Shown one piece after another: positions 1-64,000 of a DNA stretch of 64,000 bases (positions within the stretch are counted from its first letter, which is position 1; every line of letters begins with the position of its first letter). The notes under the pieces were generated by a model. That model was given only the letters and a program-made list of their open reading frames with translations. It made no database searches and was not told where the DNA came from. The stretch comes from Chitinophaga pinensis. Its GTDB lineage: Bacteria; Bacteroidota; Bacteroidia; NS11-12g; UBA955. The stretch covers positions 67,375-131,374 of the forward strand of contig CAMBXL010000004.1 in the NCBI GenBank assembly GCA_945871905.1, in the 5' to 3' direction. The translations under genes and the position numbers were made by a program.

Positions 1-2387
1 ACCCGCATGGTGACTCTTCTGTTTATGACACTATGGTTCGTATGGCCCAAGAGTGGAGTTTACGTTACACAATGGTGGATGGTCAAGGTAACTTTGGTTC
101 AATAGATGGTGACTCAGCAGCTGCCATGCGTTATACCGAAGCACGTTTGAAAAAAATTGCAGAAGAAATGTTGAATGATCTTGAAAAAGACACAGTGGAT
201 TTCAGACCCAATTTTGATGACTCGTTGAAAGAACCGTCTGTATTGCCTTCAAAAATACCTAACTTATTAGTTAATGGTGCTTCAGGTATTGCGGTTGGTA
301 TGGCTACCAATATGGCTCCTCATAATTTATCTGAATCTATTGATGCCATTGTAGCCTATATTGATAACAGAGAAATTGAAATCTCTGAATTAATGAATCA
401 CATTAAAGGACCCGATTTTCCAACAGGTGCAATAATCCATGGAACTGATGGAATACGTTCTGCTTTTGAAACAGGCAGAGGTAGAATTTTAATGAGAGGT
501 AAAACAGAAATTGAAACATTAAACAACGGTAAAGAACAAATTATTGTAACAGAAGTTCCTTATCAAGTTATGCCACATCAAATTATTACCAGAGCGGTTG
601 ATTTAGTTCAAGAAAAAATTATTGATGGTATTGTCAGTGTTAGAGATGAGTCAGGAAGACAAGGTATGCGTTTGGTATTTGAATTGAGAAAAGATGCCAT
701 TGCCAATGTAATCTTAAATCAATTATACAAATACACACCATTACAATCTTCTTTCTCGGTTAATAATATAGCCTTAGTGAATGGTCGACCAGAAATGCTT
801 AATCTGAAAGACATGATTGTGCATTTTGTTGAACACCGTCATGAAATAGTAGTTAGAAGAACAAAATATGATTTAGCAGAAGCAAGAAAAAGAGCGCATA
901 TTTTAGAAGGTTTATTAATTGCCTTAGATAATTTAGATGCCGTTATCAGCTTGATTAGAAATTCTAAAAATCCAGATGAAGCAAAAGAAGGCTTAATTTC
1001 CAACTTTGGATTAACTGAAATTCAGTCAAAAGCAATTTTAGATTTAAGATTGCAGCGTTTAACTGGATTAGAACGTCAAAAAATAAAAGAAGAATACGAC
1101 GAATTAATGAAATTGATTGCTTACTTAGAATCTGTATTAAACGATGAAGCTTTAAGATACTCTATCATCAAAGATGAGTTGAAAGAGATGAAGGAGAAAT
1201 ATGGTGATCCAAGAAGAACATTAATTGAACACAGTGCGGGTGAAATCGATATTGAAGATTTAATTCCAAATGAAAAAGTGGTTTTAACCATTTCTCACAT
1301 GGGCTACATTAAAAGAACGAGTTTGAATGAATACAAAGAGCAAAACCGTGGTGGTAGAGGAAACAGAGGCGTTTCACACAGAGATGAAGATTTTGTGGAG
1401 CATTTATTTGTTGCGAATACGCACAACTATATGCTATTCTTTACTGAACAAGGGCGTTGTTTCTGGATGAAAGTTTATGAATTGCCTGAAGGAGGAAAAG
1501 CGACAAAAGGTAGAGCGATTCAAAACTTGATTGCAATTCCTAAGGAAGATAAAATCAAAGCTTATTTGAATATCGAAAACTTAAAAGACGCAGAATACCT
1601 TGATCAGCATAATATTATTTTATGTACAAAGAAAGGGATTATTAAAAAAACTACACTCGAAGCATATTCAAGACCAAGAACGAATGGTATAAATGCCATT
1701 ACAATTAGAGAGGGAGATGAATTGTTAGAAGCAAAATTGACCAACGGAAATTGTGAAATCATTTTAGCTAAAAAATCTGGTAAAGCTATTAGATTTAATG
1801 AATCATTGGTAAGACCGATGGGTAGAAATGCAAGTGGTGTAAAAGGAGTAACCTTAGAAACAGACAAAGACGAAGTAATAGGTATGTTAGCTATTGACAA
1901 AGACAAACTAGCCGAAACAACTGTATTAGTGGTTGCTGAAAAAGGTTATGGCAAACGTTCATTCTTAGTTGACCCAGAAACAGGAGAAGATGAGTACAGA
2001 GTAACCGGAAGGGGTGGTAAAGGTGTTAAAACATTGAATATTACCGATAAAACTGGTGATTTGATATCTATATCGAATGTTACCGATGAAGATGGATTGA
2101 TGATAATAAACAAATCTGGCTTAACAATCAGAATGAGAGTTGACAGTATGAGAACTATGGGAAGAGCAACACAAGGTGTTAAATTAATCAATATCAAAAA
2201 CAATGATTCAATAGCATCAGTTGCGGTTGTTCCAGTTGAAGAGGAGGAAGAGATTGTTGAAGGTGAAGAAGGTGCGATTGACGGAGAAACGGTTGTTGAA
2301 TCTGGCACTGATTCTACTCCAACTGATTCATTAGATTCTGACATCCCTAATGAACCTAATGATGAGAATGGCACAACTATTGAATAA
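1..2387 (+). CDS. gyrA: DNA gyrase subunit A, 5'-truncated at window edge
   Basis: The frame is open from position 3 and encodes [16 protein letters not shown]...GQGNFGS, the conserved GyrA core. Repeated C-terminal beta-pinwheel blades follow, then an acidic Glu/Asp-rich tail. The real start codon lies upstream of the window. Confidence 0.95.
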
Positions 2388-2409
2388 GTAATTTTAAATA
2401 CAAAAAAAA

Positions 2410-3699
2410 ATGAATATTAAACATTTAATTTTAGCAGGATTTATTGTATTAATAAATCCATTAACAAATGTGGCTCAAACAGGTAAAATCAAAAATGTTG
2501 AGTTGATAATGTCTGGAAGTGACCCAAACATTGAAGATGCAAAATACAATATTGATTTAGCGGCAAGCAATGAGGCTACAAGCAATATGGCAGGTATGTG
2601 GGGTTGGAGAGGGATCATCTATACCGTAATTGCATCATCGGCTGATACATCAATTATAGCATTAAACTCTAACAAAGATGCGGCTTTAATTGCTGGTCAA
2701 TCTTTTCAAAAATTTTATTCATTCCCTGAGAGCGATCAAAAGAAATACAGTGCATTAGATTATGCTAATGGATATGTTGTTTCTGCAATTATAAGTTGTT
2801 TTAATGAAGGAGTATCTTATGCATCTGACTCAGGTAGTTTTGAAAAAGTGAAAACCTACATGTCCATTGTAGATGATTTGTTAAAATACGATAAAGAGCA
2901 GGCTTTATTTGGTAAAATCAGTAAAGAAAAAGCTTTGTACATTTCATGGCAATCAGCCTATACGAACAAATTAGTGAATGAGGAGATTGAATTATTACAA
3001 AAACTTATCGATATTCCAAGCTACATGAATTCTTATGTTTTCATTAGAATGAGTGAAATTTATCTTGATCAAAAAAACTACGACAAAGCAGTTGCATTTT
3101 TAGAAGCAGGTAAAATAAAAATACCTAGTAAATCAGGGGAGTTCTTGAATCAACAAATAAACATTGAAATAGAACGTAATAATATCCAAAGTTTACTCGT
3201 TAAGTTTACAGAAGGTATTCAAAACGAGCCTGATAACAAAGATTATTACTTTTCAAGAGGCGTTTCTTACCACCAACTTAAAATGGAGGATAGAAACAAT
3301 CAAGAAAAAGCGATAAAAAATGATGAAAAACCGGCTAAAGACAAGTATTACTTCAGTCAAGGGTTAGCAGATTATGCCAAAGCAATTCAGTTAGACCCAA
3401 GTTATACAGATGCTTTGAACAATGAAGCTATTTTACTGTTAGATTCTGCGGATTATATTTACAAACAACGTACTAGAGTAGAATCATCTCAATATGCCAA
3501 ATATGACAAGTTATCAGTTGCTTTATACGGTCAAGTCGTTCAAAAACTTGTTGCGTTGTATGAAATGAATTTCAAAAAAGGCCAAGAATTAGTTGATTTA
3601 CTTAAAACAATTAAAAGTATTTATGCAAAGCTTAACGATGAGGAGAAAAGAAGTGATTACGATAAGTTGTATAAACAAGAGAAGAGTAAGTTAGAATAG
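2410..3699 (+). CDS. secreted TPR-like repeat protein of unknown function
   Basis: N-terminal signal peptide (MNIKHLILAGFIVLINPLTNVAQ). Helical Tyr/Ala/Lys-rich repeats resemble tetratricopeptide repeats. Only 22 bp downstream of gyrA. Confidence 0.55.
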   Translation: MNIKHLILAGFIVLINPLTNVAQTGKIKNVELIMSGSDPNIEDAKYNIDLAASNEATSNMAGMWGWRGIIYTVIASSADTSIIALNSNKDAALIAGQSFQKFYSFPESDQKKYSALDYANGYVVSAIISCFNEGVSYASDSGSFEKVKTYMSIVDDLLKYDKEQALFGKISKEKALYISWQSAYTNKLVNEEIELLQKLIDIPSYMNSYVFIRMSEIYLDQKNYDKAVAFLEAGKIKIPSKSGEFLNQQINIEIERNNIQSLLVKFTEGIQNEPDNKDYYFSRGVSYHQLKMEDRNNQEKAIKNDEKPAKDKYYFSQGLADYAKAIQLDPSYTDALNNEAILLLDSADYIYKQRTRVESSQYAKYDKLSVALYGQVVQKLVALYEMNFKKGQELVDLLKTIKSIYAKLNDEEKRSDYDKLYKQEKSKLE

Positions 3700-3713
3700 C
3701 AATCAAATATTTG

Positions 3714-3746
3714 ATAGGCCAAGCAATATGTTTGGCTTATCTTTTA
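3714..3746 (+). terminator. putative rho-independent terminator after the TPR gene
   Basis: Hairpin ataggccaa / ttggcttat (8 of 9 bp paired, 9-nt loop) followed by a T-rich run. Confidence 0.35.
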
Positions 3747-3809
3747 AATAATTTAGTTAACATAATATTAATTATAGGACAATTTATTATATTTCAAAAA
3801 TTAGTTAAT

Positions 3810-4265
3810 CTATTGAATTTCAATTATCTTGTAATTTGAGGATTGAAACGTGAATGCTGTATTGATGCTTTGTTTTTTCATGAATTGTATAATCGGTGAA
3901 TCCAATGAAACGATAAAATAAGATTGGTCTGATATATTAACCAAACCAAGTGAAGCAGCAATAAAAAAAATCTTTGTATCTGTAATAATCAAAGTTCCAT
4001 TTTCAATTCTTTTCTTTTTTTCAATTTTTAATTGATTCAAAGTATTAATTTGTTGATTAATCATTTTAATTTGAGTTTGCATTTTTTCTTGTTCAATGTG
4101 CATCATTGATTTGAAAGTTTCGTGTTTATCACCAGCAGAACTTTTGGAATCTGTTTGTATTGAATCAATTAATGATTGATAGATAACTGTTAATTCATTA
4201 AATTTAATCTCTAATCTATTTTTACAATATTCTACAAGCGACTTTTTAAGGTAAATATAATCCAT
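3810..4265 (-). CDS. hypothetical protein with central coiled-coil segment
   Basis: 151-aa ORF with a heptad-like region (QEKMQTQIKMINQQINTLNQLKIEKKKRIE). No recognisable catalytic motif. Confidence 0.45.
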   Translation of the reverse strand: MDYIYLKKSLVEYCKNRLEIKFNELTVIYQSLIDSIQTDSKSSAGDKHETFKSMMHIEQEKMQTQIKMINQQINTLNQLKIEKKKRIENGTLIITDTKIFFIAASLGLVNISDQSYFIVSLDSPIIQFMKKQSINTAFTFQSSNYKIIEIQ

Positions 4266-4400
4266 TTAAATAATTGATTCAAATTTATGATTCTTACTCA
4301 TGTATTACATATAAATGTTAAAAAATAATATTTGAATCGTTAATATCTTATTTACGGTCTTCTGTTTTTTTTGTTAAATTTGAAGTTTATATTTAGAATC

Positions 4401-4787
4401 ATGGACAAAATAGAATTAAAAGGCAAAATTAAAGTAGTTGGCAAAACTGTAGAAGTTGGAAATAACGGGTTTAAAAAAAGAGAATTGGTTGTTGAAACCG
4501 AAGAACAATACCCACAATATATTTCAATAAATTTCATCAAGGATGCTTGCGACAGTTTGAATGGTTACACAATTGGTGAAAAAGTTTCCGTTGGTATCAA
4601 TTTAAAAGGTAGAGAATGGACTAGTCCAAGTGGTGAAATTAAGTATTTTAATGACATTCAAGGTTGGAGAATTACTAAATTAGGTGCCGCAGACTCCACT
4701 CCTTCTCCTTCTGAAACCAACGAAGTTCCAGTTTTCCAAACTGAAAGAGACGACTCTTCTCAAGCGGTTGACGATCTTCCATTTTAA
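4401..4787 (+). CDS. DUF3127 domain protein with SSB-like acidic C-terminal tip
   Basis: MDKIELKGKIKVVGKTVEVGNNGFKKRELVV...EKVSVGINLKGREWTSPSGEIKYFNDIQGWRI matches the DUF3127 family common in Bacteroidota. Start chosen at the internal Met, 10 codons into the six-frame ORF. The protein ends in ...DDSSQAVDDLPF. Confidence 0.6.
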   Translation: MDKIELKGKIKVVGKTVEVGNNGFKKRELVVETEEQYPQYISINFIKDACDSLNGYTIGEKVSVGINLKGREWTSPSGEIKYFNDIQGWRITKLGAADSTPSPSETNEVPVFQTERDDSSQAVDDLPF

Positions 4788-4802
4788 TTAAAATATTTCT
4801 AA

Positions 4803-5873
4803 ATGGATAAAAAAAGTAAAGCCTTTTTATTTAAGTATTTAAACAATTGTTCTCCAACTGGTTTTGAAACCATTGGACAACAAATTTGGTTAGATTATAT
4901 GAAAGCATACAGTGATGATTATATTTCTGATGCTTATGGAAGTGTTGCTGCCATTATTAATCCAGGTAAGAAATACAAAGTTGTAATTGAAGCTCATGCT
5001 GATGAAATTTCATGGTTTGTTAAATACATAACTGATGACGGCTATTTATATGTAACCAGAAATGGTGGTTCAGATCATTTGATAGCACCTTCAATGCGAG
5101 TAAATATTTTAACCAGCAAGGGTTCTGTTAAGGGTATTTTTGGTTGGCCTGCCATTCATGTTAGAATTGGTGAAAAAGAAGTAACCCCAACAACTGATAA
5201 TATTTTTATTGATATTGGATGTTCGAACAAAAAAGAGGTTGAAGAAATGGGTGTTCACGTTGGTTGTGTTGCTGTATTTGAAGATGAATTAATGGAATTG
5301 AACGACAAGTACTTAACTGGTAGAGCATTAGACAATAGAATTGGTGGATACATGATTGCTGAGGTAGCTAAAAAACTATTTACCAATAAAGTGAAATTGC
5401 CCTATTCATTGTACGTCGTTAATGCAGTTCAAGAAGAAATTGGGTTAAGAGGTGCTGAAATGATTTCTAGAAAAATTAAGCCCGATGTTGCGGTAATCAC
5501 AGACGTAACCCACGATACTTCATCGCCTTTATATGATAAAAAGAAACAGGGCGACCAAAAATGTGGATTAGGTCCCGTTTTAACTTATGGCCCAGCAGTA
5601 CAAAATAATCTATTGAACATGATTATTGATGTTGCCAATAAGAATAAAATTAATTTCCAAAGAGCAGCAGTAAGTCGCAGTACTGGAACTGATACCGATA
5701 GTTTTGCATACAGTGGAGAAGGTGTTCCATCTGCGTTAATTTCTTTACCTTTGAAATACATGCATACTACGGTTGAAACCGTTAACAAAAACGATGTTCA
5801 AGAAGTTGTTGAATTGATGTATCAGTTTTTAATAAATCTAAAATCTGGTCATGATTTTAGATACATTAAATAA
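4803..5873 (+). CDS. M42 family metallo-aminopeptidase (FrvX/glutamyl aminopeptidase-like)
   Basis: 356 aa with the pattern typical of M42 peptidases: EAHADEISWFV, GRALDNRIG, VQEEIGLRGA. Metal-binding His/Asp/Glu residues are in expected positions. Confidence 0.75.
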   Translation: MDKKSKAFLFKYLNNCSPTGFETIGQQIWLDYMKAYSDDYISDAYGSVAAIINPGKKYKVVIEAHADEISWFVKYITDDGYLYVTRNGGSDHLIAPSMRVNILTSKGSVKGIFGWPAIHVRIGEKEVTPTTDNIFIDIGCSNKKEVEEMGVHVGCVAVFEDELMELNDKYLTGRALDNRIGGYMIAEVAKKLFTNKVKLPYSLYVVNAVQEEIGLRGAEMISRKIKPDVAVITDVTHDTSSPLYDKKKQGDQKCGLGPVLTYGPAVQNNLLNMIIDVANKNKINFQRAAVSRSTGTDTDSFAYSGEGVPSALISLPLKYMHTTVETVNKNDVQEVVELMYQFLINLKSGHDFRYIK

Positions 5874-5875
5874 TA

Positions 5876-6250
5876 TTGGATAAAAGGGTTGTAAATTATA
5901 TTGATTCAATAAAACAAGAATATAAAAGGAATTATATTGTTTTATTTGAGTTTATAAAAGAATATGCACCCCAAGTTCAAATAGAATGGATATTTAATTG
6001 TCCGTTTTTTACTTATTACGGATTGTTAATCTACATTGGAATGGACAAAAAATCTAAAAAAGTATACCTTGGATTTTGCAATGGATCTCTTCTTAATGAT
6101 TTTTTTAAAATACTTGATAACTCCACTACAAAGACTGTCTATAAATGGTTTTTTGATGATGATGATTCTTTTATTAAAAACAAAGATTTTTTAAAAATAT
6201 TGATTGAAGAAAGTATGACAATTAATAAACTAAAAAAAACAAATATATAA
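5876..6250 (+). CDS. hypothetical protein, possibly DUF1801-like
   Basis: 124 aa. The segment CPFFTYYGLLIYIGMDKKSKKVYLGF loosely resembles the DUF1801 core. The start is 3 bp after the peptidase stop. Confidence 0.35.
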   Translation: MDKRVVNYIDSIKQEYKRNYIVLFEFIKEYAPQVQIEWIFNCPFFTYYGLLIYIGMDKKSKKVYLGFCNGSLLNDFFKILDNSTTKTVYKWFFDDDDSFIKNKDFLKILIEESMTINKLKKTNI

Positions 6251-6251
6251 T

Positions 6252-7109
6252 ATGGGTAATAAAATTGTAATTTTTTTTCTCAAACTATTATCAAGTATTC
6301 CTTTATCGGTTCTATACGTTTTTTCATATTTTTTGTATTTCATCTTTTACAACATAATAGGTTATCGAAAAAAAACAATAATATCGAATTTAAAAATCGC
6401 TTTTCCTCAAAAGAGTGAAAATGAAATTAATATTTTAACTAAAAAATATTACAGATACCTCTCCCATTTAGTAGTTGAAATTATAAAAGGATTTACTATT
6501 TCTGCAGATGAATTGACTAAAAGAATAAAAACAGATAATTCGGAAATATACGATAAAATAACACGTGACAAATCTTCTGCCATTGTAGTTATGGGACATA
6601 ATGGAAATTGGGAATGGGTTTGTCGACAAGCACCTTTGTACATTAAAACCCCAATTTGTGTAGCATACAAACCGTTAAGTAATCCTTATTATGACGATTT
6701 GTTTAATAAAGCTCGAACTGAGTTTGGCACGATGGTAGAACCTATGGCTAAAATTGGGAAATATATTATTGAAAATAAAAACAAATCTTATCTAATTATT
6801 CTTACAGCCGATCAATCTCCTTCTAACCCTGAAACTGGAATTTGGGCTAAGTTTTTTAATATAGATACTAGTTTTCTTTCTGGTTTAGAGAAACTTTCTC
6901 TAAAATACAATCTCCCAATTATTTTCCATGAAGTTAAACTAACTAGAAAAGGTTACTACCATTGCACAGTTCATCCTCCTATTTTAGCAGCTGATTTAAG
7001 AGAAAATCAGAGTATTACACAATACTATGCCAACATGATTGAACAAAAAATAATGGAACAACCAGAAATTTGGCTTTGGAGTCATAAACGTTGGAAACAT
7101 AAAAAGTAA
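6252..7109 (+). CDS. lipid A biosynthesis (Kdo2-lipid IVA) acyltransferase, LpxL/HtrB family
   Basis: N-terminal membrane anchor and the HxGNWE acyltransferase motif (MGHNGNWEW) diagnostic of the LpxL/LpxM lauroyl/myristoyl acyltransferase family. Confidence 0.7.
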   Translation: MGNKIVIFFLKLLSSIPLSVLYVFSYFLYFIFYNIIGYRKKTIISNLKIAFPQKSENEINILTKKYYRYLSHLVVEIIKGFTISADELTKRIKTDNSEIYDKITRDKSSAIVVMGHNGNWEWVCRQAPLYIKTPICVAYKPLSNPYYDDLFNKARTEFGTMVEPMAKIGKYIIENKNKSYLIILTADQSPSNPETGIWAKFFNIDTSFLSGLEKLSLKYNLPIIFHEVKLTRKGYYHCTVHPPILAADLRENQSITQYYANMIEQKIMEQPEIWLWSHKRWKHKK

Positions 7110-7140
7110 TAAAACTTCAACTTAAAAATATAATTAATCG

Positions 7141-7171
7141 TTTGATATCTAAGGATTCAATCTTATATTTG
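7141..7171 (+). promoter_or_regulatory. putative Bacteroidota sigma-A promoter of the ArsR-like gene
   Basis: TTTG at 7141-7144 and TAtaTTTG at 7164-7171 (a TAnnTTTG -7 box), 19 nt apart. The -7 box ends 8 bp before the ATG at 7179, so the leader is very short. Confidence 0.35.
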
Positions 7172-7178
7172 CATCACT

Positions 7179-7517
7179 ATGGCAATGAGTAAAAAATCAC
7201 TTTTTGATTCAAATGAAGTAGAATTGAGCGTTCTATGCAAAGCATTAGGGCATCCAGCACGTATTAAAATAATTAAAATTCTATTGGCAAAAAATGATCA
7301 AACATGTAAAGATATTGTAGAAATGCTTCCTTTGAGTCAATCTACAGTTTCACAGCACTTGTCCGAACTTAGAAATGCTCAGTTGATTACAGGTAAAAAC
7401 CACAAAACAAGTGTCATTTATAGTGTAGATAAAAACTATCTAGCCAAATCTCAAAAGCTTTTAAGTGAGTTCTTCAACGCTCACATCCTAAATGTTAGAC
7501 AATCGACTTTATTTTAG
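7179..7517 (+). CDS. ArsR/SmtB-family winged-helix transcriptional regulator
   Basis: LCKALGHPARIKIIKIL...CKDIVEMLPLSQSTVSQHLSELRNAQLI is the ArsR HTH signature. Only a single Cys, so no canonical metal-binding Cys-x-Cys site. Confidence 0.7.
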   Translation: MAMSKKSLFDSNEVELSVLCKALGHPARIKIIKILLAKNDQTCKDIVEMLPLSQSTVSQHLSELRNAQLITGKNHKTSVIYSVDKNYLAKSQKLLSEFFNAHILNVRQSTLF

Positions 7518-7850
7518 TTGATTAAGTGAATCTTCTATCGATTCTAAGTCTTCTGTCAATTTCCCAACTCCCATTTTTATCTTATTTATTTCTGTTTTTA
7601 GCTTGTTTTTCAATTGCTGAATAACTAATTCCTTATTATCTCTTTTCATTTCACCAATACCCAATACAAGCCATTCTGGATTGATATCAGGGAATTGCTG
7701 TAGTATGGAAACCACTAAATCCATACTTGCTTTGTTACGACCTGAAGATAAATGCGACAACACAGCATTTGATATATTTAGCTTTTGACTAAACTCTAAT
7801 CTACTCAAACCTGATTGGTTAAACACTTCTAATATTCTGATTTCTAACAT
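7509..7850 (-). CDS. XRE-family helix-turn-helix transcriptional regulator with C-terminal coiled coil
   Basis: N-terminal LSRLEFSQKLNISNAVLSHLSSGRNKASMDLVVSILQQF is a Cro/cI-type HTH. The C-terminal half is a charged helical region. Convergent with the ArsR-like gene, with a 9-bp overlap. Confidence 0.7.
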   Translation of the reverse strand: MLEIRILEVFNQSGLSRLEFSQKLNISNAVLSHLSSGRNKASMDLVVSILQQFPDINPEWLVLGIGEMKRDNKELVIQQLKNKLKTEINKIKMGVGKLTEDLESIEDSLNQLK

Positions 7851-7870
7851 ATTGTATTTATTGATTAAGT

Positions 7871-7973
7871 TTTACAAATGTAATAAACAAAACTTTACAA
7901 CTGTAAAATATGATGTTTACAAATGTAAATAAATAGTTTTACATTTGTAAATAAATAGTTTTACAATTGTAAA
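7871..7973. promoter_or_regulatory. phased array of five 14-bp palindromic repeats (TTTACA-NN-TGTAAA), candidate operator/promoter cluster for the XRE regulator
   Basis: Copies at 7871, 7894, 7916, 7938 and 7960 (tttacaaatgtaat, tttacaactgtaaa, tttacaaatgtaaa, tttacatttgtaaa, tttacaattgtaaa). Spacing is 22-23 bp. Each arm embeds a TAnnTTTG-like -7 element. Copy 1 lies 21 bp upstream of the XRE ATG. Confidence 0.6.
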
Positions 7974-8209
7974 ACTATGCATAAATACTTAAATAACAAT
8001 TAGTTGGATTTACGTATTTAAAGCTTAAAATCTATTTAAGCTGGTAATTTTTCGTTTTTATATACTCTATTACTATCACATCTAGCTCAAATATATAATT
8101 CAAACACACCAACATTACCTAAACTAATAGTTTATTAAAAATCCATAATTACTTGAATTTTAATTTATTAAAATATTTGTTTAACTTTTATATATTAGGA
8201 TATAGGCAT

Positions 8210-8238
8210 AAAAAAAGGAAGTACTCCTTCCCTTTTTA
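8210..8238. terminator. bidirectional rho-independent terminator downstream of the MFS gene
   Basis: aaaaaaa-ggaag-tactc-cttcc-ctttttaa: a GC-containing hairpin flanked by an A-run and a T-run. On the minus strand it reads as hairpin plus T7. Confidence 0.5.
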
Positions 8239-8253
8239 ACTTAAACTGAATTA

Positions 8254-9429
8254 TTAAAGACTAGATTGGTTTCTTTGTTTCGACTGAAAGAAAGATATAA
8301 TAAACAATGGAGACAATGCCAGTGAGGCACAAATTAAAAACACAGTAATAAAATTACTTGTGTTATTTTGGTAAACAAGCCCACCTATTGAAGAGCCTAT
8401 GATTATTCCAAGCTCCATAAATACAAACAAAGTGCCTACCGCTTTCCCCTTTTGTCCAGGTAAAGAAAGATCTACTGCCCAAGCAAATATTGAAGGTGAC
8501 AATAAACCAAATGCAATACCAAAACAAACAGACGAGATTAAATAAGTGACAATCTCATTACTAAATGCCAATATAAACATACTTATAAATAGCACAATAC
8601 AGCCAATGACAACAATTTTCACCCTTCCATACCTATCACTCCATTCTCCGGCCATTAGCCTTATAAAAACTGAAGCTAAAATATACACTGCCATATACAA
8701 TCCCTTATTTTCAACGTGAATATACGCTGAAAAATCCGCAATCAATGCTAATATTGCACCTGATGAAAATGCAGTCAATAGAAATACCAATGAAGGTAAT
8801 AAAACCTTTTTTTCGATAAGTTCATTTTTATTGATTTTTAGCACACTTAACTTGAATTTAGCTTTATTAGGTATTGATTCCTTGAGGGTTGCAAAAAGAA
8901 TCATTGAAATTAACCCTAGAAACGATGAAAACAAAAACATCCAATCGAGGCCGAAATGTTTAGTAAATTCACTTCCAATAACCCATCCTAATGCGTTACC
9001 AATATTATTGCTTACTCCTATTATTCCCATCGCTTGACCTCTTTTAGCCAAAGGCACTATGTCGTCTGCATAAGCAGTAAAACCTGTTGGTGTAAAGCCA
9101 GCACTTAAACCATGAAAACCTCTAAGGATTAAAAATAAAGATAAAAAAGGAATGTAAATATACAATAAACCACTGAAAGCAGTAATAAATGCACCGAAAA
9201 TCATTACAAAAACCCGACCTACTGTATCGGAAATTTTACCACTAAATGGTCTGGATAATAAGGCAACAGTTGCAAAAGTTGGTATAATCAACCAAATATA
9301 TTCTCTGCCATTAAGTTGTTCTAACAGAAGAGGTAAATCGGGTAAAACCATCGAGAAGCTGCTAAAAAAGAATAAGCAAGCTAAACAAAGTATCCAAAAT
9401 GATTTTGGATATGCTTTAAAACCGTTCAA
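8254..9429 (-). CDS. major facilitator superfamily transporter
   Basis: 391 aa with about 12 predicted TM helices and an MFS-type loop motif (GKISDTVGR). Start is 3 bp after the lepA stop, which suggests co-transcription. Confidence 0.8.
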   Translation of the reverse strand: MNGFKAYPKSFWILCLACLFFFSSFSMVLPDLPLLLEQLNGREYIWLIIPTFATVALLSRPFSGKISDTVGRVFVMIFGAFITAFSGLLYIYIPFLSLFLILRGFHGLSAGFTPTGFTAYADDIVPLAKRGQAMGIIGVSNNIGNALGWVIGSEFTKHFGLDWMFLFSSFLGLISMILFATLKESIPNKAKFKLSVLKINKNELIEKKVLLPSLVFLLTAFSSGAILALIADFSAYIHVENKGLYMAVYILASVFIRLMAGEWSDRYGRVKIVVIGCIVLFISMFILAFSNEIVTYLISSVCFGIAFGLLSPSIFAWAVDLSLPGQKGKAVGTLFVFMELGIIIGSSIGGLVYQNNTSNFITVFLICASLALSPLFIISFFQSKQRNQSSL

Positions 9430-9431
9430 AA

Positions 9432-11222
9432 TTAATCGTCTAGTTTTAAGACAGCCATAAAGGCAGATTGAGGAATTTCAACACTTCCTACAGAACGCAT
9501 TCTTTTCTTACCCTCTTTTTGTTTTTCCAACAATTTACGTTTACGACTTATATCACCTCCATAACATTTGGCAGTTACGTCTTTTCTTAAGGCACTTAAA
9601 GATTCACGGGCAATAATTTTAGCACCTATTGACGCTTGTATGGCAATATCAAACTGTTGTCTAGGAATAAGTTCTCTCAATTTTTTACAAATTTTCTTAC
9701 CTAAATCGAATGCTCTGTCTCTGTGAATGATTGATGACAATGCATCTACAGGTTCTTTATTGAGCATAATATCCATTTTCACTAAGTGAGATAATTTGTA
9801 TTCACTTGGCGAATAATCGAAAGATGCGTAACCACGACTAATCGATTTTAGTTTATCGTAAAAATCAAATACAACTTCAGCTAACGGCATTTCAAATGTC
9901 AATTCCACTCGATTAGTCGTTAAGTAAACTTGATTTTTAATTGTACCTCTTTTATCCATACACAAAGCAATTACCGGTCCTACGAAATCGGAACTAGTGA
10001 TAATTGTTGCATTGATATATGGCTCTTCAACATAGTCGATATGACTTGGGTCGGGCAAATCGCTAGGATTATTTACTTCCACAAACTCACCTTTATTGGT
10101 GTAAGCTTTATATGAAACGTTAGGAACTGTTGTAATAACAGTCATTCCAAACTCTCTTTCCAATCTTTCTTGGATTATTTCCATGTGCAGCATTCCCAAG
10201 AATCCACATCTAAATCCAAATCCAAGAGCTGCAGAACTTTCTGGTTCAAATACCAAAGAAGCATCATTAAGCTGCAACTTGAACATACTTTCTCTTAACT
10301 CCTCATAATCTTCAGTATCAACTGGATAAATCCCGGCAAAAACCATTGGTTTAACATCTTCAAAACCTTGAATGGCAATAGGGGTTGGATTGACAACACT
10401 TGTAATTGTATCACCCACTTTAACCTCTTTTGCTTGTTTTATTCCAGTAATTATATAACCAACATCCCCGGCTAGCACCTCAGCCCTTGGCTCCATTTCC
10501 AACTTTAACGCACCTACTTCATCAGCATGGTATTCGTTGTCAGTATTCATGAATTTTACTTTTTCCCCTTTTCTAACTCTGCCGTCCATCACTTTGTAAT
10601 AAGCGATAATACCACGGAATGAGTTAAAAACTGAGTCAAAAATTAAGGCTTTGAGTGGCGCGTTTAAATCACCTTTGGGTGCAGGAACTCTATCAACAAT
10701 TGCATTTAGAATATCCATGACACCAAGACCTGTTTTACCACTTGCTGGAATTATTGAATCTCTGTCACAACCAATTAAATCAACTATTTGATCTTTAACC
10801 TCTTCGGGCATAGCGCCGGGCAAGTCCATTTTATTTAAAATTGGAATTATTTCTAGGTTGTGCTCAATTGCTAAATATAAATTACTTATTGTTTGAGCTT
10901 GAATACCTTGAGAGGCATCAACAATCAATAAAGCCCCTTCACATGCCGCAATACTTCTACTTACTTCGTAACTAAAATCAACGTGTCCCGGAGTATCAAT
11001 CAGATTAAAAACATATTGTTGTCCTTGGAACACGTAATTCATTTGAATGGCATGACTTTTTATAGTGATTCCTCTTTCACGTTCTAGATCCATGTTATCA
11101 AGCACTTGAGCCATCATTTCTCTTTTAGATACAGTATTAGTGTATTCCAAAAGTCTGTCGGCTAGAGTACTTTTTCCGTGGTCAATATGTGCAATAATGC
11201 AAAAGTTACGAATATGCTGCAT
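9432..11222 (-). CDS. lepA: translation elongation factor 4 (LepA)
   Basis: [25 protein letters not shown]... GTP-binding motifs, the LepA-specific C-terminal domain and 596-aa length. Confidence 0.95.
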
Positions 11223-11337
11223 AAAAATAAGTGTGCAAAAATAGATAAAAAAAAGAACAATTTATGATGCTATTATTCATAAATGATAAGACTTCTAAAA
11301 CAATACGTTATAGAAGTAAATTAGTATTTTAACATAA

Positions 11338-11366
11338 AAAAAGAGGAACACAAGTTCCTCTTTCCT
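11338..11366 (-). terminator. rho-independent terminator after the lipoprotein gene
   Basis: On the minus strand, gaggaac-ttgt-gttcctc followed by TTTTTTT. Confidence 0.5.
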
Positions 11367-11385
11367 TAATAAAAAATCAAAAAAA

Positions 11386-11949
11386 TTATTGTCCTAATGT
11401 CACCGAATGGGTAGTACGGTCGTAATTAATATTAGCGCCAGAATTAGTCTCTTGATTGTCAACAATTTTTAAAACCAATTTATCATTTCTGAGTTCATCT
11501 ATAATGTAGGTTGAATACTTCATGAGCATTCCATTCATATTTGTAAATGAAATGATGGTTTTATTCCTTTTAGAATCACCCCACATCCAATTGCCTTCTG
11601 AAGTTTTAGTTGAAGTGTTACTTCCATTAGTTGAAGTTTCAACATAAATGCATTTTCCATCTTTTTCAAGTTTTAATTTACCAGTAAAAGTAACTGGATT
11701 TACAAATGGTGTTGAAGACGTTCCATTAATCGTTGTGTTTAATGTAATTTTGGAACCGTCATAAACTTCAACTCTTTTAGTTGCATTTGCGCCATTTCTT
11801 ATTTCACTCACATTTTCATAAGAAACAACCTTCCACTCTCCGACCATTTTTTTATCTCTACTTCTGAAAGATAATCCTGGATCATTTTCGCTTTTTTTGC
11901 AGCCAACAATCATTGTAATGGCTAGAGCTAGAGTAATAATTTTATTCAT
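11386..11949 (-). CDS. lipoprotein of unknown function
   Basis: Lipoprotein signal peptide MNKIITLALAITMIVGCKK. Ser/Thr/Asn-rich beta-type sequence with no catalytic motif. Confidence 0.5.
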   Translation of the reverse strand: MNKIITLALAITMIVGCKKSENDPGLSFRSRDKKMVGEWKVVSYENVSEIRNGANATKRVEVYDGSKITLNTTINGTSSTPFVNPVTFTGKLKLEKDGKCIYVETSTNGSNTSTKTSEGNWMWGDSKRNKTIISFTNMNGMLMKYSTYIIDELRNDKLVLKIVDNQETNSGANINYDRTTHSVTLGQ

Positions 11950-12113
11950 AATATATTTTATTTTTATAACAAAAATATAATAATTATCGAATAATACAAC
12001 AGTTTTTTTAAAATAGATAGTTTTTAAATCATTTTTTTAATTGTGAATCTACTGTTTACAACATTAAATGCATTGCAATTAATACAATAAATTAATTTTG
12101 ATTTTGCACAAAA

Positions 12114-12656
12114 TTAAAAAGGAGAAATAAACAAACTAAATGGCTGATGATTTTTGTCTTTTTCTGACAAAATTGGCTCTTTAATGGCCCAATCAATCCC
12201 AAATTCACTGTCATTCCACATTAAGCCACCCTCCGATTCAGGATGATAAACATCACTGCATTTGTATGAAAAAATAGTTTGATCAACTAATGGTGCAAAG
12301 CCATGGGCAAAACCAACAGGTACATAAAGCATCAAAAAGTTTTCTTCTGTTAATTCAATAGAAAAATGCTTGCCATAGGTTTTTGAATTTTTGCGAATAT
12401 CAATAACCACATCCTGTACCGCACCTTTAATCACTCTAACTAATTTTGCCTGTGCATGTGGTGGCGACTGAAAATGCATTCCTCTTACTATCCCCGTGTT
12501 TGACAATGACTGATTGTCTTGTATAAAATCATCATTAAACCCTAAATCATTAAAAATTTTTTGATTATAACTTTCGAAAAAATATCCCCTTGGGTCCTTA
12601 AATACTCTAGGTTTTATAACTTTTAATCCTTCTATACCGGTCTCTATGATTTCCAT
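12114..12656 (-). CDS. rfbC: dTDP-4-dehydrorhamnose 3,5-epimerase
   Basis: MEIIETGIEGLKVIKPRVFKDPRGYFFESYN...RGMHFQ is the RmlC cupin signature. Start placed at the internal Met, 4 codons into the ORF. Confidence 0.85.
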   Translation of the reverse strand: MEIIETGIEGLKVIKPRVFKDPRGYFFESYNQKIFNDLGFNDDFIQDNQSLSNTGIVRGMHFQSPPHAQAKLVRVIKGAVQDVVIDIRKNSKTYGKHFSIELTEENFLMLYVPVGFAHGFAPLVDQTIFSYKCSDVYHPESEGGLMWNDSEFGIDWAIKEPILSEKDKNHQPFSLFISPF

Positions 12657-12755
12657 TTTATTTGGCAAATTTACTTAAAGAATTAAACAAAGAAACACTT
12701 TATTACATTTTTTAAAGAAAGTTTTCTTTCCTGATTTTTAAATTTAACTTTGTGA

Positions 12756-13793
12756 GTGCCATTTAAAATGAAAAAAAATATATTTAAATCCCTTTTAATT
12801 TTAGCAATAGTTATTGTAATAACCTTTGGATATTTATATTTTATTGTCTTTTCACAATCTGCATTGGATATTAATCAATCTCATTATTTAAAAATCAACA
12901 AAGAGGATAATATTGAAACGATAAGCTCAAAACTAGAAAATGAGTTTGGACTTAAGCACCCTTTCCTATTTATGAAAATAGCTGAAAGAATGAATTTGAA
13001 AAAATTTATTAAAAATGGTAGATATACGATTGACCAAAACATGAATTTAATAGAACTCATCAAAGTATTGAGAAATGGAAAACTTCAAACCGTAAACTTC
13101 ACTATTAGACCCATGATAGATTTAGAATCTTTTGTTGAATATTGTGGAAGTGAATTGGAGCCGGATGCTGAAGTTTTTGCTTCCGTTTTAACAGATTCTT
13201 TATTTTTGGATTCAATCGGTTTTAACAAATCAAACATTTATTCATTAATACTTCCAGACACCTACAACCTTTATTGGCATACCAATGCAGAGGAATTATT
13301 ATTTCGATTAAAAAAAGAATATGATACTTATTGGAATGAAAAAAGAACTAAAAAAGCTGAAAATATTGGATTGACACCAATGGAAATTTCAATTTTGGCG
13401 AGTATTGTCTCCAAAGAATCCAATAAGGTTGATGAAATGCCAACAATAGCAGGCATGTATTTAAACAGGTTAAAGTTAGGAATGCCATTACAGGCTGACC
13501 CAACCGTTAAGTTTGCTTTAAATGACCCAACCATTAAGCGAATTTTAAAAGTCCATTTATTGTTAGAGTCTCCTTACAATACATACCTCAACAAAGGTTT
13601 ACCTCCTGGGCCCATTTGTGTACCAAGTAAACAATCAATAGAAGCGGTATTGAATAATCAGGAAAATGATTTTTTATACATGTGCGCAAAAGAGGATTTT
13701 AGCGGTTATCACAATTTCGCAATCAATTATAAAGAACATCAACTTAATGCACTAAGATACCAAAGTGCATTAAATCAACGCAATATAAGATAA
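12756..13793 (+). CDS. mltG: endolytic murein transglycosylase MltG (YceG-like)
   Basis: N-terminal TM anchor, then the YceG domain with YNTYLNKGLPPGPICVPS. Confidence 0.8.
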   Translation: MPFKMKKNIFKSLLILAIVIVITFGYLYFIVFSQSALDINQSHYLKINKEDNIETISSKLENEFGLKHPFLFMKIAERMNLKKFIKNGRYTIDQNMNLIELIKVLRNGKLQTVNFTIRPMIDLESFVEYCGSELEPDAEVFASVLTDSLFLDSIGFNKSNIYSLILPDTYNLYWHTNAEELLFRLKKEYDTYWNEKRTKKAENIGLTPMEISILASIVSKESNKVDEMPTIAGMYLNRLKLGMPLQADPTVKFALNDPTIKRILKVHLLLESPYNTYLNKGLPPGPICVPSKQSIEAVLNNQENDFLYMCAKEDFSGYHNFAINYKEHQLNALRYQSALNQRNIR

Positions 13794-15032
13794 TTAATTT
13801 TGAGATGCATTCAATCTGATGCTTAATTCAGCATCTATAGCATCTAAAAATTCTTGAGTGTATAAATAGTGTTCACCATGGTTAACTTTATTACCATGAA
13901 TACAAACAGCTAAATCTTTTGTCATTCTTCCACTTTCAACAACATCAACACACACTTTTTCTATAGTATGACAAAAGTTAATTAACGCATGATTGTTGTC
14001 TAATTTTCCTCTGAATTCTAATCCTCTTGTCCAAGCAAATATTGAAGCAATTGGATTGGTTGAAGTTGGTTTGCCAGCTTGATGGTCTCTGAAATGTCGC
14101 GTTACTGTTCCGTGAGCAGCTTCTGATTCCATTGTTTGTCCATCTGGAGTTACCAATACAGAGGTCATTAATCCTAAAGAACCAAAACCTTGTGCAACAG
14201 TATCAGACTGAACATCACCATCATAGTTCTTGCATGCCCATACAAAATTGCCATTCCATTTTAATGCAGAAGCAACCATGTCGTCAATTAATCGGTGTTC
14301 ATAAACGATTCCTGCTTCTTCAAATTTAGATTTATAATCTGCTAAATAAATTTCTTGAAAGATATCTTTAAATCTACCGTCATACTTTTTCAAAATAGTA
14401 TTTTTAGTAGAAAGATACAAAGGCCACTTTTTTTGAAGAGCTGTGTTAAAACATGAATGAGCAAATCCTTTGATTGATTCATCGGTATTATACATAGCAA
14501 GAGCTACGCCATCTCCTTTGAAATTATAAACTTCAAATTCTTGAATTGTCCCATCTTCACCTTCAAACTTTACTGTTAATTTTCCTTTACCTTTAGTTAC
14601 AAAATCCGTTGCACGGTATTGGTCACCAAAAGCATGACGTCCGATACAAATTGGGGCAGTCCAGTTAGGTACTAATCTTGGAACATTTTGACAAACAATT
14701 GGTTCACGAAATACAGTACCATCCAATATGTTACGAATGGTTCCATTCGGTGATTTCCACATTTGTTTTAAGTTGAATTCTTTTACTCTTGATTCATCAG
14801 GTGTAATTGTCGCACACTTGATGCCTACATTATATTTTTTTATAGCCTCAGCTGCATCAATTGTTACTTGGTCATTCGTCGCATCACGGTATTCCATACC
14901 CAAATCATAATATTTAATATCTAATTCTAAGTATGGAAGAATCAATTTATCTTTAATAAATTGCCATATTATTCGGGTCATTTCATCACCATCTAACTCA
15001 ACTATTGGATTTGCTACTTTGATTTTTGTCAT
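13794..15032 (-). CDS. icd: NADP-dependent isocitrate dehydrogenase (homodimeric, eukaryote-like type)
   Basis: [23 protein letters not shown]...[11 protein letters not shown] and a length of 412 aa match the type II IDH family. Confidence 0.9.
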
Positions 15033-15148
15033 TCTGTTCTATAAATTACAAGAGGCAAAAGTAATTCTAAAAATTAATTAATAAAACATTTGAAACTAAT
15101 ATTCAATTATTTTACAAAATACCCAAAAATAAAAGCAAAAAATACCAA

Positions 15149-16027
15149 TTATGATCGGTCTATTCTAACCCAAGTACAGAGTGGTAAATTAAATCCAGTT
15201 TCTGAAAACACAAGATTTTCGCCCCATTTCCCTTGAACACCAAAATGTGATTTAAGTAAATTGATACCGATAGTTCCGCTTAAACCCATACTATACAAGT
15301 TGAGCAAAACAAAGAAATGTTCTTTGTCTATTATTTTACTGCAATGCTCTATTAGTTCGTTAATATTTTCCTCCAAAACCCATTTTTCTCCTCCAGGGCC
15401 TCTACCATAAGCAGGGGGATCAATAATTATTCCTTGAAAAATAGCGCCTTTATTTCTTTGTCTTTTTACATATTTTAAAGCATCGTCCACTATCCAACGT
15501 ATTTCAGGTGCATTAGAAACTTGCCTGTTTTCATTGGCCCAAGTCACTACATTTTTCACTGCGTCCAAATGAGTAACATCTGCACCAGCCTGAGCAGCAA
15601 CAATACTTGCAGCACCTGTATAAGCGAACAAATTCAAAACTTTAGGTGGTGTGCTAAATGACCTTACTTGTTCATCGATGAAATGCCAATTCTCTATCTG
15701 CTCAACAAAAACTCCAACATGCCCAAATGATGTTAACGATATTTTCAATTGAAGTTTCAATGGTTGGTATTGTATAATCCAGTTTGTAGGAATGTTTTTG
15801 TAAAATTTCCACCCACCATTTTCATTGTTCACGTCTCTGTGACTTTTTTTTGTATGGTCTCTTTCAAATCGAGCATGGGCTTTGTCTTTCCATGCTTGTT
15901 CGCTTAGAGTTCTATTCCAAAGTGCTTGTGGTTCAGGACGAATTAACACATATTTTCCGAACCTTTCTAGTTTTTCGTAGTTTCCACTGTCAATAAGTTC
16001 GTAATCGGGCCAACTAAATTGCTGCAT
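15149..16027 (-). CDS. class I SAM-dependent methyltransferase, RlmI-like rRNA methyltransferase core
   Basis: LNLFAYTGAASIVAAQAGA (a motif I glycine-rich loop) and IIIDPPAYGRG (motif IV), arranged as in the RlmI/YccW-type MTase domain. Confidence 0.55.
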   Translation of the reverse strand: MQQFSWPDYELIDSGNYEKLERFGKYVLIRPEPQALWNRTLSEQAWKDKAHARFERDHTKKSHRDVNNENGGWKFYKNIPTNWIIQYQPLKLQLKISLTSFGHVGVFVEQIENWHFIDEQVRSFSTPPKVLNLFAYTGAASIVAAQAGADVTHLDAVKNVVTWANENRQVSNAPEIRWIVDDALKYVKRQRNKGAIFQGIIIDPPAYGRGPGGEKWVLEENINELIEHCSKIIDKEHFFVLLNLYSMGLSGTIGINLLKSHFGVQGKWGENLVFSETGFNLPLCTWVRIDRS

Positions 16028-16028
16028 C

Positions 16029-18113
16029 TTACTTAAAATCTCTTAATACATTGATGGCTTCTTGAATATAAATATCTTTTTCATATCCTTTGTTCCAGTC
16101 ATTTTTTATTTTCAATTTAAGCTCATCACTATTCAACTCATTTTGGTCGGCAGATGAATTAATCAGCTTAAGGTTTACTACTTTTTTGATTAATTCTTCA
16201 TAACGTTTGTTATCTTCTTCATTTCTTTTAATCTCTGCTTGATAGTCTTCTAAATTTAATGTGTATGAAGTTCTTTTGTCTTGAATTTCAATTCTTTTGG
16301 CAATTGCTTCAATTTCTTTAAACAATGAATTTTCCTCAATTCTTTTTTCGCTTTTTGATTTAATTGACATTATTTGAGGAGAATACTTCTTATTGATTGA
16401 AAAATCAGCTTGTGGAATTTTGTCAGCATTTAATGAAAACTCATTTGACTTTTCACCATACTCTAAATATCTGTAACGGTCAGGAATAATTACATCAGGT
16501 ATAACGCCATTTTTTTGGGTTGTGGTTCCATCAATTCTATAGAATTTTTGAATCGTAATTTTGATTGATCCCAATTTTTCGCCTTCAGGTGAATTGAAAG
16601 CATCATCCAAGTCAAAGAATCTTTGAACCGTACCTTTGCCAAAAGTTGGTGTTCCAATAATCATTGCTCTTTTGTAATCTTGCATTGCGGCGGCTAAAAT
16701 TTCTGATGCTGACGCACTATTTTCATTTACCATAATAGTCAAAGGCCCTGCCCATAACACATCTGAATTTAAATCTGCTAAAATCTCGGGTTTGCGGTCT
16801 CTTGACTTAACCAAAGTAATAGGTCCTTTGTCAATAAAAAATCCTCCTATTTCTACAACGTCCGACAATGAACCTCCGCCATTATCTCTTAAATCCAATA
16901 TTATTCCTTTTACATTATCTTCTTTTAATTTTTCAATCTCTTTTTGTACATCCTTAGAACAAGAACGGCCATTTCTGTCATTCATATCTAAGTAAAAGGA
17001 AGGTAAATATATATAACCATACTTATCTCCCTTAACATCAATAATCATTGATTTGGCATAAGTATCTTCCATTACAACAACATCCCTTATAATTGGAACC
17101 ACAAGGATAGTTTCATCTGGTTTTTTAACTGTAAGTCTTACTTCTGTTCCTTTTTTACCACGTATTAATTGGATGGCATCATCAATCGGCATATTGCTCA
17201 CATCTACAGGTTCGTCTGCACCTTGAGCTACTTTGATAATTATATAGCCGGGTTTCAACTGACCTTGCTTGTAACTCGGACTTCCTGGCACAATAGAAAC
17301 AACACGTATTTGTCCATCTTTCTCTTGTAACTGAGCGCCAATCCCCTCTAACTTACCACTCATTCGAATATCAAAATTCTCTTTGTCTTTAGGTGGAAAA
17401 TAATTGGTATGAGGGTCGAACATTTCTGTTAGGCAATTAAAATAAATACTCAATCGCTCCGTTTTATTGAATTTTTTCAACCTTTTAAACCAATCTTCTT
17501 GCAATTTAAGAACTTCATTTCTTGATTGTTTCTCTATGGTATCATAAGATAATTTTTTAAAAACAGTGTCTTTTCTTAAAATTGCTTTTTCTTGAGCATC
17601 TATTTTTCTTGACAATCTCTCTAGAACTTGTTGTTTAAGAGATTTACGCCAAAATTCCTTAAGTTCTATTTCATTGGATAAATATTTGGGACTATTTTCA
17701 TCGAATTCTAAAGTTTCTTTAACCTTAAAATCAAAAGGGGCTTCTAATATTTCTAAGTACCACTTCTCTACCAAACCAATTCTTTGATTGTGCATGGTAT
17801 TAACTTGATTAAAAAAATCATATTTCCCATCTCTTAATTGATTATCAAGGTCGAACTTATGCTCACTCAGCGAATCAATATTTGACTGAATGAAAAATTT
17901 CTTTCTTGAATCTATTCTGTCTAAATACATTTGAAAAAGTTTTTCCGAAAATTCATTGTTTACCGTTTTGGGTTCATAATGATAATTTTCTAAAACATCA
18001 ACCAATGCCTGAGATAAAAAAGGATCACTTTCTTTGTTTTCTTTGAAACAAAAAGCTAGGGTTAATAAAACAACAGAGGGTAAAAAGTAAATAAGATATT
18101 TAATTTGTTTCAT
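16029..18113 (-). CDS. carboxy-terminal processing protease, S41 family (tail-specific protease)
   Basis: Signal peptide, a PDZ-like segment (QIRVVSIVPGSPSYKQGQLKPGYIIIKV), and the S41 catalytic region (NENSASASEILAAAMQDYKRAMIIGTPTFGKGTVQ). Confidence 0.85.
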   Translation of the reverse strand: MKQIKYLIYFLPSVVLLTLAFCFKENKESDPFLSQALVDVLENYHYEPKTVNNEFSEKLFQMYLDRIDSRKKFFIQSNIDSLSEHKFDLDNQLRDGKYDFFNQVNTMHNQRIGLVEKWYLEILEAPFDFKVKETLEFDENSPKYLSNEIELKEFWRKSLKQQVLERLSRKIDAQEKAILRKDTVFKKLSYDTIEKQSRNEVLKLQEDWFKRLKKFNKTERLSIYFNCLTEMFDPHTNYFPPKDKENFDIRMSGKLEGIGAQLQEKDGQIRVVSIVPGSPSYKQGQLKPGYIIIKVAQGADEPVDVSNMPIDDAIQLIRGKKGTEVRLTVKKPDETILVVPIIRDVVVMEDTYAKSMIIDVKGDKYGYIYLPSFYLDMNDRNGRSCSKDVQKEIEKLKEDNVKGIILDLRDNGGGSLSDVVEIGGFFIDKGPITLVKSRDRKPEILADLNSDVLWAGPLTIMVNENSASASEILAAAMQDYKRAMIIGTPTFGKGTVQRFFDLDDAFNSPEGEKLGSIKITIQKFYRIDGTTTQKNGVIPDVIIPDRYRYLEYGEKSNEFSLNADKIPQADFSINKKYSPQIMSIKSKSEKRIEENSLFKEIEAIAKRIEIQDKRTSYTLNLEDYQAEIKRNEEDNKRYEELIKKVVNLKLINSSADQNELNSDELKLKIKNDWNKGYEKDIYIQEAINVLRDFK

Positions 18114-18170
18114 GATATATATTCAGAAGGGAAAAAAGTATGCCAATAATTGGGTTAATGAGTTTGTTGA

Positions 18171-19793
18171 TTATTTTTTAGATGAATCCATTAATTCTTC
18201 GCCTTGTTCAAAAATAATGTCAACAGGTATTTGCAATTGTATGAGTTTGTTTAAATCGTTTTGTAAATCTGTAGGAATTTGTCCTTTTTCTAATAATAGT
18301 TTTTTAACACCTACTACATCTCCATCTCCTTGTAATTTTAGAATTAAGGCAGACAATTCAGTCATTGCATGTTTCATTTTTGCCATGTCTATTTTGTATT
18401 TTTGAGTTTTTGGATCCTTAGTAAATGCTCCTTTTTCTTGAAAATAGTTGAATCTTATCATGTTCGCTTTACCGTGTGCACTTGCAGCGCCAAATCTAAC
18501 AGAACGGAATATCCCAGCCATAAAGGTAACATAGTAATCCATTAACTGACCTTCGGTTAATACTTTTTTGTTAAATAATTCTGTAATCATGTAAAGGCCT
18601 AAAATATCAGCTTTACCCTCTTCTAGCGCATTATAATTTGCTCCTAAAGCTTCTCTAACAGTTCCTTTTCCATTAATAGTATTTTTAATTCCTAAACCAT
18701 GGGCCACTTCGTGAAACATTGTATTGGCGAAAAAAGCATTGAAATTTACATATTTTATTTGACTTGAGTCGATAAGTGCTTTAGTGATAGGCATCATAAT
18801 GTGGTCAAACTTTGCTTTCATTACATTTTTAATTTGACTTCTACGTGTTCCATAGTTAATTTGTAATTGTTCATCATTTGGAAGATTAACCGCTATCGTT
18901 TTACTTCCTGAGTTACAATCGCCACCATAAAAAATGGCATCATAAGCGTTAATCTGACTATTTCCTCCTGTTTTTTCTGCTTTATATTGATTTTCAACAG
19001 GTAGATTTTTTTGCAATTCAGGCAAATAAGCGACGTATTTCTCTAAGCGTTTACTCCATTCAATATCTTTCACCAACACATAAGCTTCGTATGATGTTTT
19101 CAAACCATACAATTGGTCTTCGTAATTCTCAATTGGTCCTATGATTATGTCATATTTATTACCCTTCATTTGAAGCCAAATTTTATCACTTTCAACGTAT
19201 TCATTACTCATTAATGCATCTGCCCTTGCCAATAAATACGGCAAAAGTTGAGGATCTTGAAGCATTCCTGCTGCTGTTCTTAAAAACATACTTGCTTGAG
19301 CTATGTAGTCAGAATATACTTCATTGTATGGTTTAACAACTAGGCGACCTTCTTCCCTTACGATAATTGAATATGGACTATTTTTTCTCGCATCATCCAA
19401 ACTATCGAATTCCGATTGACGCATGTCTGCAGGATAGTAATTTGCCCCCAAAGGTTTTGTACCTATTCCATTGATAAAAGGTTTATTATCATTTAAACGA
19501 TCCCATGGTCCATAATTGATATCCATGTATTTTTTTACAACTGCATTGGTGATAGTGTCCGTAATGGGGTGTCCAGCATAAGCTTGAAGTTTAAAGATTT
19601 CATTAATCATTTCTGCCGCTTTAACCAAAAATTTAAGGCCTTCTTTTTCCATTTCATTAATTTGGGACAAATCGGTAGAAAGGCGAACTGATTTATAGGT
19701 TGAAAGTTTTTGAGAAACTGAATCTATTGAATATTGTTGGGAGTAGCTATTGAAAATGCTTGCAAAAAAAAGAGTGACTAAAATTTTTTTCAT
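18171..19793 (-). CDS. secreted HExxH zinc metallopeptidase (family uncertain, possibly DPP3-like)
   Basis: Signal peptide MKKILVTLFFASIFNSYSQ. HEVAHGLG zinc-binding motif followed about 20 residues later by EEGKAD (a candidate third ligand). Start taken at the second Met. Confidence 0.5.
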   Translation of the reverse strand: MKKILVTLFFASIFNSYSQQYSIDSVSQKLSTYKSVRLSTDLSQINEMEKEGLKFLVKAAEMINEIFKLQAYAGHPITDTITNAVVKKYMDINYGPWDRLNDNKPFINGIGTKPLGANYYPADMRQSEFDSLDDARKNSPYSIIVREEGRLVVKPYNEVYSDYIAQASMFLRTAAGMLQDPQLLPYLLARADALMSNEYVESDKIWLQMKGNKYDIIIGPIENYEDQLYGLKTSYEAYVLVKDIEWSKRLEKYVAYLPELQKNLPVENQYKAEKTGGNSQINAYDAIFYGGDCNSGSKTIAVNLPNDEQLQINYGTRRSQIKNVMKAKFDHIMMPITKALIDSSQIKYVNFNAFFANTMFHEVAHGLGIKNTINGKGTVREALGANYNALEEGKADILGLYMITELFNKKVLTEGQLMDYYVTFMAGIFRSVRFGAASAHGKANMIRFNYFQEKGAFTKDPKTQKYKIDMAKMKHAMTELSALILKLQGDGDVVGVKKLLLEKGQIPTDLQNDLNKLIQLQIPVDIIFEQGEELMDSSKK

Positions 19794-19830
19794 TGTATGC
19801 TTCAAATTTATGTAAATTTTGTAATTAATG

Positions 19831-21024
19831 TTAATTGTTTAAACATTGATAGGCTAAAAAAGCCATTAATCCTGTTCCTGTTTCTAATGCCTCTTCATCG
19901 ACATCAAAACCATTGGTGTGAACTGGTTTGGTAATTCCTTTTTCTTCATTTCTAGTACCTAAACGATAAAAGCATGAAGGAACTTGTTGACTGTAATAAG
20001 CAAAATCTTCGGCCGCCATCCAAATGTCTAATGTTTCAACCTGTGACTGCCCCAAAAACAATTGTGCAAAATCCGACATCTGTTGGGTCAATTTTTCTTC
20101 ATTTTTTAAATAAGGATAACCATTCACAATATTAACCTCAGCTTGAGCACCAAAAGAACTAGCGATTTGCTCTGCCATTGACACAATTAATGATTTGGCA
20201 TTTGAACGCCAAGATTCATCAAGTGTTCTTAATGTTCCTTCGATAAAAACCCTGTTTGGTATTATATTAGTTGCCCCACCTTCTGAATTGATTTTACCAA
20301 AACTTAATACAGTTGGAATAATTGGAGATGCTTTTCTACTGACAATCTGTTGTAAATTAGTAATAATTGCAGCTGATACAGCTATAGGATCAACTCCCAT
20401 GTGTGGCATAGCGCCATGACCTCCTTTCCCTGTTATTGTTATGTATATTTCATCTGTACTTGCCATGTATAAACCTTTTCTGAATCCAACATTTCCAGTT
20501 TTTATTAATGGCATAACATGTTGACCAATCATAAAATCAACCGGAGGATTGGATAAAATACCTTCTTTGATTAACAAGCTAGCACCACCAGGCAATTTCT
20601 CTTCTCCAGGTTGGAATATCAATTTGACATTTCCGCTCAATTGGTCTTTTAACTGTGTTAATATTTTTGCAGCGCCAAGCAAACAAGCCGTATGAACATC
20701 GTGACCACAGGCATGCATTACTCCTTTATTTTGTGAAACATACGATTTTTTTGATTGCTCTTCAATTGGCAATGCATCTAAATCAGCCCTTAGTCCAACC
20801 GTTTTACCGGTTTTTTTACCTTCTATCATTGCCCAAACGCCCGTTTCTGAAATCCGATGTGTATGTAAACCTAATGATTGCAGATAACTTTCGACAAATT
20901 CAGCTGTTTCAAATTCTAGAAAAGATAATTCAGGATTAGAATGGAGATGATGCCTGATTTCAATAACCTCTTGGGCAATCTCTTTTGCTTTGTTTTTTAT
21001 GATATCTTGGACAGTTGTTGACAT
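19831..21024 (-). CDS. M20 family amidohydrolase (N-acyl-L-amino acid amidohydrolase/hippuricase-like)
   Basis: HACGHD, IFQPGEE, metal-binding His/Glu pattern and the dimerisation domain of M20D enzymes. Confidence 0.8.
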   Translation of the reverse strand: MSTTVQDIIKNKAKEIAQEVIEIRHHLHSNPELSFLEFETAEFVESYLQSLGLHTHRISETGVWAMIEGKKTGKTVGLRADLDALPIEEQSKKSYVSQNKGVMHACGHDVHTACLLGAAKILTQLKDQLSGNVKLIFQPGEEKLPGGASLLIKEGILSNPPVDFMIGQHVMPLIKTGNVGFRKGLYMASTDEIYITITGKGGHGAMPHMGVDPIAVSAAIITNLQQIVSRKASPIIPTVLSFGKINSEGGATNIIPNRVFIEGTLRTLDESWRSNAKSLIVSMAEQIASSFGAQAEVNIVNGYPYLKNEEKLTQQMSDFAQLFLGQSQVETLDIWMAAEDFAYYSQQVPSCFYRLGTRNEEKGITKPVHTNGFDVDEEALETGTGLMAFLAYQCLNN

Positions 21025-21068
21025 TGTTAATCGACTTAATTTTTTTTAGACAATAAAATTCCTCAAAT

Positions 21069-21689
21069 TTGCACTTTAAAATGAAATATTACAAACCTTT
21101 TCTATCTGTTTTATCGATAATTTTTCTTTTGTCGAGTTGTGATGACAAGGAAATTCCCGCTATTGACATTAATGAAGTTCCTAAGAAGTTTTTTAACATC
21201 CAAAATGGCTCTAAACTCACCTATGTAAATGTTAATGATACTAACAAAGAAACTGACTATTTTGTAGCTAATCACTACAACACTTATGTAAATCCAGATA
21301 TTTCTAACAACGAAGTTTTATATTATGAATTAGTTAGTCCTACTTCAAATGCTTCATTTTTAATAAGAATTGAATCAGGCGGCAAATCAATTAATGCATT
21401 CAATGATCGTATTTCTATGATTTACAAGTCTAACGATACATTTACAGTTGGTGCTTTGTTTTTCTATACAGATTCCAAATTTTTGCCTCCTGTTGAAGCA
21501 GGTGATTCTGTTCAATTGTTAGACAGCAGAACCATTGGAAATAGAATTTTTCAGTCAGTTTTAAGAGTTAAACTAAGAAATAACCCAATCTTTAATGAGG
21601 TTTATTTTGCCGAAGGTATTGGTTTGGTCGGCTATATCAGAAAAAATGGAAGTTTAGTTTATCTTAAAAAATCTACAATTTTAAGATAA
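21069..21689 (+). CDS. lipoprotein of unknown function
   Basis: Lipobox LLSSCDDK after a hydrophobic leader. No recognisable domain. 9-bp convergent overlap with cmk. Confidence 0.45.
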   Translation: MHFKMKYYKPFLSVLSIIFLLSSCDDKEIPAIDINEVPKKFFNIQNGSKLTYVNVNDTNKETDYFVANHYNTYVNPDISNNEVLYYELVSPTSNASFLIRIESGGKSINAFNDRISMIYKSNDTFTVGALFFYTDSKFLPPVEAGDSVQLLDSRTIGNRIFQSVLRVKLRNNPIFNEVYFAEGIGLVGYIRKNGSLVYLKKSTILR

Positions 21690-22373
21690 ATTCTTAATTA
21701 TATCATTAACCCAATCGATAGCAATAGTCAACTGTTGCTCCCTAGTCATTTCTGAATTATCCAAAACCAACGCATCCGATGCAGGTTTTAATGGACTTAT
21801 TGAACGTGAGGAATCCATGGAATCTCTCTCTGTTAAATTACTTAGAACATCATTATATGAAGTGTGAGTGTCACCACGCGATACTATTTCGTGATGTCTT
21901 CTTTGCGCTCTAACTTCAGGTCGTGCAGTCATAAATATTTTTAATTCGGCATCAGGAAACACAACTGTTCCAATATCTCTTCCATCCATAACCACTCCTT
22001 TGTGTAAACCAATTTGTTGCTGTTGATTAACCAAAAAATCTCTAACTTCTTTTATTGCACTAACTTCACTTACATATCTGCTCACCTCCATTGACCTGAT
22101 TTCTTTTTCTAAATTTTGGTCATTAATGTAGGTTTGATAAAACTTATCTTGTTCTGAATAAACAAATCTTATGTTGATTCTACTCAATAGATCCGATACT
22201 TTGTCAATTTTGGTTAACTCTATTTTCTCTTTTTGTATAGCCCAAGTTACAGCCCTATACATAGCGCCTGAATCTACAAATAAATAATTGAAATGATGGG
22301 CCAATGCTTTTGCTAATGTCCCTTTTCCACAACTTGAATAACCATCAATAGCAATATTTATTTTAGTACTCAT
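21681..22373 (-). CDS. cmk: (d)CMP kinase
   Basis: INIAIDGYSSCGKGTLAKALA P-loop and the cytidylate kinase pattern. 230 aa. Confidence 0.9.
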   Translation of the reverse strand: MSTKINIAIDGYSSCGKGTLAKALAHHFNYLFVDSGAMYRAVTWAIQKEKIELTKIDKVSDLLSRINIRFVYSEQDKFYQTYINDQNLEKEIRSMEVSRYVSEVSAIKEVRDFLVNQQQQIGLHKGVVMDGRDIGTVVFPDAELKIFMTARPEVRAQRRHHEIVSRGDTHTSYNDVLSNLTERDSMDSSRSISPLKPASDALVLDNSEMTREQQLTIAIDWVNDIIKNLS

Positions 22374-22374
22374 T

Positions 22375-23508
22375 TTAATTGAAAAGTGATTTTAAAAAAT
22401 CAATGGCAATATCTACCTCTTCTTTTTTGGTAGTTTTGCCAAATGAAAAACGAATTGGTGCATAACCTTCGTTCATATTGATTGCTCTAATTACATGCGA
22501 TCCTTTGTTACTTCCCGAAGAACATGCACTTCCACCTGAAACAGCAATTCCATTCAAATCGAATTGGAATAATAAAGTCTCAGTTGCCAAACGCGGTGGA
22601 ATTGCTAAATTTAAGACAGTGAATGAGCTTTGTCCATTAGAATCTCCGTTAAATTTAATTTCACTAAGCTCAGATTTAACTCTATCTATAAAATACGATT
22701 TAATTTCTTTTAGATGGTTTTGCTTTTCGGTTAATCCAGAATAGGCAATTTCCAATGCAAGTGACATACCTGCTATTCCATATACATTTTCTGTACCTGC
22801 TCTTAATTCACGTTCTTGAGAACCGCCACTTATTAGAGGTTTAAATTTATGTTTTTTCTTAACATACATAAAACCAACTCCTTTAGGTCCATTGAATTTA
22901 TGAGCTGCTCCAACTGCAAAGTCGATATTTACTCCGGTTTGTTCGTTAAAATTCAATGAATAGTTACCCATCGTTTGTACGGTATCACTGTGAAATAACG
23001 CATTGTATTTTTTACACAATTCACCTACTTCTTTCAAATCAATCATATTACCAATTTCATTATTGGCATGCATCAAACTCACTAAAACATTGCTTGAATT
23101 TTGGAGTAGTTGATCCAAATGTAACATATCAATGTGTCCAATAGGCGTAAGATTTAAATATTCAACATTAACTCCATTGTTTTCTTTTAACTCTTCAATA
23201 GTATGAAGAACAGCGTGGTGTTCTATGGGTGAAGAAATTATTGTTTTTACACCCAAGTCATGAACACTTCCTCTTAAAATTTGATTATCGGCTTCAGTAC
23301 CACCAGAAGTAAAAATAATTTCGGCAGGGGTTACATTCAGTAATTCAGCGATCTTCTTTCTAGAAGTTTCAATGTAAGCTTTTGCTTTTCTACCAAAAGA
23401 ATGCGAAGAAGATGGGTTACCAAAATCATCCTTTAATATTTGGTACATTAATTCAACTACCTCAGGGTTGATGGGCGAAGTAGCTGCATGGTCGAAATAA
23501 ATTTTCAT
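22375..23508 (-). CDS. cysteine desulfurase (class V aminotransferase, NifS/IscS-like)
   Basis: FTSGGTEADN, HK (PLP lysine in AAHKFNGPKG) and the C-terminal SGGSACSSG catalytic cysteine loop. Confidence 0.85.
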   Translation of the reverse strand: MKIYFDHAATSPINPEVVELMYQILKDDFGNPSSSHSFGRKAKAYIETSRKKIAELLNVTPAEIIFTSGGTEADNQILRGSVHDLGVKTIISSPIEHHAVLHTIEELKENNGVNVEYLNLTPIGHIDMLHLDQLLQNSSNVLVSLMHANNEIGNMIDLKEVGELCKKYNALFHSDTVQTMGNYSLNFNEQTGVNIDFAVGAAHKFNGPKGVGFMYVKKKHKFKPLISGGSQERELRAGTENVYGIAGMSLALEIAYSGLTEKQNHLKEIKSYFIDRVKSELSEIKFNGDSNGQSSFTVLNLAIPPRLATETLLFQFDLNGIAVSGGSACSSGSNKGSHVIRAINMNEGYAPIRFSFGKTTKKEEVDIAIDFLKSLFN

Positions 23509-23509
23509 T

Positions 23510-24406
23510 TTATTTAATAGATTGGTGGACTGAACAATAGCCTAATAATTTATACAAAAGTTTGGCTAAGTTAAATTGAGACACTATTTCACCTTCTTTT
23601 GGGGCGCATTCCACAATATCAAAACCGATAATTTGTTTTTTTTCGGCAACTTTTCTTAAAAACTTTAAACCTTGATGCCACATCAATCCACCCGGTTCAG
23701 CTGTTCCTACTGCAGGTATAACACTTGGGTCAAACCCATCGGCATCTATTGTAATATATACTTTATCTTCGAGTTTAGCAATACAAGCGTCCATCCAATC
23801 GTCGTTGTCTTGTATTTGATGTGCGAACCAAGTATTGATAAGTGGAGATGATTTTATTAAATCTGCCTCTTGTTTGCACTGGGCTCTTATACCAACCTGA
23901 CAAATAGGCAATTGCAAGTCGTGAACACGCGCCATTACGCTTGCATGTGAGTATGGATTATCGTGGTAAGCCAATCTTAAATCGCTGTGAGCGTCAATTT
24001 GTAACACAGAAAAATGTTTGTATTTATTTTTGAAAGCTTTTACAAATCCGTATGTTACAGTATGTTCTGCACCCAAAGAAATAACAAATTTGTCATTGTT
24101 TAAATGCTTTTCAGTTTCTTGTTCAATAATATCAATTGCTTCAGCATCAACTTTACCATTAAATTGCATTTCAGGCAAGGTACAAATACCAAATTTAGCA
24201 TAAGCTTCATGGTCTGTTTCCTCATCATAAAACTCAACAAAATGACTTGCTTTAATAATTTCGGATGGTCCAAATTTGCTTCCTTCAAGATACGATGAAG
24301 TATGCTCGTATGGGGCTGACTGAATTACTACCTTTGATGAATCGTATTGAAAAAACTCAGGTTCAGTTATTCCTAAGAAATTAGAATCGCTTGTTAAAAA
24401 ATCCAT
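23510..24406 (-). CDS. arginase-family ureohydrolase, probably agmatinase
   Basis: GAEHT, QIDAHSDLR and DADGFDP, the Mn-binding motifs of the arginase/agmatinase fold. Overlaps the efp stop by 1 bp. Confidence 0.7.
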   Translation of the reverse strand: MDFLTSDSNFLGITEPEFFQYDSSKVVIQSAPYEHTSSYLEGSKFGPSEIIKASHFVEFYDEETDHEAYAKFGICTLPEMQFNGKVDAEAIDIIEQETEKHLNNDKFVISLGAEHTVTYGFVKAFKNKYKHFSVLQIDAHSDLRLAYHDNPYSHASVMARVHDLQLPICQVGIRAQCKQEADLIKSSPLINTWFAHQIQDNDDWMDACIAKLEDKVYITIDADGFDPSVIPAVGTAEPGGLMWHQGLKFLRKVAEKKQIIGFDIVECAPKEGEIVSQFNLAKLLYKLLGYCSVHQSIK

Positions 24407-24969
24407 TATTTTACTCTTTCAACGTATTCTATTGTTCTTAAATCAATTTTAATTTTATCGTTAGTATTAACGAAAAGTGGAACCATTACAGAAGCGCCTG
24501 TAGAGACCGTTGCAGGTTTTAATGTGTTAGTTGCAGTATTTCCTCTTTCACCAGGTTCGGTGTAAACAACTTCTAAATCAACGTGAGTTGGTGGAGTTGC
24601 CCCAATTGGTGTTTCTCCGTCTACAAATGAAACCAAAATCGTCATATTTTCAATCATAAATGCAGAAGCATTTCCAAAAAAAGCTTCAGGAATATTGTAT
24701 TGCTCAAAAGACTCATTGTCCATACAGATTAAATCAGTTCCATCTTTGTACAGATAATTAAGCTCTCTAACCTCTACTCTTACAATTTCAACCTTTTCAC
24801 CGGTGTTAAATCTGTTTTCAGCAGACTTGCCATTTTTAACGTTTTTCATCTTAACTTGATAAAAAGCTCTTAAATTACCCGGTGTACGGTGAATGAATTC
24901 TGTTATTTGGACTAACTCGCCATTGAACTTAATGAACATTCCTACTGATAAATCTGATGCTGTTGCCAT
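24406..24969 (-). CDS. efp: translation elongation factor P
   Basis: MATASDLSVGMFIKFNGELVQITEF...ATPPTHVDLEV...VPLFV is the EF-P three-domain pattern. Start set at the Met that gives the usual ~188-aa length. Confidence 0.9.
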   Translation of the reverse strand: MATASDLSVGMFIKFNGELVQITEFIHRTPGNLRAFYQVKMKNVKNGKSAENRFNTGEKVEIVRVEVRELNYLYKDGTDLICMDNESFEQYNIPEAFFGNASAFMIENMTILVSFVDGETPIGATPPTHVDLEVVYTEPGERGNTATNTLKPATVSTGASVMVPLFVNTNDKIKIDLRTIEYVERVK

Positions 24970-25109
24970 ATATATATTTTTGGCAAAAATAAAACATTCT
25001 CTTTTTTTATCCAAAGATTAGTTATACCAACTCTAGTAATGTTTTCAATTAGTCAATTATTGCTTACCAAACCTGCAATTGTAATCTAAAATATAAGATT
25101 GACCTTTGT

Positions 25110-26540
25110 TTAGTTTTCTATCTTTTCAAAGATGTGAATGTCATACTGTGTCACATTTTCAGAAGGTTTAATATGTCCTTCAATAAAATGCAATTCCTGG
25201 TATTTCGGATTTTGAAGCAACCATTCTAGTGGCATATTTCCCTCGCGAACTGCCGAAAAACCATCCCATATCACAATAACTCCTTTAGCTGCCCAATCGT
25301 TTTTTTTGTCAATCGACCACACATAATATGAATTGCTTACATCTAAATAATCCTTATCGAAATAGACGTTGAAATAAGGTGATTGATGAATAATAGGTCT
25401 GTTCATCAATTTATTCTCGATCAACCACTCTCCTGCTTTTATGAAATTAACTTGCGATTCGTCTTTTTTGACTGTGGCTTTATTAAGTTGATACGGTTTG
25501 GCATAACCAGTCTCTTTGTATCCTACCCAAACCACTATTAATGCTATTATGAAATATAGTTGTTTTTGAAATTTAAAGTTCGCAAAACAAGTATTCATGA
25601 AATAAAATACACTTAATACCAAGGCAGGGGCTATTACTGCCATTACTCTTGTTAGACCATGTGAACCAAGAATTCCCCAATAAAAGATTAGAGTATGCGC
25701 TATGAAATAAAACCAAAAAATCAAAATTGGAAGCAACCATTTAAAATCCAATTTCTTGTTTTTGATACTTAAATACAAATAGGTTAAATTAGACAATACA
25801 AAAAGTAGTAACAATGGCAAACCAAACAATGCACGCGCTTGGTTAAAAAAATGCAAAAACGGTCCATTTCCGGGATCAAAAGCCCCCTTTAATTCATGTT
25901 TTAAGTATGGATTTGATGTTATAATCCAAAAGGGTTCTTGGGTTATAATAAATCCTACAATATTCATTACCAAACTTCCAATCAATAAATACAGTAAAAG
26001 TCTTGATTTTCTTTGCAAAATAACCAAAAAGAAAATTGCCGCTAAAATCACGAAACCCTCTGTTCTAACATAAGGTAAAAAGGATGCAACAATAAGAGTT
26101 GATTTAGTGTGATTTTTCATCCATAGATAAAAAACGAAGGACAATATTAAAGCATTGAGCGGTTCGGTTAGTCCCGAAATAATATTGGAAAGTAAAACTG
26201 GCGTAAATACAAGCAATGGAACAATAATCCATGTCTCTTTAAATGAGGTTTTAGATAATCCATGTGCAAGTAACCAAGCACTTAGAACAACACAAAATAT
26301 ATTAAAAGCTATTAAAGCCTCGAATCCGAATTGACAAACTCCGAATGTGAGCCACGTAAAAACTGGTTTATTCCATTGGTCTAGAAATAACTCAGGATGT
26401 TTTACCGATAATTTTGAAATAAGAAAATGATTCCAACTGTCTAAGCCGCCTTCAACACCTTGACTTTGAAACCATACAAAACCCAGTAAAGCAGAAACGA
26501 CGGCAATTGAAAATATGTTTTTTTTATCTGCTAAAAACAT
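25110..26540 (-). CDS. polytopic membrane protein with C-terminal soluble domain, possibly PMT/ArnT-like glycosyltransferase
   Basis: About 11 TM helices in the first 330 aa, then a hydrophilic C-terminal domain. No firm motif match. Confidence 0.45.
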   Translation of the reverse strand: MFLADKKNIFSIAVVSALLGFVWFQSQGVEGGLDSWNHFLISKLSVKHPELFLDQWNKPVFTWLTFGVCQFGFEALIAFNIFCVVLSAWLLAHGLSKTSFKETWIIVPLLVFTPVLLSNIISGLTEPLNALILSFVFYLWMKNHTKSTLIVASFLPYVRTEGFVILAAIFFLVILQRKSRLLLYLLIGSLVMNIVGFIITQEPFWIITSNPYLKHELKGAFDPGNGPFLHFFNQARALFGLPLLLLFVLSNLTYLYLSIKNKKLDFKWLLPILIFWFYFIAHTLIFYWGILGSHGLTRVMAVIAPALVLSVFYFMNTCFANFKFQKQLYFIIALIVVWVGYKETGYAKPYQLNKATVKKDESQVNFIKAGEWLIENKLMNRPIIHQSPYFNVYFDKDYLDVSNSYYVWSIDKKNDWAAKGVIVIWDGFSAVREGNMPLEWLLQNPKYQELHFIEGHIKPSENVTQYDIHIFEKIEN

Positions 26541-26547
26541 TGAATCA

Positions 26548-27483
26548 TTAGTTGGAATAGAACGTTATACTTCTGTCTAATCCTTGTTTGTCATTATCGA
26601 GATAAACAGTGTGAGTCGTAATAAAATTTAAAATTCTTTTCGAAATAATTCCCCACTGTATTTGGTAGGTATCGGCTATATAAATGTAGGGCAATATGGT
26701 TCTTTCACTATCATTTGGTGATTTGCGATTAAGGTAGTAATAGTAATCTTCTTGAAGAGTTTCATTGTCTTCAAAATTGGTATTAACAGACCCCGTAAAA
26801 AACATAGAATTTTTGAAAGTTGGTTTTTGTGTCAATTTGAAAGGAACTGACTTTTGGATAAGTTCGCCACCAAATGGATTAACTATTTCCTTAGCTATGC
26901 TATAGGTTTTATCAGTTGAATATGATTGACCAAAGAATTCAAGAAATTCTATAACTCTGGGAATAACGGTTTCTTCTACAATTTCCTGATTGTGATAATT
27001 AATGTAATAATATTTGAGAGTATTAGAATCCAACAAATTAGCTTGGTATTCTTTTTTGATATTGTCTATTAAAACTTGGGCAAAAAACTCCCAATTTACC
27101 AATTCTACAAACTCACCTTTGGGTGTGAGGGCAACTTGGTATGTTTCGGTTTTTAGAAAATTAAATTTATTCATTTCATCATTAGAGAAAACTCCATTTT
27201 TGAAATAATCAGAATAATTAAAATCAATTAAAACCAAAGTATCATTAACTTCTTTGACCTTAAAAACCATGTATGATGTGTCGTACATTAGGAATGTAAA
27301 ATGGCCATTTACATTTTGCCTAAACTTATTTTCAACCAATTGGTAAACAAGGCGTTCACCTGTTTTAAATTGTGGCACAAAATCGGTTTTTATAATTTCT
27401 TCCGTTGTCTGTGCAGAAAGAGACGATACGGATAATAATATAAAACCAATCCATTTAAAAAACCATCGATTTATGCTTTTCAT
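26548..27483 (-). CDS. secreted protein of unknown function
   Basis: Signal peptide MKSINRWFFKWIGFILLSVSSLSAQT. 311 aa. Starts 8 bp after the membrane-protein stop, so likely co-transcribed. Confidence 0.45.
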   Translation of the reverse strand: MKSINRWFFKWIGFILLSVSSLSAQTTEEIIKTDFVPQFKTGERLVYQLVENKFRQNVNGHFTFLMYDTSYMVFKVKEVNDTLVLIDFNYSDYFKNGVFSNDEMNKFNFLKTETYQVALTPKGEFVELVNWEFFAQVLIDNIKKEYQANLLDSNTLKYYYINYHNQEIVEETVIPRVIEFLEFFGQSYSTDKTYSIAKEIVNPFGGELIQKSVPFKLTQKPTFKNSMFFTGSVNTNFEDNETLQEDYYYYLNRKSPNDSERTILPYIYIADTYQIQWGIISKRILNFITTHTVYLDNDKQGLDRSITFYSN

Positions 27484-27495
27484 GTATGTTGTAGA

Positions 27496-29076
27496 TTAAA
27501 TTTTGAAGTCAGAAGTTGTATGGAACGTAATTTTTGGATTTTGTTCAATTGCAGAATTCAATATCCACGACGTTTCTGCCAAAAATACTAAATTATCATC
27601 TTTGTCTTTTACAATATTTTTATGCCTAAACTTAATAAATTCATCAATTGCTGATTTATCTCCGGTCATCCAACAAGCTTTATGGAAGTTTCTTGGCTCA
27701 AAACGACATTTTGCATTGTATTCATTTTCTAAACGGTATTGTATAACTTCAAATTGTAACTCACCAACGGTTCCTATGAACTTTCTATTCCCGGGATCTT
27801 GTCTAAACAACTGTGCAACACCCTCATCTGTTAATTGTTCTATTCCTTTTTCTAGTTGTTTAGATTTCATAGGGTCCAGATTAATAAGTTCTTTAAATAT
27901 TTCTGGAGAAAAACTCGGTACCCCTTTGTACATAAAATCTTCACCCTCTGTTAAGGTGTCACCAATTTTAAAGTTTCCAGTATCATATAAACCCACAACA
28001 TCTCCTGCAAAAGCATCTTCTAACAATGCTTTACTGTCTGCCATAAATGTAAATGGACTAGCAAATTTCATATTTTTGTCGAGACGGACATGGTGAAAAA
28101 ACTTATTTCTTTCAAACTTACCTGAGCACACTCTTAAAAACGCAATACGGTCGCGATGACGTGGGTCTAAATTGGCGTGTATTTTAAATATAAATCCCGA
28201 AAACTTATTTTCCTCAGGTGTTACCAATCTTTCACTACTTTGTCTTGCTTGTGGATACGGCGCTATTTCTAGAAATTTTTCAAGTAATTCTTTAACCCCA
28301 AAATTATTTAAGGCACTTCCAAAAAAAACAGGAGCAACATCTCCACTTAAATAATAATCAATATCAAAATCACCATAAACACCATCAATTAAATCTACAT
28401 CGGCTCTCAATTTATCAGCATCTTTTTCCAAAAGTTCATCAACCAATGGGCTGTTTAAATCATCAATCCTAACTATGTCTTTGGATATTTTTGTTTTGTT
28501 AGCTTCAAAAAAATTAAAACTATTGTCATACAATTTATAAACCCCTTTAAAATCTCTTCCCCCATTGATTGGCCAACTCATAGGACGAACACTAATGTCT
28601 AATTTTTTCTCTAGTTCATCCAACAAATCAAATGGGTCGCGACCATCACGGTCTACTTTATTTATAAATACAATAACAGGTGTATTTCGCATGCGACATA
28701 CCTCCATCAAGCGTTCGGTTTGTTCCTCAACCCCTTTAACACAATCTATCACCAATATAACACTATCAACAGCCGTAAGCGTTCTGTAGGTATCTTCCGC
28801 AAAGTCTTTGTGACCGGGAGTATCCAAAATATTAACTAACTTCCCGTTGTATTCGAAAGTCATTACAGATGTGGCAACAGAGATTCCTCTTTGTTTTTCA
28901 ATTTCCATAAAATCACTCGTTGCTGTTTTTTTGATTTTGTTAGACTTTACAGCACCTGCCGTTTGTATAGCTCCACCAAATAATAGAAATTTTTCTGTTA
29001 AAGTTGTTTTACCAGCATCCGGGTGACTGATAATTGCAAATGTTTTCCTTTTATGGATTTCGTTGACCAAATTCAC
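27496..29076 (-). CDS. prfC: peptide chain release factor 3
   Basis: [36 protein letters not shown] is the RF3 GTPase N-terminus. 526 aa. Confidence 0.9.
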
Positions 29077-29208
29077 GTTGCAAATGTATTGTGAATAAAC
29101 GGATTTAAAAATCTCATTTTTTTATGATCAAATACAAGCTTTAATGGTTTAAATTTCATTAATTTATATTTGTTTTTACAATTTATGATTATAAATTTGC
29201 GATAAATA

Positions 29209-29826
29209 ATGAAAAGTTCATTTCTGCTGATTTTATTGCCATTTATGGCCTGTCACACCAAGGACAATCCTTCCACCAAGGAGGTATTGACTGAATTGGC
29301 TGCCAAAAACGAATGGTTAAACCAGGATGAATCTTTTGAAAAACCTGACGATAACTCAGATATCGAAATCAATCTGTATGATTCTACCAAAGAATTAGTG
29401 TTTGTCTCCGACCTCAACAATGACGAGATTAAAGATTCCATTTGGCGATTTTTCATAGAGGGAAATCAACATTTTGTTTCTACATTTTCAAACACTCCTC
29501 TTATTATTTCGGGTCAAAGTCCTTATAAATTTTTCAATTCAGGCGATTTAAATCAAGACAATTGGAGTGAAATTGTATTAATAGAAGAAATCCGTGAAGG
29601 ATGTTGGGCGGAACTACTTGTATACAGCTACAAAAAAGAATGGCAACTAAAATTAAAAACCATAACTAGCTTGTGTGCAGGTGATTTTTATTTCAAAAGT
29701 GAAATTGTTGACAAACGAAATGCCATCTTTACAAGTTATGGTTTTGTGAAAGACAGTATACAAAATAATGACACTTTTGAAATTGTGGATCCCAACGCTC
29801 CTGTTCGCCACACTATTACTTGGTAA
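29209..29826 (+). CDS. lipoprotein of unknown function
   Basis: Lipobox-like leader MKSSFLLILLPFMACH. No recognisable domain. Confidence 0.45.
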   Translation: MKSSFLLILLPFMACHTKDNPSTKEVLTELAAKNEWLNQDESFEKPDDNSDIEINLYDSTKELVFVSDLNNDEIKDSIWRFFIEGNQHFVSTFSNTPLIISGQSPYKFFNSGDLNQDNWSEIVLIEEIREGCWAELLVYSYKKEWQLKLKTITSLCAGDFYFKSEIVDKRNAIFTSYGFVKDSIQNNDTFEIVDPNAPVRHTITW

Positions 29827-29894
29827 ATTTTATAAAATAGTAAGGTCTAGTTTCAAAATTACCCTTATATTTGCAAACTTTTTGTTCATTATCA

Positions 29895-30839
29895 ATGCTA
29901 TCTAGAAGGAATATCCGAATCAAAGTTCTTCAACAACTCTATGCTTTCCAACAACAGGAACAGTTATCATTACCTAACTCAATTAAGTCTTTAAAGGAGA
30001 ATTTTAATAATATCTATGATGTTTATTATTTCTGCTTAGAATTTCTATCAGACTTTAATACTTATTTGGAATCAGAACGAGAGATAGAAACTCAAAAATA
30101 CTTTCCATCAAAAACGCACATACTCAAAACGCATGTTATTGATAAGTTGGCTTTTCACACTGCTTTGGAGGAAAGTGAAGATTTCAGACTGTGTAAGTCA
30201 AAATCAAAACACAATTGGCAACAGCATGGTAATTTGTTTGACAAACTTTTTGAAGATTTAGTTCAGTATGACTTTTTTATTGAATACAATATCTTTGATG
30301 AGCCTTCATTAGACGCCCAAAAAACTTTTTTAACCAATTTATATGAATTGTTGTTTAATGAATTCGATTTATTTGACAGCATATTGTCAGACGAATATGT
30401 GTTGTGGGAAGATGACTCTGCAGACGTATTGCAGTCGATAATCAAAACCATTGACAAGTTTTACGAAAAACAAAAACTATCTATAGAGAAACCCGCTGCA
30501 AAACAATTGGAAGCAATGCAATTTGGCGAAGAGTTATTGTCAAAATGTGTGGTTGAAAAAGACTATTTGGATGATTTAATCAGCAAAAATACATCGAATT
30601 GGGATTCAGAACGATTAACTATTATGGACATTATTATGTTAAGAATGGCATTGTCTGAGTTTTTATATTTTGAAACAATTCCTCCTAAAGCCACTATCAA
30701 TGAGTATTTAGATATTGCTAAAGTATACAGTACTCCCAAAAGTCACGTATTTTTGAATGGCGTTTTAGACAAAATCAGAAAACTATTGGTTGAAGATGGT
30801 AAATTGATAAAATCAGGAATTGGATTGAAAAACGATTAA
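29895..30839 (+). CDS. nusB: transcription antitermination factor NusB (long Bacteroidota form)
   Basis: RRNIRIKVLQQLYAFQQ N-terminus and a C-terminal NusB fold (ERLTIMDIIMLRMALSEFLYF...YLDIAKVYSTPKSHVFLNGVLDKI). A TAtaTTTG -7 box at 29866-29873 supports the internal Met start at 29895. Confidence 0.75.
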   Translation: MLSRRNIRIKVLQQLYAFQQQEQLSLPNSIKSLKENFNNIYDVYYFCLEFLSDFNTYLESEREIETQKYFPSKTHILKTHVIDKLAFHTALEESEDFRLCKSKSKHNWQQHGNLFDKLFEDLVQYDFFIEYNIFDEPSLDAQKTFLTNLYELLFNEFDLFDSILSDEYVLWEDDSADVLQSIIKTIDKFYEKQKLSIEKPAAKQLEAMQFGEELLSKCVVEKDYLDDLISKNTSNWDSERLTIMDIIMLRMALSEFLYFETIPPKATINEYLDIAKVYSTPKSHVFLNGVLDKIRKLLVEDGKLIKSGIGLKND

Positions 30840-30874
30840 TATTATTATTTTTGCAAACAAATACGAATATCAAT

Positions 30875-31357
30875 ATGAAAAAAAACATTGCACTAACATT
30901 AGGCACTTCTTTCATTCTAACTATTATGAGTTCTTGCGACAATCAACCTGCAAGCGAAACTAACAATGTACCGGTTGATATGATAGAAAATCCTTCAACC
31001 TCAAGCGATCCTGCAAAAACAACAGAGATGCTAACTGAAATAACTTTTGATAACTTAAACCACGATTTTGGTGATATTATTGAAAAACAAAAAGTAGAAC
31101 ATACTTTTACGTTTAAAAACACTGGAAAAATTGATTTATTAATTAACAATTGTGAAGCAGCTTGTGGATGTACTGTTCCAAGATGGCCAAAACAACCAAT
31201 CAAACCAGGAGAAACTGGAGATATAAAAGTGGTTTTTGACAGTGAGGGTCGTTCAGGTGTTAACAACAAAATGGTGACAGTGTATGCCAACATCCCAGAC
31301 AACAAAATCGTTTTAAATTTCAGAGCTAACGTTAGAGCCGTTCAAAATCAAGAATAA
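30875..31357 (+). CDS. DUF1573 domain lipoprotein
   Basis: Signal/lipobox (MKKNIALTLGTSFILTIMSSCDN) then FDNLNHDFGDI...FTFKNTGKIDLLI...CGCTVP, characteristic of DUF1573. The conserved nusB-DUF1573-yajC neighbourhood also supports the call. Confidence 0.7.
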   Translation: MKKNIALTLGTSFILTIMSSCDNQPASETNNVPVDMIENPSTSSDPAKTTEMLTEITFDNLNHDFGDIIEKQKVEHTFTFKNTGKIDLLINNCEAACGCTVPRWPKQPIKPGETGDIKVVFDSEGRSGVNNKMVTVYANIPDNKIVLNFRANVRAVQNQE

Positions 31358-31366
31358 TAATTCAAT

Positions 31367-31687
31367 ATGTTACATTTATCTATAATAATGCAAGCTCCTG
31401 CTCAAGGAGGAAGTTCAACCTCATTTTTCATAATGATGGGTTTAATGGTCGTGGTTATGTATTTTTTCATGATCCGTCCTCAACAAAAGAAAGTAAAATT
31501 ACAAAAAACCTTTGTTGAAGGTTTAAAAAAGGGTGATTTTATTGTTACAACTGGTGGAATTCACGGTAAAGTGTATTCTGTTGATGATGCAACTATAGTA
31601 GTTGAAACTGAAGGAATGTCTAAATTAAAATTAGAAAAAGCTTCAATTTCAGCTGACTTAAGTGCTCCTTTAAACAAACAAGCTTAA
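31367..31687 (+). CDS. yajC: preprotein translocase subunit YajC
   Basis: Single TM helix followed by MIRPQQKK and GDFIVTTGGIHGKV, the YajC signature. Confidence 0.8.
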   Translation: MLHLSIIMQAPAQGGSSTSFFIMMGLMVVVMYFFMIRPQQKKVKLQKTFVEGLKKGDFIVTTGGIHGKVYSVDDATIVVETEGMSKLKLEKASISADLSAPLNKQA

Positions 31688-31699
31688 TTATACTTTGCC

Positions 31700-32290
31700 A
31701 TGATTAAACTTGGCATTACAGGAGGTATTGGAAGTGGGAAAACTACTGTTTGCAAACATTTTGCTCAGTTAGGTATTCCCATTTACAATGCAGATGAAAG
31801 AGCTAAACACCTAGTCAATCATCAAAAAGATTTACAAAAAGAAATTATACTTCATTTTGGTGAAGATAGTTTTATTAATGGGGAATACAATAAATCGTAT
31901 ATCTCAAATATTGTTTTTAAAGATTCTCAAAAACTTAAGATTCTCAATCACATTATACACCCTTATGTATTTAATGATTGGGAATCTTTTTGTTTCACGC
32001 ACCAAGCTTCGCCTTATGTAATTAAAGAAGCTGCAATAATGCTTGAAACTGAAAGTAAAAATACAGTTGACCGAATTGTATTAGTTTATTCACCTATTGA
32101 ATTACGTATTAAACGTGTTATGCTAAGGGATGGCATTGATGAAACTTTAGTACTTAATCGCATTAAACAACAAATGCCTGACGAAGAAAAAATGAAACTT
32201 GTTGATTATATCATTTACAATGATGAAAAACAATCGTTGGAAAATCAGGTAATGAACCTACACCAACTATTAACTGAAAACCCGAATTAG
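31700..32290 (+). CDS. coaE: dephospho-CoA kinase
   Basis: MIKLGITGGIGSGKTTV P-loop and CoaE length. Confidence 0.9.
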   Translation: MIKLGITGGIGSGKTTVCKHFAQLGIPIYNADERAKHLVNHQKDLQKEIILHFGEDSFINGEYNKSYISNIVFKDSQKLKILNHIIHPYVFNDWESFCFTHQASPYVIKEAAIMLETESKNTVDRIVLVYSPIELRIKRVMLRDGIDETLVLNRIKQQMPDEEKMKLVDYIIYNDEKQSLENQVMNLHQLLTENPN

Positions 32291-33591
32291 CTTTCCTTTT
32301 TTGGTTCATGAAGCAATCCTTCAGACTTAGCAATAATCATTGCAACAACAGCATCACCGGTAACATTAATAGTAGTTCTAAACATATCTAATGGTCTGTC
32401 GATAGCAAATATTAATGCCAATCCAGCTTCAGGAATTCCAGCTTGAGCTAAAACAATAACCAACATTACCATACCAGCACCAGGAACGGCAGCACTTCCA
32501 ATAGAAGCCAATGTTGCTGTAGCAATAATTCCTAATTGAGTGTATAAAGATAATTCCATACCAAATGCTTGTGCTATAAAAACAGCTGCTACAGCTTGAT
32601 ATAAACTTGTTCCATCCATATTAACAGTAGCGCCAATTGGTAGAACAAAACTAGCAACTTCTTCGTCTACCCCTAAATGCTCCTCTACCCTTTCCATTGT
32701 AACAGGTAACGTTGCAGCACTTGAGCTTGTAGAAAATGCCAAAAGTTGAGCTGGTAACATACCATTTATAAAGAATTTTGGAGTTTTTTTGGTAAATACA
32801 TACACCAAAAAAAAGTAAAATAACATAATAACTGCCAATCCTAAAATTACGGTTAAGGCATAAATACCCAAGGCCTTAAACAAATCAACAGAGGGAGATT
32901 CTACAACCAAAGCAGTCATTAATGCAAATACTCCAAACGGAGCAACTTTCATTATTAAATCAATAATTTTCAAAATCAACTCATTGAGGCTGTCAAAGAA
33001 ATCAATCAATGGTTTTGCTTTTTCTTGGGGTATAAGAATTAAACCAATTCCCATTAGTATTGCAAAGAAAATAACTTGAAGCATATTGCCATTATCTGAG
33101 GCTGCTTTAACTATATTAGAAGGAACAATATCTTCTATGGCTTTTAACGGACTTTGACTTTTTTGGCTTTCGGCCATTTCGATTTTTGATTGGGCTTCAC
33201 TTTCAAAGTTTTTGAGAAGTTCTTGCTTAGTTGATTGTTCTAAAAAATCACCGGGTTGAAGAATATTAACCATAACTAGTCCAATAGAAACTGCAATAAC
33301 GGTCGTTATCAAATATAATCCAATGGTTTTGAATCCCATTTTTGATAATTTCGAAATATCTTTTAAATCAGTAACACCTTTTATGAGTGATGCTAATATT
33401 AATGGAACAGCAATTACTTTTAAAGCATTAATAAAAATATTACCAAAAGGTTTTATCCAATTAAGAGCGAATAATTTGCCAAAAGGAAATTGAATTAACA
33501 AGATGGCAACCAAAATACCCATGGCCATACCAAGTAAAATTTTCCAATGCAATGCAAGTTTTTTCATACAATTTATAATTGTTGCAAACAT
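32287..33591 (-). CDS. dicarboxylate/amino acid:cation symporter (DAACS family, GltP-like)
   Basis: Typical DAACS hairpin motifs (SSSAATLP, NMDGT) and 8 TM segments plus 2 re-entrant loops. 4-bp convergent overlap with coaE. Confidence 0.85.
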   Translation of the reverse strand: MFATIINCMKKLALHWKILLGMAMGILVAILLIQFPFGKLFALNWIKPFGNIFINALKVIAVPLILASLIKGVTDLKDISKLSKMGFKTIGLYLITTVIAVSIGLVMVNILQPGDFLEQSTKQELLKNFESEAQSKIEMAESQKSQSPLKAIEDIVPSNIVKAASDNGNMLQVIFFAILMGIGLILIPQEKAKPLIDFFDSLNELILKIIDLIMKVAPFGVFALMTALVVESPSVDLFKALGIYALTVILGLAVIMLFYFFLVYVFTKKTPKFFINGMLPAQLLAFSTSSSAATLPVTMERVEEHLGVDEEVASFVLPIGATVNMDGTSLYQAVAAVFIAQAFGMELSLYTQLGIIATATLASIGSAAVPGAGMVMLVIVLAQAGIPEAGLALIFAIDRPLDMFRTTINVTGDAVVAMIIAKSEGLLHEPKKES

Positions 33592-33709
33592 ATTAAATTT
33601 TCTAATACAATAAGCGGGTTTGATATAATTTTATAATTAATAGACAATTCAATTTTTCTATTACAAACTTTCAACTATTTAATCATTAACTATTATATTC
33701 GCAAACAGA

Positions 33710-36043
33710 ATGCGTATATCATTGAATTGGCTCAAAAGCCTAGTATCACTTGATTTGAATCCTGTTGAGATTGAACAAATACTAACTTCAACAGGGCTAG
33801 AGGTTGAAGGTTATGAAGAAATTTCCTCCATAAAGGGTGGTTTAAAAGGTCTAGTAGTTGGAGAAGTAATGGAATGCGAAAAGCATCCAAATGCTGATAA
33901 ATTAAGCTTAACCAAAGTTGACATTGGCAATGATGCATTATTGTCAATTGTATGTGGGGCACCAAATGTTGCCAAAGGTCAAAAAGTAATTGTTGCCACC
34001 GTTGGAACAACTATTTTTCCTTTAAAAGGAGAATCTTTTACCATTCAAAAAGCAAAAATTAGAGGTGAAGCAAGTGAGGGAATGTTATGTGCCGAGGACG
34101 AAATCGGTTTAGGCGAAAGTCATGATGGAATAAAAATACTCCCTAACGACATCCAAATAGGCTCATCCGTTGCTGATTATTTTAAAGTCGAAAATGATAT
34201 TGTATTTGAAATTGGATTAACTGCCAATCGTGGTGATGCTGCCTCACATATAGGTGTTGCTAGAGAATTGGGTACAGTTTTAAATTTACCATTAAACACA
34301 TTATCTAGCCTTACTTTACAAGCAAGCGCCTCTTTTCCTATTAATATTAATGTAAAGCAAACTTCTGCTGCTCCGCGATATTCGGCATTAATTGTAAAAA
34401 ATGTAAAAGTTGCTGAAAGCCCTGAGTGGTTAAAAAATAAATTAAACACAATTGGCATTAAGTCGATTAACAACTTGGTTGACTTGAGCAATTATGTTTT
34501 GCATGAATTGGGTCAGCCGCTTCATTTTTTCGACTTGGATAAAATTAACAATCAATCATTAAGCATTGATTTTTCAAAAGTAGGTGATAAATTCATTGCT
34601 TTAGACGGTAGTGAATACAATTTGAAAGGCAATGAATTGATGATTTCAGATGAAAAACAACATCTGTGTATGGCGGGAGTTTATGGTGGTTCAAACAGTG
34701 GTGTTACCGAACAAACAAAAAACATACTAATAGAAAGTGCCTATTTTTCGCCAGATACTGTTAGAAAAGCAGCCAAACAACATGGAATTTCAACCGATTC
34801 CTCTTACCGTTTTGAACGTGGAACCGACCCTGAAATGACAGTAAAAGCGCTTGAAAGAACTGCTTACTTATTAACTGAACTATTGGGTCAATCTATTGAA
34901 ATTAGTGGTTTTTTTGATTGTTATCCTGAAACATTACATCCATTTAATGTTAAGCTTTCCATTTCTAAAATTAAAAAGATTGCTGGAATTGATATCCCTG
35001 TAGAGCGTATCCGACAAATTTTAAACGGATTAGGAATTACGATAAGTGAAACCGAAGGTGATAATTGGCATTTATTAGTGCCAAGATTCAAAGGAGATGT
35101 AACGAGAGACATTGATGTTATTGAAGAATTACTAAGAATATATGGGTTAAACCAAATCCCATTGAATAAGCAGATTCAAATGTCACTTGACTACAGACCG
35201 GCAAACACACTGTTTCAAACTCAAAAACAAATTACAAGTTTGCTCGTTGGTATGGGATTTCATGAAATAATGACCAATTCATTGAGTTCTGACAAGTATT
35301 ATGAAGACAAGTCGAAATTGGTTTACATGAGCAATCCTCTAAGTAGTGAAATGAATGTAATGCGTCAGAATTTACTTTATTCAACTTTAGAATCCATTGT
35401 ATATAACAAAAACAGAAAACAGAATAACACGCATTTTTTTGAGTTTGGAAAAACCTATATCAACAAAGAAGAAGGTTTTGCAGAGCAAGATCAATTAATA
35501 ATAGGTTGTTCGGGCAACAATCACAACGAAAGTTGGGAAAGCAAACAAAAATCAGCAGATTTTTACTTTTTAAAATCTATTGTTTCTAGAATTTGTGATT
35601 TTTATCAAACTCCTATTAAACAAGTAAAAATTGAAAAAGTAGATTCTGCAACCCTTAAGGTTTTCAACTTGAAAGATGATGTCTATTATTCCATCATTTA
35701 TTGGCATGATTTGGATAAAAACAAATCACAAAAGGCATTTAAACTTGAAGATATTCCTGTTTTACCCAGCGTTAGAAGAGATTTGAGTTTGGTATTGGAA
35801 AAAGAAGTGAATTTTATAGAAGTTGAGAAAATAATAAAGAAAGTGGGGATTAAGCACTTGATTAATACCAATGTTTTCGACGTTTATCAGGGAAAACCAT
35901 TAGAATCAAACCAAAAATCCATGAGTTTGAGTTTTGAGTTTTTTAATAAAGAAAAAACGCTAACTGACGAGGAAATAGATCCACAAATGGAATTGTTAAT
36001 GACTCAATTTGAAAATCAATTAAAAGCAATTATTCGAAAATAA
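33710..36043 (+). CDS. pheT: phenylalanine--tRNA ligase beta subunit
   Basis: MRISLNWLKSLV N-terminus, tRNA-binding OB domain, B3/B4 and B5 domains, and the C-terminal FDX-ACB domain. Confidence 0.9.
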   Translation: MRISLNWLKSLVSLDLNPVEIEQILTSTGLEVEGYEEISSIKGGLKGLVVGEVMECEKHPNADKLSLTKVDIGNDALLSIVCGAPNVAKGQKVIVATVGTTIFPLKGESFTIQKAKIRGEASEGMLCAEDEIGLGESHDGIKILPNDIQIGSSVADYFKVENDIVFEIGLTANRGDAASHIGVARELGTVLNLPLNTLSSLTLQASASFPININVKQTSAAPRYSALIVKNVKVAESPEWLKNKLNTIGIKSINNLVDLSNYVLHELGQPLHFFDLDKINNQSLSIDFSKVGDKFIALDGSEYNLKGNELMISDEKQHLCMAGVYGGSNSGVTEQTKNILIESAYFSPDTVRKAAKQHGISTDSSYRFERGTDPEMTVKALERTAYLLTELLGQSIEISGFFDCYPETLHPFNVKLSISKIKKIAGIDIPVERIRQILNGLGITISETEGDNWHLLVPRFKGDVTRDIDVIEELLRIYGLNQIPLNKQIQMSLDYRPANTLFQTQKQITSLLVGMGFHEIMTNSLSSDKYYEDKSKLVYMSNPLSSEMNVMRQNLLYSTLESIVYNKNRKQNNTHFFEFGKTYINKEEGFAEQDQLIIGCSGNNHNESWESKQKSADFYFLKSIVSRICDFYQTPIKQVKIEKVDSATLKVFNLKDDVYYSIIYWHDLDKNKSQKAFKLEDIPVLPSVRRDLSLVLEKEVNFIEVEKIIKKVGIKHLINTNVFDVYQGKPLESNQKSMSLSFEFFNKEKTLTDEEIDPQMELLMTQFENQLKAIIRK

Positions 36044-36051
36044 TTTAGTTC

Positions 36052-36363
36052 ATGGAAGCGATAATTCAACGTTTGGAAACAATAAAGTTAAAGATTGCAT
36101 CAATTCACTCTAGCAACAGTGAATTATCCGCTATTATTAAACAAAAGAACAAAGAAATTGAACGCTTAAAAAAGTTAGTTGAAATTCAAAATAACACTAT
36201 CAAAGAGCAAGAATACAAACTAAAAGTAAAAAGTATTGCCGAACAAGCACTCTCAAATGATGATGAATCAAGTCAATCGTTAAAAAAACGTGAATTGAAA
36301 TTCAAAATTAATGAAATGCTTAAAGAACTTGACAAACTATCTCATTTAATACATCAATCCTAA
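36052..36363 (+). CDS. small coiled-coil protein (ZapA/ZapB-like?)
   Basis: 103 aa, almost entirely heptad-repeat helix. Starts 9 bp after pheT. Confidence 0.4.
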   Translation: MEAIIQRLETIKLKIASIHSSNSELSAIIKQKNKEIERLKKLVEIQNNTIKEQEYKLKVKSIAEQALSNDDESSQSLKKRELKFKINEMLKELDKLSHLIHQS

Positions 36364-36836
36364 TGAAACACTTTTCAACACACTCTAAAATCTGGATTTA
36401 CTTTTCTGGCGCCCCAATTAAAGGAGAAAAAAAAGATTTTGTTTCTTCAAAACTAGAGCATTTTTGCAAAGATTGGACAGCACACAATCAGCAACTTAAA
36501 TCTTCATTTGATATTATCGATGAACATTTCATAGTGCTGTGTGTAGATGAATCTCAAAATACAGCTACAGGTTGTAGTATTGATAAAAGCGTTCATGTTC
36601 TTAAAGAAATATCTAACTTTTTGAATGTTAATCTTTTCGATAAAATGTTACTTCCCTATCACAATGGAAATGGTATAGAATATTGTCATTTTCAGAACAT
36701 TTCTAACTTGTATAAAAACAGCACAATCACTGATGACACCCATTTCTATAATTTAACAATCAATTTTTTGTCAGACTTACAAACAGAATTTAAATTGCCA
36801 TTAAAACAACATTGGTTGAGTAAACACATACACTAA
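36363..36836 (+). CDS. hypothetical protein
   Basis: 157-aa ORF whose start overlaps the stop of the upstream gene. No recognisable motif. Confidence 0.4.
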   Translation: MKHFSTHSKIWIYFSGAPIKGEKKDFVSSKLEHFCKDWTAHNQQLKSSFDIIDEHFIVLCVDESQNTATGCSIDKSVHVLKEISNFLNVNLFDKMLLPYHNGNGIEYCHFQNISNLYKNSTITDDTHFYNLTINFLSDLQTEFKLPLKQHWLSKHIH

Positions 36837-36838
36837 AA

Positions 36839-37414
36839 ATGCAATCAAACTACAGAAACTACAACACTTGGTTCAGACTTACCCATTGGTTATTAGCCTT
36901 AGGGATTGTCTTTATCTCATTAACTATATTTTTGCGATTAAATTGGATGAACAAAGATGTAATGTCCACAATATTGCAAACTGAATTGGCTAAAATTGAC
37001 ATCGTTATTGAAAAAGATGCAAGCATAAAAATAGCTAAAAAAATAAGAAACGAAATGTGGAAATGGCATGTTTACGCAGGCTATTTTCTGGTATTTGTTT
37101 TTTTACTCCGTTTATTAATGGCAAGTATCGGTAAAATGATTTTTCTAAATCCTTTTCAAGATGGATTAACAATGAAACAAAAGTTTCAAGCTTGGGTTTA
37201 TCTAAGTTTTTACTTTCTAATGTTTATTTCACTCTTAACCGGATTATTGATTGAATTTGGACCTGATTACTTGCATGAAACCATGGAAACTATTCACAAA
37301 CTGTCTTTGTATTATTTAATAAGTTTTATTGTTTTACATTTTGGCGGACTATTGATTGCTGAAAAAGTAGAAAAACAGTCTTTGGTTTCAAAAATGATTG
37401 CCTCAAAAGAATAA
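36839..37414 (+). CDS. cytochrome b561 / Ni-Fe hydrogenase b-type cytochrome family membrane protein
   Basis: Four TM helices with conserved His in TM1 (LTHWLLALG) and TM2 (WHVYAGY), as in the bis-heme cytochrome b family. Confidence 0.55.
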   Translation: MQSNYRNYNTWFRLTHWLLALGIVFISLTIFLRLNWMNKDVMSTILQTELAKIDIVIEKDASIKIAKKIRNEMWKWHVYAGYFLVFVFLLRLLMASIGKMIFLNPFQDGLTMKQKFQAWVYLSFYFLMFISLLTGLLIEFGPDYLHETMETIHKLSLYYLISFIVLHFGGLLIAEKVEKQSLVSKMIASKE

Positions 37415-37416
37415 AC

Positions 37417-37605
37417 ATGAAAAAAATAACTATACTTTCTTTTTTCCTAAATTTTGTGATAACAGCTTGTAATTCAGGTAATACGACCGAAGAAACTAAA
37501 GTAAAAGACTCTGTTGAGAATGTCGAAGTTAAGTCTGTAGAAACAATTATACAGAATGAAGATTCGCTAATGGAGGCGAAGAAAAAGGAATTGGGTATCG
37601 AATAA
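37417..37605 (+). CDS. small putative lipoprotein
   Basis: 62 aa. MKKITILSFFLNFVITACNSG lipobox. Starts 3 bp after the cytochrome b gene. Confidence 0.3.
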   Translation: MKKITILSFFLNFVITACNSGNTTEETKVKDSVENVEVKSVETIIQNEDSLMEAKKKELGIE

Positions 37606-37610
37606 ATTAA

Positions 37611-39017
37611 TTAAAGTGTAAAAGAATCTTCGTAAGCAGGAAGTACAACACTTTCCAAGTCTATTTTATCTTTAAACTTTTGCATACTATTCAAATCTCC
37701 ATGAACTAAAAATATCTTTTTCAAAGATTTATAGTTACAATCATTCAAAAATTTCATCAAGCCATCTTGGTCAGGATGTGCGCTAAAAACGTCGGTTCTT
37801 GCTATTTTGGCATAAACTTGTTTTGGTTTATAATTGATAAATACCATTGGTTTTCCCATCAATAATTCGTGACCAAAAGTACCCTCTGCACAAAATCCAG
37901 CTATCAATATAGTACTGTATGCATCACTAATATGATTTCTGATGTGTTCTTGAATTCTTCCACCTTCTACCATTCCGGCTGCAGAAACAATAACCGCTGG
38001 CTCGGGAGTTAAACTAATCAATTCACTGTCTTTTGAATTTTCGATGACATACAAATTTGGGAAATTGAATAAATCGCCATGTTCTTTGGTAAACAATTGC
38101 GCTTCTTCATTGAGGTATTTCTTGTATTTGTCGTACAATCTAGTCGTTTTAATAGCCAAAGGACTGTCAGTATATATCTTAATGGTTTCTGGAAGTAAAC
38201 CTTTGATAGACAATTGCTTTAATGTAAAAATAATGGATTGTGTTCTTCCAACACTGAAGGCAGGTATCACCAATTTACCTCCATATTTAACACAAGTTGC
38301 ATTGATGTATTCTAAAAGTAAAGCTTCAGCATCATTGTGAGGTGTATGCAATCTTCCACCATAAGTACTTTCAGTAACTAGATAATCTAATCCCGGCATT
38401 GGAGTAGGATCTTTAACTAATTTAGAATTGTAATTTCCCAAATCACCTGTAAACCCAAGGACTTTGGTTTCGCCATTTTCATGAATTGTTAACTTAACGG
38501 AAGCAGCCCCTAAAATATGTCCTGCTTCAAACAGCTCAATAGTTAATTCATCATTTACAATGAAAGGTTTATTGAATGCCAAAGCAACCATTGCGTCACT
38601 TGTTTGATTGATATGAACTTTTTGATATAAAGCTTTAGCATCGCTTTTAGTATTAACTCTTTTAAACTTGTTCTTTTTACCCTTGTGTTTTCTTGTTTCG
38701 ATTAACTGAACATTGAGTGAATCGAGCAATAAATTGGTGGTAAGTTCAACTGTTGGTTCAGAACAAATTATTTGACCATTGTAGCCTTGGCTGATTAAGT
38801 TGGGAATATTTCCTGAGTGGTCGATGTGTGAATGGGTGAGAATCAATAAGTCAATTTCATTCGGCAAAAAGGGGAAATTTCTATTGTTTTTTTCAAAATC
38901 ATTTCTATTCTCATAATCCAAACCACAGTCAATCAAAACCTTGTAACCACTATTAAGCGTTAATAAGTGCATACTTCCGGTTACTTGCTGCGCGGCACCA
39001 TAAAATGTAATATTCAT
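37611..39017 (-). CDS. MBL-fold metallo-hydrolase with beta-CASP RNA-metabolising domain
   Basis: HSHIDHSG zinc-binding motif, a downstream beta-CASP region and a C-terminal RNA-specificity-like domain. 468 aa. Confidence 0.75.
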   Translation of the reverse strand: MNITFYGAAQQVTGSMHLLTLNSGYKVLIDCGLDYENRNDFEKNNRNFPFLPNEIDLLILTHSHIDHSGNIPNLISQGYNGQIICSEPTVELTTNLLLDSLNVQLIETRKHKGKKNKFKRVNTKSDAKALYQKVHINQTSDAMVALAFNKPFIVNDELTIELFEAGHILGAASVKLTIHENGETKVLGFTGDLGNYNSKLVKDPTPMPGLDYLVTESTYGGRLHTPHNDAEALLLEYINATCVKYGGKLVIPAFSVGRTQSIIFTLKQLSIKGLLPETIKIYTDSPLAIKTTRLYDKYKKYLNEEAQLFTKEHGDLFNFPNLYVIENSKDSELISLTPEPAVIVSAAGMVEGGRIQEHIRNHISDAYSTILIAGFCAEGTFGHELLMGKPMVFINYKPKQVYAKIARTDVFSAHPDQDGLMKFLNDCNYKSLKKIFLVHGDLNSMQKFKDKIDLESVVLPAYEDSFTL

Positions 39018-39110
39018 TGTAATTTATTAATAAATGATTTTTCTTAATTCAACGGAAAAAAATGTAAAATATAAAACCTAAACATTCGTTGAATTGTTAT
39101 CTATCATTAC

Positions 39111-39629
39111 ATGCAAACAAAAGTATTAATAAGAAGTTTAAATTTTGATAAACATTATCAACATTGGTTAGTAAATCAAAAGGAAGAAATTTTGAATATC
39201 TTTAATGAATTGATGTCTAGTGAACTACTTGGAGAAGATAACGATTATTTTTCAATTTCAAAAACTTCGTCACAAACAACCTTGTGCTTGAACGACAATT
39301 CCCTCCCAATTGATACTTTTAGTTTTTTGATGGATTATTTTTTTACTGTATTAACTCAAAATAAGTACTATAAATATATGAGTGATGAACGAGTTGAACC
39401 TTCAAAATCAGAAGCATTACTTTCTATTTACAGGCATTATTTGAAACCAGATGTTCCTTATGAAGAAACAATTAAAAACAATGCTTATTTGTTATTTGGA
39501 AATATTACCATTGAACATCGATTTAACAACAATACCAATATGTTGGGAATTACTTGTAATTATTACAGTCAGAAACAGTATGATAGTTTTGAAAAACTGA
39601 TGGAAATTCTTTTAAAACAAACAGTTTAA
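39111..39629 (+). CDS. hypothetical protein
   Basis: 172-aa ORF with no recognisable motif, divergent from the MBL-fold gene. Confidence 0.35.
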   Translation: MQTKVLIRSLNFDKHYQHWLVNQKEEILNIFNELMSSELLGEDNDYFSISKTSSQTTLCLNDNSLPIDTFSFLMDYFFTVLTQNKYYKYMSDERVEPSKSEALLSIYRHYLKPDVPYEETIKNNAYLLFGNITIEHRFNNNTNMLGITCNYYSQKQYDSFEKLMEILLKQTV

Positions 39630-39737
39630 AAAGTTGGTGTGGAAAAAAAATCTCACAACTTTCTGAAATATTTAATTCTATTTTATATATAATTGCATTA
39701 ATTATACCAAAAAATACAAATTTTGGGAGTAACAAAT

Positions 39738-41426
39738 ATGAAAAGACGTTCATTTTTAAATCAAATTGTAAGCGAAAAAAAACCGCTTGTAGCCACTCCG
39801 ATTGAGAAATTTCAAAATCAAAAACTTCCTGACCATTTGGAGCTAGGGACTGCATCAGCTGCTCCATTCACAGGGACTTGGGATGAAAAAAAACTAAAGC
39901 ATTTATTAAGAAGGGCCTTGTTTGGCTATTCAAAAGCTGATTTAGATTTTTTTAAAACCAAATCAATGAGCGATGCGATGGATTATATAATGGATATTCC
40001 AACAACACAACCGCTTCCTCCTGTTAATGCATACAACAATGCTAGAGAAACCGACCCTAATATTCCCGCGGGTTCTACATGGGTCAATGGGCCTGATGAT
40101 GTTAATTTCATAAGACAAAGAAGAGATTCAATTTACGCTTGGCACATGAAATTAATCGTTAATTCTGAAAGGCATATTAGGGAAAAAATGACACTTTTCT
40201 TGCACAATCATTTTGCAACAGAAACGGAAGCAATTCCCTCTCCTATTAATGCTTATAATCACCATAAAATTTTAAGAGAAAATGCTTTAGGAAATTTTAA
40301 AGACCTCATTAAAAAGATTACAATTGATTCTTCAATGTTGTTTTATTTAAATGGCTACGTTAATACCAAAACAGCACCTGACGAAAATTATGCAAGAGAA
40401 TTAATGGAGTTGTTCACTCTTGGCAAATCGGCTGAAACTCAATACACAGAAAATGATGTAAAAGCAGCCGCAAAGGTACTTACAGGATGGAGTATTGACT
40501 ATAATACATTTGGTTCTTTTTTCAACTCCCAAAAACATGATACAGGTTCCAAAACCTTTTCATCATTTTACAACAACAAAGTAATTAGTGGGCAAACTGG
40601 TGTTAATGGAGCCAATGAAACAGATGAACTCATCAATATGATTTTCACCAAAGAAGACATTATTGCTAGGTTTATCGTTAGAAAATTATACCGTTATTTC
40701 GTCTATTATGTTATTGATTCAAGCATAGAAACCAATGTTATTATTCCGTTGGCTAACATATTCAAGCAAAATTGGGAGTTAAAACCGGTTGTTACTGCTT
40801 TATTAAAAAGTGAGCATTTTTACGACGATAGAAACATCGGCTGCATGATTAAAAACCCTGTAGATGTGATGACTTCTCTCTGTAAATATTTTAAGGCCTC
40901 CTTTCCAAATTCCACAATTGAACAAGAGTACAGTTCATATTACACGTTATGGGGTGCTATTGCGCTTACAGGCATGAATGTTGGAAATCCTCCAAATGTT
41001 TCAGGATGGCCTGCCTATTATCAAACACCTCAATTTCATCAACTTTGGCTCAACTCAGATACACTTCCCAAACGTATATCATACACAGTTGCAATGATTT
41101 CCAATGGGATAGACATTAGAGGCGGTGGTAAAATTACTGCCGATGTTATTGCATTTGCCAAACAATTTCCTAATCCCGAGAATCCTGATACTTTAATTCA
41201 AGAAACCATCAATTTACTTTATGCAATGGACTTATCAACAGAAACCAAAAACAAATTAAAGGAAAGTACTTTATTATTTGGATTAAAGGAGAACTTTTAC
41301 TGGACCAATGCTTGGAACGACCACATTGCCAATCCAACGGATAATGATAAGAAAAATATAGTTGTATACGGATTAACTATGATGTTAAAATATTTACTTG
41401 ACCTAGCTGAAAATCAATTGGCTTAA
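39738..41426 (+). CDS. DUF1800 family protein
   Basis: Twin-arginine-like leader MKRRSFLNQI and the DUF1800 pattern (LLRRALFGYS, MTLFLHNHFAT, YLNGYVN, ARELMELFTLG). Confidence 0.75.
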   Translation: MKRRSFLNQIVSEKKPLVATPIEKFQNQKLPDHLELGTASAAPFTGTWDEKKLKHLLRRALFGYSKADLDFFKTKSMSDAMDYIMDIPTTQPLPPVNAYNNARETDPNIPAGSTWVNGPDDVNFIRQRRDSIYAWHMKLIVNSERHIREKMTLFLHNHFATETEAIPSPINAYNHHKILRENALGNFKDLIKKITIDSSMLFYLNGYVNTKTAPDENYARELMELFTLGKSAETQYTENDVKAAAKVLTGWSIDYNTFGSFFNSQKHDTGSKTFSSFYNNKVISGQTGVNGANETDELINMIFTKEDIIARFIVRKLYRYFVYYVIDSSIETNVIIPLANIFKQNWELKPVVTALLKSEHFYDDRNIGCMIKNPVDVMTSLCKYFKASFPNSTIEQEYSSYYTLWGAIALTGMNVGNPPNVSGWPAYYQTPQFHQLWLNSDTLPKRISYTVAMISNGIDIRGGGKITADVIAFAKQFPNPENPDTLIQETINLLYAMDLSTETKNKLKESTLLFGLKENFYWTNAWNDHIANPTDNDKKNIVVYGLTMMLKYLLDLAENQLA

Positions 41427-41438
41427 ATTAAACGAAAC

Positions 41439-43010
41439 ATGAAAAGAAAAGAATTTTTAAAAAAAGCGGCTCTTGCAGGTGTAACGCCTTTCATTATTGA
41501 TGGTCTTAGTTTTAAATCACATGCTGCAACTCCTATGCTTAAAGCTATCGCGAAAGCCTCAGCTCAAAATGGAAGAGTGTTTGTTTTGATACAACTTAAT
41601 GGTGGTAATGATGGGTTAAATACCGTTATTCCTACTGACCAATATTCTAATTTAAGTTCACTCAGAAGCAATGTGTTGATTCCTGAATCCAAAGTTTTAA
41701 AGCTTAATGGCATAAATGGCACCGGTTTACATCCTTCTCTTGCGGGACTTCAAACGTTGTTCAATGAAGGTAAGTTAAATATTGTTCAATCTGTGGGATA
41801 TCCAAATCCTAATTTTTCACATTTTAGGTCAACCGATATTTGGCATACAGCAAGTGACAGCAGTCAATTCCTCACATCAGGTTGGGCTGGTCGTTATAAC
41901 CAGCACTTACACCCCGATTTTCCAGAAAATTACCCTAACTCCGAAAGTCCCGACCCATTAGCAATTTCTATAGGTTACACAGTTTCAACCATGTTAATGG
42001 GGCAAACCACCAACACGGGTATGGCTATTTCTGACCCTAAATCTTTTTATGAATTAGTATCAGGAACAGTAGATCCAGCTCCTAACACCCCTATGGGACA
42101 TGAGTTAACATATGTTAGACTAATTTTACAACAGACCCAAAGTTACAACACCACTGTAAAAAGTGCAGCCTTAAGTGCCACAAATAAAGCAACTTATCCT
42201 AACAATAATTTAGCAAATCAGTTGAAAATTGTAGCTAACCTAATAGCGGGTGGATTAACAACACCAATTTACACAGTTAGTTTGGGAGGATTTGACACAC
42301 ATGCTAATCAAGTTTCTACTACAGGAGGTAAGGAAACAGGGGCTCATGCCAATTTGTTAAAAATAGTTTCAGACTCCATTTCGGCGTTTCAGAAAGATTG
42401 TGAATTATTGGGTGTTGCAGACCGTGTAGCAGGCATGACTTACAGTGAATTTGGACGACGTATAAAAAGTAATGACAGCAATGGAACAGATCATGGAGCA
42501 GCAGCACCATTAATAGTTTTTGGAACTCAAGTTAACCCTACGGTTTTGGGAAGTAACCCTCAAATACCTAGCAATGTTACCGTTAATGACAATATACCAA
42601 TGCAATATGACTTTAGACAAGTTTATGCCAGTGTTTTACAAGATTGGTTTCAAACCAACGCCTCAGTTGTTCAGAAAGATATTTTATTAAAATCATTCAA
42701 TACGATTGCCATCTTTAAACAACAAGTAAGCGTTAAAGACAAATACAAAATTAGTAAACTTCAATTGTCTCAAAATTATCCTAACCCATTCAAATCAAAA
42801 ACAACAATTGATTTTTATTCACCAGGGGGAGATGTTGAGTTAAAACTCTACAACCATCAAGGTCAATTGATATTAACCCTTGTTGACGAATACAAAGAAG
42901 AAGGTGTACATCATTTTCTTTTAGATGGTGAAGGTTTGGCCAATGGAAATTATTATTATCAATTGGTGACACCTATCGGTCAATTGAGCAAAACTATGAT
43001 TAAATTATAG
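41439..43010 (+). CDS. DUF1501 family protein with C-terminal T9SS sorting domain
   Basis: TAT-like leader MKRKEFLKKAALAG and a sulfatase-like DUF1501 core (DHGAAAP). The C-terminal about 80 aa (LSQNYPNPFKSKTTIDF...LKLYNHQGQLI...GNYYYQLV) is a type A Por/T9SS C-terminal domain. Confidence 0.75.
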   Translation: MKRKEFLKKAALAGVTPFIIDGLSFKSHAATPMLKAIAKASAQNGRVFVLIQLNGGNDGLNTVIPTDQYSNLSSLRSNVLIPESKVLKLNGINGTGLHPSLAGLQTLFNEGKLNIVQSVGYPNPNFSHFRSTDIWHTASDSSQFLTSGWAGRYNQHLHPDFPENYPNSESPDPLAISIGYTVSTMLMGQTTNTGMAISDPKSFYELVSGTVDPAPNTPMGHELTYVRLILQQTQSYNTTVKSAALSATNKATYPNNNLANQLKIVANLIAGGLTTPIYTVSLGGFDTHANQVSTTGGKETGAHANLLKIVSDSISAFQKDCELLGVADRVAGMTYSEFGRRIKSNDSNGTDHGAAAPLIVFGTQVNPTVLGSNPQIPSNVTVNDNIPMQYDFRQVYASVLQDWFQTNASVVQKDILLKSFNTIAIFKQQVSVKDKYKISKLQLSQNYPNPFKSKTTIDFYSPGGDVELKLYNHQGQLILTLVDEYKEEGVHHFLLDGEGLANGNYYYQLVTPIGQLSKTMIKL

Positions 43011-43141
43011 TCGTTACTGAAACTATGTCTTTATTTGTTACATTTACCTCAAAATTTTAAGGTCAAAATGACTTAAAAATTGACATTTTTTCAGTATTTT
43101 ATTGTGTGGGTTAATATTTGAGAACTATTAATCAAAAACGT

Positions 43142-45739
43142 ATGAACATTAATAAATTCACAATAAAAGCCCAAGAGTGCATTCAATCAGCACAACAATT
43201 GGCATTTGAAAATAACCATCCTACCATTGAAAATGCTCACATATTAAAGGGCATATTGGAAAATGACGATGAAATCTGCTCCTATCTTTTCAGTAAAGTT
43301 GGGGCAAATTTAAACCGTGTTAAAACAGCAAACGATGCCATTTTAAAAGGATTTCCTAAAGTCAGTGGTTCTAGCAATCAAACACTTTCTAATTCCAGTT
43401 CAAATACATTAATGTATGCAGAGAAAATGATGAAAGAAATGGGAGATGAATATGTATCTGTTGAGCATCTTATTCTATCGTTAATAAACAATAATGACAA
43501 TGTTGGTAACCTAATGAAAGATGCAGGCATCAAATTGAGTGATGCCAAAAAAGCCATTTTAGAACTTAAGGGAGACAGTAAGGTTAGCTCTCAAGGTGGT
43601 GGAGAGCAATACAATGCATTAAAAAAATATGGACTAAATCTAAACCAAATGGCATCGCAAGGAAAACTTGACCCTGTCATTGGACGCGATGAAGAAATCA
43701 GAAGAGTCCTTCAAATTTTAAGTCGTAGAACCAAAAATAATCCTGTACTGATTGGCGAACCAGGAGTAGGTAAAACAGCTATTGCCGAAGGATTGGCAAG
43801 AAGAATAGTCCAAGGAGATGTGCCTGAAAACTTAAAGTCTAAAACTATATTCAGTTTGGATATGGGTGCATTAATTGCAGGTGCGAAATACAAAGGGGAA
43901 TTCGAAGAGCGATTAAAAGCAGTTGTAAACGAAGTCATTAAAAGCAATGGTGAAATTATTTTATTTATAGATGAAATACACACCTTAGTAGGAGCTGGAA
44001 AAAGTGAAGGCGCAATGGATGCTGCCAATATATTAAAACCTGCTTTGGCAAGAGGAGAACTTAAATCGATAGGCGCAACTACCCTTGCCGAATATCAAAA
44101 ATATATTGAAAATGACAAAGCATTAGAAAGACGTTTTCAAAAAGTAATGGTCGAAGAACCTAATATTCAAGATGCCATTTCGATTTTACGTGGATTAAAA
44201 GAACGATACGAAGTCCATCACAAAGTAAGAATAAAGGACGAAGCCATAATCAATGCAGTTGAATTATCGGCTCGTTATATCAGCGACCGTTTTTTACCCG
44301 ATAAGGCTATTGACTTATTAGATGAAGCAGCCTCAAAACTCAGAATTGAAATAGATTCATTGCCTGAGGAATTGGACGAAATGAACAGGAAAATAATGCA
44401 ATTAGAGATTGAGAGAGAAGCCATTAAGAAAGAAAACGACAAAGACAAGTTAGAAAAGCTAAACATAGATTTAGCCAATTTGAATGAAAACCGCTCGACT
44501 TTGAATGCCCGTTGGAAAAGAGAAAAAGAGGTAGTTGAGGCTATTCAAACATCAAAGGGACAGATTGAACAATTCAAATACGAGGCAGACCAAGCGGAAA
44601 GAAATGGAGATTTTGGAAAAGTAGCTGAGTTGAGATATGGAAAAATTAAGGAAGTAGAAAACCAAGTCATTGAACTACAATCAAAGTTAGCCGAAATACA
44701 AAGCGACAAACCTATGGTAAAAGAAGAGGTTGACGCTGAGGATATTGCTGAAGTGGTGAGCAAATGGACTGGTATTCCTGTGAACCGAATGTTACAAAGT
44801 GAACGAGAAAAACTGATTCATTTGGAAGCCGAATTACACCAAAGAGTTGTTGGACAAGATGAAGCTATAGCTGCCATTTCAGATGCGGTTAGAAGAAGTA
44901 GAGCTGGATTACAAGACCCAAAAAGACCAATAGGATCGTTTATATTTTTAGGAACAACAGGGGTAGGTAAAACAGAATTAGCCAAAGCATTGGCATCCTT
45001 TTTATTCAATGATGACAATGCCATGGTTAGAATAGACATGAGTGAATACCAAGAAAAACACACTGTAAGTCGATTGATTGGAGCGCCTCCAGGATATGTG
45101 GGATATGATGAAGGCGGACAATTAACCGAGGCAGTTAGAAGAAGACCATACTCTGTAGTGTTGTTAGATGAGATAGAAAAAGCACATCCAGATGTGTTTA
45201 ATATTTTGCTTCAAGTGTTAGATGATGGTAGATTAACGGATAACAAAGGACGTACTGCCAACTTCAGAAATACAATAGTGATTATGACTAGTAATATCGG
45301 TTCTCATATTATTCAGGAAAACTTTGAATTAATAAACGATGAGAACAAACTTGATGTTATGGCTAAAACTAAAAGTGAAGTTTATCAAGCATTAAAGAAT
45401 ACAATTAGACCAGAGTTTTTGAATAGAATTGATGAAGTCATTATGTTTGAACCTTTAAGTCGAGAACACATCCATGAAATCGTTAAAATTCAAATGAATT
45501 CAATAACCAAACAGCTTAAAGAGAGTGGTTTCGAAATAGAAATAACTGAAGAGGCTATTGATTGGTTGGCTCAATTGGGATACGACCCGCAATTTGGAGC
45601 GCGTCCAATGAAGCGAGTGCTTCAAAAAAGAGTATTAAATGAATTGTCTAAGAAAATTTTGATGAATGAAATCAAAAAAGAGGACGTAATTGTTGTAGAT
45701 GCAATTGAGAATCAGATTATTTTCAGAAATAAACTTTAG
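43142..45739 (+). CDS. clpB: ATP-dependent chaperone ClpB
   Basis: Two AAA+ modules ([15 protein letters not shown] and [15 protein letters not shown]) with a long middle coiled-coil domain. About 865 aa from the second Met. Confidence 0.9.
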
Positions 45740-45740
45740 A

Positions 45741-47096
45741 CTAAGGTTCTAAACTGATGTTTTCATCTCCATCCTCGTAATTCATATAAGTGATAATAAA
45801 CTGAAGCATTTCATCGGTGGTGCGCATACTAGCTCCACCGTTTTCAAGTCTTTCGGCAATCATTTGTGGTGGTTTATTGGGATTATTTGGATTGGCTGAG
45901 GTATTATCAAAAGAGGCATTTACAATAATTCTACTGCCTTTAGGAATTTTAACAGGCTTTTTAAAAGTGTAGAAATATTGCCATTGGAAGCGCCAATTAG
46001 GAATTTCAATTAAGGGAATTGTGTCACCATTAGGTTTAACTGCAAAAGCTTTAAATGACTTACCGATTAAGTGCATGTGTGGATTAATCGTAAGGACAGA
46101 AATGGAATTATAAATGGTAATTTCACTAACATGATTGCTTATTTTATTGGGAGGTACAACCAAAGGTGGAATTATAGGGGACACACCATTTGTCCCCAAC
46201 ATTAGCTCATAAGTATTTCTTTTAATGGGTTTATCGGTAAAATACAAATACAATATAGAACTATCTGTTAGTCGTTTAGAGGAAGGTCCATAATGAATGT
46301 CATTGCCTACGAAAGCCCCATTTTTTTTGAGCACAAACCCTCCTATTCCATCAGGATATTTAACACCAAAAGAACCTGGAAGATAGTTTACCGCAGAATG
46401 AATCCTTTCAGGAGTTGTTTGGTCGATATTCAATAATTTAAGTTGAGCAAATTCATTTACAAAGTTAGGAGATTCAATAGAAGCAACTCTATTTCCATCA
46501 AAGGGATTGGTTAAATCATTAAAACCCAAATAATGACCATTGAAATGATGGACAACCTTTTTTTGTCCGGGAATAAATTCTACAGCTTTAACAATTCTTT
46601 CTTTATCAATTTGATATGGAATTTTAACAGTTAAAAACTGGTCTAACTGATTGGGCAATATAGCAATTGGCGGTAATGAAATAACCATATCAGGTTTACC
46701 TAAAACAGATTGATAAACTGGAAAATCAGGTGTTTTTAACCCCGAAGTATCTCCTGATTTAGATCCAGATTTATACCAATCTTGAATGAGTTGTATGTCA
46801 TTTTCCGAAAGAACACGTTCATTAATAAAGTGAGAATACTGAGGATTTGCAGGCCATGGTGGCATATATCTAGATTGGGTAACAAATGCTACCATTTTCG
46901 CTCTTTTTTTCACATCGTGATAAGTTAGTAACGAAAAAGGTGCACCACCATTAGGATTATGACAAGGAGTACAATTTTGATGAATAATAGGTGCTATATC
47001 CTTAGAAAATGTAATGTCATTACATGAAAAAAAGACACTACATAGGCTCAATAAAACACCCGACAGCTTTGGTTTGGACATCCTTAATAGGTTCAT
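45741..47096 (-). CDS. secreted c-type heme domain fused to a copper type II ascorbate-dependent monooxygenase-like domain
   Basis: Signal peptide. CTPCH (a CxxCH heme c motif) followed by RYMPPWPA. Downstream are VHHFNGH and NPHMHLIG His clusters plus later Met residues, resembling PHM/DBH CuH and CuM sites. Confidence 0.5.
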   Translation of the reverse strand: MNLLRMSKPKLSGVLLSLCSVFFSCNDITFSKDIAPIIHQNCTPCHNPNGGAPFSLLTYHDVKKRAKMVAFVTQSRYMPPWPANPQYSHFINERVLSENDIQLIQDWYKSGSKSGDTSGLKTPDFPVYQSVLGKPDMVISLPPIAILPNQLDQFLTVKIPYQIDKERIVKAVEFIPGQKKVVHHFNGHYLGFNDLTNPFDGNRVASIESPNFVNEFAQLKLLNIDQTTPERIHSAVNYLPGSFGVKYPDGIGGFVLKKNGAFVGNDIHYGPSSKRLTDSSILYLYFTDKPIKRNTYELMLGTNGVSPIIPPLVVPPNKISNHVSEITIYNSISVLTINPHMHLIGKSFKAFAVKPNGDTIPLIEIPNWRFQWQYFYTFKKPVKIPKGSRIIVNASFDNTSANPNNPNKPPQMIAERLENGGASMRTTDEMLQFIITYMNYEDGDENISLEP

Positions 47097-47568
47097 TTTT
47101 CATCAGCGAATTTAAGGCATTTGATAAATAATCTATAAATATTTTTGATTGAATGATTCCCAATTCTGTAAATCGGTCGTCCAACAAACCGCTGTAAACA
47201 ATTCTTTTATTTTGAGCAACTACTACTTGAGGGGTTACATCAGGGTTAAAGGCATTGTAAATTTCCAATTGTGAATCAATAATAATTTGTGATGATTTAA
47301 TTGAGTCGGAATTAAGGAATAACAGGCGACTTTCCATGTTTTGATCGTCATAAAAAATATAATAAAATCTCACAAGAGGATACTGTTTTTGGTAAAAAGA
47401 GAATCTACCTACCAGTCTGTTACAAAGCGGACATTCTGTATTGAGGAAAAAGTAAACTGAAGTAGAATCAGACCATTCATAAGGCTGACCATTAGCTAAT
47501 TTAGTTTCAGGCTTATGGCATGACAATAGCAAAAAAAACAATAAAAGATAAAAAAAAGATTTAGGCAT
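47038..47568 (-). CDS. thioredoxin-fold lipoprotein (CxxC)
   Basis: Lipobox LLLSCHK and a CPLC redox motif in a TlpA/ResA-like context. Its 3' end overlaps the start of the downstream heme/Cu protein ORF. Confidence 0.45.
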   Translation of the reverse strand: MPKSFFYLLLFFLLLSCHKPETKLANGQPYEWSDSTSVYFFLNTECPLCNRLVGRFSFYQKQYPLVRFYYIFYDDQNMESRLLFLNSDSIKSSQIIIDSQLEIYNAFNPDVTPQVVVAQNKRIVYSGLLDDRFTELGIIQSKIFIDYLSNALNSLMKNEPIKDVQTKAVGCFIEPM

Positions 47569-47604
47569 TAAACTATTTCACATTAACTTCGTCAAAAGTA
47601 AAGA

Positions 47605-48165
47605 TTGAGAAACAAAGAAACAATTTCGGACAATGATTTATTCAAAGAATTTATGGATAGCGGCAAAGCAAACCATTTATTCAATGAAATTATAAACCGA
47701 TTTAAGTTTAAAATATATCACCAAGCCAGAAGGATTGTTCTTATCCATCAGGATGCCGATGAAGTTTGTCAATTGGTTTTTATTAAGTTGTGGAAACATG
47801 CAGACAGTTTTAAATTTCAAAGTCAGTTAAGCAGCTTTATTTACAGAATAACCTACAATGAATCAATCAGTTTACTAAAAAGGAATCAGAAGCACTACAA
47901 TATTGATGATTATTTGGACAAAGATGGGCATTATCAGTCGATGGTTACACAAGGAGAAACGATCTCTTCCGATGAAATTTTAAAAAATCTGATTTCCGCG
48001 ACTTTAACTTTGCCAGAAAAACAAAGGCTAGTTTTCAATTACCGCTACTTTGATGAATTGAGTTACAAAGAAATAAGTGACATAACAGGAACAAGTGAAA
48101 GCGCTTTAAAAGCGAGTTATCATTTTGCAGTAGAAAAAATCAAGAAAATAATCAATCCAGATTAA
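47605..48165 (+). CDS. RNA polymerase sigma-70 factor, ECF subfamily
   Basis: Region 2 (VFIKLWKHADSF) and region 4 (YKEISDITGTSESALKASYHFAVEKI) of ECF sigma factors. 186 aa. Confidence 0.8.
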   Translation: MRNKETISDNDLFKEFMDSGKANHLFNEIINRFKFKIYHQARRIVLIHQDADEVCQLVFIKLWKHADSFKFQSQLSSFIYRITYNESISLLKRNQKHYNIDDYLDKDGHYQSMVTQGETISSDEILKNLISATLTLPEKQRLVFNYRYFDELSYKEISDITGTSESALKASYHFAVEKIKKIINPD

Positions 48166-48180
48166 ACTTTTACTAAACGA

Positions 48181-48597
48181 ATGAGTCAAAATACAATCAA
48201 CATGAAAGAAAACAAACCAATATTAAAATTTGAATTTAATACCACACCAGAGTATTTCAATCAGTTGAATGATGTAATATTAAATCGCTTAGAAACCGAA
48301 AATAATAACACGAGTAAACTATTTAAAATTAGATTAATACAATGGTCAGTTGCTGCCTCTTTTGTTTTAATGATTGGAATTGCTTTTTATAGCTACAACT
48401 CTCAAAATACAGCTCCATTAGTAAGCATAAACAACATAGAAACGAGTGAAATAGAATCCTATTTAGAAACGAATGAAATAAGTGATGAAGACCTGATAGA
48501 ATCACTTGACATCTCAGAGCTTTCATTAAACGAAGAAATACAATACAACTATATTTTAGAAGATGTTGACGACGATTTACTTTATCAATACGAATAA
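48181..48597 (+). CDS. putative anti-sigma factor (single-pass membrane protein)
   Basis: 138 aa with one central TM helix, immediately downstream of the ECF sigma gene. Acidic C-terminus. Confidence 0.4.
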   Translation: MSQNTINMKENKPILKFEFNTTPEYFNQLNDVILNRLETENNNTSKLFKIRLIQWSVAASFVLMIGIAFYSYNSQNTAPLVSINNIETSEIESYLETNEISDEDLIESLDISELSLNEEIQYNYILEDVDDDLLYQYE

Positions 48598-48609
48598 TTA
48601 ACAGACAAA

Positions 48610-49107
48610 ATGAACATACAAAATTACTTTAAAACAATGGCATTAATGGGCTTAATAATGTTAAGCACTTTGAATTTAATGTCCCAAAAAGGACAAGGTC
48701 CAAAAAAAGAAGACAAAGGTGCCAAACATGAAAAAATGAAAGTCCTATTTAGGCAGTATCTCAATGATAAATTAGCATTAACAGAAACTGAGAAAAAAGG
48801 ATTTTGGCCAATTTTTGATGACTATAAAAAGAAAGAAAAAGAACTAAAGGATTCCTTTCGCAAAAAATACAAACCCAACAGCATTCCATTTATGGACGAC
48901 AAGCAAGCGGAAGCCTATCTCAATGATTTTTTTCAATTAAATGAGAATATTAATCAACTTTACAAGGAAACTATTGTAAAACTAAAAAAAGTAATTCCTA
49001 TTAAAAAAGTGGCGATGATTCCACATACAGAAAGGGAATTCAAAAAGGAGTTGTTAAAGAAAATGCGAGAAAAAGGTCAAGCACCTCCTCCACCTGACGA
49101 AGAATGA
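48610..49107 (+). CDS. periplasmic lysine-rich helical protein (Spy/CpxP-like?)
   Basis: Signal peptide. Highly charged helical sequence with a Pro-rich C-terminus (QAPPPPDEE). Third gene of the ECF module. Confidence 0.35.
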   Translation: MNIQNYFKTMALMGLIMLSTLNLMSQKGQGPKKEDKGAKHEKMKVLFRQYLNDKLALTETEKKGFWPIFDDYKKKEKELKDSFRKKYKPNSIPFMDDKQAEAYLNDFFQLNENINQLYKETIVKLKKVIPIKKVAMIPHTEREFKKELLKKMREKGQAPPPPDEE

Positions 49108-49147
49108 TAGTTGTATATTTGTAAACAAAAAGATTTAACCATTTTCA

Positions 49148-50020
49148 ATGAGAACATTTCTAACCAATAATTACAAAATCAATTTTATAAAATTATTCAT
49201 AATATTGTTTTTGTTTTCTTGTAACAAAAAAAAAACTTTAGAACCTTCGTCTCCAGCAAGTTATAGGATTACAAAAACAATAAATTATAACAATATTGAC
49301 GTTGATGTGATAATTGACAAACCTGCATTAAATGATGTTGATGTCTTATTGGTATTTCATGGCACTGTATTGTATGACAGTAGCTTAATGACTGCAGCTA
49401 ATAATACACTTGACAAATTCAAGGCTATTTTAAATAGAAAAGATATAATGATTGTAAGTGTAGCTTATCAGCAAGAAAATATTTTATTCGGCGATAACAT
49501 TGTACAAGGTGAAGCTGCCTTGTTATGGTTGAAAAATAAAGCAAGTCAAGAATTAGGTATCAATGTAAAAAAAGTTTTCTTAGGTGGACATTCACAAGGC
49601 GGCTATATGGTAACAAGACTAAATACAATGTATCAAACAAATGGCGTAATAGCTAACGCTCCAGGCCCTTTAAACCTTGTATACAGATGTCAATTAGAGG
49701 AAAATGGTCAAATCCAATCAGGCAGTGTCTGTAATAAACTTAAAAATATGTATGGCTTAACAAGCAACAATAGCAATGCCTACTTCCAAAGATCATTACT
49801 TAATTTTACAAATGGATTCAAGTCTGATATTTTATTTATTCAAGGACTAAATGACACGCCTATTCAAATGTATTCTTGGCCGACTTTTAAACAAGAGGTA
49901 TTAAACTGTACAAACTGTCAAAATAGACAGTTTTTAGAGATTGTTGGTGGTGAACATGGCGCTCTGTTTGTAAGCCCAACAGCAAAGATTGAATTTAATA
50001 ATTTTATAAATAACCATTAA
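49148..50020 (+). CDS. alpha/beta hydrolase (esterase) lipoprotein
   Basis: Lipobox FLFSCNKKK, a GGHSQGG nucleophile elbow (GxSxG) and downstream Asp/His candidates. Confidence 0.65.
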   Translation: MRTFLTNNYKINFIKLFIILFLFSCNKKKTLEPSSPASYRITKTINYNNIDVDVIIDKPALNDVDVLLVFHGTVLYDSSLMTAANNTLDKFKAILNRKDIMIVSVAYQQENILFGDNIVQGEAALLWLKNKASQELGINVKKVFLGGHSQGGYMVTRLNTMYQTNGVIANAPGPLNLVYRCQLEENGQIQSGSVCNKLKNMYGLTSNNSNAYFQRSLLNFTNGFKSDILFIQGLNDTPIQMYSWPTFKQEVLNCTNCQNRQFLEIVGGEHGALFVSPTAKIEFNNFINNH

Positions 50021-50129
50021 AGTAAAGCCAATTTACAAGAGAAAAACTAGATTAGTATTTTCGTTTGAGCAAAAACAAAGAGTTTTCTTAAAATAAGAAC
50101 AACAAAATAATAAGCGATGAATAAAAATC

Positions 50130-52328
50130 TTAAAATGTCATTTCAAATGTAACAACAGCGATTCGAGGCAAACCAACTCTAATACCTTGAGGTCTTCGGC
50201 TAGTAATGTATCTTTCATTGGTCAAGTTTTTAACAGAACCTGTCAATTGAGCGTTTATTTTTTTAATCTTATAATACACATTTACATCAAAAACTTTAAA
50301 AGCTTCAATCATTCCCTCTCTGCCATCATTGCTTGGTACAATTGAATTTAATTCATCTCCAAATTGTTCACCTGTGAAGGATGCATTCGCTACAAAACCT
50401 AATCCCATTGGTAATTCATAATTCAATGAAGCAGTATGGAAATATTTAGGTGCATAAGGCGTATAATTGTCTTTAATATTAATTTGTTCAGATCCTGAAT
50501 TGATAAATCTATCCTTGTTATAGTATGCTTTTACAAACGAAAGATTGTTTTGAAAATGCAATTTTGACCTCGATTTTGACCTTAACATATTTAGTATATT
50601 CAATTTGAAAGAAGCCTCAATACCTTGATGAATTGTTTGTCCTCCGTTGACTAATCCACTACCTGTTCCTCCTGATGATTCAGAAACAGGAATAATTTGG
50701 TTTTCAAACTGCATGTAAAAGCCTGTAAATTCATAGGTCAAAAATTGTTTGAAAGTCCCCCTTGTTCCAACTTCATAATTCCAGCTTTCTTCGGCATCCA
50801 ACTGATAAACAACCCCTTGGGCAGTTATTGCATCTTTTAAACGAGGAGGTGCAAACCCTTTGTGTACCCCTGCAAATATCGTATTGTTTGGTTTAATATT
50901 AAAGTTCAAACCAGCTCCGGGGATTATGGTCATAATACTGTTTCCGGCAATTAAATTGGTGTCAACTATTCTATTTACGTTATTAACTCTAAAAGTATTT
51001 CTAAGAATATTTCTGTTATAATCATAATTTCCTAATCGAACACCTGCTGTAAATATAATTTTAGAAGTCAATGAAATTTGATTGTGAACAAACGCACTTA
51101 TAGCGTTGCCAGTTCTGATTTCATCTTCAACCAAATCCCCTGACTTAGCATCGTATTTTCTGCCATTTTTTCTTTGTTCAAAAGCTTTTTCTGCTAAATA
51201 ACGAACCCCAACTTTTACTTCAGAAGCTCTTTCTAAAAACAAATATTCGTGATTCAATTTTGATTCCATTCCAAATACTTGAAACTGTCTATCCCTGTGT
51301 GCATTTTGATTTCTCATGTAAATGGCACCATTTTCCACACTAGTATCTCCCCAAATTACACCAGTTTGGTTACTTGTTGATTTAGTGGAACTAAAGTCCT
51401 GACGTTGCCAATTCCTCGAAGTTGTGTAAGCATACACATTCGATTGTAAGGAAGTTTTTTTGCTAAATCTATATAGATGGGTTAAGCTTGAAGAGTATCT
51501 TCTGATTTTCAACAAGTCAGCCGGAGACATTAATGTAAAATCTTGATTACCTTGATTAAACATAGTTTGTGTTAATCCAATATATGTAGAATTAGAAACC
51601 TCATCATAAACGCCTAACTTATATATTAAATCAGCCTTTTTGTTTAGTTTTAAGAATAGTTTGGTATTAAAATCGGTTATACCAAAGCTAACATAACCCA
51701 ATTGATCGGCACGTTTACGCATTATTGAAGTATTAATACCAACATTGTTATTAATTTTGGCACTGTGGTTTATAAGCAAATTAGCCAATGCGCCGCTACC
51801 TGCTGATATTTTCACCTTTAATTCATTTTTATCAGGCATTCCAGAAGTAAGATAATTTACAACACCTCCAATAGTTTGAGGGCCATAAATAATCTGACCA
51901 CTACCTTTCATCACTTCTAATCCAGACATTCTATCAATCACAGGTGAATAATACAATTCCGGTTCACCGTAGGGGTTCAGTGAAACAGGGATGCCATCTT
52001 CAAGAACTAATACACCACGACTTCTGTCAGGGTCTAATCCTCTAATACCGATATTTATTCTCATTCCTACACCTTCTTCATCCACGACATGCACACCAGC
52101 AAATTTTCTGAACATTTCATTGGCAGAAAGTGGGGCTATTAGTTTAAGGTCAATTTTGGATAATGAAGCTGTTGAACCCGGTACATTACAAATAATACTG
52201 TTAGGCTTACTTTTTTTGAAAATAATGGAACCAAGTTCAAAGGTTGAATCATCACTCGCGCTTAGTTTTTGAGAATAAATCGATTGACTAAATTCAAAAA
52301 GAAAAAGGAAGCAAATAAAACGATGCAT
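50130..52328 (-). CDS. TonB-dependent outer-membrane receptor
   Basis: Signal peptide, an N-terminal plug domain, a 22-strand barrel-length C-terminal region and a C-terminal aromatic residue (TFEMTF). Confidence 0.85.
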   Translation of the reverse strand: MHRFICFLFLFEFSQSIYSQKLSASDDSTFELGSIIFKKSKPNSIICNVPGSTASLSKIDLKLIAPLSANEMFRKFAGVHVVDEEGVGMRINIGIRGLDPDRSRGVLVLEDGIPVSLNPYGEPELYYSPVIDRMSGLEVMKGSGQIIYGPQTIGGVVNYLTSGMPDKNELKVKISAGSGALANLLINHSAKINNNVGINTSIMRKRADQLGYVSFGITDFNTKLFLKLNKKADLIYKLGVYDEVSNSTYIGLTQTMFNQGNQDFTLMSPADLLKIRRYSSSLTHLYRFSKKTSLQSNVYAYTTSRNWQRQDFSSTKSTSNQTGVIWGDTSVENGAIYMRNQNAHRDRQFQVFGMESKLNHEYLFLERASEVKVGVRYLAEKAFEQRKNGRKYDAKSGDLVEDEIRTGNAISAFVHNQISLTSKIIFTAGVRLGNYDYNRNILRNTFRVNNVNRIVDTNLIAGNSIMTIIPGAGLNFNIKPNNTIFAGVHKGFAPPRLKDAITAQGVVYQLDAEESWNYEVGTRGTFKQFLTYEFTGFYMQFENQIIPVSESSGGTGSGLVNGGQTIHQGIEASFKLNILNMLRSKSRSKLHFQNNLSFVKAYYNKDRFINSGSEQINIKDNYTPYAPKYFHTASLNYELPMGLGFVANASFTGEQFGDELNSIVPSNDGREGMIEAFKVFDVNVYYKIKKINAQLTGSVKNLTNERYITSRRPQGIRVGLPRIAVVTFEMTF

Positions 52329-52441
52329 TATTTAGATTGATTATAAATTATGCTGCAACAATAAAACTTTTTTTCGAAGATTTCAAATTTTATTTAGATT
52401 TAGTCTAAATAAATGATAAGGATCAGTTTTGATGAATAAAA

Positions 52442-54499
52442 CTAAACCGAGTGTTTGATTTTAAGATAGTTATAAAACTCATCTTGTGAGCGTATAGCGG
52501 GAACTTTAGTTGATTTATAGTCATTTATTTGGTAAGTGTCTATTATTCTAGCCTTAGTATTATCACTTTGTTGAATATCAAAAAGCGATCTTAAGTCATT
52601 TTTGATATTCGAATCTAAGACTGGGAAGGTCACTTCTACTCTATTGTCAATATTTCGGGTCATCAAATCAGCTGATCCCATGTAAATTTTTTCATTACCA
52701 CCATTTCCGAAAATGTAAATACGGGCATGTTCCAAAAATTTATCAACGATACTAACAATATTAATTGGATTTTTGACCGAAGAGAAGTCAGGATTAAGGC
52801 AGCAAATACCTCGAATAATTAAATCAACTTTAACGCCAGCACGCGAAGCTTCATATAATTTATCAATCATTTGTTCATCAACCAAACTGTTCATTTTAAA
52901 CTTTATATAGGCAGGATTTCCTGATTTTTTATGAGCAATTTCATTGTCTATCATATCAATGAATTTACTACGCATGTTGATAGGCGAAACAATAAGTTGA
53001 TTGAATTTGTATTTCTCAGGCTTAAAATCAAGAATTAAAGTAAAGACCTTGTTAATCTCTGAGGTTATTTTTTTATTGGATGTTAAAACGGAATGGTCGC
53101 AATAGATTTTTGCTGTGTCACCGTTATAATTCCCTGTGCCCATGTGAGCATAAAAATTACTTACCTTGTTTTCTTTTCTCTCTATTAAACATAATTTTGT
53201 GTGTACTTTATATCCAGGAATACCATAAATAACAGTAGCCCCTTCCTCTTTCAATTTGTTACTCCAAAAAATATTATGTTCTTCATCAAAACGGGCTTTT
53301 ATTTCCATTAAAACAATCACTTTTTTGCCATTTTTTACCGCATTAATAAGCGCATTTACTACATTTGAATTTTCAGCTACTCGGTACAATGTAATTTTAA
53401 TGGTTGTTACATCAGGGTCAATAGCCGCTTCCCTTAAAAGGCGGATCACATAAGTAAAGGGTTGATAAGGATGACTCAACAACACATCTTTTGTTTTGAT
53501 GACATCAAAAATAGATCGTGAATTGTCTAGGTCTTTGATATAGAGAGGTTCAATGGGTTTATATTTTAAATTCAGCTTTTTAATATTCGGAAAACTGATA
53601 AAGTCTCTAAAGTTGTGATAACGCTGACCTGGAATTAATTCTTCTGGCTTAATTTTTAATTTTTGATTAATGAACTTTAGCAAATCACTAGGAATTTCGC
53701 TGTCATAAATCAACCTAACGGGCTCTCCTTTTTTACGAAGTTTGAGAGAATTCCTCATATTATCTACAATATCAATAGACAAATCACTTTCAATATCTAT
53801 TTCAGCATCTCTTGTCAATTTGATAGTATAAGCCTCATAATGATCATAATCAATACTTGAAAAAATGACATCTAAATTAGTTCGGATAATGTCATCAATA
53901 AACATGACATAAGTGGTTCCACCTTCCTCTTTGAGCAGATAAAAACGTTTTTTCAACTTCGTTGGCAAAGGAATTAAAGCAAACTTTTTAGCTTTTGTTA
54001 ACTTGTTACTTAGTTTACACGCCAAATAAATGGTATTGTCTCTTAGAAAAGGAAAAGTTCTTTTTATATCGAGTATAAGTGGGAAAATAGTGTTTATTAC
54101 TTCCTCTTTAAAATACTTTCTAGCTTCAAGTAATTGCAGATTGTTTAAACGCTTTTCATCAATAAAATAAACTTTTTTACCCTTTAATTCATCGATTATT
54201 TCTTCGTAAATCTTGTTAAACTTAGCTTGTTGAATTATAACTTTATTATGAATATCAATCAACAAATCTTGAATTTGTTTTTTGTTAATAGGCTGTTCCT
54301 TTGTGCTTTTCACAAGTAATAATCTTTTGTTTGTAGCAACCCTAACCCTAAAAAACTCGTCGAGATTAGAGGAAAAAATACCTAAAAACTTTAATCGCTC
54401 CAACAATGGAACACTCTTGTCATTAGCCTCCTGCAATACTCTATCGTTAAACGACAACCAACTCAACTCTCTGTTTATTAATTTTACTTTTTTTGCCAT
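52442..54499 (-). CDS. ppk: polyphosphate kinase 1
   Basis: MAKKVKLINRELSWLSFNDRVLQEA N-terminus and two PLD-like HKD regions (HTKLCLIER, HARIYIFGN). 685 aa. Confidence 0.9.
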   Translation of the reverse strand: MAKKVKLINRELSWLSFNDRVLQEANDKSVPLLERLKFLGIFSSNLDEFFRVRVATNKRLLLVKSTKEQPINKKQIQDLLIDIHNKVIIQQAKFNKIYEEIIDELKGKKVYFIDEKRLNNLQLLEARKYFKEEVINTIFPLILDIKRTFPFLRDNTIYLACKLSNKLTKAKKFALIPLPTKLKKRFYLLKEEGGTTYVMFIDDIIRTNLDVIFSSIDYDHYEAYTIKLTRDAEIDIESDLSIDIVDNMRNSLKLRKKGEPVRLIYDSEIPSDLLKFINQKLKIKPEELIPGQRYHNFRDFISFPNIKKLNLKYKPIEPLYIKDLDNSRSIFDVIKTKDVLLSHPYQPFTYVIRLLREAAIDPDVTTIKITLYRVAENSNVVNALINAVKNGKKVIVLMEIKARFDEEHNIFWSNKLKEEGATVIYGIPGYKVHTKLCLIERKENKVSNFYAHMGTGNYNGDTAKIYCDHSVLTSNKKITSEINKVFTLILDFKPEKYKFNQLIVSPINMRSKFIDMIDNEIAHKKSGNPAYIKFKMNSLVDEQMIDKLYEASRAGVKVDLIIRGICCLNPDFSSVKNPINIVSIVDKFLEHARIYIFGNGGNEKIYMGSADLMTRNIDNRVEVTFPVLDSNIKNDLRSLFDIQQSDNTKARIIDTYQINDYKSTKVPAIRSQDEFYNYLKIKHSV

Positions 54500-54503
54500 T
54501 ATA

Positions 54504-55517
54504 TCAATTTAATTTTAATACGATTGGTAAATGATCACTAAAACCATTTTTCCATTCTGTTCCTTCATAATTTCTAAAAGGCACTAATTTGCCTTTTTTT
54601 GTTTGCTTAAGCAACCAATCTGGTTTGTATAGACTCACACTGTTTGAGTTTTCATTAATCAAATATTTATTTATCAATGAATTACTAACAATAAATTGGT
54701 CCAATTTTTCCCACTTCCCTTGGTAATTATATGACCCTAATCCTTTGTTTGAATTCCACATTAGGTTATAAAGATGAGTTTCTTGTTTTGAATTAAGCGA
54801 ATGTGCATTTAAAGATTTAGATAAAGACACATCCCAAGGTTGATCATTAAAATCGCCCATTACAATCCAATGTTTATCAACACCTACACTTTTCATCGAT
54901 TGCGAACAAATCTCAGCAGCTTGAATTCTTTTGGCTTGTGAAACCATTGTTCCACCTTGTTTTGAGGGGAAATGAGCCAACATAAAGTTTATAGTATCAA
55001 GGTTATCAATAGACTTACATTGCACATAAAGCAAGTCACGTGTTTTGTCATCAGGCTGACTATTAAAATGGACGGATATGGGTTTTGAATTTAAAAGGAC
55101 CCATCTTTTTTTATTAAAAGCAAAACCAACATCAATACCTCGTTCATCAGGTGAATCATAGTGAACTAAATTATAATCGTTTAAAGGCGATACAGTTTTA
55201 AACAAATCTTCCAAAACACGCTTATTTTCAATTTCGCAAAACCCTAAAAAATCAGGTAATTCTTTCGATTGTGATTTAATAACACGAGCTATATTGTTTA
55301 TTTTCGATTGATATTTAAACGAATTCCAATTCAATTTTCCTGAAGGTGTAAAATCATCGTCATTTTTAGACAAATCATTCAATGTATCGAACAAATTTTC
55401 TACATTATACCACATCAGTGAAACGGCATTGTTTTTCTTTTTGGTTTGATAATCAAAACTTAAGCACGTCCAAAGCAAAATAGAAACACCACCAATCACC
55501 CATATTCTTTTCAACAT
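54504..55517 (-). CDS. secreted endonuclease/exonuclease/phosphatase (EEP) family protein
   Basis: Signal peptide, MWYNVENLFD N-terminal EEP motif and the MGDFNDQPWD catalytic region. Starts 5 bp after ppk1. Confidence 0.6.
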   Translation of the reverse strand: MLKRIWVIGGVSILLWTCLSFDYQTKKKNNAVSLMWYNVENLFDTLNDLSKNDDDFTPSGKLNWNSFKYQSKINNIARVIKSQSKELPDFLGFCEIENKRVLEDLFKTVSPLNDYNLVHYDSPDERGIDVGFAFNKKRWVLLNSKPISVHFNSQPDDKTRDLLYVQCKSIDNLDTINFMLAHFPSKQGGTMVSQAKRIQAAEICSQSMKSVGVDKHWIVMGDFNDQPWDVSLSKSLNAHSLNSKQETHLYNLMWNSNKGLGSYNYQGKWEKLDQFIVSNSLINKYLINENSNSVSLYKPDWLLKQTKKGKLVPFRNYEGTEWKNGFSDHLPIVLKLN

Positions 55518-55659
55518 TCAACTGCAAATTAAGGAAATTTTTAATAAAACAATATGAATTTAACATGAAAATTACAATAATCTTTCAACATCTCACTTGT
55601 TAGTAATCTTTTTAGAGTAGAAGCAAAAAAGAAGTAAATTTGCAGTCCAATTTTAAGAA

Positions 55660-57048
55660 ATGACACTAATAAAATCAATCTCAGGCTTTAGAGGAACAAT
55701 AGGCGGAAAAACAGGTGACAACCTTACCCCCATCGATGTTGTTAAATTCGCTTCGGCATATGCTTGGTGGGTAAAAACTGAACTAAATGGGACTACTATA
55801 ATATTAGGAAGGGACGCTCGTGTATCAGGTCCTATTATTTCTGACTTAGTTTCTTCTACAATCCTCGCTATGGGCTTAAATATTATTGACTTAGGTCTAT
55901 CTACCACTCCTACTGTTGAAATGGCTGTTATGTTAGAAAAAGCGGATGGTGGAATAATATTGACTGCTAGTCACAATCCTAAACAATGGAATGCATTAAA
56001 ATTGCTTAATAATAAAGGTGAATTTATTTCGGCAACTGAAGCTGAAAAAGTACTTGCTATTGTTGAAGAAGAACCTTTTGTGTTTGCTGAAATTAATGCT
56101 TTGGGTAAATATTCAAAAAACAATCAATACTTAGAAAAACATATAGATGAAATTCTTAAACTGCCTTTAGTGGATGTAGCTGCAATAAAAGAGAAAAACT
56201 ATAAAATAGCTGTAGATGCTGTTAATTCTTCAGGCGGGATAGCAGTTCCAATGTTACTAAGAAAATTAGGCGTTGACAATATCGTTGAAATCAATTGCGA
56301 ACCAACGGGTTTATTCGCTCACAATCCTGAACCACTTCCTGAACATTTATCTCAATTATCTACTTTGGTTAAAACAGAAAAATGTCATTTGGGAATCAGT
56401 GTTGACCCTGATGTAGACCGTTTGGCTTTTGTATGCGAAGACGGTGAAATGTTTGGGGAAGAGTATACACTGGTTGCTGTTGCCGATTACGTGTTGAGAA
56501 ATACAACTAATGGAAATACCGTTTCCAATCTTTCATCAACAAGAGCACTTAAAGACATTACTGAGAAATTGGGTGGTCAATACAAGGCTAGTGCAGTTGG
56601 TGAAGTGAATGTGGTAACTGTGATGAAAGAAACCAATGCGGTTATTGGTGGCGAAGGTAATGGTGGTATTATCTACCCTGAGTTACATTACGGTAGAGAT
56701 GCTTTGGTTGGTATCGCTTTATTCTTGACTCACTTAGCTAAACTTAGTAAAACTTGTAAGGCTTTAAAAATTTCTTACCCAAGTTACATCATTTCAAAAA
56801 ACAAGGTTGAGTTAAGCGATTCTATCAATGCGGATGATGTGTTAGAAAAAATAAAAGAAAAATACAGTAAGTTTCCAATCAATACTGAAGATGGGGTTAA
56901 AATAGATTTTGATGAAGAGTGGATTCACATGCGTAAATCAAACACAGAACCAATTATCCGAATTTATGCTGAAAGCAAATCGGAGACAACTGCACGCAAC
57001 TTAACGACAAAAATCATTAAAGATATTGGTGAAATTGCCAAAAGTTAA
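55660..57048 (+). CDS. glmM: phosphoglucosamine mutase / phosphohexomutase
   Basis: ISGFRGTIGG N-terminus, TASHNPKQWNALKL phosphoserine loop, DPDVDR metal-binding loop and GEGNGG sugar-binding loop. Confidence 0.8.
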   Translation: MTLIKSISGFRGTIGGKTGDNLTPIDVVKFASAYAWWVKTELNGTTIILGRDARVSGPIISDLVSSTILAMGLNIIDLGLSTTPTVEMAVMLEKADGGIILTASHNPKQWNALKLLNNKGEFISATEAEKVLAIVEEEPFVFAEINALGKYSKNNQYLEKHIDEILKLPLVDVAAIKEKNYKIAVDAVNSSGGIAVPMLLRKLGVDNIVEINCEPTGLFAHNPEPLPEHLSQLSTLVKTEKCHLGISVDPDVDRLAFVCEDGEMFGEEYTLVAVADYVLRNTTNGNTVSNLSSTRALKDITEKLGGQYKASAVGEVNVVTVMKETNAVIGGEGNGGIIYPELHYGRDALVGIALFLTHLAKLSKTCKALKISYPSYIISKNKVELSDSINADDVLEKIKEKYSKFPINTEDGVKIDFDEEWIHMRKSNTEPIIRIYAESKSETTARNLTTKIIKDIGEIAKS

Positions 57049-57154
57049 TCGCTTGTTCAATTGGCTGTAATGCCAATAGAATTTCAATTAATTTAAATTA
57101 AGATATTTTAATACCTTTGTCCCTCAAAAAAATCAAACCAAGTAAATAAATCAT

Positions 57155-58255
57155 ATGTCATTGCAATGCGGTATCGTTGGCTTGCCCAATGTTGGAAAAT
57201 CTACCTTATTTAATTGTTTAAGTAATGCAAAAGCACAAGCTGCCAACTTCCCTTTTTGTACTATAGAACCTAATGTTGGTGTTATTACAGTTCCCGATGA
57301 GCGTTTAACAACCCTTACTGAAATTGCTAAACCTCAAAGTATCGTTCCTGCCACAGTTGAAATAGTTGACATTGCCGGATTGGTAAAAGGAGCTAGCAAA
57401 GGCGAAGGGTTAGGTAATCAATTTTTGGGGAATATAAAAAGCACTAATGCCATTATTCACGTATTAAGATGTTTTGAAAATGACAATATTATTCACGTAG
57501 ATGGTTCTGTCAATCCAATCAGAGATAAAGAAATCATTGACACTGAATTACAATTGAAAGATTTAGATACCGTTGAAAAATCAATGCTTAAAATTGCTAA
57601 ACAAGCAAAAGCAGGCGACAAAGAAGCTGTTAAAGTTTTAGATGCATGCGAAAAATACAAATCACATTTAGAAAAAGGTTTAAACATACGCACAATGGAA
57701 GGATTAACTGAAGAGCAAATCGAATTAACATCTGATTTTAATTTATTGACTTCAAAGCCTGTGTTGTATGTTTGCAATGTCGATGAAAAGGGATTACCAA
57801 ACGGTAATGCTTGGGTTGATCAAATTAGAGAAATCGCCAAGGGTGAAAATGCTGAGGTTTTAGTTATTTGTGCTGCTGCTGAGGCAGAAATTGCAGAATT
57901 GGAAGATGCTGAAGAACGTTCAGTATTTTTGGCTGATTTGGGATTAGAGGAAAGTGGTGTTGCCAAATTGATAAAAGCGGCTTACCGTATTTTGAACTAC
58001 ATAACCTACTTTACCGTTGGTGAAAAAGAAGTTAGAGCTTGGACAATTACACGTGGAATGAAAGCACCACAGGCAGCTGGCGTTATTCACAGTGACTTTG
58101 AAAAAGGATTTATTAGAGCTGAGGTGATTCAATATGACGATTACGTGAAATACAGATCAGAGCCAGCAATCAAAGAAGCAGGTAAAATGGGAGTTGAGGG
58201 GAAAGAATATATTGTTCAAGATGGTGATTGTATGCACTTTAGATTTAACGTGTAA
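57155..58255 (+). CDS. ychF: redox-regulated ribosome-binding ATPase YchF
   Basis: GIVGLPNVGKSTLFN P-loop, NxxD in place of NKxD, and the C-terminal TGS domain (YITYFTVGEKEVRAWTI). Confidence 0.9.
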   Translation: MSLQCGIVGLPNVGKSTLFNCLSNAKAQAANFPFCTIEPNVGVITVPDERLTTLTEIAKPQSIVPATVEIVDIAGLVKGASKGEGLGNQFLGNIKSTNAIIHVLRCFENDNIIHVDGSVNPIRDKEIIDTELQLKDLDTVEKSMLKIAKQAKAGDKEAVKVLDACEKYKSHLEKGLNIRTMEGLTEEQIELTSDFNLLTSKPVLYVCNVDEKGLPNGNAWVDQIREIAKGENAEVLVICAAAEAEIAELEDAEERSVFLADLGLEESGVAKLIKAAYRILNYITYFTVGEKEVRAWTITRGMKAPQAAGVIHSDFEKGFIRAEVIQYDDYVKYRSEPAIKEAGKMGVEGKEYIVQDGDCMHFRFNV

Positions 58256-58281
58256 AATAATCATTTTTTTTTGAAAAAAAC

Positions 58282-58313
58282 TTTGATTTAATCCAATAAT
58301 AACATTACATTTG
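58282..58313 (+). promoter_or_regulatory. putative promoter of tRNA-Lys
   Basis: TTTG at 58282-58285 and TAcaTTTG at 58306-58313, 20 nt apart (Bacteroidota -33/-7 consensus). About 20 bp upstream of the tRNA 5' end. Confidence 0.35.
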
Positions 58314-58333
58314 CACCACTATTAAAAACAGTC

Positions 58334-58406
58334 GATTCCGTAGCTCAGTTGGTAGAGCATTACACTTTTAATGTAGTGGTCCTGGGTTCGAGTCCCAGCG
58401 GGATCA
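58334..58406 (+). tRNA. tRNA-Lys (anticodon TTT)
   Basis: Manually folded cloverleaf of 73 nt. Acceptor gattccg/cgggatc, D arm gctc-agttggta-gagc, anticodon stem ttaca/tgtag with loop cTTTTaa, T arm ctggg-ttcgagt-cccag. CCA is not encoded. Confidence 0.85.
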
Positions 58407-58414
58407 CAAAATAA

Positions 58415-58441
58415 AGCCTTCCAATCGGAAGGTTTTTTTTG
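58415..58441 (+). terminator. rho-independent terminator after tRNA-Lys
   Basis: gccttcc-aatc-ggaagg followed by T8. Confidence 0.6.
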
Positions 58442-58642
58442 CCTTTATTTTTTTTTGATCTAATGGTATTAGTGGATCAGAGAGTTGGATAAAAAAGTTC
58501 TATTATAATTAATCTAATAACTTTTTTTTAAATATCACTCTTAGAATAATTACTTTTTACTTTTTAAATTTTCTATTGTTTAATTTCATCAAATTTCATT
58601 TTTTTTTATTTAAAAAACATTTACTTTTGAAAAGCGAAATTT

Positions 58643-59458
58643 ATGAAAAAATACTATATTTTTGATAATAACAATAAAATTGGACCAATAGAATTAGAAT
58701 CTCTTTCCGATTACAATTTAAAACCTGACACATTAGTTTGGCATAGCGAATTAACAGACTGGAAAAAGGCATCTGAAATAAAAGAATTAGTTCCATTTTT
58801 GTCACCACCAGATGTTATTATAGGCAGTAATAACAATCCGCCACCAATTCCTAACTTAAATTCAAGTCAAGCAAAATCAACTATAACCTTTAATAGAAAA
58901 TACCTTAAATTTATATTTGCATTTTTAGCTGTAGTTATTGTTATTTATTTCATTTTTTCAAGAAACAATAGCTCTTCAGACGATTCTAAAACAAACTCAC
59001 CTGATACTGACTACCCAATCCCAACTGCTCCTCCAGAGGTTAATGTTGAGGATGAGGAAAACAAATTAAAACAAGAAGCTTTAACTAAGAAAAATATGGA
59101 GTATAGAAATAATTGGAGTTCATACATTACTGCAAATAGAACCGATTTTTCATATTCTGATTTAGGTGGAATAAGTGACTTAAACATAGATGTTACAAAC
59201 AGTACGGAATATGTTATAGATGAATTAGGAGTTGTAGTTGAATATGTAAAGGCAAATGGTTCAATATTTAAAACGGAATCGTTATATTTCAGTAATCTTA
59301 AACCGAAAAGTAAACAAAGATTACCAGCTCCTGATAGCGAAAGAGGTATCGATGTAAATTATTTCATATCTTATATTTATGCCAAAAAATTCAAGTTTTG
59401 TTATGAAATTAATTCTCTTGGAAATGGATCTATTATCGATCCTTGGAAGTGCAAGTAA
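58643..59458 (+). CDS. DUF4339 (GYF-like) domain membrane protein
   Basis: N-terminal YYIFDNNNKIGPIELESL...LVWHSELTDWKKASEI matches the DUF4339/GYF-like motif. It is followed by a Pro-rich linker, one TM helix and a C-terminal domain of unknown function. Confidence 0.5.
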   Translation: MKKYYIFDNNNKIGPIELESLSDYNLKPDTLVWHSELTDWKKASEIKELVPFLSPPDVIIGSNNNPPPIPNLNSSQAKSTITFNRKYLKFIFAFLAVVIVIYFIFSRNNSSSDDSKTNSPDTDYPIPTAPPEVNVEDEENKLKQEALTKKNMEYRNNWSSYITANRTDFSYSDLGGISDLNIDVTNSTEYVIDELGVVVEYVKANGSIFKTESLYFSNLKPKSKQRLPAPDSERGIDVNYFISYIYAKKFKFCYEINSLGNGSIIDPWKCK

Positions 59459-59599
59459 ATAAACAAGGTTTTTGCCTTACATCATTTTATTACCAAATTA
59501 TAAAACTACGAATATATTAATTTTGATTTTTTATTCAAAGAGAATTTGTTTTGCTGTTATATGTACACTTCTATCAAAATGTTGGCTGGGTGCCAATTT

Positions 59600-59800
59600 T
59601 TGATGTTGTCTTTGGTTTTGAATAGTCTCTCACCTCATAAGTTGAAGATTTCAAGTTGATAAACCTTTGTAAAATCAAATAATATTGAACTGAATTGGCT
59701 GCATTTTATTGTCCCGTTATTATATATTTCGAAAGTAAAAAAAGAATTAAAATTAGTTTTAAAAAAAAGGCAACAATACATGTTTCTTTAAATAAATGCC
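59600..59800 (-). pseudogene. decayed duplicate of the promoter/5' region of the downstream 193-aa gene
   Basis: 59660-59800 aligns at about 65-70% identity with 60300-60432 (for example cgaaagtaaaaaaagaattaaaattagtttt versus cgaaagtaaaaaaagaaataaacttagtttttt). Weaker similarity extends back to about 59600. The start codon is lost and a stop follows after about 45 codons. Boundaries are approximate. Confidence 0.4.
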
Positions 59801-59826
59801 AAGTCTAGTTTCTGGTATATTAATAC

Positions 59827-60408
59827 TTAAAGTGTTTTATTTAAATTTAAATCCTTTAGATCTTTTCTTTTAAGTTTTTTATTGTTAACCAAGAGTATTT
59901 TAAAATCATACTTTGAAATCTTGTAAGATTTACCGTGCAATAAAATTGCACTTCCTATAAGTTGTGGAGCAGACATTACGAAAGAAACAATACCATAAGC
60001 AATTGCAATTGTATCATACTTACTTGAAGTTGAAACCAGAAATGAACCCAATATAAAAAAAACGCTACCAGAAAACAAGCTAGGGTATCCAACAATTTTA
60101 TTGTAAAGCCCTGTATGTCTTATTTTAGTGATTTCAGAAATCAGAAAAGTGTCTTGTTTTAAATTGTGTGGATTAACTAATTTTATAATGCTATCATTAA
60201 TAAAAAGTAATTTCCCCTTGAATGATTTCCCAGCTGAATCAAATATTTCAATTTTTTTATTTTCGCGAAATACAATACTATACCTATGATTGGCTTTTGA
60301 TTGTATAATTAAATAATGTAGGAGTGAATCAGCGGCATTGTCTTGTCCAGCTAATGTAAGTACCGAAAGTAAAAAAAGAAATAAACTTAGTTTTTTAAAC
60401 ATAGGCAA
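59827..60408 (-). CDS. secreted protein with two C-terminal TM helices, unknown function
   Basis: Signal peptide MPMFKKLSLFLFLLSVLTLAGQ, a beta-rich N-domain, then two hydrophobic helices and a Lys-rich tail. Confidence 0.45.
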   Translation of the reverse strand: MPMFKKLSLFLFLLSVLTLAGQDNAADSLLHYLIIQSKANHRYSIVFRENKKIEIFDSAGKSFKGKLLFINDSIIKLVNPHNLKQDTFLISEITKIRHTGLYNKIVGYPSLFSGSVFFILGSFLVSTSSKYDTIAIAYGIVSFVMSAPQLIGSAILLHGKSYKISKYDFKILLVNNKKLKRKDLKDLNLNKTL

Positions 60409-60664
60409 TAATACAGATTTGTATAAATAAAAAAAATACTTTGATTTACGATTCTCTGTAATTCTGATATTAATAATTACTTCTTTGTTTTAGAAAACTT
60501 ATATTTTAAAAAAGAAATTAAAGATATTGAATTGTTTTTCATAAAACAAAAGTAGTTGAAAACACAATCCATTTGCAATTATTGTAGTTTCTTGATAGAA
60601 ATATTGGTTTGAAAGCGGTAACGATGCAAATAAAAAAATCGACACAAATTATCTTACCTTCGTT

Positions 60665-61654
60665 TTAAAGTTCATTTATAGTATCTGTTTCTATTGATTG
60701 ATTCTCCAATTTTGGTATATTTTCAAGTTTTTGATTTAAATAGTTTTCTTTAGTCATATAAGACAAATTGACCTTATAATTCAACCAAGTAGTAGTAATT
60801 ATTTGCTTTGAATTACGGTTCAAGTAAGGGCGATATTTCAAACTGAATTCTAAAGATTTTTCAAAACTATTACGTATTAATTTAGACATATAAGTCTTAT
60901 ATTCATTTGAATTTTCAATTGAAGTCATATCAGTAATATTATACTTCCAACCTCGACTAATTTTGATTATAATGCCGTTTTTTTCAATAATAATTGGTTC
61001 AAATTCTTTAGTTTTATTTTTAATGGTATAAATCAATTTTTCATCCCCAGGCAATATGTCAATACTTTTATCAATTAATAAACTTGGCAATTTAAACTTT
61101 TTACCATTGTAATCAAATTCTAGCACGGGGTCATAATTATCATTATATCTTGCAATTTCACTCTCTTTTATATTTTCGAAATAAGTTTCAAATTTTACAC
61201 CATATTTTTCAATTAATTTTTTACCAATACAGGTAATCGCAGTGCCATTTATTATAGTTTTTGCCCCTAATTGTAATCCTTCTAAATCAATAGAAACCAA
61301 TTGGTTTTTTTCGAAAACTGGTTTGATTTTATACTTGTTAAAATTATCACCAGAACTCTTTGATGTGCCTCCACAAGATGGAAATAAATAATATATTCCA
61401 TCCGATTGGCATTCTACCTTTCCTTTATCCACTAAAATATTAGTAGCATTATTAAATTGAAATTCAGACATATTTACTTTATAGTCTAAAAAAAGTACGG
61501 GACCCAAATTTTTATTTTCAATGGAATCAATTTCAATTGTACTTTCATTCATAACATCGAGTAATTCAGTTTCTTCCTTAATTGACGCTTTATCTGGATT
61601 TTGGCATGATAATAACAGTAAGCAAAGTCCAATTGTATTAATAAATATTTTCAT
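60665..61654 (-). CDS. lipoprotein of unknown function
   Basis: Lipobox LLLLSCQNPDK. 329 aa with no recognisable motif. Confidence 0.45.
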   Translation of the reverse strand: MKIFINTIGLCLLLLSCQNPDKASIKEETELLDVMNESTIEIDSIENKNLGPVLFLDYKVNMSEFQFNNATNILVDKGKVECQSDGIYYLFPSCGGTSKSSGDNFNKYKIKPVFEKNQLVSIDLEGLQLGAKTIINGTAITCIGKKLIEKYGVKFETYFENIKESEIARYNDNYDPVLEFDYNGKKFKLPSLLIDKSIDILPGDEKLIYTIKNKTKEFEPIIIEKNGIIIKISRGWKYNITDMTSIENSNEYKTYMSKLIRNSFEKSLEFSLKYRPYLNRNSKQIITTTWLNYKVNLSYMTKENYLNQKLENIPKLENQSIETDTINEL

Positions 61655-61803
61655 TTAATTATATTTTTTCTAATGGACAAATATATCGGTATTTTCTTAT
61701 TTTATCGAAAGTTACAAACTATAACATAGCAATAAAGCACACTCATTTATTAAGATAATGCTTTCATGTTTTTCTAAGTTCGTCATCTTTATGACGATTA
61801 ATT

Positions 61804-61833
61804 AAAAAAACCTCACAATGGAGGTGTTTTTCT
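61804..61833. terminator. bidirectional rho-independent terminator
   Basis: aaaaaaa-cctc-acaatg-gagg-tgtttttc. The minus strand reads acctccattgtgaggt plus T7, downstream of the 108-aa gene. Confidence 0.45.
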
Positions 61834-61857
61834 TATTTAATAAAACCAAACGTTTTA

Positions 61858-62184
61858 TTAATTGCAAAAAGTACAATTCTTGTTAAGTAGTTTTTTAATT
61901 TTTCTTTTTAAATTATCAGGTATATTTACAAACTCTGATTCAATAGAATTAAAATCTCTATTAATATTCAATACAACCTTACCATTAACGGACAAAAGGT
62001 CGCTTTCCACATCTAGTAATAAAGTTTTATACAACTCTATTACTTTCCTCAAAACTTTTAAGGTATAAATATTAGATATTTCACATCCGCTTATTCCATC
62101 ATAATTCACCTCTACTATGTCATACAAATTGTCAATTTTGTGACAATCATACCCTATTTTTGAATTAGTAATTGAGTCATACAT
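61858..62184 (-). CDS. hypothetical small protein
   Basis: 108-aa ORF with no signal peptide and a C-terminal CTFCN. Located in the AT-rich islet. Confidence 0.35.
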   Translation of the reverse strand: MYDSITNSKIGYDCHKIDNLYDIVEVNYDGISGCEISNIYTLKVLRKVIELYKTLLLDVESDLLSVNGKVVLNINRDFNSIESEFVNIPDNLKRKIKKLLNKNCTFCN

Positions 62185-62533
62185 TTTTTAATTATTCTTT
62201 AAATTATAGTACAAATTAAACAAAAAACAATTAATAAAGCAAGTATTTTGTATTAAATTTATAATATTTATGTGATATTTTTATTAAAATTACAATAAAT
62301 GCCACCTTTTAAACACAATAAAACAATGTTAATAAATTATAATAGCACTATTTAATATGTTTTAATTTATGTTTAATCCAATATTCAGTTATTAATAATT
62401 AAATTAGAATAATTATTAATAAAAAATGTAGTTATTAAAATTTAGATATCAATTAGTAGTTACCTTTATAAAATTAAGTAGCCCATAGATGAATAAAGTT
62501 TATAAAAAATTTAGGGCTATGTGTCAACCTAAA

Positions 62534-64000
62534 TTAATGCCCTACACTTCCTCCACTATCAAAATTGATTCCTTGTTTTTTCAAACTTTTATTGACCAAT
62601 ATTGCAAATAATGCTAAATATACAAAACATAACACCGCAATAAGATAGGATTGATGTATCCCTATTATGTCTGATAATTTCCCTTGAATAGGAGGAATAA
62701 TTCCTCCTCCTAATATCATCATAATAAGGAAGGCAGAACCCTGTGAAGTGTATTTTCCTAATCCAGCAATGGACAAATTAAATATAGCTGGCCACATTAT
62801 ACTACAAGCCAAACCTCCTGATAAAAAAGCATAAATAGCAATAGTTCCAGTATTTAACATACCTATAACCATGGCAACTACACCCAAAACTGAAAATATT
62901 ACCAATGTTCTTACAGGTTTGTCTTTGCTTACAAAAAACGCAATGATTTGTATGACCACACAAACAATATAATAATACAATGTTTCCATATTTTTACCTG
63001 TTAGTGTATTTAACAAAACTATTAATACAAAAGCAACTAACGGGACAATAATTAATGCAATTACTTTTTTGGATTTGCTCAAATTAAAGGCACTAATTGC
63101 TCCTGCCCATCTTCCAATCATCAAACTTCCCCAATACATAGAAATATAGGGTGCAATTTCTGAGGATGAAAACCCTCCAAACTCTGGTTTTTTTAACAAT
63201 TCTCCTAAATTGCTCCCAATAGCAACCTCCACTCCTACATATGTAAATATCGCTAACATACCCAAAACTAGCTGTGGATACTGCATAGCTCCCCAACCCT
63301 CTGTTTTTTTTTGTGACGATAAATAAGCATATAACAACCCAAAAACCACAACCATTAATGCTCCAAACAACCAATACATTCTCTCCTTTTCTATTGGAAG
63401 TCGTATTGCCTCAATTTTATTGAGTAATATTTTCTCTTGATTTTTTTGTTCATCAAGCTTTTCAATAATTCTTATAACCTTTGTAATTTGTTCTTGTTGG
63501 GTATTTGATTCGTTGTTATTTCGAAGTAAATTCAGTTGCGTTAATGTATCATTATAACTTTTAATAAATCCAGAGGTAATTTTCTTTTGATCTTCTAGTT
63601 TGGTCATTTCCTTTACTTCTTTGCTGTTATAACTTGCAAAAACAGGACTAAAAAAAACGATTAACAATCCGGTCATTATTACCAAAACCCTCAATGCTTT
63701 ATTGGCTTTTTCTATTGGCTCTATGGAAATACCTGAAGGCACTTTCTTGGAAAAATAAAACAAAACTGCTGCGGCAATAAATAATAAGCCTACACAAGTG
63801 TACATGAGTATTACTTTGTTTAACTCCAATAGTTGTATTTGTTCATCGGTTAATGCCTTTGCTGAACCAAACAAGGCTAGCGCAACGATAATGGGTCCAA
63901 TCGTAGTTCCAAATGAATTAATTCCTCCACCCAAATTCACTCTACTCGCTCCCGTTTTAGGGTCGCCCAATAAAATAGCAAATGGATTAGCCGCTGTTTG
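62534..64000 (-). CDS. MFS sugar permease, FucP/glucose-galactose transporter family, N-terminus outside window
   Basis: The frame stays open to the window edge ([31 protein letters not shown] matches FucP TM5). There is a long hydrophilic/coiled-coil insertion plus extra TM segments in the central loop, and a normal C-terminal six-helix half. Confidence 0.75.

What the first reader, a model, noticed from the sequence alone, without database searches (positions are those of the whole stretch)
4401..4787. DUF3127 protein ending in an SSB-like C-terminal tip (…AVDDLPF)
Bacterial SSB ends in the acidic amphipathic motif D-D-D-(I/L)-P-F, which docks onto more than a dozen genome-maintenance proteins. 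This DUF3127 protein ends in a disordered Ser/Pro/Glu/Asp-rich linker (AADSTPSPSETNEVPVFQTERDDSSQ) followed by AVDDLPF. That is the same linker-plus-tip architecture, but it is not an obvious SSB paralog. It could be an SSB-Ct mimic that recruits, or competes for, SSB-interacting proteins. The function of DUF3127 is, to my knowledge, unassigned.
Basis: partly seen in the sequence, partly recalled or inferred. Interest (0 to 1): 0.5.

Follow-up and report, generated by a model that had tools for sequence, protein, structure and literature searches.

The report
Compact divergent SSB protein of Bacteroidota
The small DUF3127 gene is real and ends in a conserved SSB-type docking tip, but it is best read as a diverged single-stranded-DNA-binding protein shared by Bacteroidota and their phages, not as a new kind of mimic.

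Summary
Window 4401-4787 (+) encodes a 128-aa protein matching Pfam DUF3127 (E 6.6e-28). It has a low-confidence, acidic Ala/Pro/Glu/Ser-rich tail ending in AVDDLPF.

The tip is a family trait. 113 of 120 close homologs end in LPF. So do 95 of the 150 best cluster representatives found with a domain-only query, where most exceptions look truncated or frameshifted. 72 of 77 viral-contig copies also carry it.

The domain models as an OB fold. The 50 listed best Foldseek matches in the PDB are all bacterial SSBs. Domain-only sequences match the canonical phage SSB profile, and a family profile reaches D. radiodurans SSB.

In Bacteroidota phages the gene lies between recombination genes (Erf, YqaJ or PD-(D/E)XK nucleases) and replication genes (DnaB-like helicase, primases), which is the usual SSB position. 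PHROGs, viral RefSeq and IMG already label relatives as SSB, while Pfam and PGAP still say DUF. I found no experimental study.

The window copy lies among housekeeping genes (gyrA, M42 peptidase), not in a prophage. It is most likely a second, compact SSB. ssDNA binding and partner docking are inferred, not shown. Interest is modest.

The parts
4401..4787 (+). Complete CDS, 128 aa plus stop: DUF3127 / compact SSB-like protein
   Evidence: sequence. (PF11325, E 6.6e-28). (phrog_4932 'SSB', E 6e-41).
4401..4679 (+). OB-fold domain, residues 1-93: strands at 2-13, 17-19, 24-33 and 40-46, helix 47-53, strands at 61-74 and 80-93
4680..4763 (+). Linker predicted to be disordered, residues 94-121 (LGAADSTPSPSETNEVPVFQTERDDSSQ)
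   Evidence: pLDDT below 50 for residues 96-109, 113-117 and 119-122. Net charge from residue 94 to the C terminus (linker plus tip) is -7. Length and sequence vary across the family: 15-93 aa, rich in A/P/E/Q/S.
4764..4784 (+). C-terminal acidic tip AVDDLPF, residues 122-128: SSB-Ct-type docking motif
   Evidence: Conserved as D-D-L-P-F in 113/120 close homologs, 95/150 domain-only representatives and 72/77 viral copies. Canonical Flavobacteriia SSBs end the same way...NDLPF and ...DDLPF (PMC3991886).
4375..4382 (+). TAAATTTG, a match to the Bacteroidetes -7 promoter consensus TAnnTTTG (consensus from my own knowledge), 19 nt upstream of the ATG. Weak lead only.
   Evidence: The motif occurs 117 times on both strands of the window, so one match here is not significant. 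The sigma-70 scan was no better than shuffles.

Best explanation
The gene encodes a compact, diverged member of the bacterial/phage SSB superfamily, the subfamily that Pfam calls DUF3127. About 93 N-terminal residues form an SSB-type OB fold that binds single-stranded DNA (inferred). A variable, acidic, Ala/Pro/Glu/Ser-rich disordered linker follows. The protein ends in the D-D-L-P-F tip used by the canonical SSB of Flavobacteriia. By analogy with E. coli SSB-Ct, that tip docks into the hydrophobic pocket and basic ridge of genome-maintenance enzymes such as PriA, RecQ, RecO, RecJ, Ung and topoisomerase III (established knowledge for SSB-Ct; inferred here). In Bacteroidota phages the protein serves as the phage SSB next to the single-strand annealing protein and exonuclease, and upstream of helicase and primase. 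The chromosomal copy in this window is a second, small SSB that coats ssDNA and recruits the same partner set. Shown here: family membership, OB fold, SSB-specific structural and sequence similarity, tip conservation, and gene neighbourhoods. Inferred: ssDNA binding, oligomerisation, partner docking, and the cellular role of the chromosomal copy.
For: (2) Sequence. phrog_4932 'SSB' matches at 6e-41, and canonical phrog_44 matches at 1.9e-5. phrog_44 still matches without the tail, at 0.0059 for the window protein and 7.5e-8 for a homolog. The family profile A2 against PDB sequences finds D. radiodurans SSB at E 6.7e-4, and 15 of 18 hits are SSBs. hhalign against the EcSSB OB domain gives E 1e-4; NLKGREW aligns with QLRTRKW (W73 = W88) and Y37 aligns with W40 at low confidence.
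(3) Tail. The layout matches SSB, and the tip is identical to that of canonical Flavobacteriia SSBs.
(4) Context in mobile elements. 119 isolated phage genomes carry it, all infecting Bacteroidota. In Nonlabens phage P12024S the order is Erf, YqaJ exonuclease, DUF3127..., primase, helicase, and no other SSB is annotated. In 77 IMG/VR contigs the two upstream ORFs include ERF 17, YqaJ 10, DUF3799 7, PDDEXK_1 5, Rad52 3, AAA_24 3 and RecT 1. The two downstream ORFs include DnaB_C 11, DUF3987 5, Prim-Pol 4 and RecT 4.
(5) Natural tandem DUF3127-DUF3127 fusions exist (P0128, P0168). This suggests the OB domains work as oligomers, as in the Deinococcus-Thermus SSBs.
Against: No biochemical evidence exists for any family member in the searchable literature. 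Pfam SSB (PF00436) is not matched even at E<=1, and NCBIfam has no model. The domain is about 20 residues shorter than canonical SSB OB domains, with a much shorter loop between the second and third main strands. Only one of the four classic E. coli ssDNA-stacking aromatics (W88) is mapped with reasonable confidence. Model confidence is moderate (domain pLDDT about 80, pTM 0.48). The chromosomal gene is not next to replication or repair genes in this window (gyrA upstream is separated by two genes; M42 peptidase downstream). The neighbours are not conserved beyond a close relative. I did not verify that this genome also carries a canonical SSB.
Confidence: 0.72

Rival explanations
1. SSB-Ct decoy or adaptor. 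The OB-like domain no longer binds ssDNA, or binds something else. The protein uses its DDLPF tip to titrate SSB-interacting enzymes or carry them to another site, so it regulates or, in phages, hijacks the host SSB interactome.
For: The tip is under stronger constraint than any other part of the tail. Only one classic ssDNA-stacking aromatic is confidently mapped. The domain is shorter than canonical SSB and misses PF00436. Phage copies carry a host-type tip.
Against: The OB core is itself highly conserved. G8, F24, R27, Y37, Q39, G59, G70, R71, W73, G78, F83 and W89 are each at least 90% conserved in 85 diverse members. These include the basic/aromatic LRGREW strand that aligns with the DNA-contacting LRTRKW of EcSSB. 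In phage P12024S it is the only SSB-like gene annotated in a module that needs one. Tip-less copies also exist, for example on a Hymenobacter plasmid, which makes no sense for a pure decoy.
Confidence: 0.1
2. Pathway-dedicated accessory OB protein rather than a general SSB. The chromosomal copy would act like PriB in PriA-dependent replication restart, or like SsbB during DNA uptake or transfer. It would bind ssDNA but serve a single process.
Against: PriB has no disordered tail or SSB-Ct tip, and this family does. Foldseek ranks SSBs, not PriB, at the top. No conserved linkage to priA, dnaB or competence genes was seen.
Confidence: 0.13
3. RNA-binding or translation-related protein: some IMG records name relatives 'translation initiation factor IF-3'.
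For: IMG product names for P0008 and P0044. Weak local matches of the profile to the IF-3 C-domain (E 0.28-0.69...KVTIMFRGRE...).
Against: The IF-3 matches are not significant and cover about 25 residues. With the broader profile they drop out of the E<=1 list, which is otherwise SSBs. The fold searches give OB/SSB, not the IF-3 C-domain fold. The SSB tip and the phage recombination context do not fit a translation role.
Confidence: 0.02

Closest known systems
Canonical bacterial SSB (Pfam PF00436; E. coli SSB, F. psychrophilum FpsSSB, P. torquis PtoSSB)
   Same: N-terminal OB fold of the SSB structural type, a disordered low-complexity linker, and an acidic tip ending in D-(I/L)-P-F. The Flavobacteriia SSBs use the same Leu variant. 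The strand motif LRxR(K/E)W is shared.
   Different: The OB domain is about 93 aa rather than about 112, with a short loop between the second and third main strands. There is no PF00436 match. Only W88, and perhaps W40, of the four classic aromatics is recognisable. Oligomeric state is unknown. Total length is about 115-135 aa; FpsSSB at 140 aa is described as the shortest known single-OB SSB (PMC3991886).
Phage-encoded SSBs in recombination modules (PHROG 44 type, e.g. the HK620 SSB that works with Sak4; PMC5928155)
   Same: Position next to a single-strand annealing protein and an exonuclease, and upstream of helicase/primase. Host-like C-terminal tip.
   Different: A separate sequence family (phrog_4932 / PF11325). 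In the collections searched it is confined to Bacteroidota phages and elements.
Paralogous second SSBs (B. subtilis/S. aureus SsbB, S. aureus SsbC, M. smegmatis SSBb)
   Different: Those paralogs are clear PF00436 members, and several lack the canonical tip. DUF3127 is more diverged in the domain but keeps a canonical tip.
PriB (primosomal replication protein N)
   Different: PriB has no linker or tip. No linkage to priA was seen here.
Deinococcus-Thermus SSB (two OB folds per chain)
   Same: Rare family members carry two DUF3127 domains in tandem (P0128, P0168). D. radiodurans SSB is the best PDB sequence match.
   Different: The window protein has a single domain.

Membership tests
Pfam PF11325 (DUF3127) | Score above the curated gathering threshold of the family HMM | tested here: met
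   97.2 bits against a cutoff of 27, E 6.6e-28, residues 5-91 covering model positions 1-84 of 85.
PHROG 4932 (annotated 'single strand DNA binding protein') | Significant full-length match to the family profile | tested here: met
   E 6e-41, residues 5-128 against profile positions 2-117 of 117. Domain-only match is 2.6e-36.
Bacterial SSB family (PF00436-type) | Match to the Pfam SSB model | tested here: not met
   Only PF11325 is reported at E<=1. There is no NCBIfam hit.
Bacterial SSB family (PF00436-type) | SSB-type OB fold | tested here: met
   [not shown]
Bacterial SSB family (PF00436-type) | Detectable sequence homology of the OB domain to bona fide SSBs | tested here: met
   Domain-only against phrog_44: 7.5e-8 (homolog) and 0.0059 (window). 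Profile A2 against PDB: 1se8 at E 6.7e-4, and 15 of 18 hits are SSBs. hhalign against EcSSB gives E 1e-4.
Bacterial SSB family (PF00436-type) | Disordered linker followed by an acidic C-terminal tip D-D-(I/L)-P-F | tested here: met
   Conserved in the family.
Bacterial SSB family (PF00436-type) | Conserved ssDNA-stacking aromatics (EcSSB W40, W54, F60, W88) | tested here: inconclusive
   W73 aligns with W88. Y37 aligns with W40 only in a low-confidence stretch. F45 matching F60 is inferred only from its position at the end of the third main strand. No equivalent of W54 was established.
Bacterial SSB family (PF00436-type) | Homo-oligomer presenting four OB folds | not testable with these tools
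   The only hint is the tandem-domain relatives.
Bacterial SSB family (PF00436-type) | High-affinity, sequence-independent ssDNA binding | not testable with these tools
   Needs biochemistry. No published assay was found.
PriB | OB-fold protein without a C-terminal disordered tail or SSB-Ct | tested here: not met
   A tail and tip are present and conserved.
Known anti-phage defence proteins (PADLOC-DB) | Match to any defence-system model | tested here: not met
   No hit at E<=0.1.

The most novel reading that the evidence does not exclude
The chromosomal DUF3127 protein is not just a spare SSB. It would be a Bacteroidota-specific second hub that shares the SSB-Ct code with the canonical SSB and is dedicated to one process. 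Examples: standing in for the PriB/DnaT-type accessory factors in PriA-dependent replication restart, or buffering access of repair enzymes to the canonical SSB. It would have been repeatedly exchanged with phages, which use it to plug their Erf/Rad52-type recombinases into the host interactome.
Probability: 0.15. Interest if true: 0.55.

Novelty: new member of a known kind. Interest (0 to 1): 0.3.

Why it matters
This result gives a working function to a "domain of unknown function". The family is very common: 3,240 clusters at 50% identity, at least 596 species genomes and at least 588 viral contigs.

It points to a compact SSB type with the canonical partner-docking tip, restricted in the collections searched to Bacteroidota and their phages. 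Practical consequences follow:
- Pfam and PGAP annotation could be upgraded.
- The IMG 'IF-3' names could be corrected.
- Erf/YqaJ/DUF3127 trios from Bacteroidota phages are natural candidates for recombineering tools in Bacteroides and Flavobacterium, because compatibility between annealing proteins and the SSB tail is known to limit portability (theme of PMC12054835 and PMC13490951, seen).

It does not overturn anything. SSB paralogs and phage SSBs with host-like tips are well known.

Tried and rejected
- The afdb50 fold library was unavailable, so I obtained no taxon spread from AlphaFold DB.
- The listing of cluster members on ten variants with IPF/VPF tips returned no organism names. I could not test whether the tip variant follows the host's canonical SSB.
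- tblastn with E. coli SSB against all fetched loci and the window found no canonical ssb gene. Co-occurrence in one genome rests on the literature (FpsSSB) plus a MAG labelled F. psychrophilum (L029).
- A single-sequence PDB search and the narrow profile A1 gave nothing significant. Only the broader profile A2 did.
- hhalign in global mode was uninformative.
- The window's neighbours (gyrA, TPR protein, orf151, M42 peptidase, DUF1801, lipid A acyltransferase) are syntenic only in the closest relative, L007. They give no functional clue.
- Rfam, PADLOC and NCBIfam returned nothing. The sigma-70 promoter and terminator scan was no better than shuffles.
- I considered and rejected the IF-3 annotation.
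- I considered and rejected a prophage origin for the window copy. The flanks are housekeeping genes, and gene GC is 35.4% against 34.9% for gyrA.
- A quick neighbour-joining tree is too crude, at about 100 aligned residues, to decide the direction of phage-host transfer.

Full report
**Observation.** Window 4401-4787 (+) is an intact ORF (ATG...TAA) of 128 codons. The mechanical ORF list extends to a TTG at 4371. Homologs start at the position of the ATG, so 4401 is the likely start. Pfam assigns residues 5-91 to PF11325 (DUF3127) at E 6.6e-28, and nothing else matches at E<=1. NCBIfam has no model. It is the only ORF of at least 60 aa in all six frames of the window that ends in an acidic ...LPF.

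**Is the tip a family feature?** Yes.
- Among the 120 best relatives from the 5.8-billion-protein collection, 113 end in LPF, most in DDLPF.
- To avoid selecting for the tail, I searched 1.84 billion cluster representatives with residues 1-92 only. This gave 3,240 clusters at E<=1e-3.
- Of the best 150 representatives, 95 end in [ILMVF]PF and about 10 are near misses (DDLPY, DDLTF, DDLPFN and similar). Most of the rest stop at the domain edge or have odd, frameshift-like tails.
- Of the 107 whose domain end I could locate and that carry a tail longer than 8 aa, 89 have the tip or a near miss.
- In 199 tip-bearing members the tail is 15-93 aa long (median 35) and rich in Ala/Pro/Glu/Gln/Ser, with a median net charge of -7. 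The last five positions are D 87%, D 91%, L 95%, P and F, the last two fixed by the selection. A variable linker with a fixed tip is the signature of the SSB C-terminal region.
- The canonical, biochemically characterised SSBs of two Flavobacteriia end the same way. The paper's table gives DLPF, and its primers decode to ...VENDLPF and ...EEDDLPF (PMC3991886).

**Fold.**
- An AlphaFold2 model built on a 38-sequence alignment has pLDDT of about 76-83 over residues 1-93 and below 50 over most of 96-122.
- The order of elements is strand-strand-strand-helix-strand-strand, the OB-fold order.
- Foldseek against the PDB is more specific. All 50 listed matches are bacterial SSBs, best P. aeruginosa SSB at E 4.9e-6 and about 20% identity.
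- Against predicted viral structures, the matches are phage DUF3127 proteins followed by annotated phage SSBs.

**Sequence homology to true SSBs.**
- PHROGs places the protein in phrog_4932, annotated 'single strand DNA binding protein' (6e-41). It also matches the large canonical family phrog_44 (1.9e-5).
- With the tail removed, phrog_44 is still matched, at 0.0059 for the window domain and 7.5e-8 for a Flavobacterium homolog. The similarity therefore lies in the OB domain, not just the tip.
- A profile of 85 diverse members searched against PDB sequences finds D. radiodurans SSB at E 6.7e-4, and 15 of the 18 hits at E<=1 are SSBs.
- The aligned core is G-x-x-V-x-V-x-I-N-L-R-G-R-E-W-T-x-P-x-G-E-x-K-Y against [25 protein letters not shown] of E. 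coli SSB. This puts the nearly invariant W73 on the ssDNA-stacking W88.
- A low-stringency hhalign (E 1e-4, 81 columns) also places the nearly invariant Y37 on W40, but that stretch has low confidence.
- F45 corresponding to F60 is my inference from its position at the end of the third main strand.
- A published note that the CDD DUF3127 model hits a canonical phage SSB points the same way (PMC8004638).

**Context in mobile elements.**
- tblastn finds the family in 119 isolated phage genomes, all infecting Bacteroidota: Flavobacterium, Polaribacter, Cellulophaga, Nonlabens, Tenacibaculum, Olleya and Bacteroides.
- In Nonlabens phage P12024S the order is Erf, YqaJ exonuclease, DUF3127..., primase, helicase. 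No other SSB is annotated in the 35.7-kb genome.
- Phage copies end in DDLPF, SNDLPF or DADPLF.
- In IMG/VR at least 588 contigs encode a relative, and 72 of the 77 examined end in [ILMVF]PF.
- Pfam scans of the two upstream ORFs (147 proteins) are dominated by recombination functions: ERF 17, YqaJ 10, DUF3799 7, PDDEXK_1 5, Rad52 3, AAA_24 3, RecT 1.
- The two downstream ORFs (144 proteins) lean towards replication: DnaB_C 11, DUF3987 5, DnaA_C 5, Prim-Pol 4, plus RecT 4 and PD-(D/E)XK nucleases. This is where phages usually keep their SSB.
- Four Bacteroidota 'plasmids' also carry the family. One is a 61.9-kb circular, phage-like B. thetaiotaomicron element whose copy ends in KDDLPF. Another is a Hymenobacter plasmid copy that lacks the tip and lies between a toprim protein and an ArdC-like zincin.

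**Context in chromosomes.**
- The window copy lies between gyrA, a TPR protein and an unknown divergent 151-aa ORF upstream, and an M42 aminopeptidase 15 nt downstream. DUF1801, a lipid A acyltransferase, an ArsR regulator and lepA follow.
- No terminator separates it from the peptidase gene. There are no phage genes nearby, and its GC content matches its neighbours.
- This arrangement is shared only with the closest relative, a Bacteroidia MAG at 88% identity (L007).
- In most of the other 79 loci from species-representative genomes, nearly all labelled Flavobacteriaceae or Flavobacterium, the gene has a different but conserved neighbourhood. A flavin-reductase-like gene lies immediately upstream, the gene for leucyl/phenylalanyl-tRNA-protein transferase lies downstream, and tag, greA and a HIT gene are nearby. 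I assigned those identities by eye from N-terminal sequences.
- That pattern argues for a stable cellular gene rather than a prophage remnant.
- A crude neighbour-joining tree shows one mostly chromosomal clade (70 chromosomal, 7 viral) nested among viral clades. The window protein falls in a small mixed clade. This suggests exchange between phages and hosts but settles nothing.

**Mechanism.** The most economical reading is that DUF3127 is a compact, diverged SSB. The OB domain binds ssDNA. The acidic linker and DDLPF tip recruit the enzymes that recognise the host SSB tail. In phages it supplies the SSB function of the recombination/replication module, with a host-compatible tip. In the chromosome it is a second small SSB. 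Natural tandem two-domain relatives (P0128, P0168) hint at oligomeric function.

None of the biochemical steps is shown. ssDNA binding, oligomeric state and partner docking are all inferred. I put this reading at about 0.7. The rivals are:
- A non-binding decoy or adaptor (about 0.1). Strong conservation of the OB core, including the DNA-contact strand, and the existence of tip-less copies argue against it.
- A pathway-dedicated PriB- or SsbB-like factor (about 0.13). It is compatible with most of the data, but the tail and the SSB-first structural ranking argue against PriB proper.
- The IF-3 label found in some IMG records (about 0.02), which rests on an insignificant 25-residue similarity.

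**Novelty.** Pfam and PGAP still call the family DUF3127. PHROGs, viral RefSeq and some IMG records already call relatives SSB. I found no experimental paper: 'DUF3127' occurs in one paper, in passing, and 'PF11325' in none. The finding is therefore a real, conserved feature correctly spotted. It belongs to a known kind, an SSB-family paralog or phage SSB with a canonical tip, rather than a new mechanism. Its value is in annotation and possibly as a recombineering part for Bacteroidota.

Noticed in passing
P0128 (210 aa) and P0168 (225 aa), relatives: These are natural tandem fusions of two DUF3127 domains. P0168 ends in DDEIPF, and P0128 has no tail. The layout recalls the two-OB SSBs of Deinococcus-Thermus and hints that the domain works as an oligomer.
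   Followed up: partly
P0189, P0222, P0227, P0239, P0247: A subset of family members carries an extra conserved module of about 30-40 aa inside the linker (…Y.HT…W[TS]…LV.NGKG…) before the DDLPF tip. Pfam has no match for it, and its function is unknown.
   Followed up: partly
P0008 and P0044; IF-3 hits: IMG names some DUF3127 proteins 'translation initiation factor IF-3'. This is probably a misannotation caused by a short local similarity (…V.V.I..RGRE…) to the IF-3 C-domain.
   Followed up: yes
L089:4980-5327 (Hymenobacter sp. BRD128 plasmid NZ_CP053909.1): This plasmid DUF3127 copy lacks the C-terminal tip (it ends …RQPNAQL). It lies between a large toprim-domain protein and an ArdC-like zincin metallopeptidase, an arrangement that resembles the SSB slot of conjugative leading regions.
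   Followed up: partly
L053 (MAG labelled Euzebya sp.) and L076 (MAG labelled Candidatus Nitrotoga sp.): Two short contigs binned into an actinobacterial and a betaproteobacterial MAG encode Flavobacterium-like DUF3127 proteins (53-54% identity to the query). This is probably binning contamination rather than true occurrence outside Bacteroidota.
   Followed up: no
window 3810-4265 (-): A divergently oriented 151-aa ORF lies just upstream of the DUF3127 gene. It has no Pfam or PADLOC match. It is conserved at 95% in the closest relative L007 and is called as a gene in the metagenome contigs. Function unknown.
   Followed up: partly
L008-L086 (Flavobacteriaceae chromosomes): A conserved neighbourhood differs from the window's. 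A flavin-reductase-like gene ends about 7 nt before DUF3127 in 51 loci. The aat gene lies about 285 nt downstream in 66 loci. A gene resembling 3-methyladenine DNA glycosylase I (tag) lies about 1.7 kb downstream on the other strand in 64 loci, and greA and a HIT gene lie upstream. I assigned these identities from N-terminal sequences by eye, not by a family scan.
   Followed up: partly
[not shown]
   Followed up: no
P0243 (408 aa): This representative has an RseP-like N-terminal part (Peptidase_M50 plus PDZ) fused to a complete DUF3127 domain and DDLPF tip. It is probably a gene-calling read-through of adjacent genes rather than a real fusion.
   Followed up: no
A1 alignment, linker columns: In the closer, Flavobacterium-like homologs of alignment A1 the linker has a semi-conserved aromatic patch (…P-x-x-x-x-F-x-P-A…) about 17 residues before the C terminus. 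The window protein has …VPVFQTE… at that place. The patch is lost in the more diverse alignment A2. It may be a second, weaker contact site.
   Followed up: no

Follow-up and report, generated by a model that had tools for sequence, protein, structure and literature searches.

A 22-bp-phased array of 14-bp palindromes as the probable multi-site operator of an XRE-family regulator gene in Bacteroidota

Known regulators of the Cro/CI fold, among them the repressors of phages 434 and P22 (c2), bind palindromes of 14–18 bp as dimers, and SinR of Bacillus subtilis, in oligomeric form, occupies several sites in a promoter. Within the Bacteroidota, knowledge of transcription factors and of the operators they bind is sparse. 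A non-canonical LexA described from the Bacteroidetes has an HTH of the phage-repressor type and regulates itself through palindromes (PMC8565304), and the -7 box recognised by the Bacteroidota sigmaA, TAnnTTTG, is located at -12 to -5 from the transcription start (PMC9723704). Outside the phylum, the sites bound by CopR of Lactococcus lactis, a winged-helix protein of the BlaI/MecI/CopY family, read GTTTACAnnTGTAAAC (PMC7253601). Here we describe a locus in which an array of palindromes with TTTACA/TGTAAA half-sites precedes a gene for a small XRE-family protein, and compare this locus with these systems.

The window, meaning the whole 64-kb stretch of DNA that was analysed, was searched with the pattern TTTACANNTGTAAA, which gave five matches at ≤1 mismatch, all of them in the array, against a chance expectation of 1.09 per window estimated from shuffles. 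A preliminary description of this DNA had placed five palindromes at 7871, 7894, 7916, 7938 and 7960, and all five were confirmed, copy 1 with one mismatch (Table 1). From each start to the next the distance is 23, 22, 22 and 22 bp, and TRF delimits a single array with a period of 22 bp and 4.8 copies. Direct reading of the sequence also bears out that copy 3 is the exact reverse complement of copy 4, and that the distance from the A of the ATG (7850) to the start of copy 1 is 21 bp. The earlier concern that the palindrome might be scattered at similar density, as an AT-rich, promoter-like word, is not borne out in the 64 kb: the word is unique to the array at ≤1 mismatch, and when two mismatches were allowed 23 matches were found versus 16.9 expected, the 18 outside the array being at about chance level. 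The spacers between copies 3 and 4 and between copies 4 and 5 are identical in the window. Duplication of a unit is another, mechanical, possible source of a 22-bp period, and counts against an operator reading.

Table 1 Features of the locus, in positions of the window
Feature	Position	Strand	Location and basis
ArsR-family gene, 112 aa, convergent with the XRE gene	7179–7517	+	9-bp overlap with the 3' end of the XRE gene
XRE/Cro-CI-type HTH gene, 113 aa, presumed binder of the array	7509–7850	-	ORF, Pfam, AF2, Foldseek
Whole array, five palindromic sites, 22-bp period	7868–7973		TRF and pattern search
Site 1 (proximal), TTTACAAATGTAAT, one mismatch (right arm TGTAAT)	7871–7884		-34 to -21 from the ATG, gene sense
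Site 2, TTTACAACTGTAAA	7894–7907		-57 in gene sense; pattern search
Site 3, TTTACAAATGTAAA, gene-sense reading TTTACATTTGTAAA	7916–7929		-79 in gene sense
Site 4, TTTACATTTGTAAA	7938–7951		-101 in gene sense
Site 5 (distal), TTTACAATTGTAAA	7960–7973		-123 in gene sense
GC hairpin with flanking A and T runs, terminator of the MFS gene	8217–8231		Just past the MFS stop; kept in close relatives

The protein encoded next to the array passes the Pfam HTH_3 (PF01381) threshold marginally, scoring 23.7 bits against a cutoff of 23.0 (E 5e-5, residues 9–61), with a weaker match to Phage_CI_repr in the same search; a precomputed PF01381 match is present on many of its homologs. No NCBIfam model matched above its cutoff, and the matches in PHROGs were to generic phage regulator families only. 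An AF2 model built on 26 homologs (mean pLDDT 89.9) has short helices at residues 3–13, 17–24, 29–36, 43–52 and 58–63, followed by one long helix at 73–112. Foldseek comparison with the PDB matched the N-domain to 434 Cro, P22 c2, C.AhdI, the N-domain of DdrO and ImmR, with 1.9–2.5 Å rmsd over 60–65 residues, and also, at about 2 Å, to the N-domain of SinR (3qq6, 1b0n); the E-values of 0.01–0.03 are weak because the domain is small. As modelled, the N-domain therefore has the five helices of a Cro/CI-type fold. Foldseek against the PDB gave no solved structure matching the whole chain, and a PDB sequence search with the family profile gave no match.

In the alignment of the 26 homologs, residues I26, S27, N28, V30, S32, H33, S36, G37, R38, N39 and K40 are invariant; the turn and the recognition helix consist of these residues. 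Conserved hydrophobic positions in the tail (77, 80, 84, 88, 91, 98, 102, 105, 109 and 112) follow a 3–4 heptad pattern with one break along a helix of about 40 residues. The initial characterisation as a 113-aa HTH protein with a coiled-coil tail thus holds on the combined evidence of Pfam, the predicted helix 73–112 and the heptad positions. The protein belongs to a wider family of more than 5,000 protein clusters (a profile search counted >5,400) that have an SH(I/L)xSGRNK helix in common, and one of the loci compared here (L032) encodes a homolog of 158 aa. Literature searches for XRE or Bacteroidetes operators returned no description of this family or of its operator.

Comparison across genomes indicates that the array accompanies the gene. 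A scan of one genome per species yielded 27 loci with homologs at 43–95% identity, all from uncultured Bacteroidota, and the palindrome was directly upstream of the gene in every one of them, with three to five sites each at ≤2 mismatches. A 22-bp register is kept in 26 of the 27, and the sites of these 26 loci fall into offset classes of -14/-15, -36/-37, -58/-59, -80/-81, -102/-103 and -123; at the locus of the most distant homolog (L027) the sites are degenerate and irregularly spaced, at 20–32 bp. With metagenome loci added, the comparison comprised 39 non-identical upstream regions spanning protein identities of about 40–99%. These have two to six sites per locus at ≤1 mismatch, four being the commonest count, and the interval between neighbouring sites is 22 bp in 112 of 119 cases, 23 bp in six and 21 bp in one.

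In the site profile the twelve arm positions are nearly invariant and the centre and spacers hold almost no information, a result that is partly circular because the sites were chosen by their match to the pattern. The 8-bp spacers have a mean pairwise identity of 0.329, compared with 0.335 expected from their per-position composition; their sequence is randomised and their length fixed, and the length of 8 bp therefore looks selected. The same picture is seen at close range among five relatives with 94–96% protein identity, in which the arms are invariant and the spacers and flank vary. Comparison of orthologous loci, suggested in the preliminary description, accordingly finds the array conserved upstream of the XRE gene across the 39 non-identical regions, and supports its interpretation as a conserved cis-element tied to the HTH gene. 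With its strict spacer length and random spacer sequence, the array would make a clear natural illustration of how selection acts on the phasing of operators.

The association was also seen from the DNA side. A scan for two perfect sites 22 bp apart, made on DNA only in a metagenome collection and in viral contigs, yielded 27 metagenome stretches and two in viral contigs, and 15 of these 29 are directly upstream of an XRE homolog. Among the remainder, a single type of large phage from gut or rumen is represented seven times. Two GC-rich stretches (L037 and L052), in which the word recurs several more times, may also be phage; five are two-copy duplications on contigs that look eukaryotic or unrelated; and on a Bacteroidota contig (L047) the site pair is upstream of a DUF6249 gene. 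Phased pairs on bacterial contigs thus almost always precede a member of the XRE gene family.

Placing these sites relative to the promoter requires attention to their centres, given that the -7 consensus needs a TT centre on the strand that is read. In the window the consensus occurs at 7927→7920 on the minus strand (copy 3), at 7882→7875 on the minus strand (copy 1) and at 7940–7947 on the plus strand (copy 4), that is in three of the ten arms and not, as had been stated, in every arm; site 2 has it on neither strand. Across the 39 loci (150 nt each), sense-strand TAnnTTTG upstream of the genes was found 60 times inside sites versus twice outside them, and all 39 have at least one sense -7 box (TAcaTTTG) inside a site. 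Copy 1 had been taken to double as the -7 box of the XRE gene, an assignment that the five close relatives do not favour: the centre of copy 1 varies among them (TT, AT, TT, TC, TC), and the sense TT centre of copy 3 is kept in all five. Most loci have in common a core pair of sites 22 bp apart, the first with an AA or AT centre and the second with a sense TT centre.

The favoured start of the XRE gene would therefore lie near 7915, served by the -7 box in copy 3, with a leader of about 65 nt containing sites 2 and 1; copy 4 would fall over the expected -33 region, copy 3 over the -7 box, and copy 5 upstream of both. A second start may lie near 7870, driven from copy 1 and with a 20-nt leader. 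For loci with the TT site at -14 or -15, the predicted start is at +1 or -1, which would give a leaderless mRNA. We infer all of these start positions from the positions of the consensus. The resulting promoter model places the -7 box within the operator.

The explanation that we consider best, with a probability of roughly 0.7, is that the array is the adjacent XRE protein's own multi-site operator, laid over its own promoter. Each 14-bp palindrome, with its TTTACA/TGTAAA half-sites, would take one HTH dimer, and the 22-bp spacing of about two helical turns would set neighbouring dimers on one face of the DNA. Within each dimer the two subunits would be joined through the C-terminal heptad helix, which may also connect one dimer to the next and so make occupancy cooperative. 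The -7 box is inside one site, the preceding site extends over -33 and further sites follow in the transcribed leader; we propose that occupancy of the whole array would therefore block RNA polymerase and that the gene would be negatively autoregulated. The invariant residues of the recognition helix match the near-invariant half-sites, and among the compared loci there was no case of helix and site changing together that could have provided evidence of covariation. From sequence and model we infer the XRE protein as the binder, as well as the dimer stoichiometry, the cooperativity, the switch behaviour and the sign of regulation. This reading connects a widespread but uncharacterised family to an operator of 14 bp, TTTACAnnTGTAAA, a pairing that is testable and that we regard as high-confidence; homologs in cultured Flavobacteriaceae carry the same word, so the prediction is directly testable and a regulon definable.

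An unlikely alternative is that a different trans-acting factor binds the array, either the ArsR-family neighbour or a repressor of the BlaI/MecI/CopY type, and that the XRE gene is merely its target. The convergent ArsR-family gene (Pfam HTH_5 at 6e-12; NCBIfam ArsR/SmtB) is a candidate source of the binder because it is conserved beside the XRE gene, which it adjoins in 27 of 28 loci, and the inverted repeats bound by ArsR/SmtB proteins likewise have a centre of 2 bp. Beyond it lie genes for a lipid A acyltransferase-family protein, an M42 peptidase and a DUF1801 protein, and this arrangement is kept in 27 of 28 loci, on contigs of 100–350 kb, with lepA also nearby in many. The absence of mobile genes in the vicinity, remarked on at the outset, is consistent with this conserved order among non-mobile genes. 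The upstream side varies; in the window it is occupied by an MFS gene (8254–9429) that, like the XRE gene, is on the minus strand and has its 3' end towards the array.

Against the ArsR-family protein as the binder, the sites persist beside homologs that have no ArsR neighbour. Two loci (L027 and L069) have a divergent gene for a TonB-dependent receptor instead and still have sites upstream of the homolog. A divergent M14 peptidase gene, again with the ArsR neighbour absent, is found in L032 and in four Flavobacteriaceae loci, L057–59 and L068, whose sources are Psychroserpens ponticola (CP116221.1), Seonamhaeicola sp. S2-3 (CP019389.1), Changchengzhania lutea (CP039456.1) and the assembly GCA_030430385.1. 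At these M14-adjoining loci, GTTTACAnnTGTAAAC-like sites are located at -42 and -6 of the homolog, and the Flavobacteriaceae loci have two or three further sites beside the M14 peptidase gene, a predicted regulon target in that family. The XRE-family protein is the only protein that adjoins the word in every gene context.

The case for a BlaI/MecI/CopY-type repressor comes from the word itself, which fits the cop-box criterion KACAnnTGTM and is identical to that of the L. lactis CopR operators (PMC7253601), the paper on CopR/CopY being the only one returned by a literature search for the exact palindrome words. A word that is also bound by CopR does not by itself identify the binder. However, tblastn searches with BlaI, MecI, CopY and a Bacteroides-like BlaI found no BlaI-like ORF in the window or in the fetched loci; the queries matched real Bacteroides proteins at ~75% identity. 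Two Bacteroides BlaI–BlaR1 operons that were examined have TTACGA-N5-TCGTAA upstream and no TACAnnTGTA. Moreover, if the array belonged to another factor, the XRE protein would be left without an operator of its own, as no other conserved motif is present upstream of its gene and the spacers are random.

It is about equally improbable that the XRE protein does bind the array and from there activates its gene, or both activates and represses it in the manner of the restriction-modification controller (C) proteins. Two of these, C.AhdI and C.Esp1396I, come among the nearest matches in fold to the XRE N-domain, and sites upstream of the one containing the -7 box could contact polymerase. According to two reports (PMC2632904, PMC2175313), C proteins work through neighbouring palindromes that precede the gene encoding them, activating at low dose and repressing at high dose. 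The position of the -7 box in one site and of the -33 region in its neighbour favours occlusion instead, many loci have further sites between the predicted start and the ATG, and neither Pfam annotation nor the conserved gene order reveals restriction-modification genes nearby.

Considerably less probable is a reading with no dedicated factor at all, in which the repeats would boost transcription by themselves, either as a stack of promoter elements or through an intrinsic bend of their AT-rich DNA. Three arms do match TAnnTTTG, a sigma70 scan reads the units as TTTACA-N18-TACAAT, and there are T3 and A3 runs at intervals of about 11 bp. Positions 1–2 and 12–14 of the palindrome, which are outside the -7 consensus, are nevertheless as invariant as those inside, and sites with the centres GA, GT, AC, CT and CC keep both arms, yet cannot be -7 boxes. 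Dyad symmetry is a requirement of a dimeric protein, not of a promoter.

We give a similarly small chance to the suggestion that the rest of the intergenic region (7975–8200) encodes a small RNA, which would start near 7952 from the plus-strand box of copy 4 and end at the hairpin downstream of the MFS gene. That box reads TAcaTTTG, the hairpin is terminator-like on the plus strand, the fold z-scores are modestly negative (-2.3 on the plus and -2.8 on the minus strand), and a block at 8116–8142 is conserved among the five close relatives. The z-scores, however, take in the MFS terminator and short palindromes, and a search of 7400–8400 against Rfam at a permissive threshold gave only a chance miRNA match. 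The centre of copy 4 flips among the relatives with 94–96% identity (AA, TT, TT, AA, AA), so the antisense promoter is not conserved. The gene on the MFS side also differs between lineages and the flank is conserved in the closest relatives only, and the proposal of a small RNA is thus left without support. The hairpin itself forms the outer limit of the regulatory region. A further palindrome in this interval, TAAACTAATAGTTTA (8120–8134), was considered as a second operator and set aside, as it is perfect only in the window and in no relative.

Phages and plasmids carry only remote relatives of the protein. Their collections gave HTH-domain matches of 30–38% identity and no close plasmid homolog, the nearest phage match being the BS-TP2 repressor, a 228-aa S24 protein with 29.8% identity; with only remote homologs there, and an S24 repressor as the best phage match, a phage or plasmid origin was rejected. 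The pattern scan of viral contigs found no XRE homolog. The large gut and rumen phages have five to six copies of the palindrome in one intergenic region and encode no homolog, and the phage contigs with the palindrome gave no match to cultured phages. The least probable reading of all would have a mobile element replicate or partition from the array, which would then resemble an iteron or a centromere. This reading can draw on a 22-bp period typical of plasmid iterons and a weak NCBIfam similarity of the XRE protein to TrbA (E 0.007, far below cutoff), but is opposed by the conserved gene order in 27 loci beside lipid A acyltransferase-family, M42 peptidase and often lepA genes, by the absence of rep, par, integrase and transfer genes, by the distance of the phage and plasmid matches, and by array units that are palindromes and not direct repeats.

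The reading of the array as the XRE protein's own operator can be taken further, to a speculative form that we think rather doubtful: the 22-bp-phased array might nucleate a filament of zipper-linked HTH dimers, forming an ultrasensitive or bistable chromosomal switch for a regulator found throughout the Bacteroidota, and large gut and rumen phages might use their own palindromes to read or titrate the host regulator.

Set against the described systems, an operator bound by the XRE protein would resemble those of the 434 and P22 c2 repressors, which likewise combine a five-helix HTH, 14-bp dyads and adjacent operators over their own promoter; dimer binding and cooperativity are presumed for the XRE locus. 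The preliminary comparison with a phage-cI-style switch fails on domain make-up, because the XRE protein has no S24 or other globular C-terminal domain and ends in one 40-residue heptad helix, and the locus differs further in having neither a divergent cro-like gene nor a prophage. SinR (111 aa) is close in size and similarly joins an XRE HTH to a C-terminal helical multimerisation domain, but the full-length fit is poor (1b0n_A, 99 columns, 10 Å rmsd): the XRE tail is a single long helix, and that of SinR a helical-hook tetramerisation domain. The SinR operator word also differs from that of the array, and neither a sinI-like antagonist nor a conserved small partner ORF was found beside the XRE gene in the compared loci. 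C proteins (C.AhdI, C.Esp1396I, C.BclI) are close in fold, at 1.8–2.0 Å over 53–60 residues, and their genes too are preceded by palindromic boxes lying side by side, to which the dimers bind cooperatively; unlike the XRE protein, they lack the long C-terminal helix, use two boxes and are encoded within or next to restriction-modification operons.

The Bacteroidetes LexA has an S24 peptidase domain, controls SOS genes and has different motifs, none of which applies here. CopR and CopY share the word and differ in the binder, a Penicillinase_R winged-helix protein that usually acts on two boxes before a copper-export operon, and the sharing of the operator word with the Firmicute cop box is presumably convergence. 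Judged from sequence comparison, the locus is most likely a well-supported Cro/CI-type multi-operator autoregulator, and as such an ordinary kind of gene switch. Two of its features are of some interest, the operator word in common with the cop box and the 22-bp phase, which appears to be strictly kept across deep divergence: CI-type operators comprise three sites at unequal spacing, and the XRE arrays comprise two to six sites on a strict 22-bp period.

A palindrome whose 2-bp centre reads TT on the sense strand, giving the -7 box TAcaTTTG, abuts the start codon of the regulator gene at -14 in L014, L016 and L044, and at -15 in L011, L020, L021, L023, L030 and L067 (L-numbers denote the other DNA loci retrieved for comparison). 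Given that the Bacteroidota sigmaA -7 box TAnnTTTG lies at -12 to -5 from the transcription start, this placement puts the predicted start at +1 or -1, which in turn predicts that the regulator mRNA is leaderless in these loci. The Flavobacteriaceae homologs have their ATG start codon within an operator-like site, GTTTACAATGATAAAC; L032 has a similar site whose end lies 2-3 bp upstream of the ATG.

The window spacers between copies 3 and 4 and between copies 4 and 5 of the array are identical (TAAATAGT), whereas the corresponding spacers of close relatives differ, a pattern that points to recent duplication or conversion of a single 22-bp unit. Arrays hold 2-6 copies and evidently gain or lose whole units. 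In some loci an additional site lies off the 22-bp register, 55-72 bp upstream of the array, and may have an auxiliary or looping role. A block of ~27 bp in the window is kept in five close relatives, within an otherwise variable spacer; it contains a perfect palindrome, TAAACTAATAGTTTA, that is imperfect in those close relatives.

The convergent pairing of the XRE gene with an ArsR-family gene is kept in 27 of 28 loci, and the 9-bp overlap of their 3' ends seen in the window also occurs in many of the loci L001-L026 and L030. This arrangement could permit transcriptional interference or merely reflect compact gene order.

Further operator-like sites adjoin a divergently transcribed M14 peptidase gene in the Flavobacteriaceae loci and in L032, where they form a 22-bp-phased array, and this gene is therefore a likely regulon member. 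In L047, a 3.4-kb contig containing no XRE homolog, a perfect TT/AA site pair, 22 bp apart, precedes a gene for a DUF6249 membrane protein; this gene could also belong to the regulon.

The palindrome TTTACAAATGTAAA was observed in 5-6 copies within one intergenic region, between small ORFs, in a single type of large gut/rumen phage contig (114-160 kb). Nearly all copies share the same polarity, and they are irregularly spaced, at intervals of 17, 20-22 and ~70 bp. No XRE homolog was found near these copies or in the viral contigs searched, and the contigs did not match cultured phages. These repeats may serve as operators for a factor of the same specificity, belonging to either the host or the phage.

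Coordinates of sites and associated features in the window and comparison loci
Feature	Locus	Position
Array spacer, copies 3-4	window	7930-7937
Array spacer, copies 4-5	window	7952-7959
Conserved block	window	8116-8142
Palindrome in block	window	8120-8134
XRE/ArsR overlap	window	7509-7517
Out-of-register site	L007	2826-2839
Out-of-register site	L019	2827-2840
Out-of-register site	L010	2843-2856
Site containing ATG	L057, L058, L059	3995-4008
Site containing ATG	L068	2495-2508
Operator-like sites, before ATG and beside M14 peptidase gene	L032	1492-1505, 1761-1796
TT/AA site pair	L047	333-368
Phage cluster	L028	27-150
Phage cluster	L029	3361-3503
Phage cluster	L034	1096-1219
Phage cluster	L036	286-460
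Phage cluster	L039	2425-2567
Phage cluster	L046	4062-4204
Phage cluster	L051	2093-2216
TTACGA-N5-TCGTAA dyads	L060/L061, L062/L063	~30-60 nt upstream of BlaI genes

Dyads of the form TTACGA-N5-TCGTAA precede Bacteroides BlaI-BlaR1 (Peptidase_M56/TonB_C) operons, with a second, similar dyad in L062 and L063. These candidate BlaI operators differ from the Firmicute TACAnnTGTA box.

Follow-up and report, generated by a model that had tools for sequence, protein, structure and literature searches.

We found that a two-gene operon in an uncultured freshwater Bacteroidia bacterium (assembly GCA_945871905.1, contig CAMBXL010000004.1) encodes a lipoprotein that joins a monoheme cytochrome c domain to a two-copper core of the PHM/DBH type, and that this enzyme is coupled to a second, thioredoxin-fold lipoprotein, here called the partner. 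Judged from its sequence, the enzyme appears to be a new heme-wired, thiol-partnered variant of the PHM/DBH class. The domain architecture alone, a heme c domain and a PHM-like core with a thioredoxin-fold partner, is very likely. Positions refer to the window, that is, the whole 64-kb stretch of DNA that was analysed; the features of the operon are as follows.

45741..47096, minus strand: enzyme gene, a 451-aa lipoprotein with a monoheme cytochrome c domain and a PHM/DBH-like two-copper core (sequence)
47081, minus strand: alternative enzyme start at M6, chosen by some gene callers (446-aa forms)
47022..47096, minus strand: enzyme signal peptide and lipobox (...VFFS-C25; sequence), C25 being kept in at least 90% of 38 homologues
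46767..47009, minus strand: cytochrome c domain, about aa 30-110 (CTPCH and axial Met)
46959-46973, minus strand: heme attachment motif C42-T-P-C45-H46, residues 42-46 (sequence)
46863-46865, minus strand: axial M78 in MPPWPA; RYMPPWPA is residues 76-83 (sequence)
46197..46694, minus strand: PHM-like N-terminal jelly-roll domain, about aa 135-300, with the putative electron-transfer copper site CuH (profile alignment)
46545-46550, minus strand: predicted CuH ligands H183/H184, aligned to PHM H107/H108 ('vHHMLLF') and to DBH
46293-46295, minus strand: predicted CuH ligand H268, aligned to PHM H172 ('LQVHYG') and to DBH
45744..46196, minus strand: PHM-like C-terminal jelly-roll domain, about aa 301-451, with the putative O2-binding copper site CuM (Pfam Cu2_monoox_C over aa 327-401)
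46071-46079, minus strand: predicted CuM ligands H340-M-H342, aligned to PHM H242/H244 ('HTHHLGK')
45807-45809, minus strand: predicted CuM ligand M430 in TTDEM, aligned to PHM M314 ('SSDEMC')
47038..47568, minus strand: partner gene, a 176-aa thioredoxin-fold lipoprotein (sequence)
47422-47433, minus strand: partner active site C46-P-L-C49 (CPLC at 46-49)
47056-47061, minus strand: partner C-terminal G170-C171, invariant
47038..47096, minus strand: overlap of the partner and enzyme genes, 59 nt, or 44 nt with the M6 start (sequence)

The partner gene is the upstream member of the operon and the enzyme gene lies downstream on the same strand; the two are probably translationally coupled, as a sequence-only reading of this DNA had suggested from their overlap. 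The 59-nt overlap was confirmed and is kept in related loci, with an identical one called in 13 of them. The reading frames have to overlap, since one stretch of DNA codes both for the conserved enzyme signal peptide and for the partner's conserved GCFIE C-terminus. The signal peptide, CTPCH, RYMPPWPA, the HH and HxH motifs, CPLC and the 36-bp gap to a divergent sigma factor gene all lie where that reading had placed them.

The same reading had described a secreted heme c/PHM-like two-copper protein, and fold searches, profile-to-PDB alignment, a Pfam match and residue conservation all support this description. The AF2 model of the enzyme is confident (pLDDT 87.7, pTM 0.80), and its top 30 Foldseek matches in the PDB are all PHM or human DBH, with E values from 3e-13 to 1.5e-9; the two-domain jelly-roll catalytic core of the PHM/DBH/TBH class is present. 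Identity to PHM and DBH is about 15-20%, and searches of PDB sequences with the single sequence or the close family left the copper core unmatched, with only the wide-family profile reaching PHM/DBH. A profile of 80 diverse relatives matches DBH with an E value of 5.7e-11 and PHM with one of 1.1e-8. In the wide-family profile alignment, the HH, H, HxH and M of the enzyme fall on PHM H107/H108, H172, H242/H244 and M314, so that the CuH His-His...His and CuM His-x-His...Met sets align residue for residue, and the motifs xHH, HY, PHxHxxG and DEM are shared. PNGase F, a carbohydrate-binding module and a viral double-jelly-roll capsid were rejected as functional readings, with far lower fold scores and no copper ligands; the double-jelly-roll fold common to PHM and such proteins explains these matches (PMC8812541).

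Curated family models gave a more mixed picture. The C-terminal region scores above the cut-off of the copper monooxygenase model Cu2_monoox_C (PF03712), albeit marginally (24.3 bits against 23, 1.3 bits over; E 2.3e-5), and this model is matched by 53 of the 80 relatives at E <= 1e-3. The N-domain model Cu2_monooxygen (PF01082) does not match the enzyme even at E <= 1; it matches 23/80 relatives at E <= 1e-3, and P0236 scores 42 bits against a cut-off of 30. The cytochrome c segment noted earlier fell below the cut-off of the curated cytochrome c HMMs (Cytochrome_CBB3, 17.5 bits against 27) and was without a match in NCBIfam, although CxxCH and a distal Met in a small helical domain, the criterion for a class I-type c cytochrome, are both present. 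The PROSITE signature for copper type II monooxygenases is H-H-M-x2-F-x-C; this signature and the conserved disulfides are missing from the enzyme, which reads HHFNGHYL and has no Cys in its copper core. The peptidylglycine-binding residues of PHM, R240/N316/Y318, are also absent, their places being taken by N338/Q432/I434 and being variable across the wider family; because of this replacement, peptidyl-glycine is presumably not the substrate.

Conservation supports the proposed cofactor sites. C42, C45, H46, M78, H183, H184, H268, H340, H342 and M430 do not vary among 38 homologues that share 49-66% identity, and the same ten predicted cofactor residues are near-invariant in the wide family, with 125/127 to 149/149 aligned among 150 cluster representatives. 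Within this set, the putative CuH ligands H183, H184 and H268 are kept in 126/127, 125/127 and 142/143 representatives, and the putative CuM ligands H340, H342 and M430 in 149/149, 149/150 and 143/144. As a predicted ligand set, the cofactor motifs occur far above chance. The earlier reading had compared HH-x3-H (HHFNGH, residues 183-188), H-x-H (HMH, 340-342) and further downstream Met residues (424 and 430) with CuH and CuM. Profile alignment and conservation bear out this arrangement, except that the third CuH ligand is predicted to be H268, not H188; the His clusters are likewise conserved apart from H188, which, with M424, is kept solely within the close subfamily. R231, H233, N237, D266, E297, M299, N338, M424 and Q432, together with N303, show little or no variation within the close family, and the first nine vary among the 150 representatives. 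Such subfamily-specific invariant polar residues look like a specificity pocket.

The partner, which carries a lipobox (LLSC17) and a cis-Pro (P113), is an exported protein of the thioredoxin fold that matches no Pfam or NCBIfam model significantly. Its CPLC motif had been singled out earlier; the motif is present and the thioredoxin fold is borne out, but what the homologues keep is not the CxxC pair. Of 53 adjacent homologues, 16 have Ser or Ala in place of the second Cys, and many partners from a T9SS-secreted sister branch have Ser or Thr there; the conserved cysteines are C46 and the invariant C171. Like ResA, CcmG/DsbE, TlpA, MPT53 and the SMc02350 (3u5r)/2ywi/2cvb group, the partner combines a thioredoxin fold and extra N-terminal elements with export or lipid anchoring, an active-site Cys-Pro at the start of helix 1 and a cis-Pro; it differs from ResA, CcmG and TlpA in that its second CxxC cysteine is dispensable and its C-terminal Gly-Cys invariant. 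Fold scores against peroxiredoxins are about 10.5, lower than those against TlpA-like proteins, and the Ser/Thr often found 2-3 residues before C46 is spaced differently from the PxxxTxxC of peroxiredoxins. Peroxiredoxins also have a conserved Arg; within the close family of the partner, conservation of R132 is about 90%. A Sco1/SenC-type copper chaperone was rejected as the partner's identity, the Sco-type CxxxC and conserved distal His being absent. With 2ywi and 2cvb the partner has in common a C-terminal 'IGC(S/T)I' motif, and it is an uncharacterised SMc02350/2ywi-type thioredoxin-fold protein, from a group that we take to be the CDD family 'PRX_like1'. Our literature search found nothing on the function of TTHA0593.

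Synteny in most related loci and natural fusions support the functional coupling of enzyme and partner that the earlier reading had proposed. In at least 57 of 81 loci the partner gene is the direct same-strand neighbour of the enzyme gene, and in 70/81 the two lie no more than 6 kb apart; for the T9SS-secreted sister branch, 24 of the 50 loci with adequate coverage have it next to the enzyme gene. Two separate lineages, moreover, encode partner and enzyme as one fused protein. A marine Bacteroidota lineage encodes a Trx-cyt c-PHM fusion (a cluster of 17 members) without a separate partner gene nearby, and a gene-calling artefact was rejected here, the same 627-aa protein being seen on 24 contigs from several sources. 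A single contig of a 58%-GC genome carries at least four such fused modules, and none of them lacks a Trx domain of its own. Clustering of neighbouring genes across 160 loci revealed no conserved partner besides the thioredoxin-fold gene, and therefore synteny yields no clue to the substrate.

The family is very large, with at least 6,400 clusters when sequences are grouped at 50% identity, and its members are labelled 'hypothetical' or 'cytochrome c' in databases. About half of the sampled representatives belong to the T9SS-secreted branch, which carries PKD, Ig and CHU_C-type add-ons; its enzymes have a T9SS export domain, whereas their partners have a Sec signal only. In the searchable literature, the PHM family is treated as eukaryotic (PMC8812541). 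A periplasmic heme-copper-thiol module had been said to correspond to no named pathway, and in agreement with this we found no literature on bacterial cytochrome-c/PHM-like proteins.

How might such a protein work? We infer metal and heme occupancy, the direction of electron flow, monooxygenase as opposed to oxidase chemistry and the exact job of the partner, and we lean, with modest confidence, towards an oxygen-activating enzyme in which electrons pass from heme to CuH to CuM and a thioredoxin-fold partner is obligate. The operon product would be a periplasmic, lipid-anchored redox enzyme whose tethered monoheme cytochrome c domain, with His46/Met78 ligation, replaces ascorbate as the one-electron entry point. 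The heme would feed CuH (H183, H184, H268), CuH would reduce CuM (H340, H342, M430), and O2 bound at CuM would be used to hydroxylate a C-H bond of an extracytoplasmic substrate. The partner may work through Cys46 and the C-terminal Cys171. In the reading that we prefer, its dithiol would recharge heme and copper with two electrons at each turnover and would then be restored by the thiol-reducing pathway of the envelope. PHM-type turnover needs exactly two electrons and would therefore match the supply of one dithiol/disulfide couple. We propose the partner as electron donor only tentatively. Direct transfer from a two-electron thiol to a one-electron heme is unusual, and the heme c could equally be reduced by respiratory cytochromes, so that a thiol donor would be unnecessary. 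The only cysteines of the mature enzyme are the lipid-anchor Cys25 and the two that bind heme, and any thiol chemistry between the two proteins must therefore centre on the heme domain.

This restriction also speaks for a possible, if somewhat unlikely, alternative in which the enzyme is the same but the partner is a dedicated maturation factor that acts transiently in the periplasm, with catalytic electrons coming from respiratory c-type cytochromes. Such a factor might be ResA/CcmG-like, keeping C42-x-x-C45-H reduced so that heme can be attached covalently, or Sco/TlpA-like, delivering Cu(I). The plain Sec signals of T9SS-branch partners, which lack an export domain, fit a protein that can act only before export of the enzyme: the two may meet only in the periplasm, where maturation fits better than a steady-state electron donor. 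However, the CxxC that ResA, CcmG and TlpA need is replaced by Ser, Ala or Thr in a large minority of partners, with a distal C-terminal Cys invariant instead, and neither the CxxxC of Sco nor its His is conserved. Every fused enzyme module has its own Trx domain, even where four lie on one contig, which is unexpected for a factor acting in trans. In the known Trx-domain fusions Neisseria PilB (Trx-MsrA/B) and QSOX (Trx-Erv), moreover, a Trx-fold module beside or before a redox enzyme exchanges electrons with it as a catalytic partner; these proteins share the Rosetta-stone pattern with ours and differ in their catalytic modules.

A further alternative, which we consider quite unlikely, is that the copper core does not hydroxylate a substrate and is instead an oxidase or peroxidase passing electrons from thiols or cytochromes to O2 or H2O2 (such as a periplasmic sulfhydryl oxidase, or a peroxide scavenger with a peroxiredoxin-like partner), a heme-copper electron carrier or a copper store. 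The loss of all PHM substrate-binding residues would be consistent with this, as would the lack of a conserved neighbour hinting at a substrate or pathway and the conservation of one active-site Cys and a distal Cys, as in atypical 2-Cys peroxiredoxins. Nonetheless, the exact His3 and His2Met sets, which in PHM and DBH are tuned for O2 activation and C-H hydroxylation, are under strong selection in thousands of proteins together with the inter-domain architecture. The pocket-like subfamily residues and the peroxiredoxin fold scores, which lie below the TlpA-like ones, also argue against it. For the monooxygenase reading that we prefer, the points on the other side are the PHM substrate-binding residues, which are not kept, the unmatched Cu2_monooxygen and the marginal Cu2_monoox_C.

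The sequence-only reading had also offered the ECF trio as a plausible regulator of the operon. The surrounding features are the following.

47605-48165, plus strand: ECF sigma gene (Pfam Sigma70_r2 and r4_2; NCBIfam sigma70-ECF, 87.7 bits)
48181-48597, plus strand: gene for a membrane anti-sigma-like protein of the ECF trio (context, outside the module)
48610-49107, plus strand: gene for a periplasmic protein of the ECF trio, 47605..49107 (context, outside the module)
47569..47593, plus strand: ECF-type promoter TAAAC-N16-CGTC, facing away from the operon, 11 nt before the ECF sigma start (motif)
47593..47600, minus strand: TACTTTTG, a match to the -7 box TAnnTTTG about 25 nt upstream of the partner ATG, candidate operon promoter (sequence)

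The distance is as claimed, with exactly 36 bp between the partner gene and the ECF sigma gene (47605, plus strand), but regulation is unsupported, and it is highly improbable that the operon is an envelope-stress effector targeted by the divergent sigma/anti-sigma/periplasmic trio. The short gap speaks for such control, as does the fact that 10 other loci, whose proteins are about 60% identical, have kept the arrangement. The ECF promoter also overlaps the partner start codon and the putative -7 box, so that some cross-talk is conceivable, with occlusion likelier than activation. However, of 80 related loci only 11, every one from the closest clade, have the trio beside the operon. In each ECF-adjacent locus with such a trio, TAAAC-N16-VGTC stands once in front of the sigma gene and once in front of the anti-sigma gene, both copies reading into the ECF operon; the 16-nt spacer is the same throughout, and in no locus does the motif face the Trx/enzyme operon. 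The operon instead has a TAnnTTTG box, the primary-sigma -7 consensus of Bacteroidetes known from Bacteroides and Flavobacterium promoters, at the equivalent position in 6 of 9 independent ECF-adjacent lineages. Fused and T9SS-branch members, for their part, sit amid unrelated housekeeping genes. An E. coli-type promoter and terminator scan of the locus was uninformative.

Several known systems share with our preferred reading the logic of placing a one-electron heme beside copper, which lets an O2- or substrate-activating copper receive electrons with no need for a diffusible reductant. Cytochrome-c-fused copper nitrite reductases are among them, as are subunit II of caa3-type oxidases (cyt c-CuA; PMC5668878), and the cytochrome domain of cellobiose dehydrogenase, which serves the copper of LPMO (lytic polysaccharide monooxygenase; PMC11725913). 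Their copper folds (cupredoxin, histidine brace) are unrelated and they have no thioredoxin-fold third component, so the comparison is one of working principle only. PHM and DBH themselves differ from the enzyme described here, which is bacterial, lipid-anchored and periplasmic, has a predicted N-terminal covalent heme c domain, and lacks a DOMON domain and disulfides; its reductant is presumably heme or thiol, not ascorbate, and it has an obligate thioredoxin-fold partner.

The PHM/DBH class of ascorbate-dependent copper type II monooxygenases makes amidated neuropeptides and noradrenaline in animals, and how the electron crosses the solvent gap of about 11 Å between CuH and CuM is still debated. 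A bacterial, Cys-free, single-chain version with a built-in heme would allow electron transfer to be triggered and followed optically and may thus offer a tractable model. Our work would also provide a first functional context for the uncharacterised SMc02350/2ywi group, flags thousands of 'hypothetical' and 'cytochrome c' proteins as candidate oxidative enzymes, and shows how bacteria could run PHM-type chemistry in an ascorbate-free compartment. More speculatively, and with considerable doubt, the family may be an unrecognised class of self-sufficient extracytoplasmic copper monooxygenases in which a thioredoxin-fold dithiol and heme c replace ascorbate, with the T9SS branch attacking extracellular biopolymers or peptides oxidatively in Bacteroidota, in an LPMO-like manner. 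If this is true, the oxidative enzyme toolkit would be a new one, with the lipoprotein form described here as its periplasmic representative.

The sequence-only reading had described a secreted heme c and PHM-like copper protein encoded beside a thioredoxin-fold (Trx) lipoprotein, and this structural description proved right, strengthened by fold, metal ligands and synteny. The window, which is low in GC (~32%), derives from an uncultured freshwater member of the Bacteroidia. The best public match to the enzyme gene lies on a Bacteroidia MAG contig, L001, with 97% protein identity and identical gene order. The two genes are:

45741-47096, minus strand: enzyme gene, 451 aa
47038-47568, minus strand: partner gene, 176 aa

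Every motif attributed to these proteins is present: CTPCH (residues 42-46), RYMPPWPA (76-83), HHFNGH (183-188, the HH-x3-H cluster), HMH (340-342), Met 424 and Met 430 in the enzyme, and CPLC (46-49) in the partner. The signal peptide and lipoprotein calls also hold, with lipoprotein-type signals opening both the enzyme (…FFSC25) and the partner (…LLSC17). The genes overlap as described, by 59 nt, or by 44 nt with M6 as the enzyme's start, the choice made in 446-aa database forms. This overlap is structural, because the same DNA codes the partner's conserved C-terminus (AVGCFIEPM) and the enzyme signal peptide. At the other end of the enzyme gene, ClpB (43118-45739, plus strand) converges on its stop codon (45741-45743, minus strand) with 1 base between stops; a terminator scan found no terminator-like hairpin near this point, and the two transcripts must therefore run into each other or end within the opposite gene.

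An AlphaFold2 model of the enzyme, built from an alignment of 38 homologues, is confident (pLDDT 87.7, pTM 0.80) and places an N-terminal helical domain before two beta-sandwich domains. In a Foldseek search of the PDB, each of the top 30 matches was a rat PHM or a human DBH structure (E 3e-13 to 1.5e-9), with viral double-jelly-roll capsids and PNGase F ranking far below. Homology to PHM/DBH is detectable at the sequence level too, as judged from a profile of 80 diverse family members (DBH, E 5.7e-11; PHM, E 1.1e-8). The expected match to copper monooxygenase models was found with Pfam Cu2_monoox_C, which covers residues 327-401 at 24.3 bits (cut-off 23). Pfam cytochrome c models gave only sub-threshold scores on the enzyme.

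The profile aligns the family motifs vHH, qiHY, PHmHllG and tdEM with PHM H107/H108, H172, H242/H244 and M314, respectively. The predicted ligands are thus H183/H184/H268 for CuH, the electron-transfer copper site, and H340/H342/M430 for CuM, the O2-binding site. Together with C42, C45, H46 and M78, these six residues are invariant across the 38 close homologues, and all ten are (near-)invariant among 150 representatives of 50%-identity clusters and 80 full-length ones. Of the PHM-like sites first proposed, H183/H184, H340/H342 and M430 stand, whereas conservation of M424 and of H188, the last residue of HH-x3-H, is confined to the close subfamily. H188, H233, M299 and M424 (approximately 46533-46535, 46398-46400, 46200-46202 and 45825-45827), all (near-)invariant in the lipoprotein subfamily and not in the wider family, could form an extra metal or substrate site.

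The substrate side differs from PHM. PHM R240, N316 and Y318, which we take from established structures to be the peptidylglycine-binding residues, are replaced by N338, Q432 and I434, positions not conserved family-wide, and the copper core lacks any cysteine and thus all of PHM's disulfides. A polar set conserved in the lipoprotein subfamily (R231, H233, N237, D266, E297, M299, N303, N338, M424 and Q432), of which all nine residues other than N303 vary among the 150 representatives, provides candidates for a specificity pocket. The enzyme therefore shares fold and copper ligands with the PHM/DBH class but lacks the PHM substrate residues, disulfides and N-domain HMM match, and we class it as a new heme-wired, thiol-partnered bacterial variant of that class rather than a PHM/DBH orthologue.

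Neither Pfam nor NCBIfam gave a significant match to the partner. Its model is a confident thioredoxin fold (pLDDT 86.7), and its weak sequence matches, 2ywi and 2cvb, share a C-terminal IGC(S/T)I. Although the predicted CPLC motif is present, 16 of 53 adjacent homologues have Ser or Ala in place of its second cysteine, and partners in the sister branch secreted by type IX secretion (the T9SS branch) carry C-x-I-[C/S/T] there. C46-P47, the cis-proline P113, Y125, G127, D130 and G170-C171 are (near-)invariant. The functional pair is thus most likely C46 and C171, and not the CxxC.

Across 81 loci (80 genome loci and the window), the partner gene lies within 6 kb of the enzyme gene in 70, directly upstream on the same strand in 54 and directly downstream in 3. 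No other neighbour is conserved in these loci; MutS, TonB-dependent receptors, kinases and acyltransferases each occur in some loci and not in others. The partner is also the sole conserved neighbour in 80 T9SS-branch metagenome loci (35/80; 24/50 with at least 700 nt on each flank). Moreover, Trx, cytochrome c and PHM-like core have been fused twice independently. A 627-aa marine Bacteroidota protein (a 17-member cluster, read on 24 contigs from several sources) joins a lipoprotein signal, a Trx-like domain (ECPIS…GCFIE, sharing 30% identity with the partner in the window), cytochrome c and the core; it is surrounded by housekeeping genes, with no separate partner gene. The second fusion is in a 58%-GC genome, L165 (GCA_054033915.1, JBPNMT010000094.1), with at least four Trx-cytochrome c-PHM modules on one contig, in tandem at 4171-13926, two of them within one 1,251-aa ORF with a hydrophobic segment between. 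Synteny and fusions together indicate that the three modules form an old, obligate unit.

The analysis establishes the cofactor architecture; the remaining mechanism would be carried over from PHM/DBH by analogy. In those enzymes single electrons enter at CuH, O2 is bound at CuM, and each hydroxylation takes two electrons. Here the tethered heme c would replace ascorbate as electron entry to CuH, and the enzyme would hydroxylate a periplasmic substrate. We favour a role for the partner as redox partner, because a dithiol would supply exactly the two electrons needed, because every module in the fusions has retained a Trx domain of its own, and because the known Trx fusions are catalytic partners. 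Nearly as good is a role as maturation factor: the mature enzyme has no cysteines besides the lipid-anchor Cys25 and the two that bind heme, the partner is closest among characterised folds to cytochrome-maturation reductants, and partners of exported T9SS enzymes remain in the periplasm.

The divergent genes, separated from the partner gene by the 36-bp gap originally reported, encode a clear ECF-type sigma factor (Pfam, NCBIfam) and, after it, an anti-sigma-like protein with a single membrane pass and a periplasmic protein. This trio had been put forward as regulator of the Trx/enzyme operon, and the comparison does not support that role. Of 80 loci, only 11 have the trio beside the module, and these all belong to the closest clade. 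Every ECF-adjacent locus with this trio type carries TAAAC-N16-(C/G/A)GTC twice, and the spacer is invariably 16 nt:

47569-47593, plus strand: ECF-type promoter motif copy 1, located 6-13 nt (in most loci 11) before the start codon of the sigma gene
48162-48187, plus strand: ECF-type promoter motif copy 2, lying across the stop codon of the sigma gene, immediately before the anti-sigma gene

Both occupy the same positions in L001-L005, L007, L008, L010, L014 and L067 and point into the ECF operon, which suggests that the sigma factor is autoregulated and that the anti-sigma and periplasmic genes have a promoter of their own; none of these loci has such a motif directed at the Trx/enzyme operon. 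A third match to TAAAC-N16-VGTC lies at 11717 on the minus strand. TAnnTTTG, the consensus of the Bacteroidetes primary-sigma -7 box, occurs on the opposite strand beside the ECF -10 element in 6 of 9 lineages, so the Trx/enzyme operon is probably transcribed by the housekeeping sigma. Since the two promoters overlap back to back, interference is possible; activation is not indicated. The partner's N-terminus in related loci is M-K-(K/R)-F-(N/K), coded ATG AAA AAG TTT AA, where the window lineage has GTG AAA TAG (47569-47583, minus strand, just upstream of the ATG at 47568); these bases include an in-frame stop, and the start has moved four codons downstream. The divergent ECF promoter also uses this stretch as its -35 element, a possible reason for its conservation.

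Elsewhere in the window, a DUF1800/DUF1501 pair lies at 39723-43010 (plus strand), the DUF1501 protein having a C-terminal tail that resembles a T9SS sorting domain (Por_Secre_tail, 26.4 bits, slightly below the cut-off of 27). A prokaryotic cytochrome b561 gene (Ni_hydr_CYTB, 81.6 bits; 36363-37414, plus strand) lies 8 kb from the module, after a 157-aa ORF that has no Pfam match; this b561 differs in fold from the unrelated eukaryotic b561 serving DBH/PHM, and it was not seen in other loci. The lowest-GC stretch (60001-62000; 25.7% versus ~32% overall) holds a 329-aa ORF (60665-61654, minus strand) with no Pfam match.

Finally, the family is large. A word-indexed search returned >3,300 proteins at 90% clustering, nearly all unnamed or called cytochrome c, and the copper core alone, used in an exhaustive HMM search, gave 6,411 clusters (50% identity) at E ≤ 1e-3 and 3,479 at E ≤ 1e-10. 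We found no paper on this family; a 2022 double-jelly-roll survey gives the PHM family as eukaryote-widespread (PMC8812541). Nearly every full-length member has one CxxCH. Among 80 representatives, 53 match Cu2_monoox_C, 23 the N-terminal Cu2_monooxygen, and 39 have a C-terminal sorting domain for T9SS (examples in the family are P0213, P0258, P0274 and P0312), with PKD, Ig, EF-hand, Kunitz or InlB-repeat domains on some. Four of the T9SS-branch metagenome loci (L081-L160), such as L081, have an HMA-type (GVCGDC) metal-binding protein and a TonB-dependent receptor nearby. These counts place the window enzyme in the lipoprotein branch of a large cytochrome-c/PHM-like superfamily whose second main branch is secreted, and whose T9SS-branch members would be exported heme-copper enzymes.
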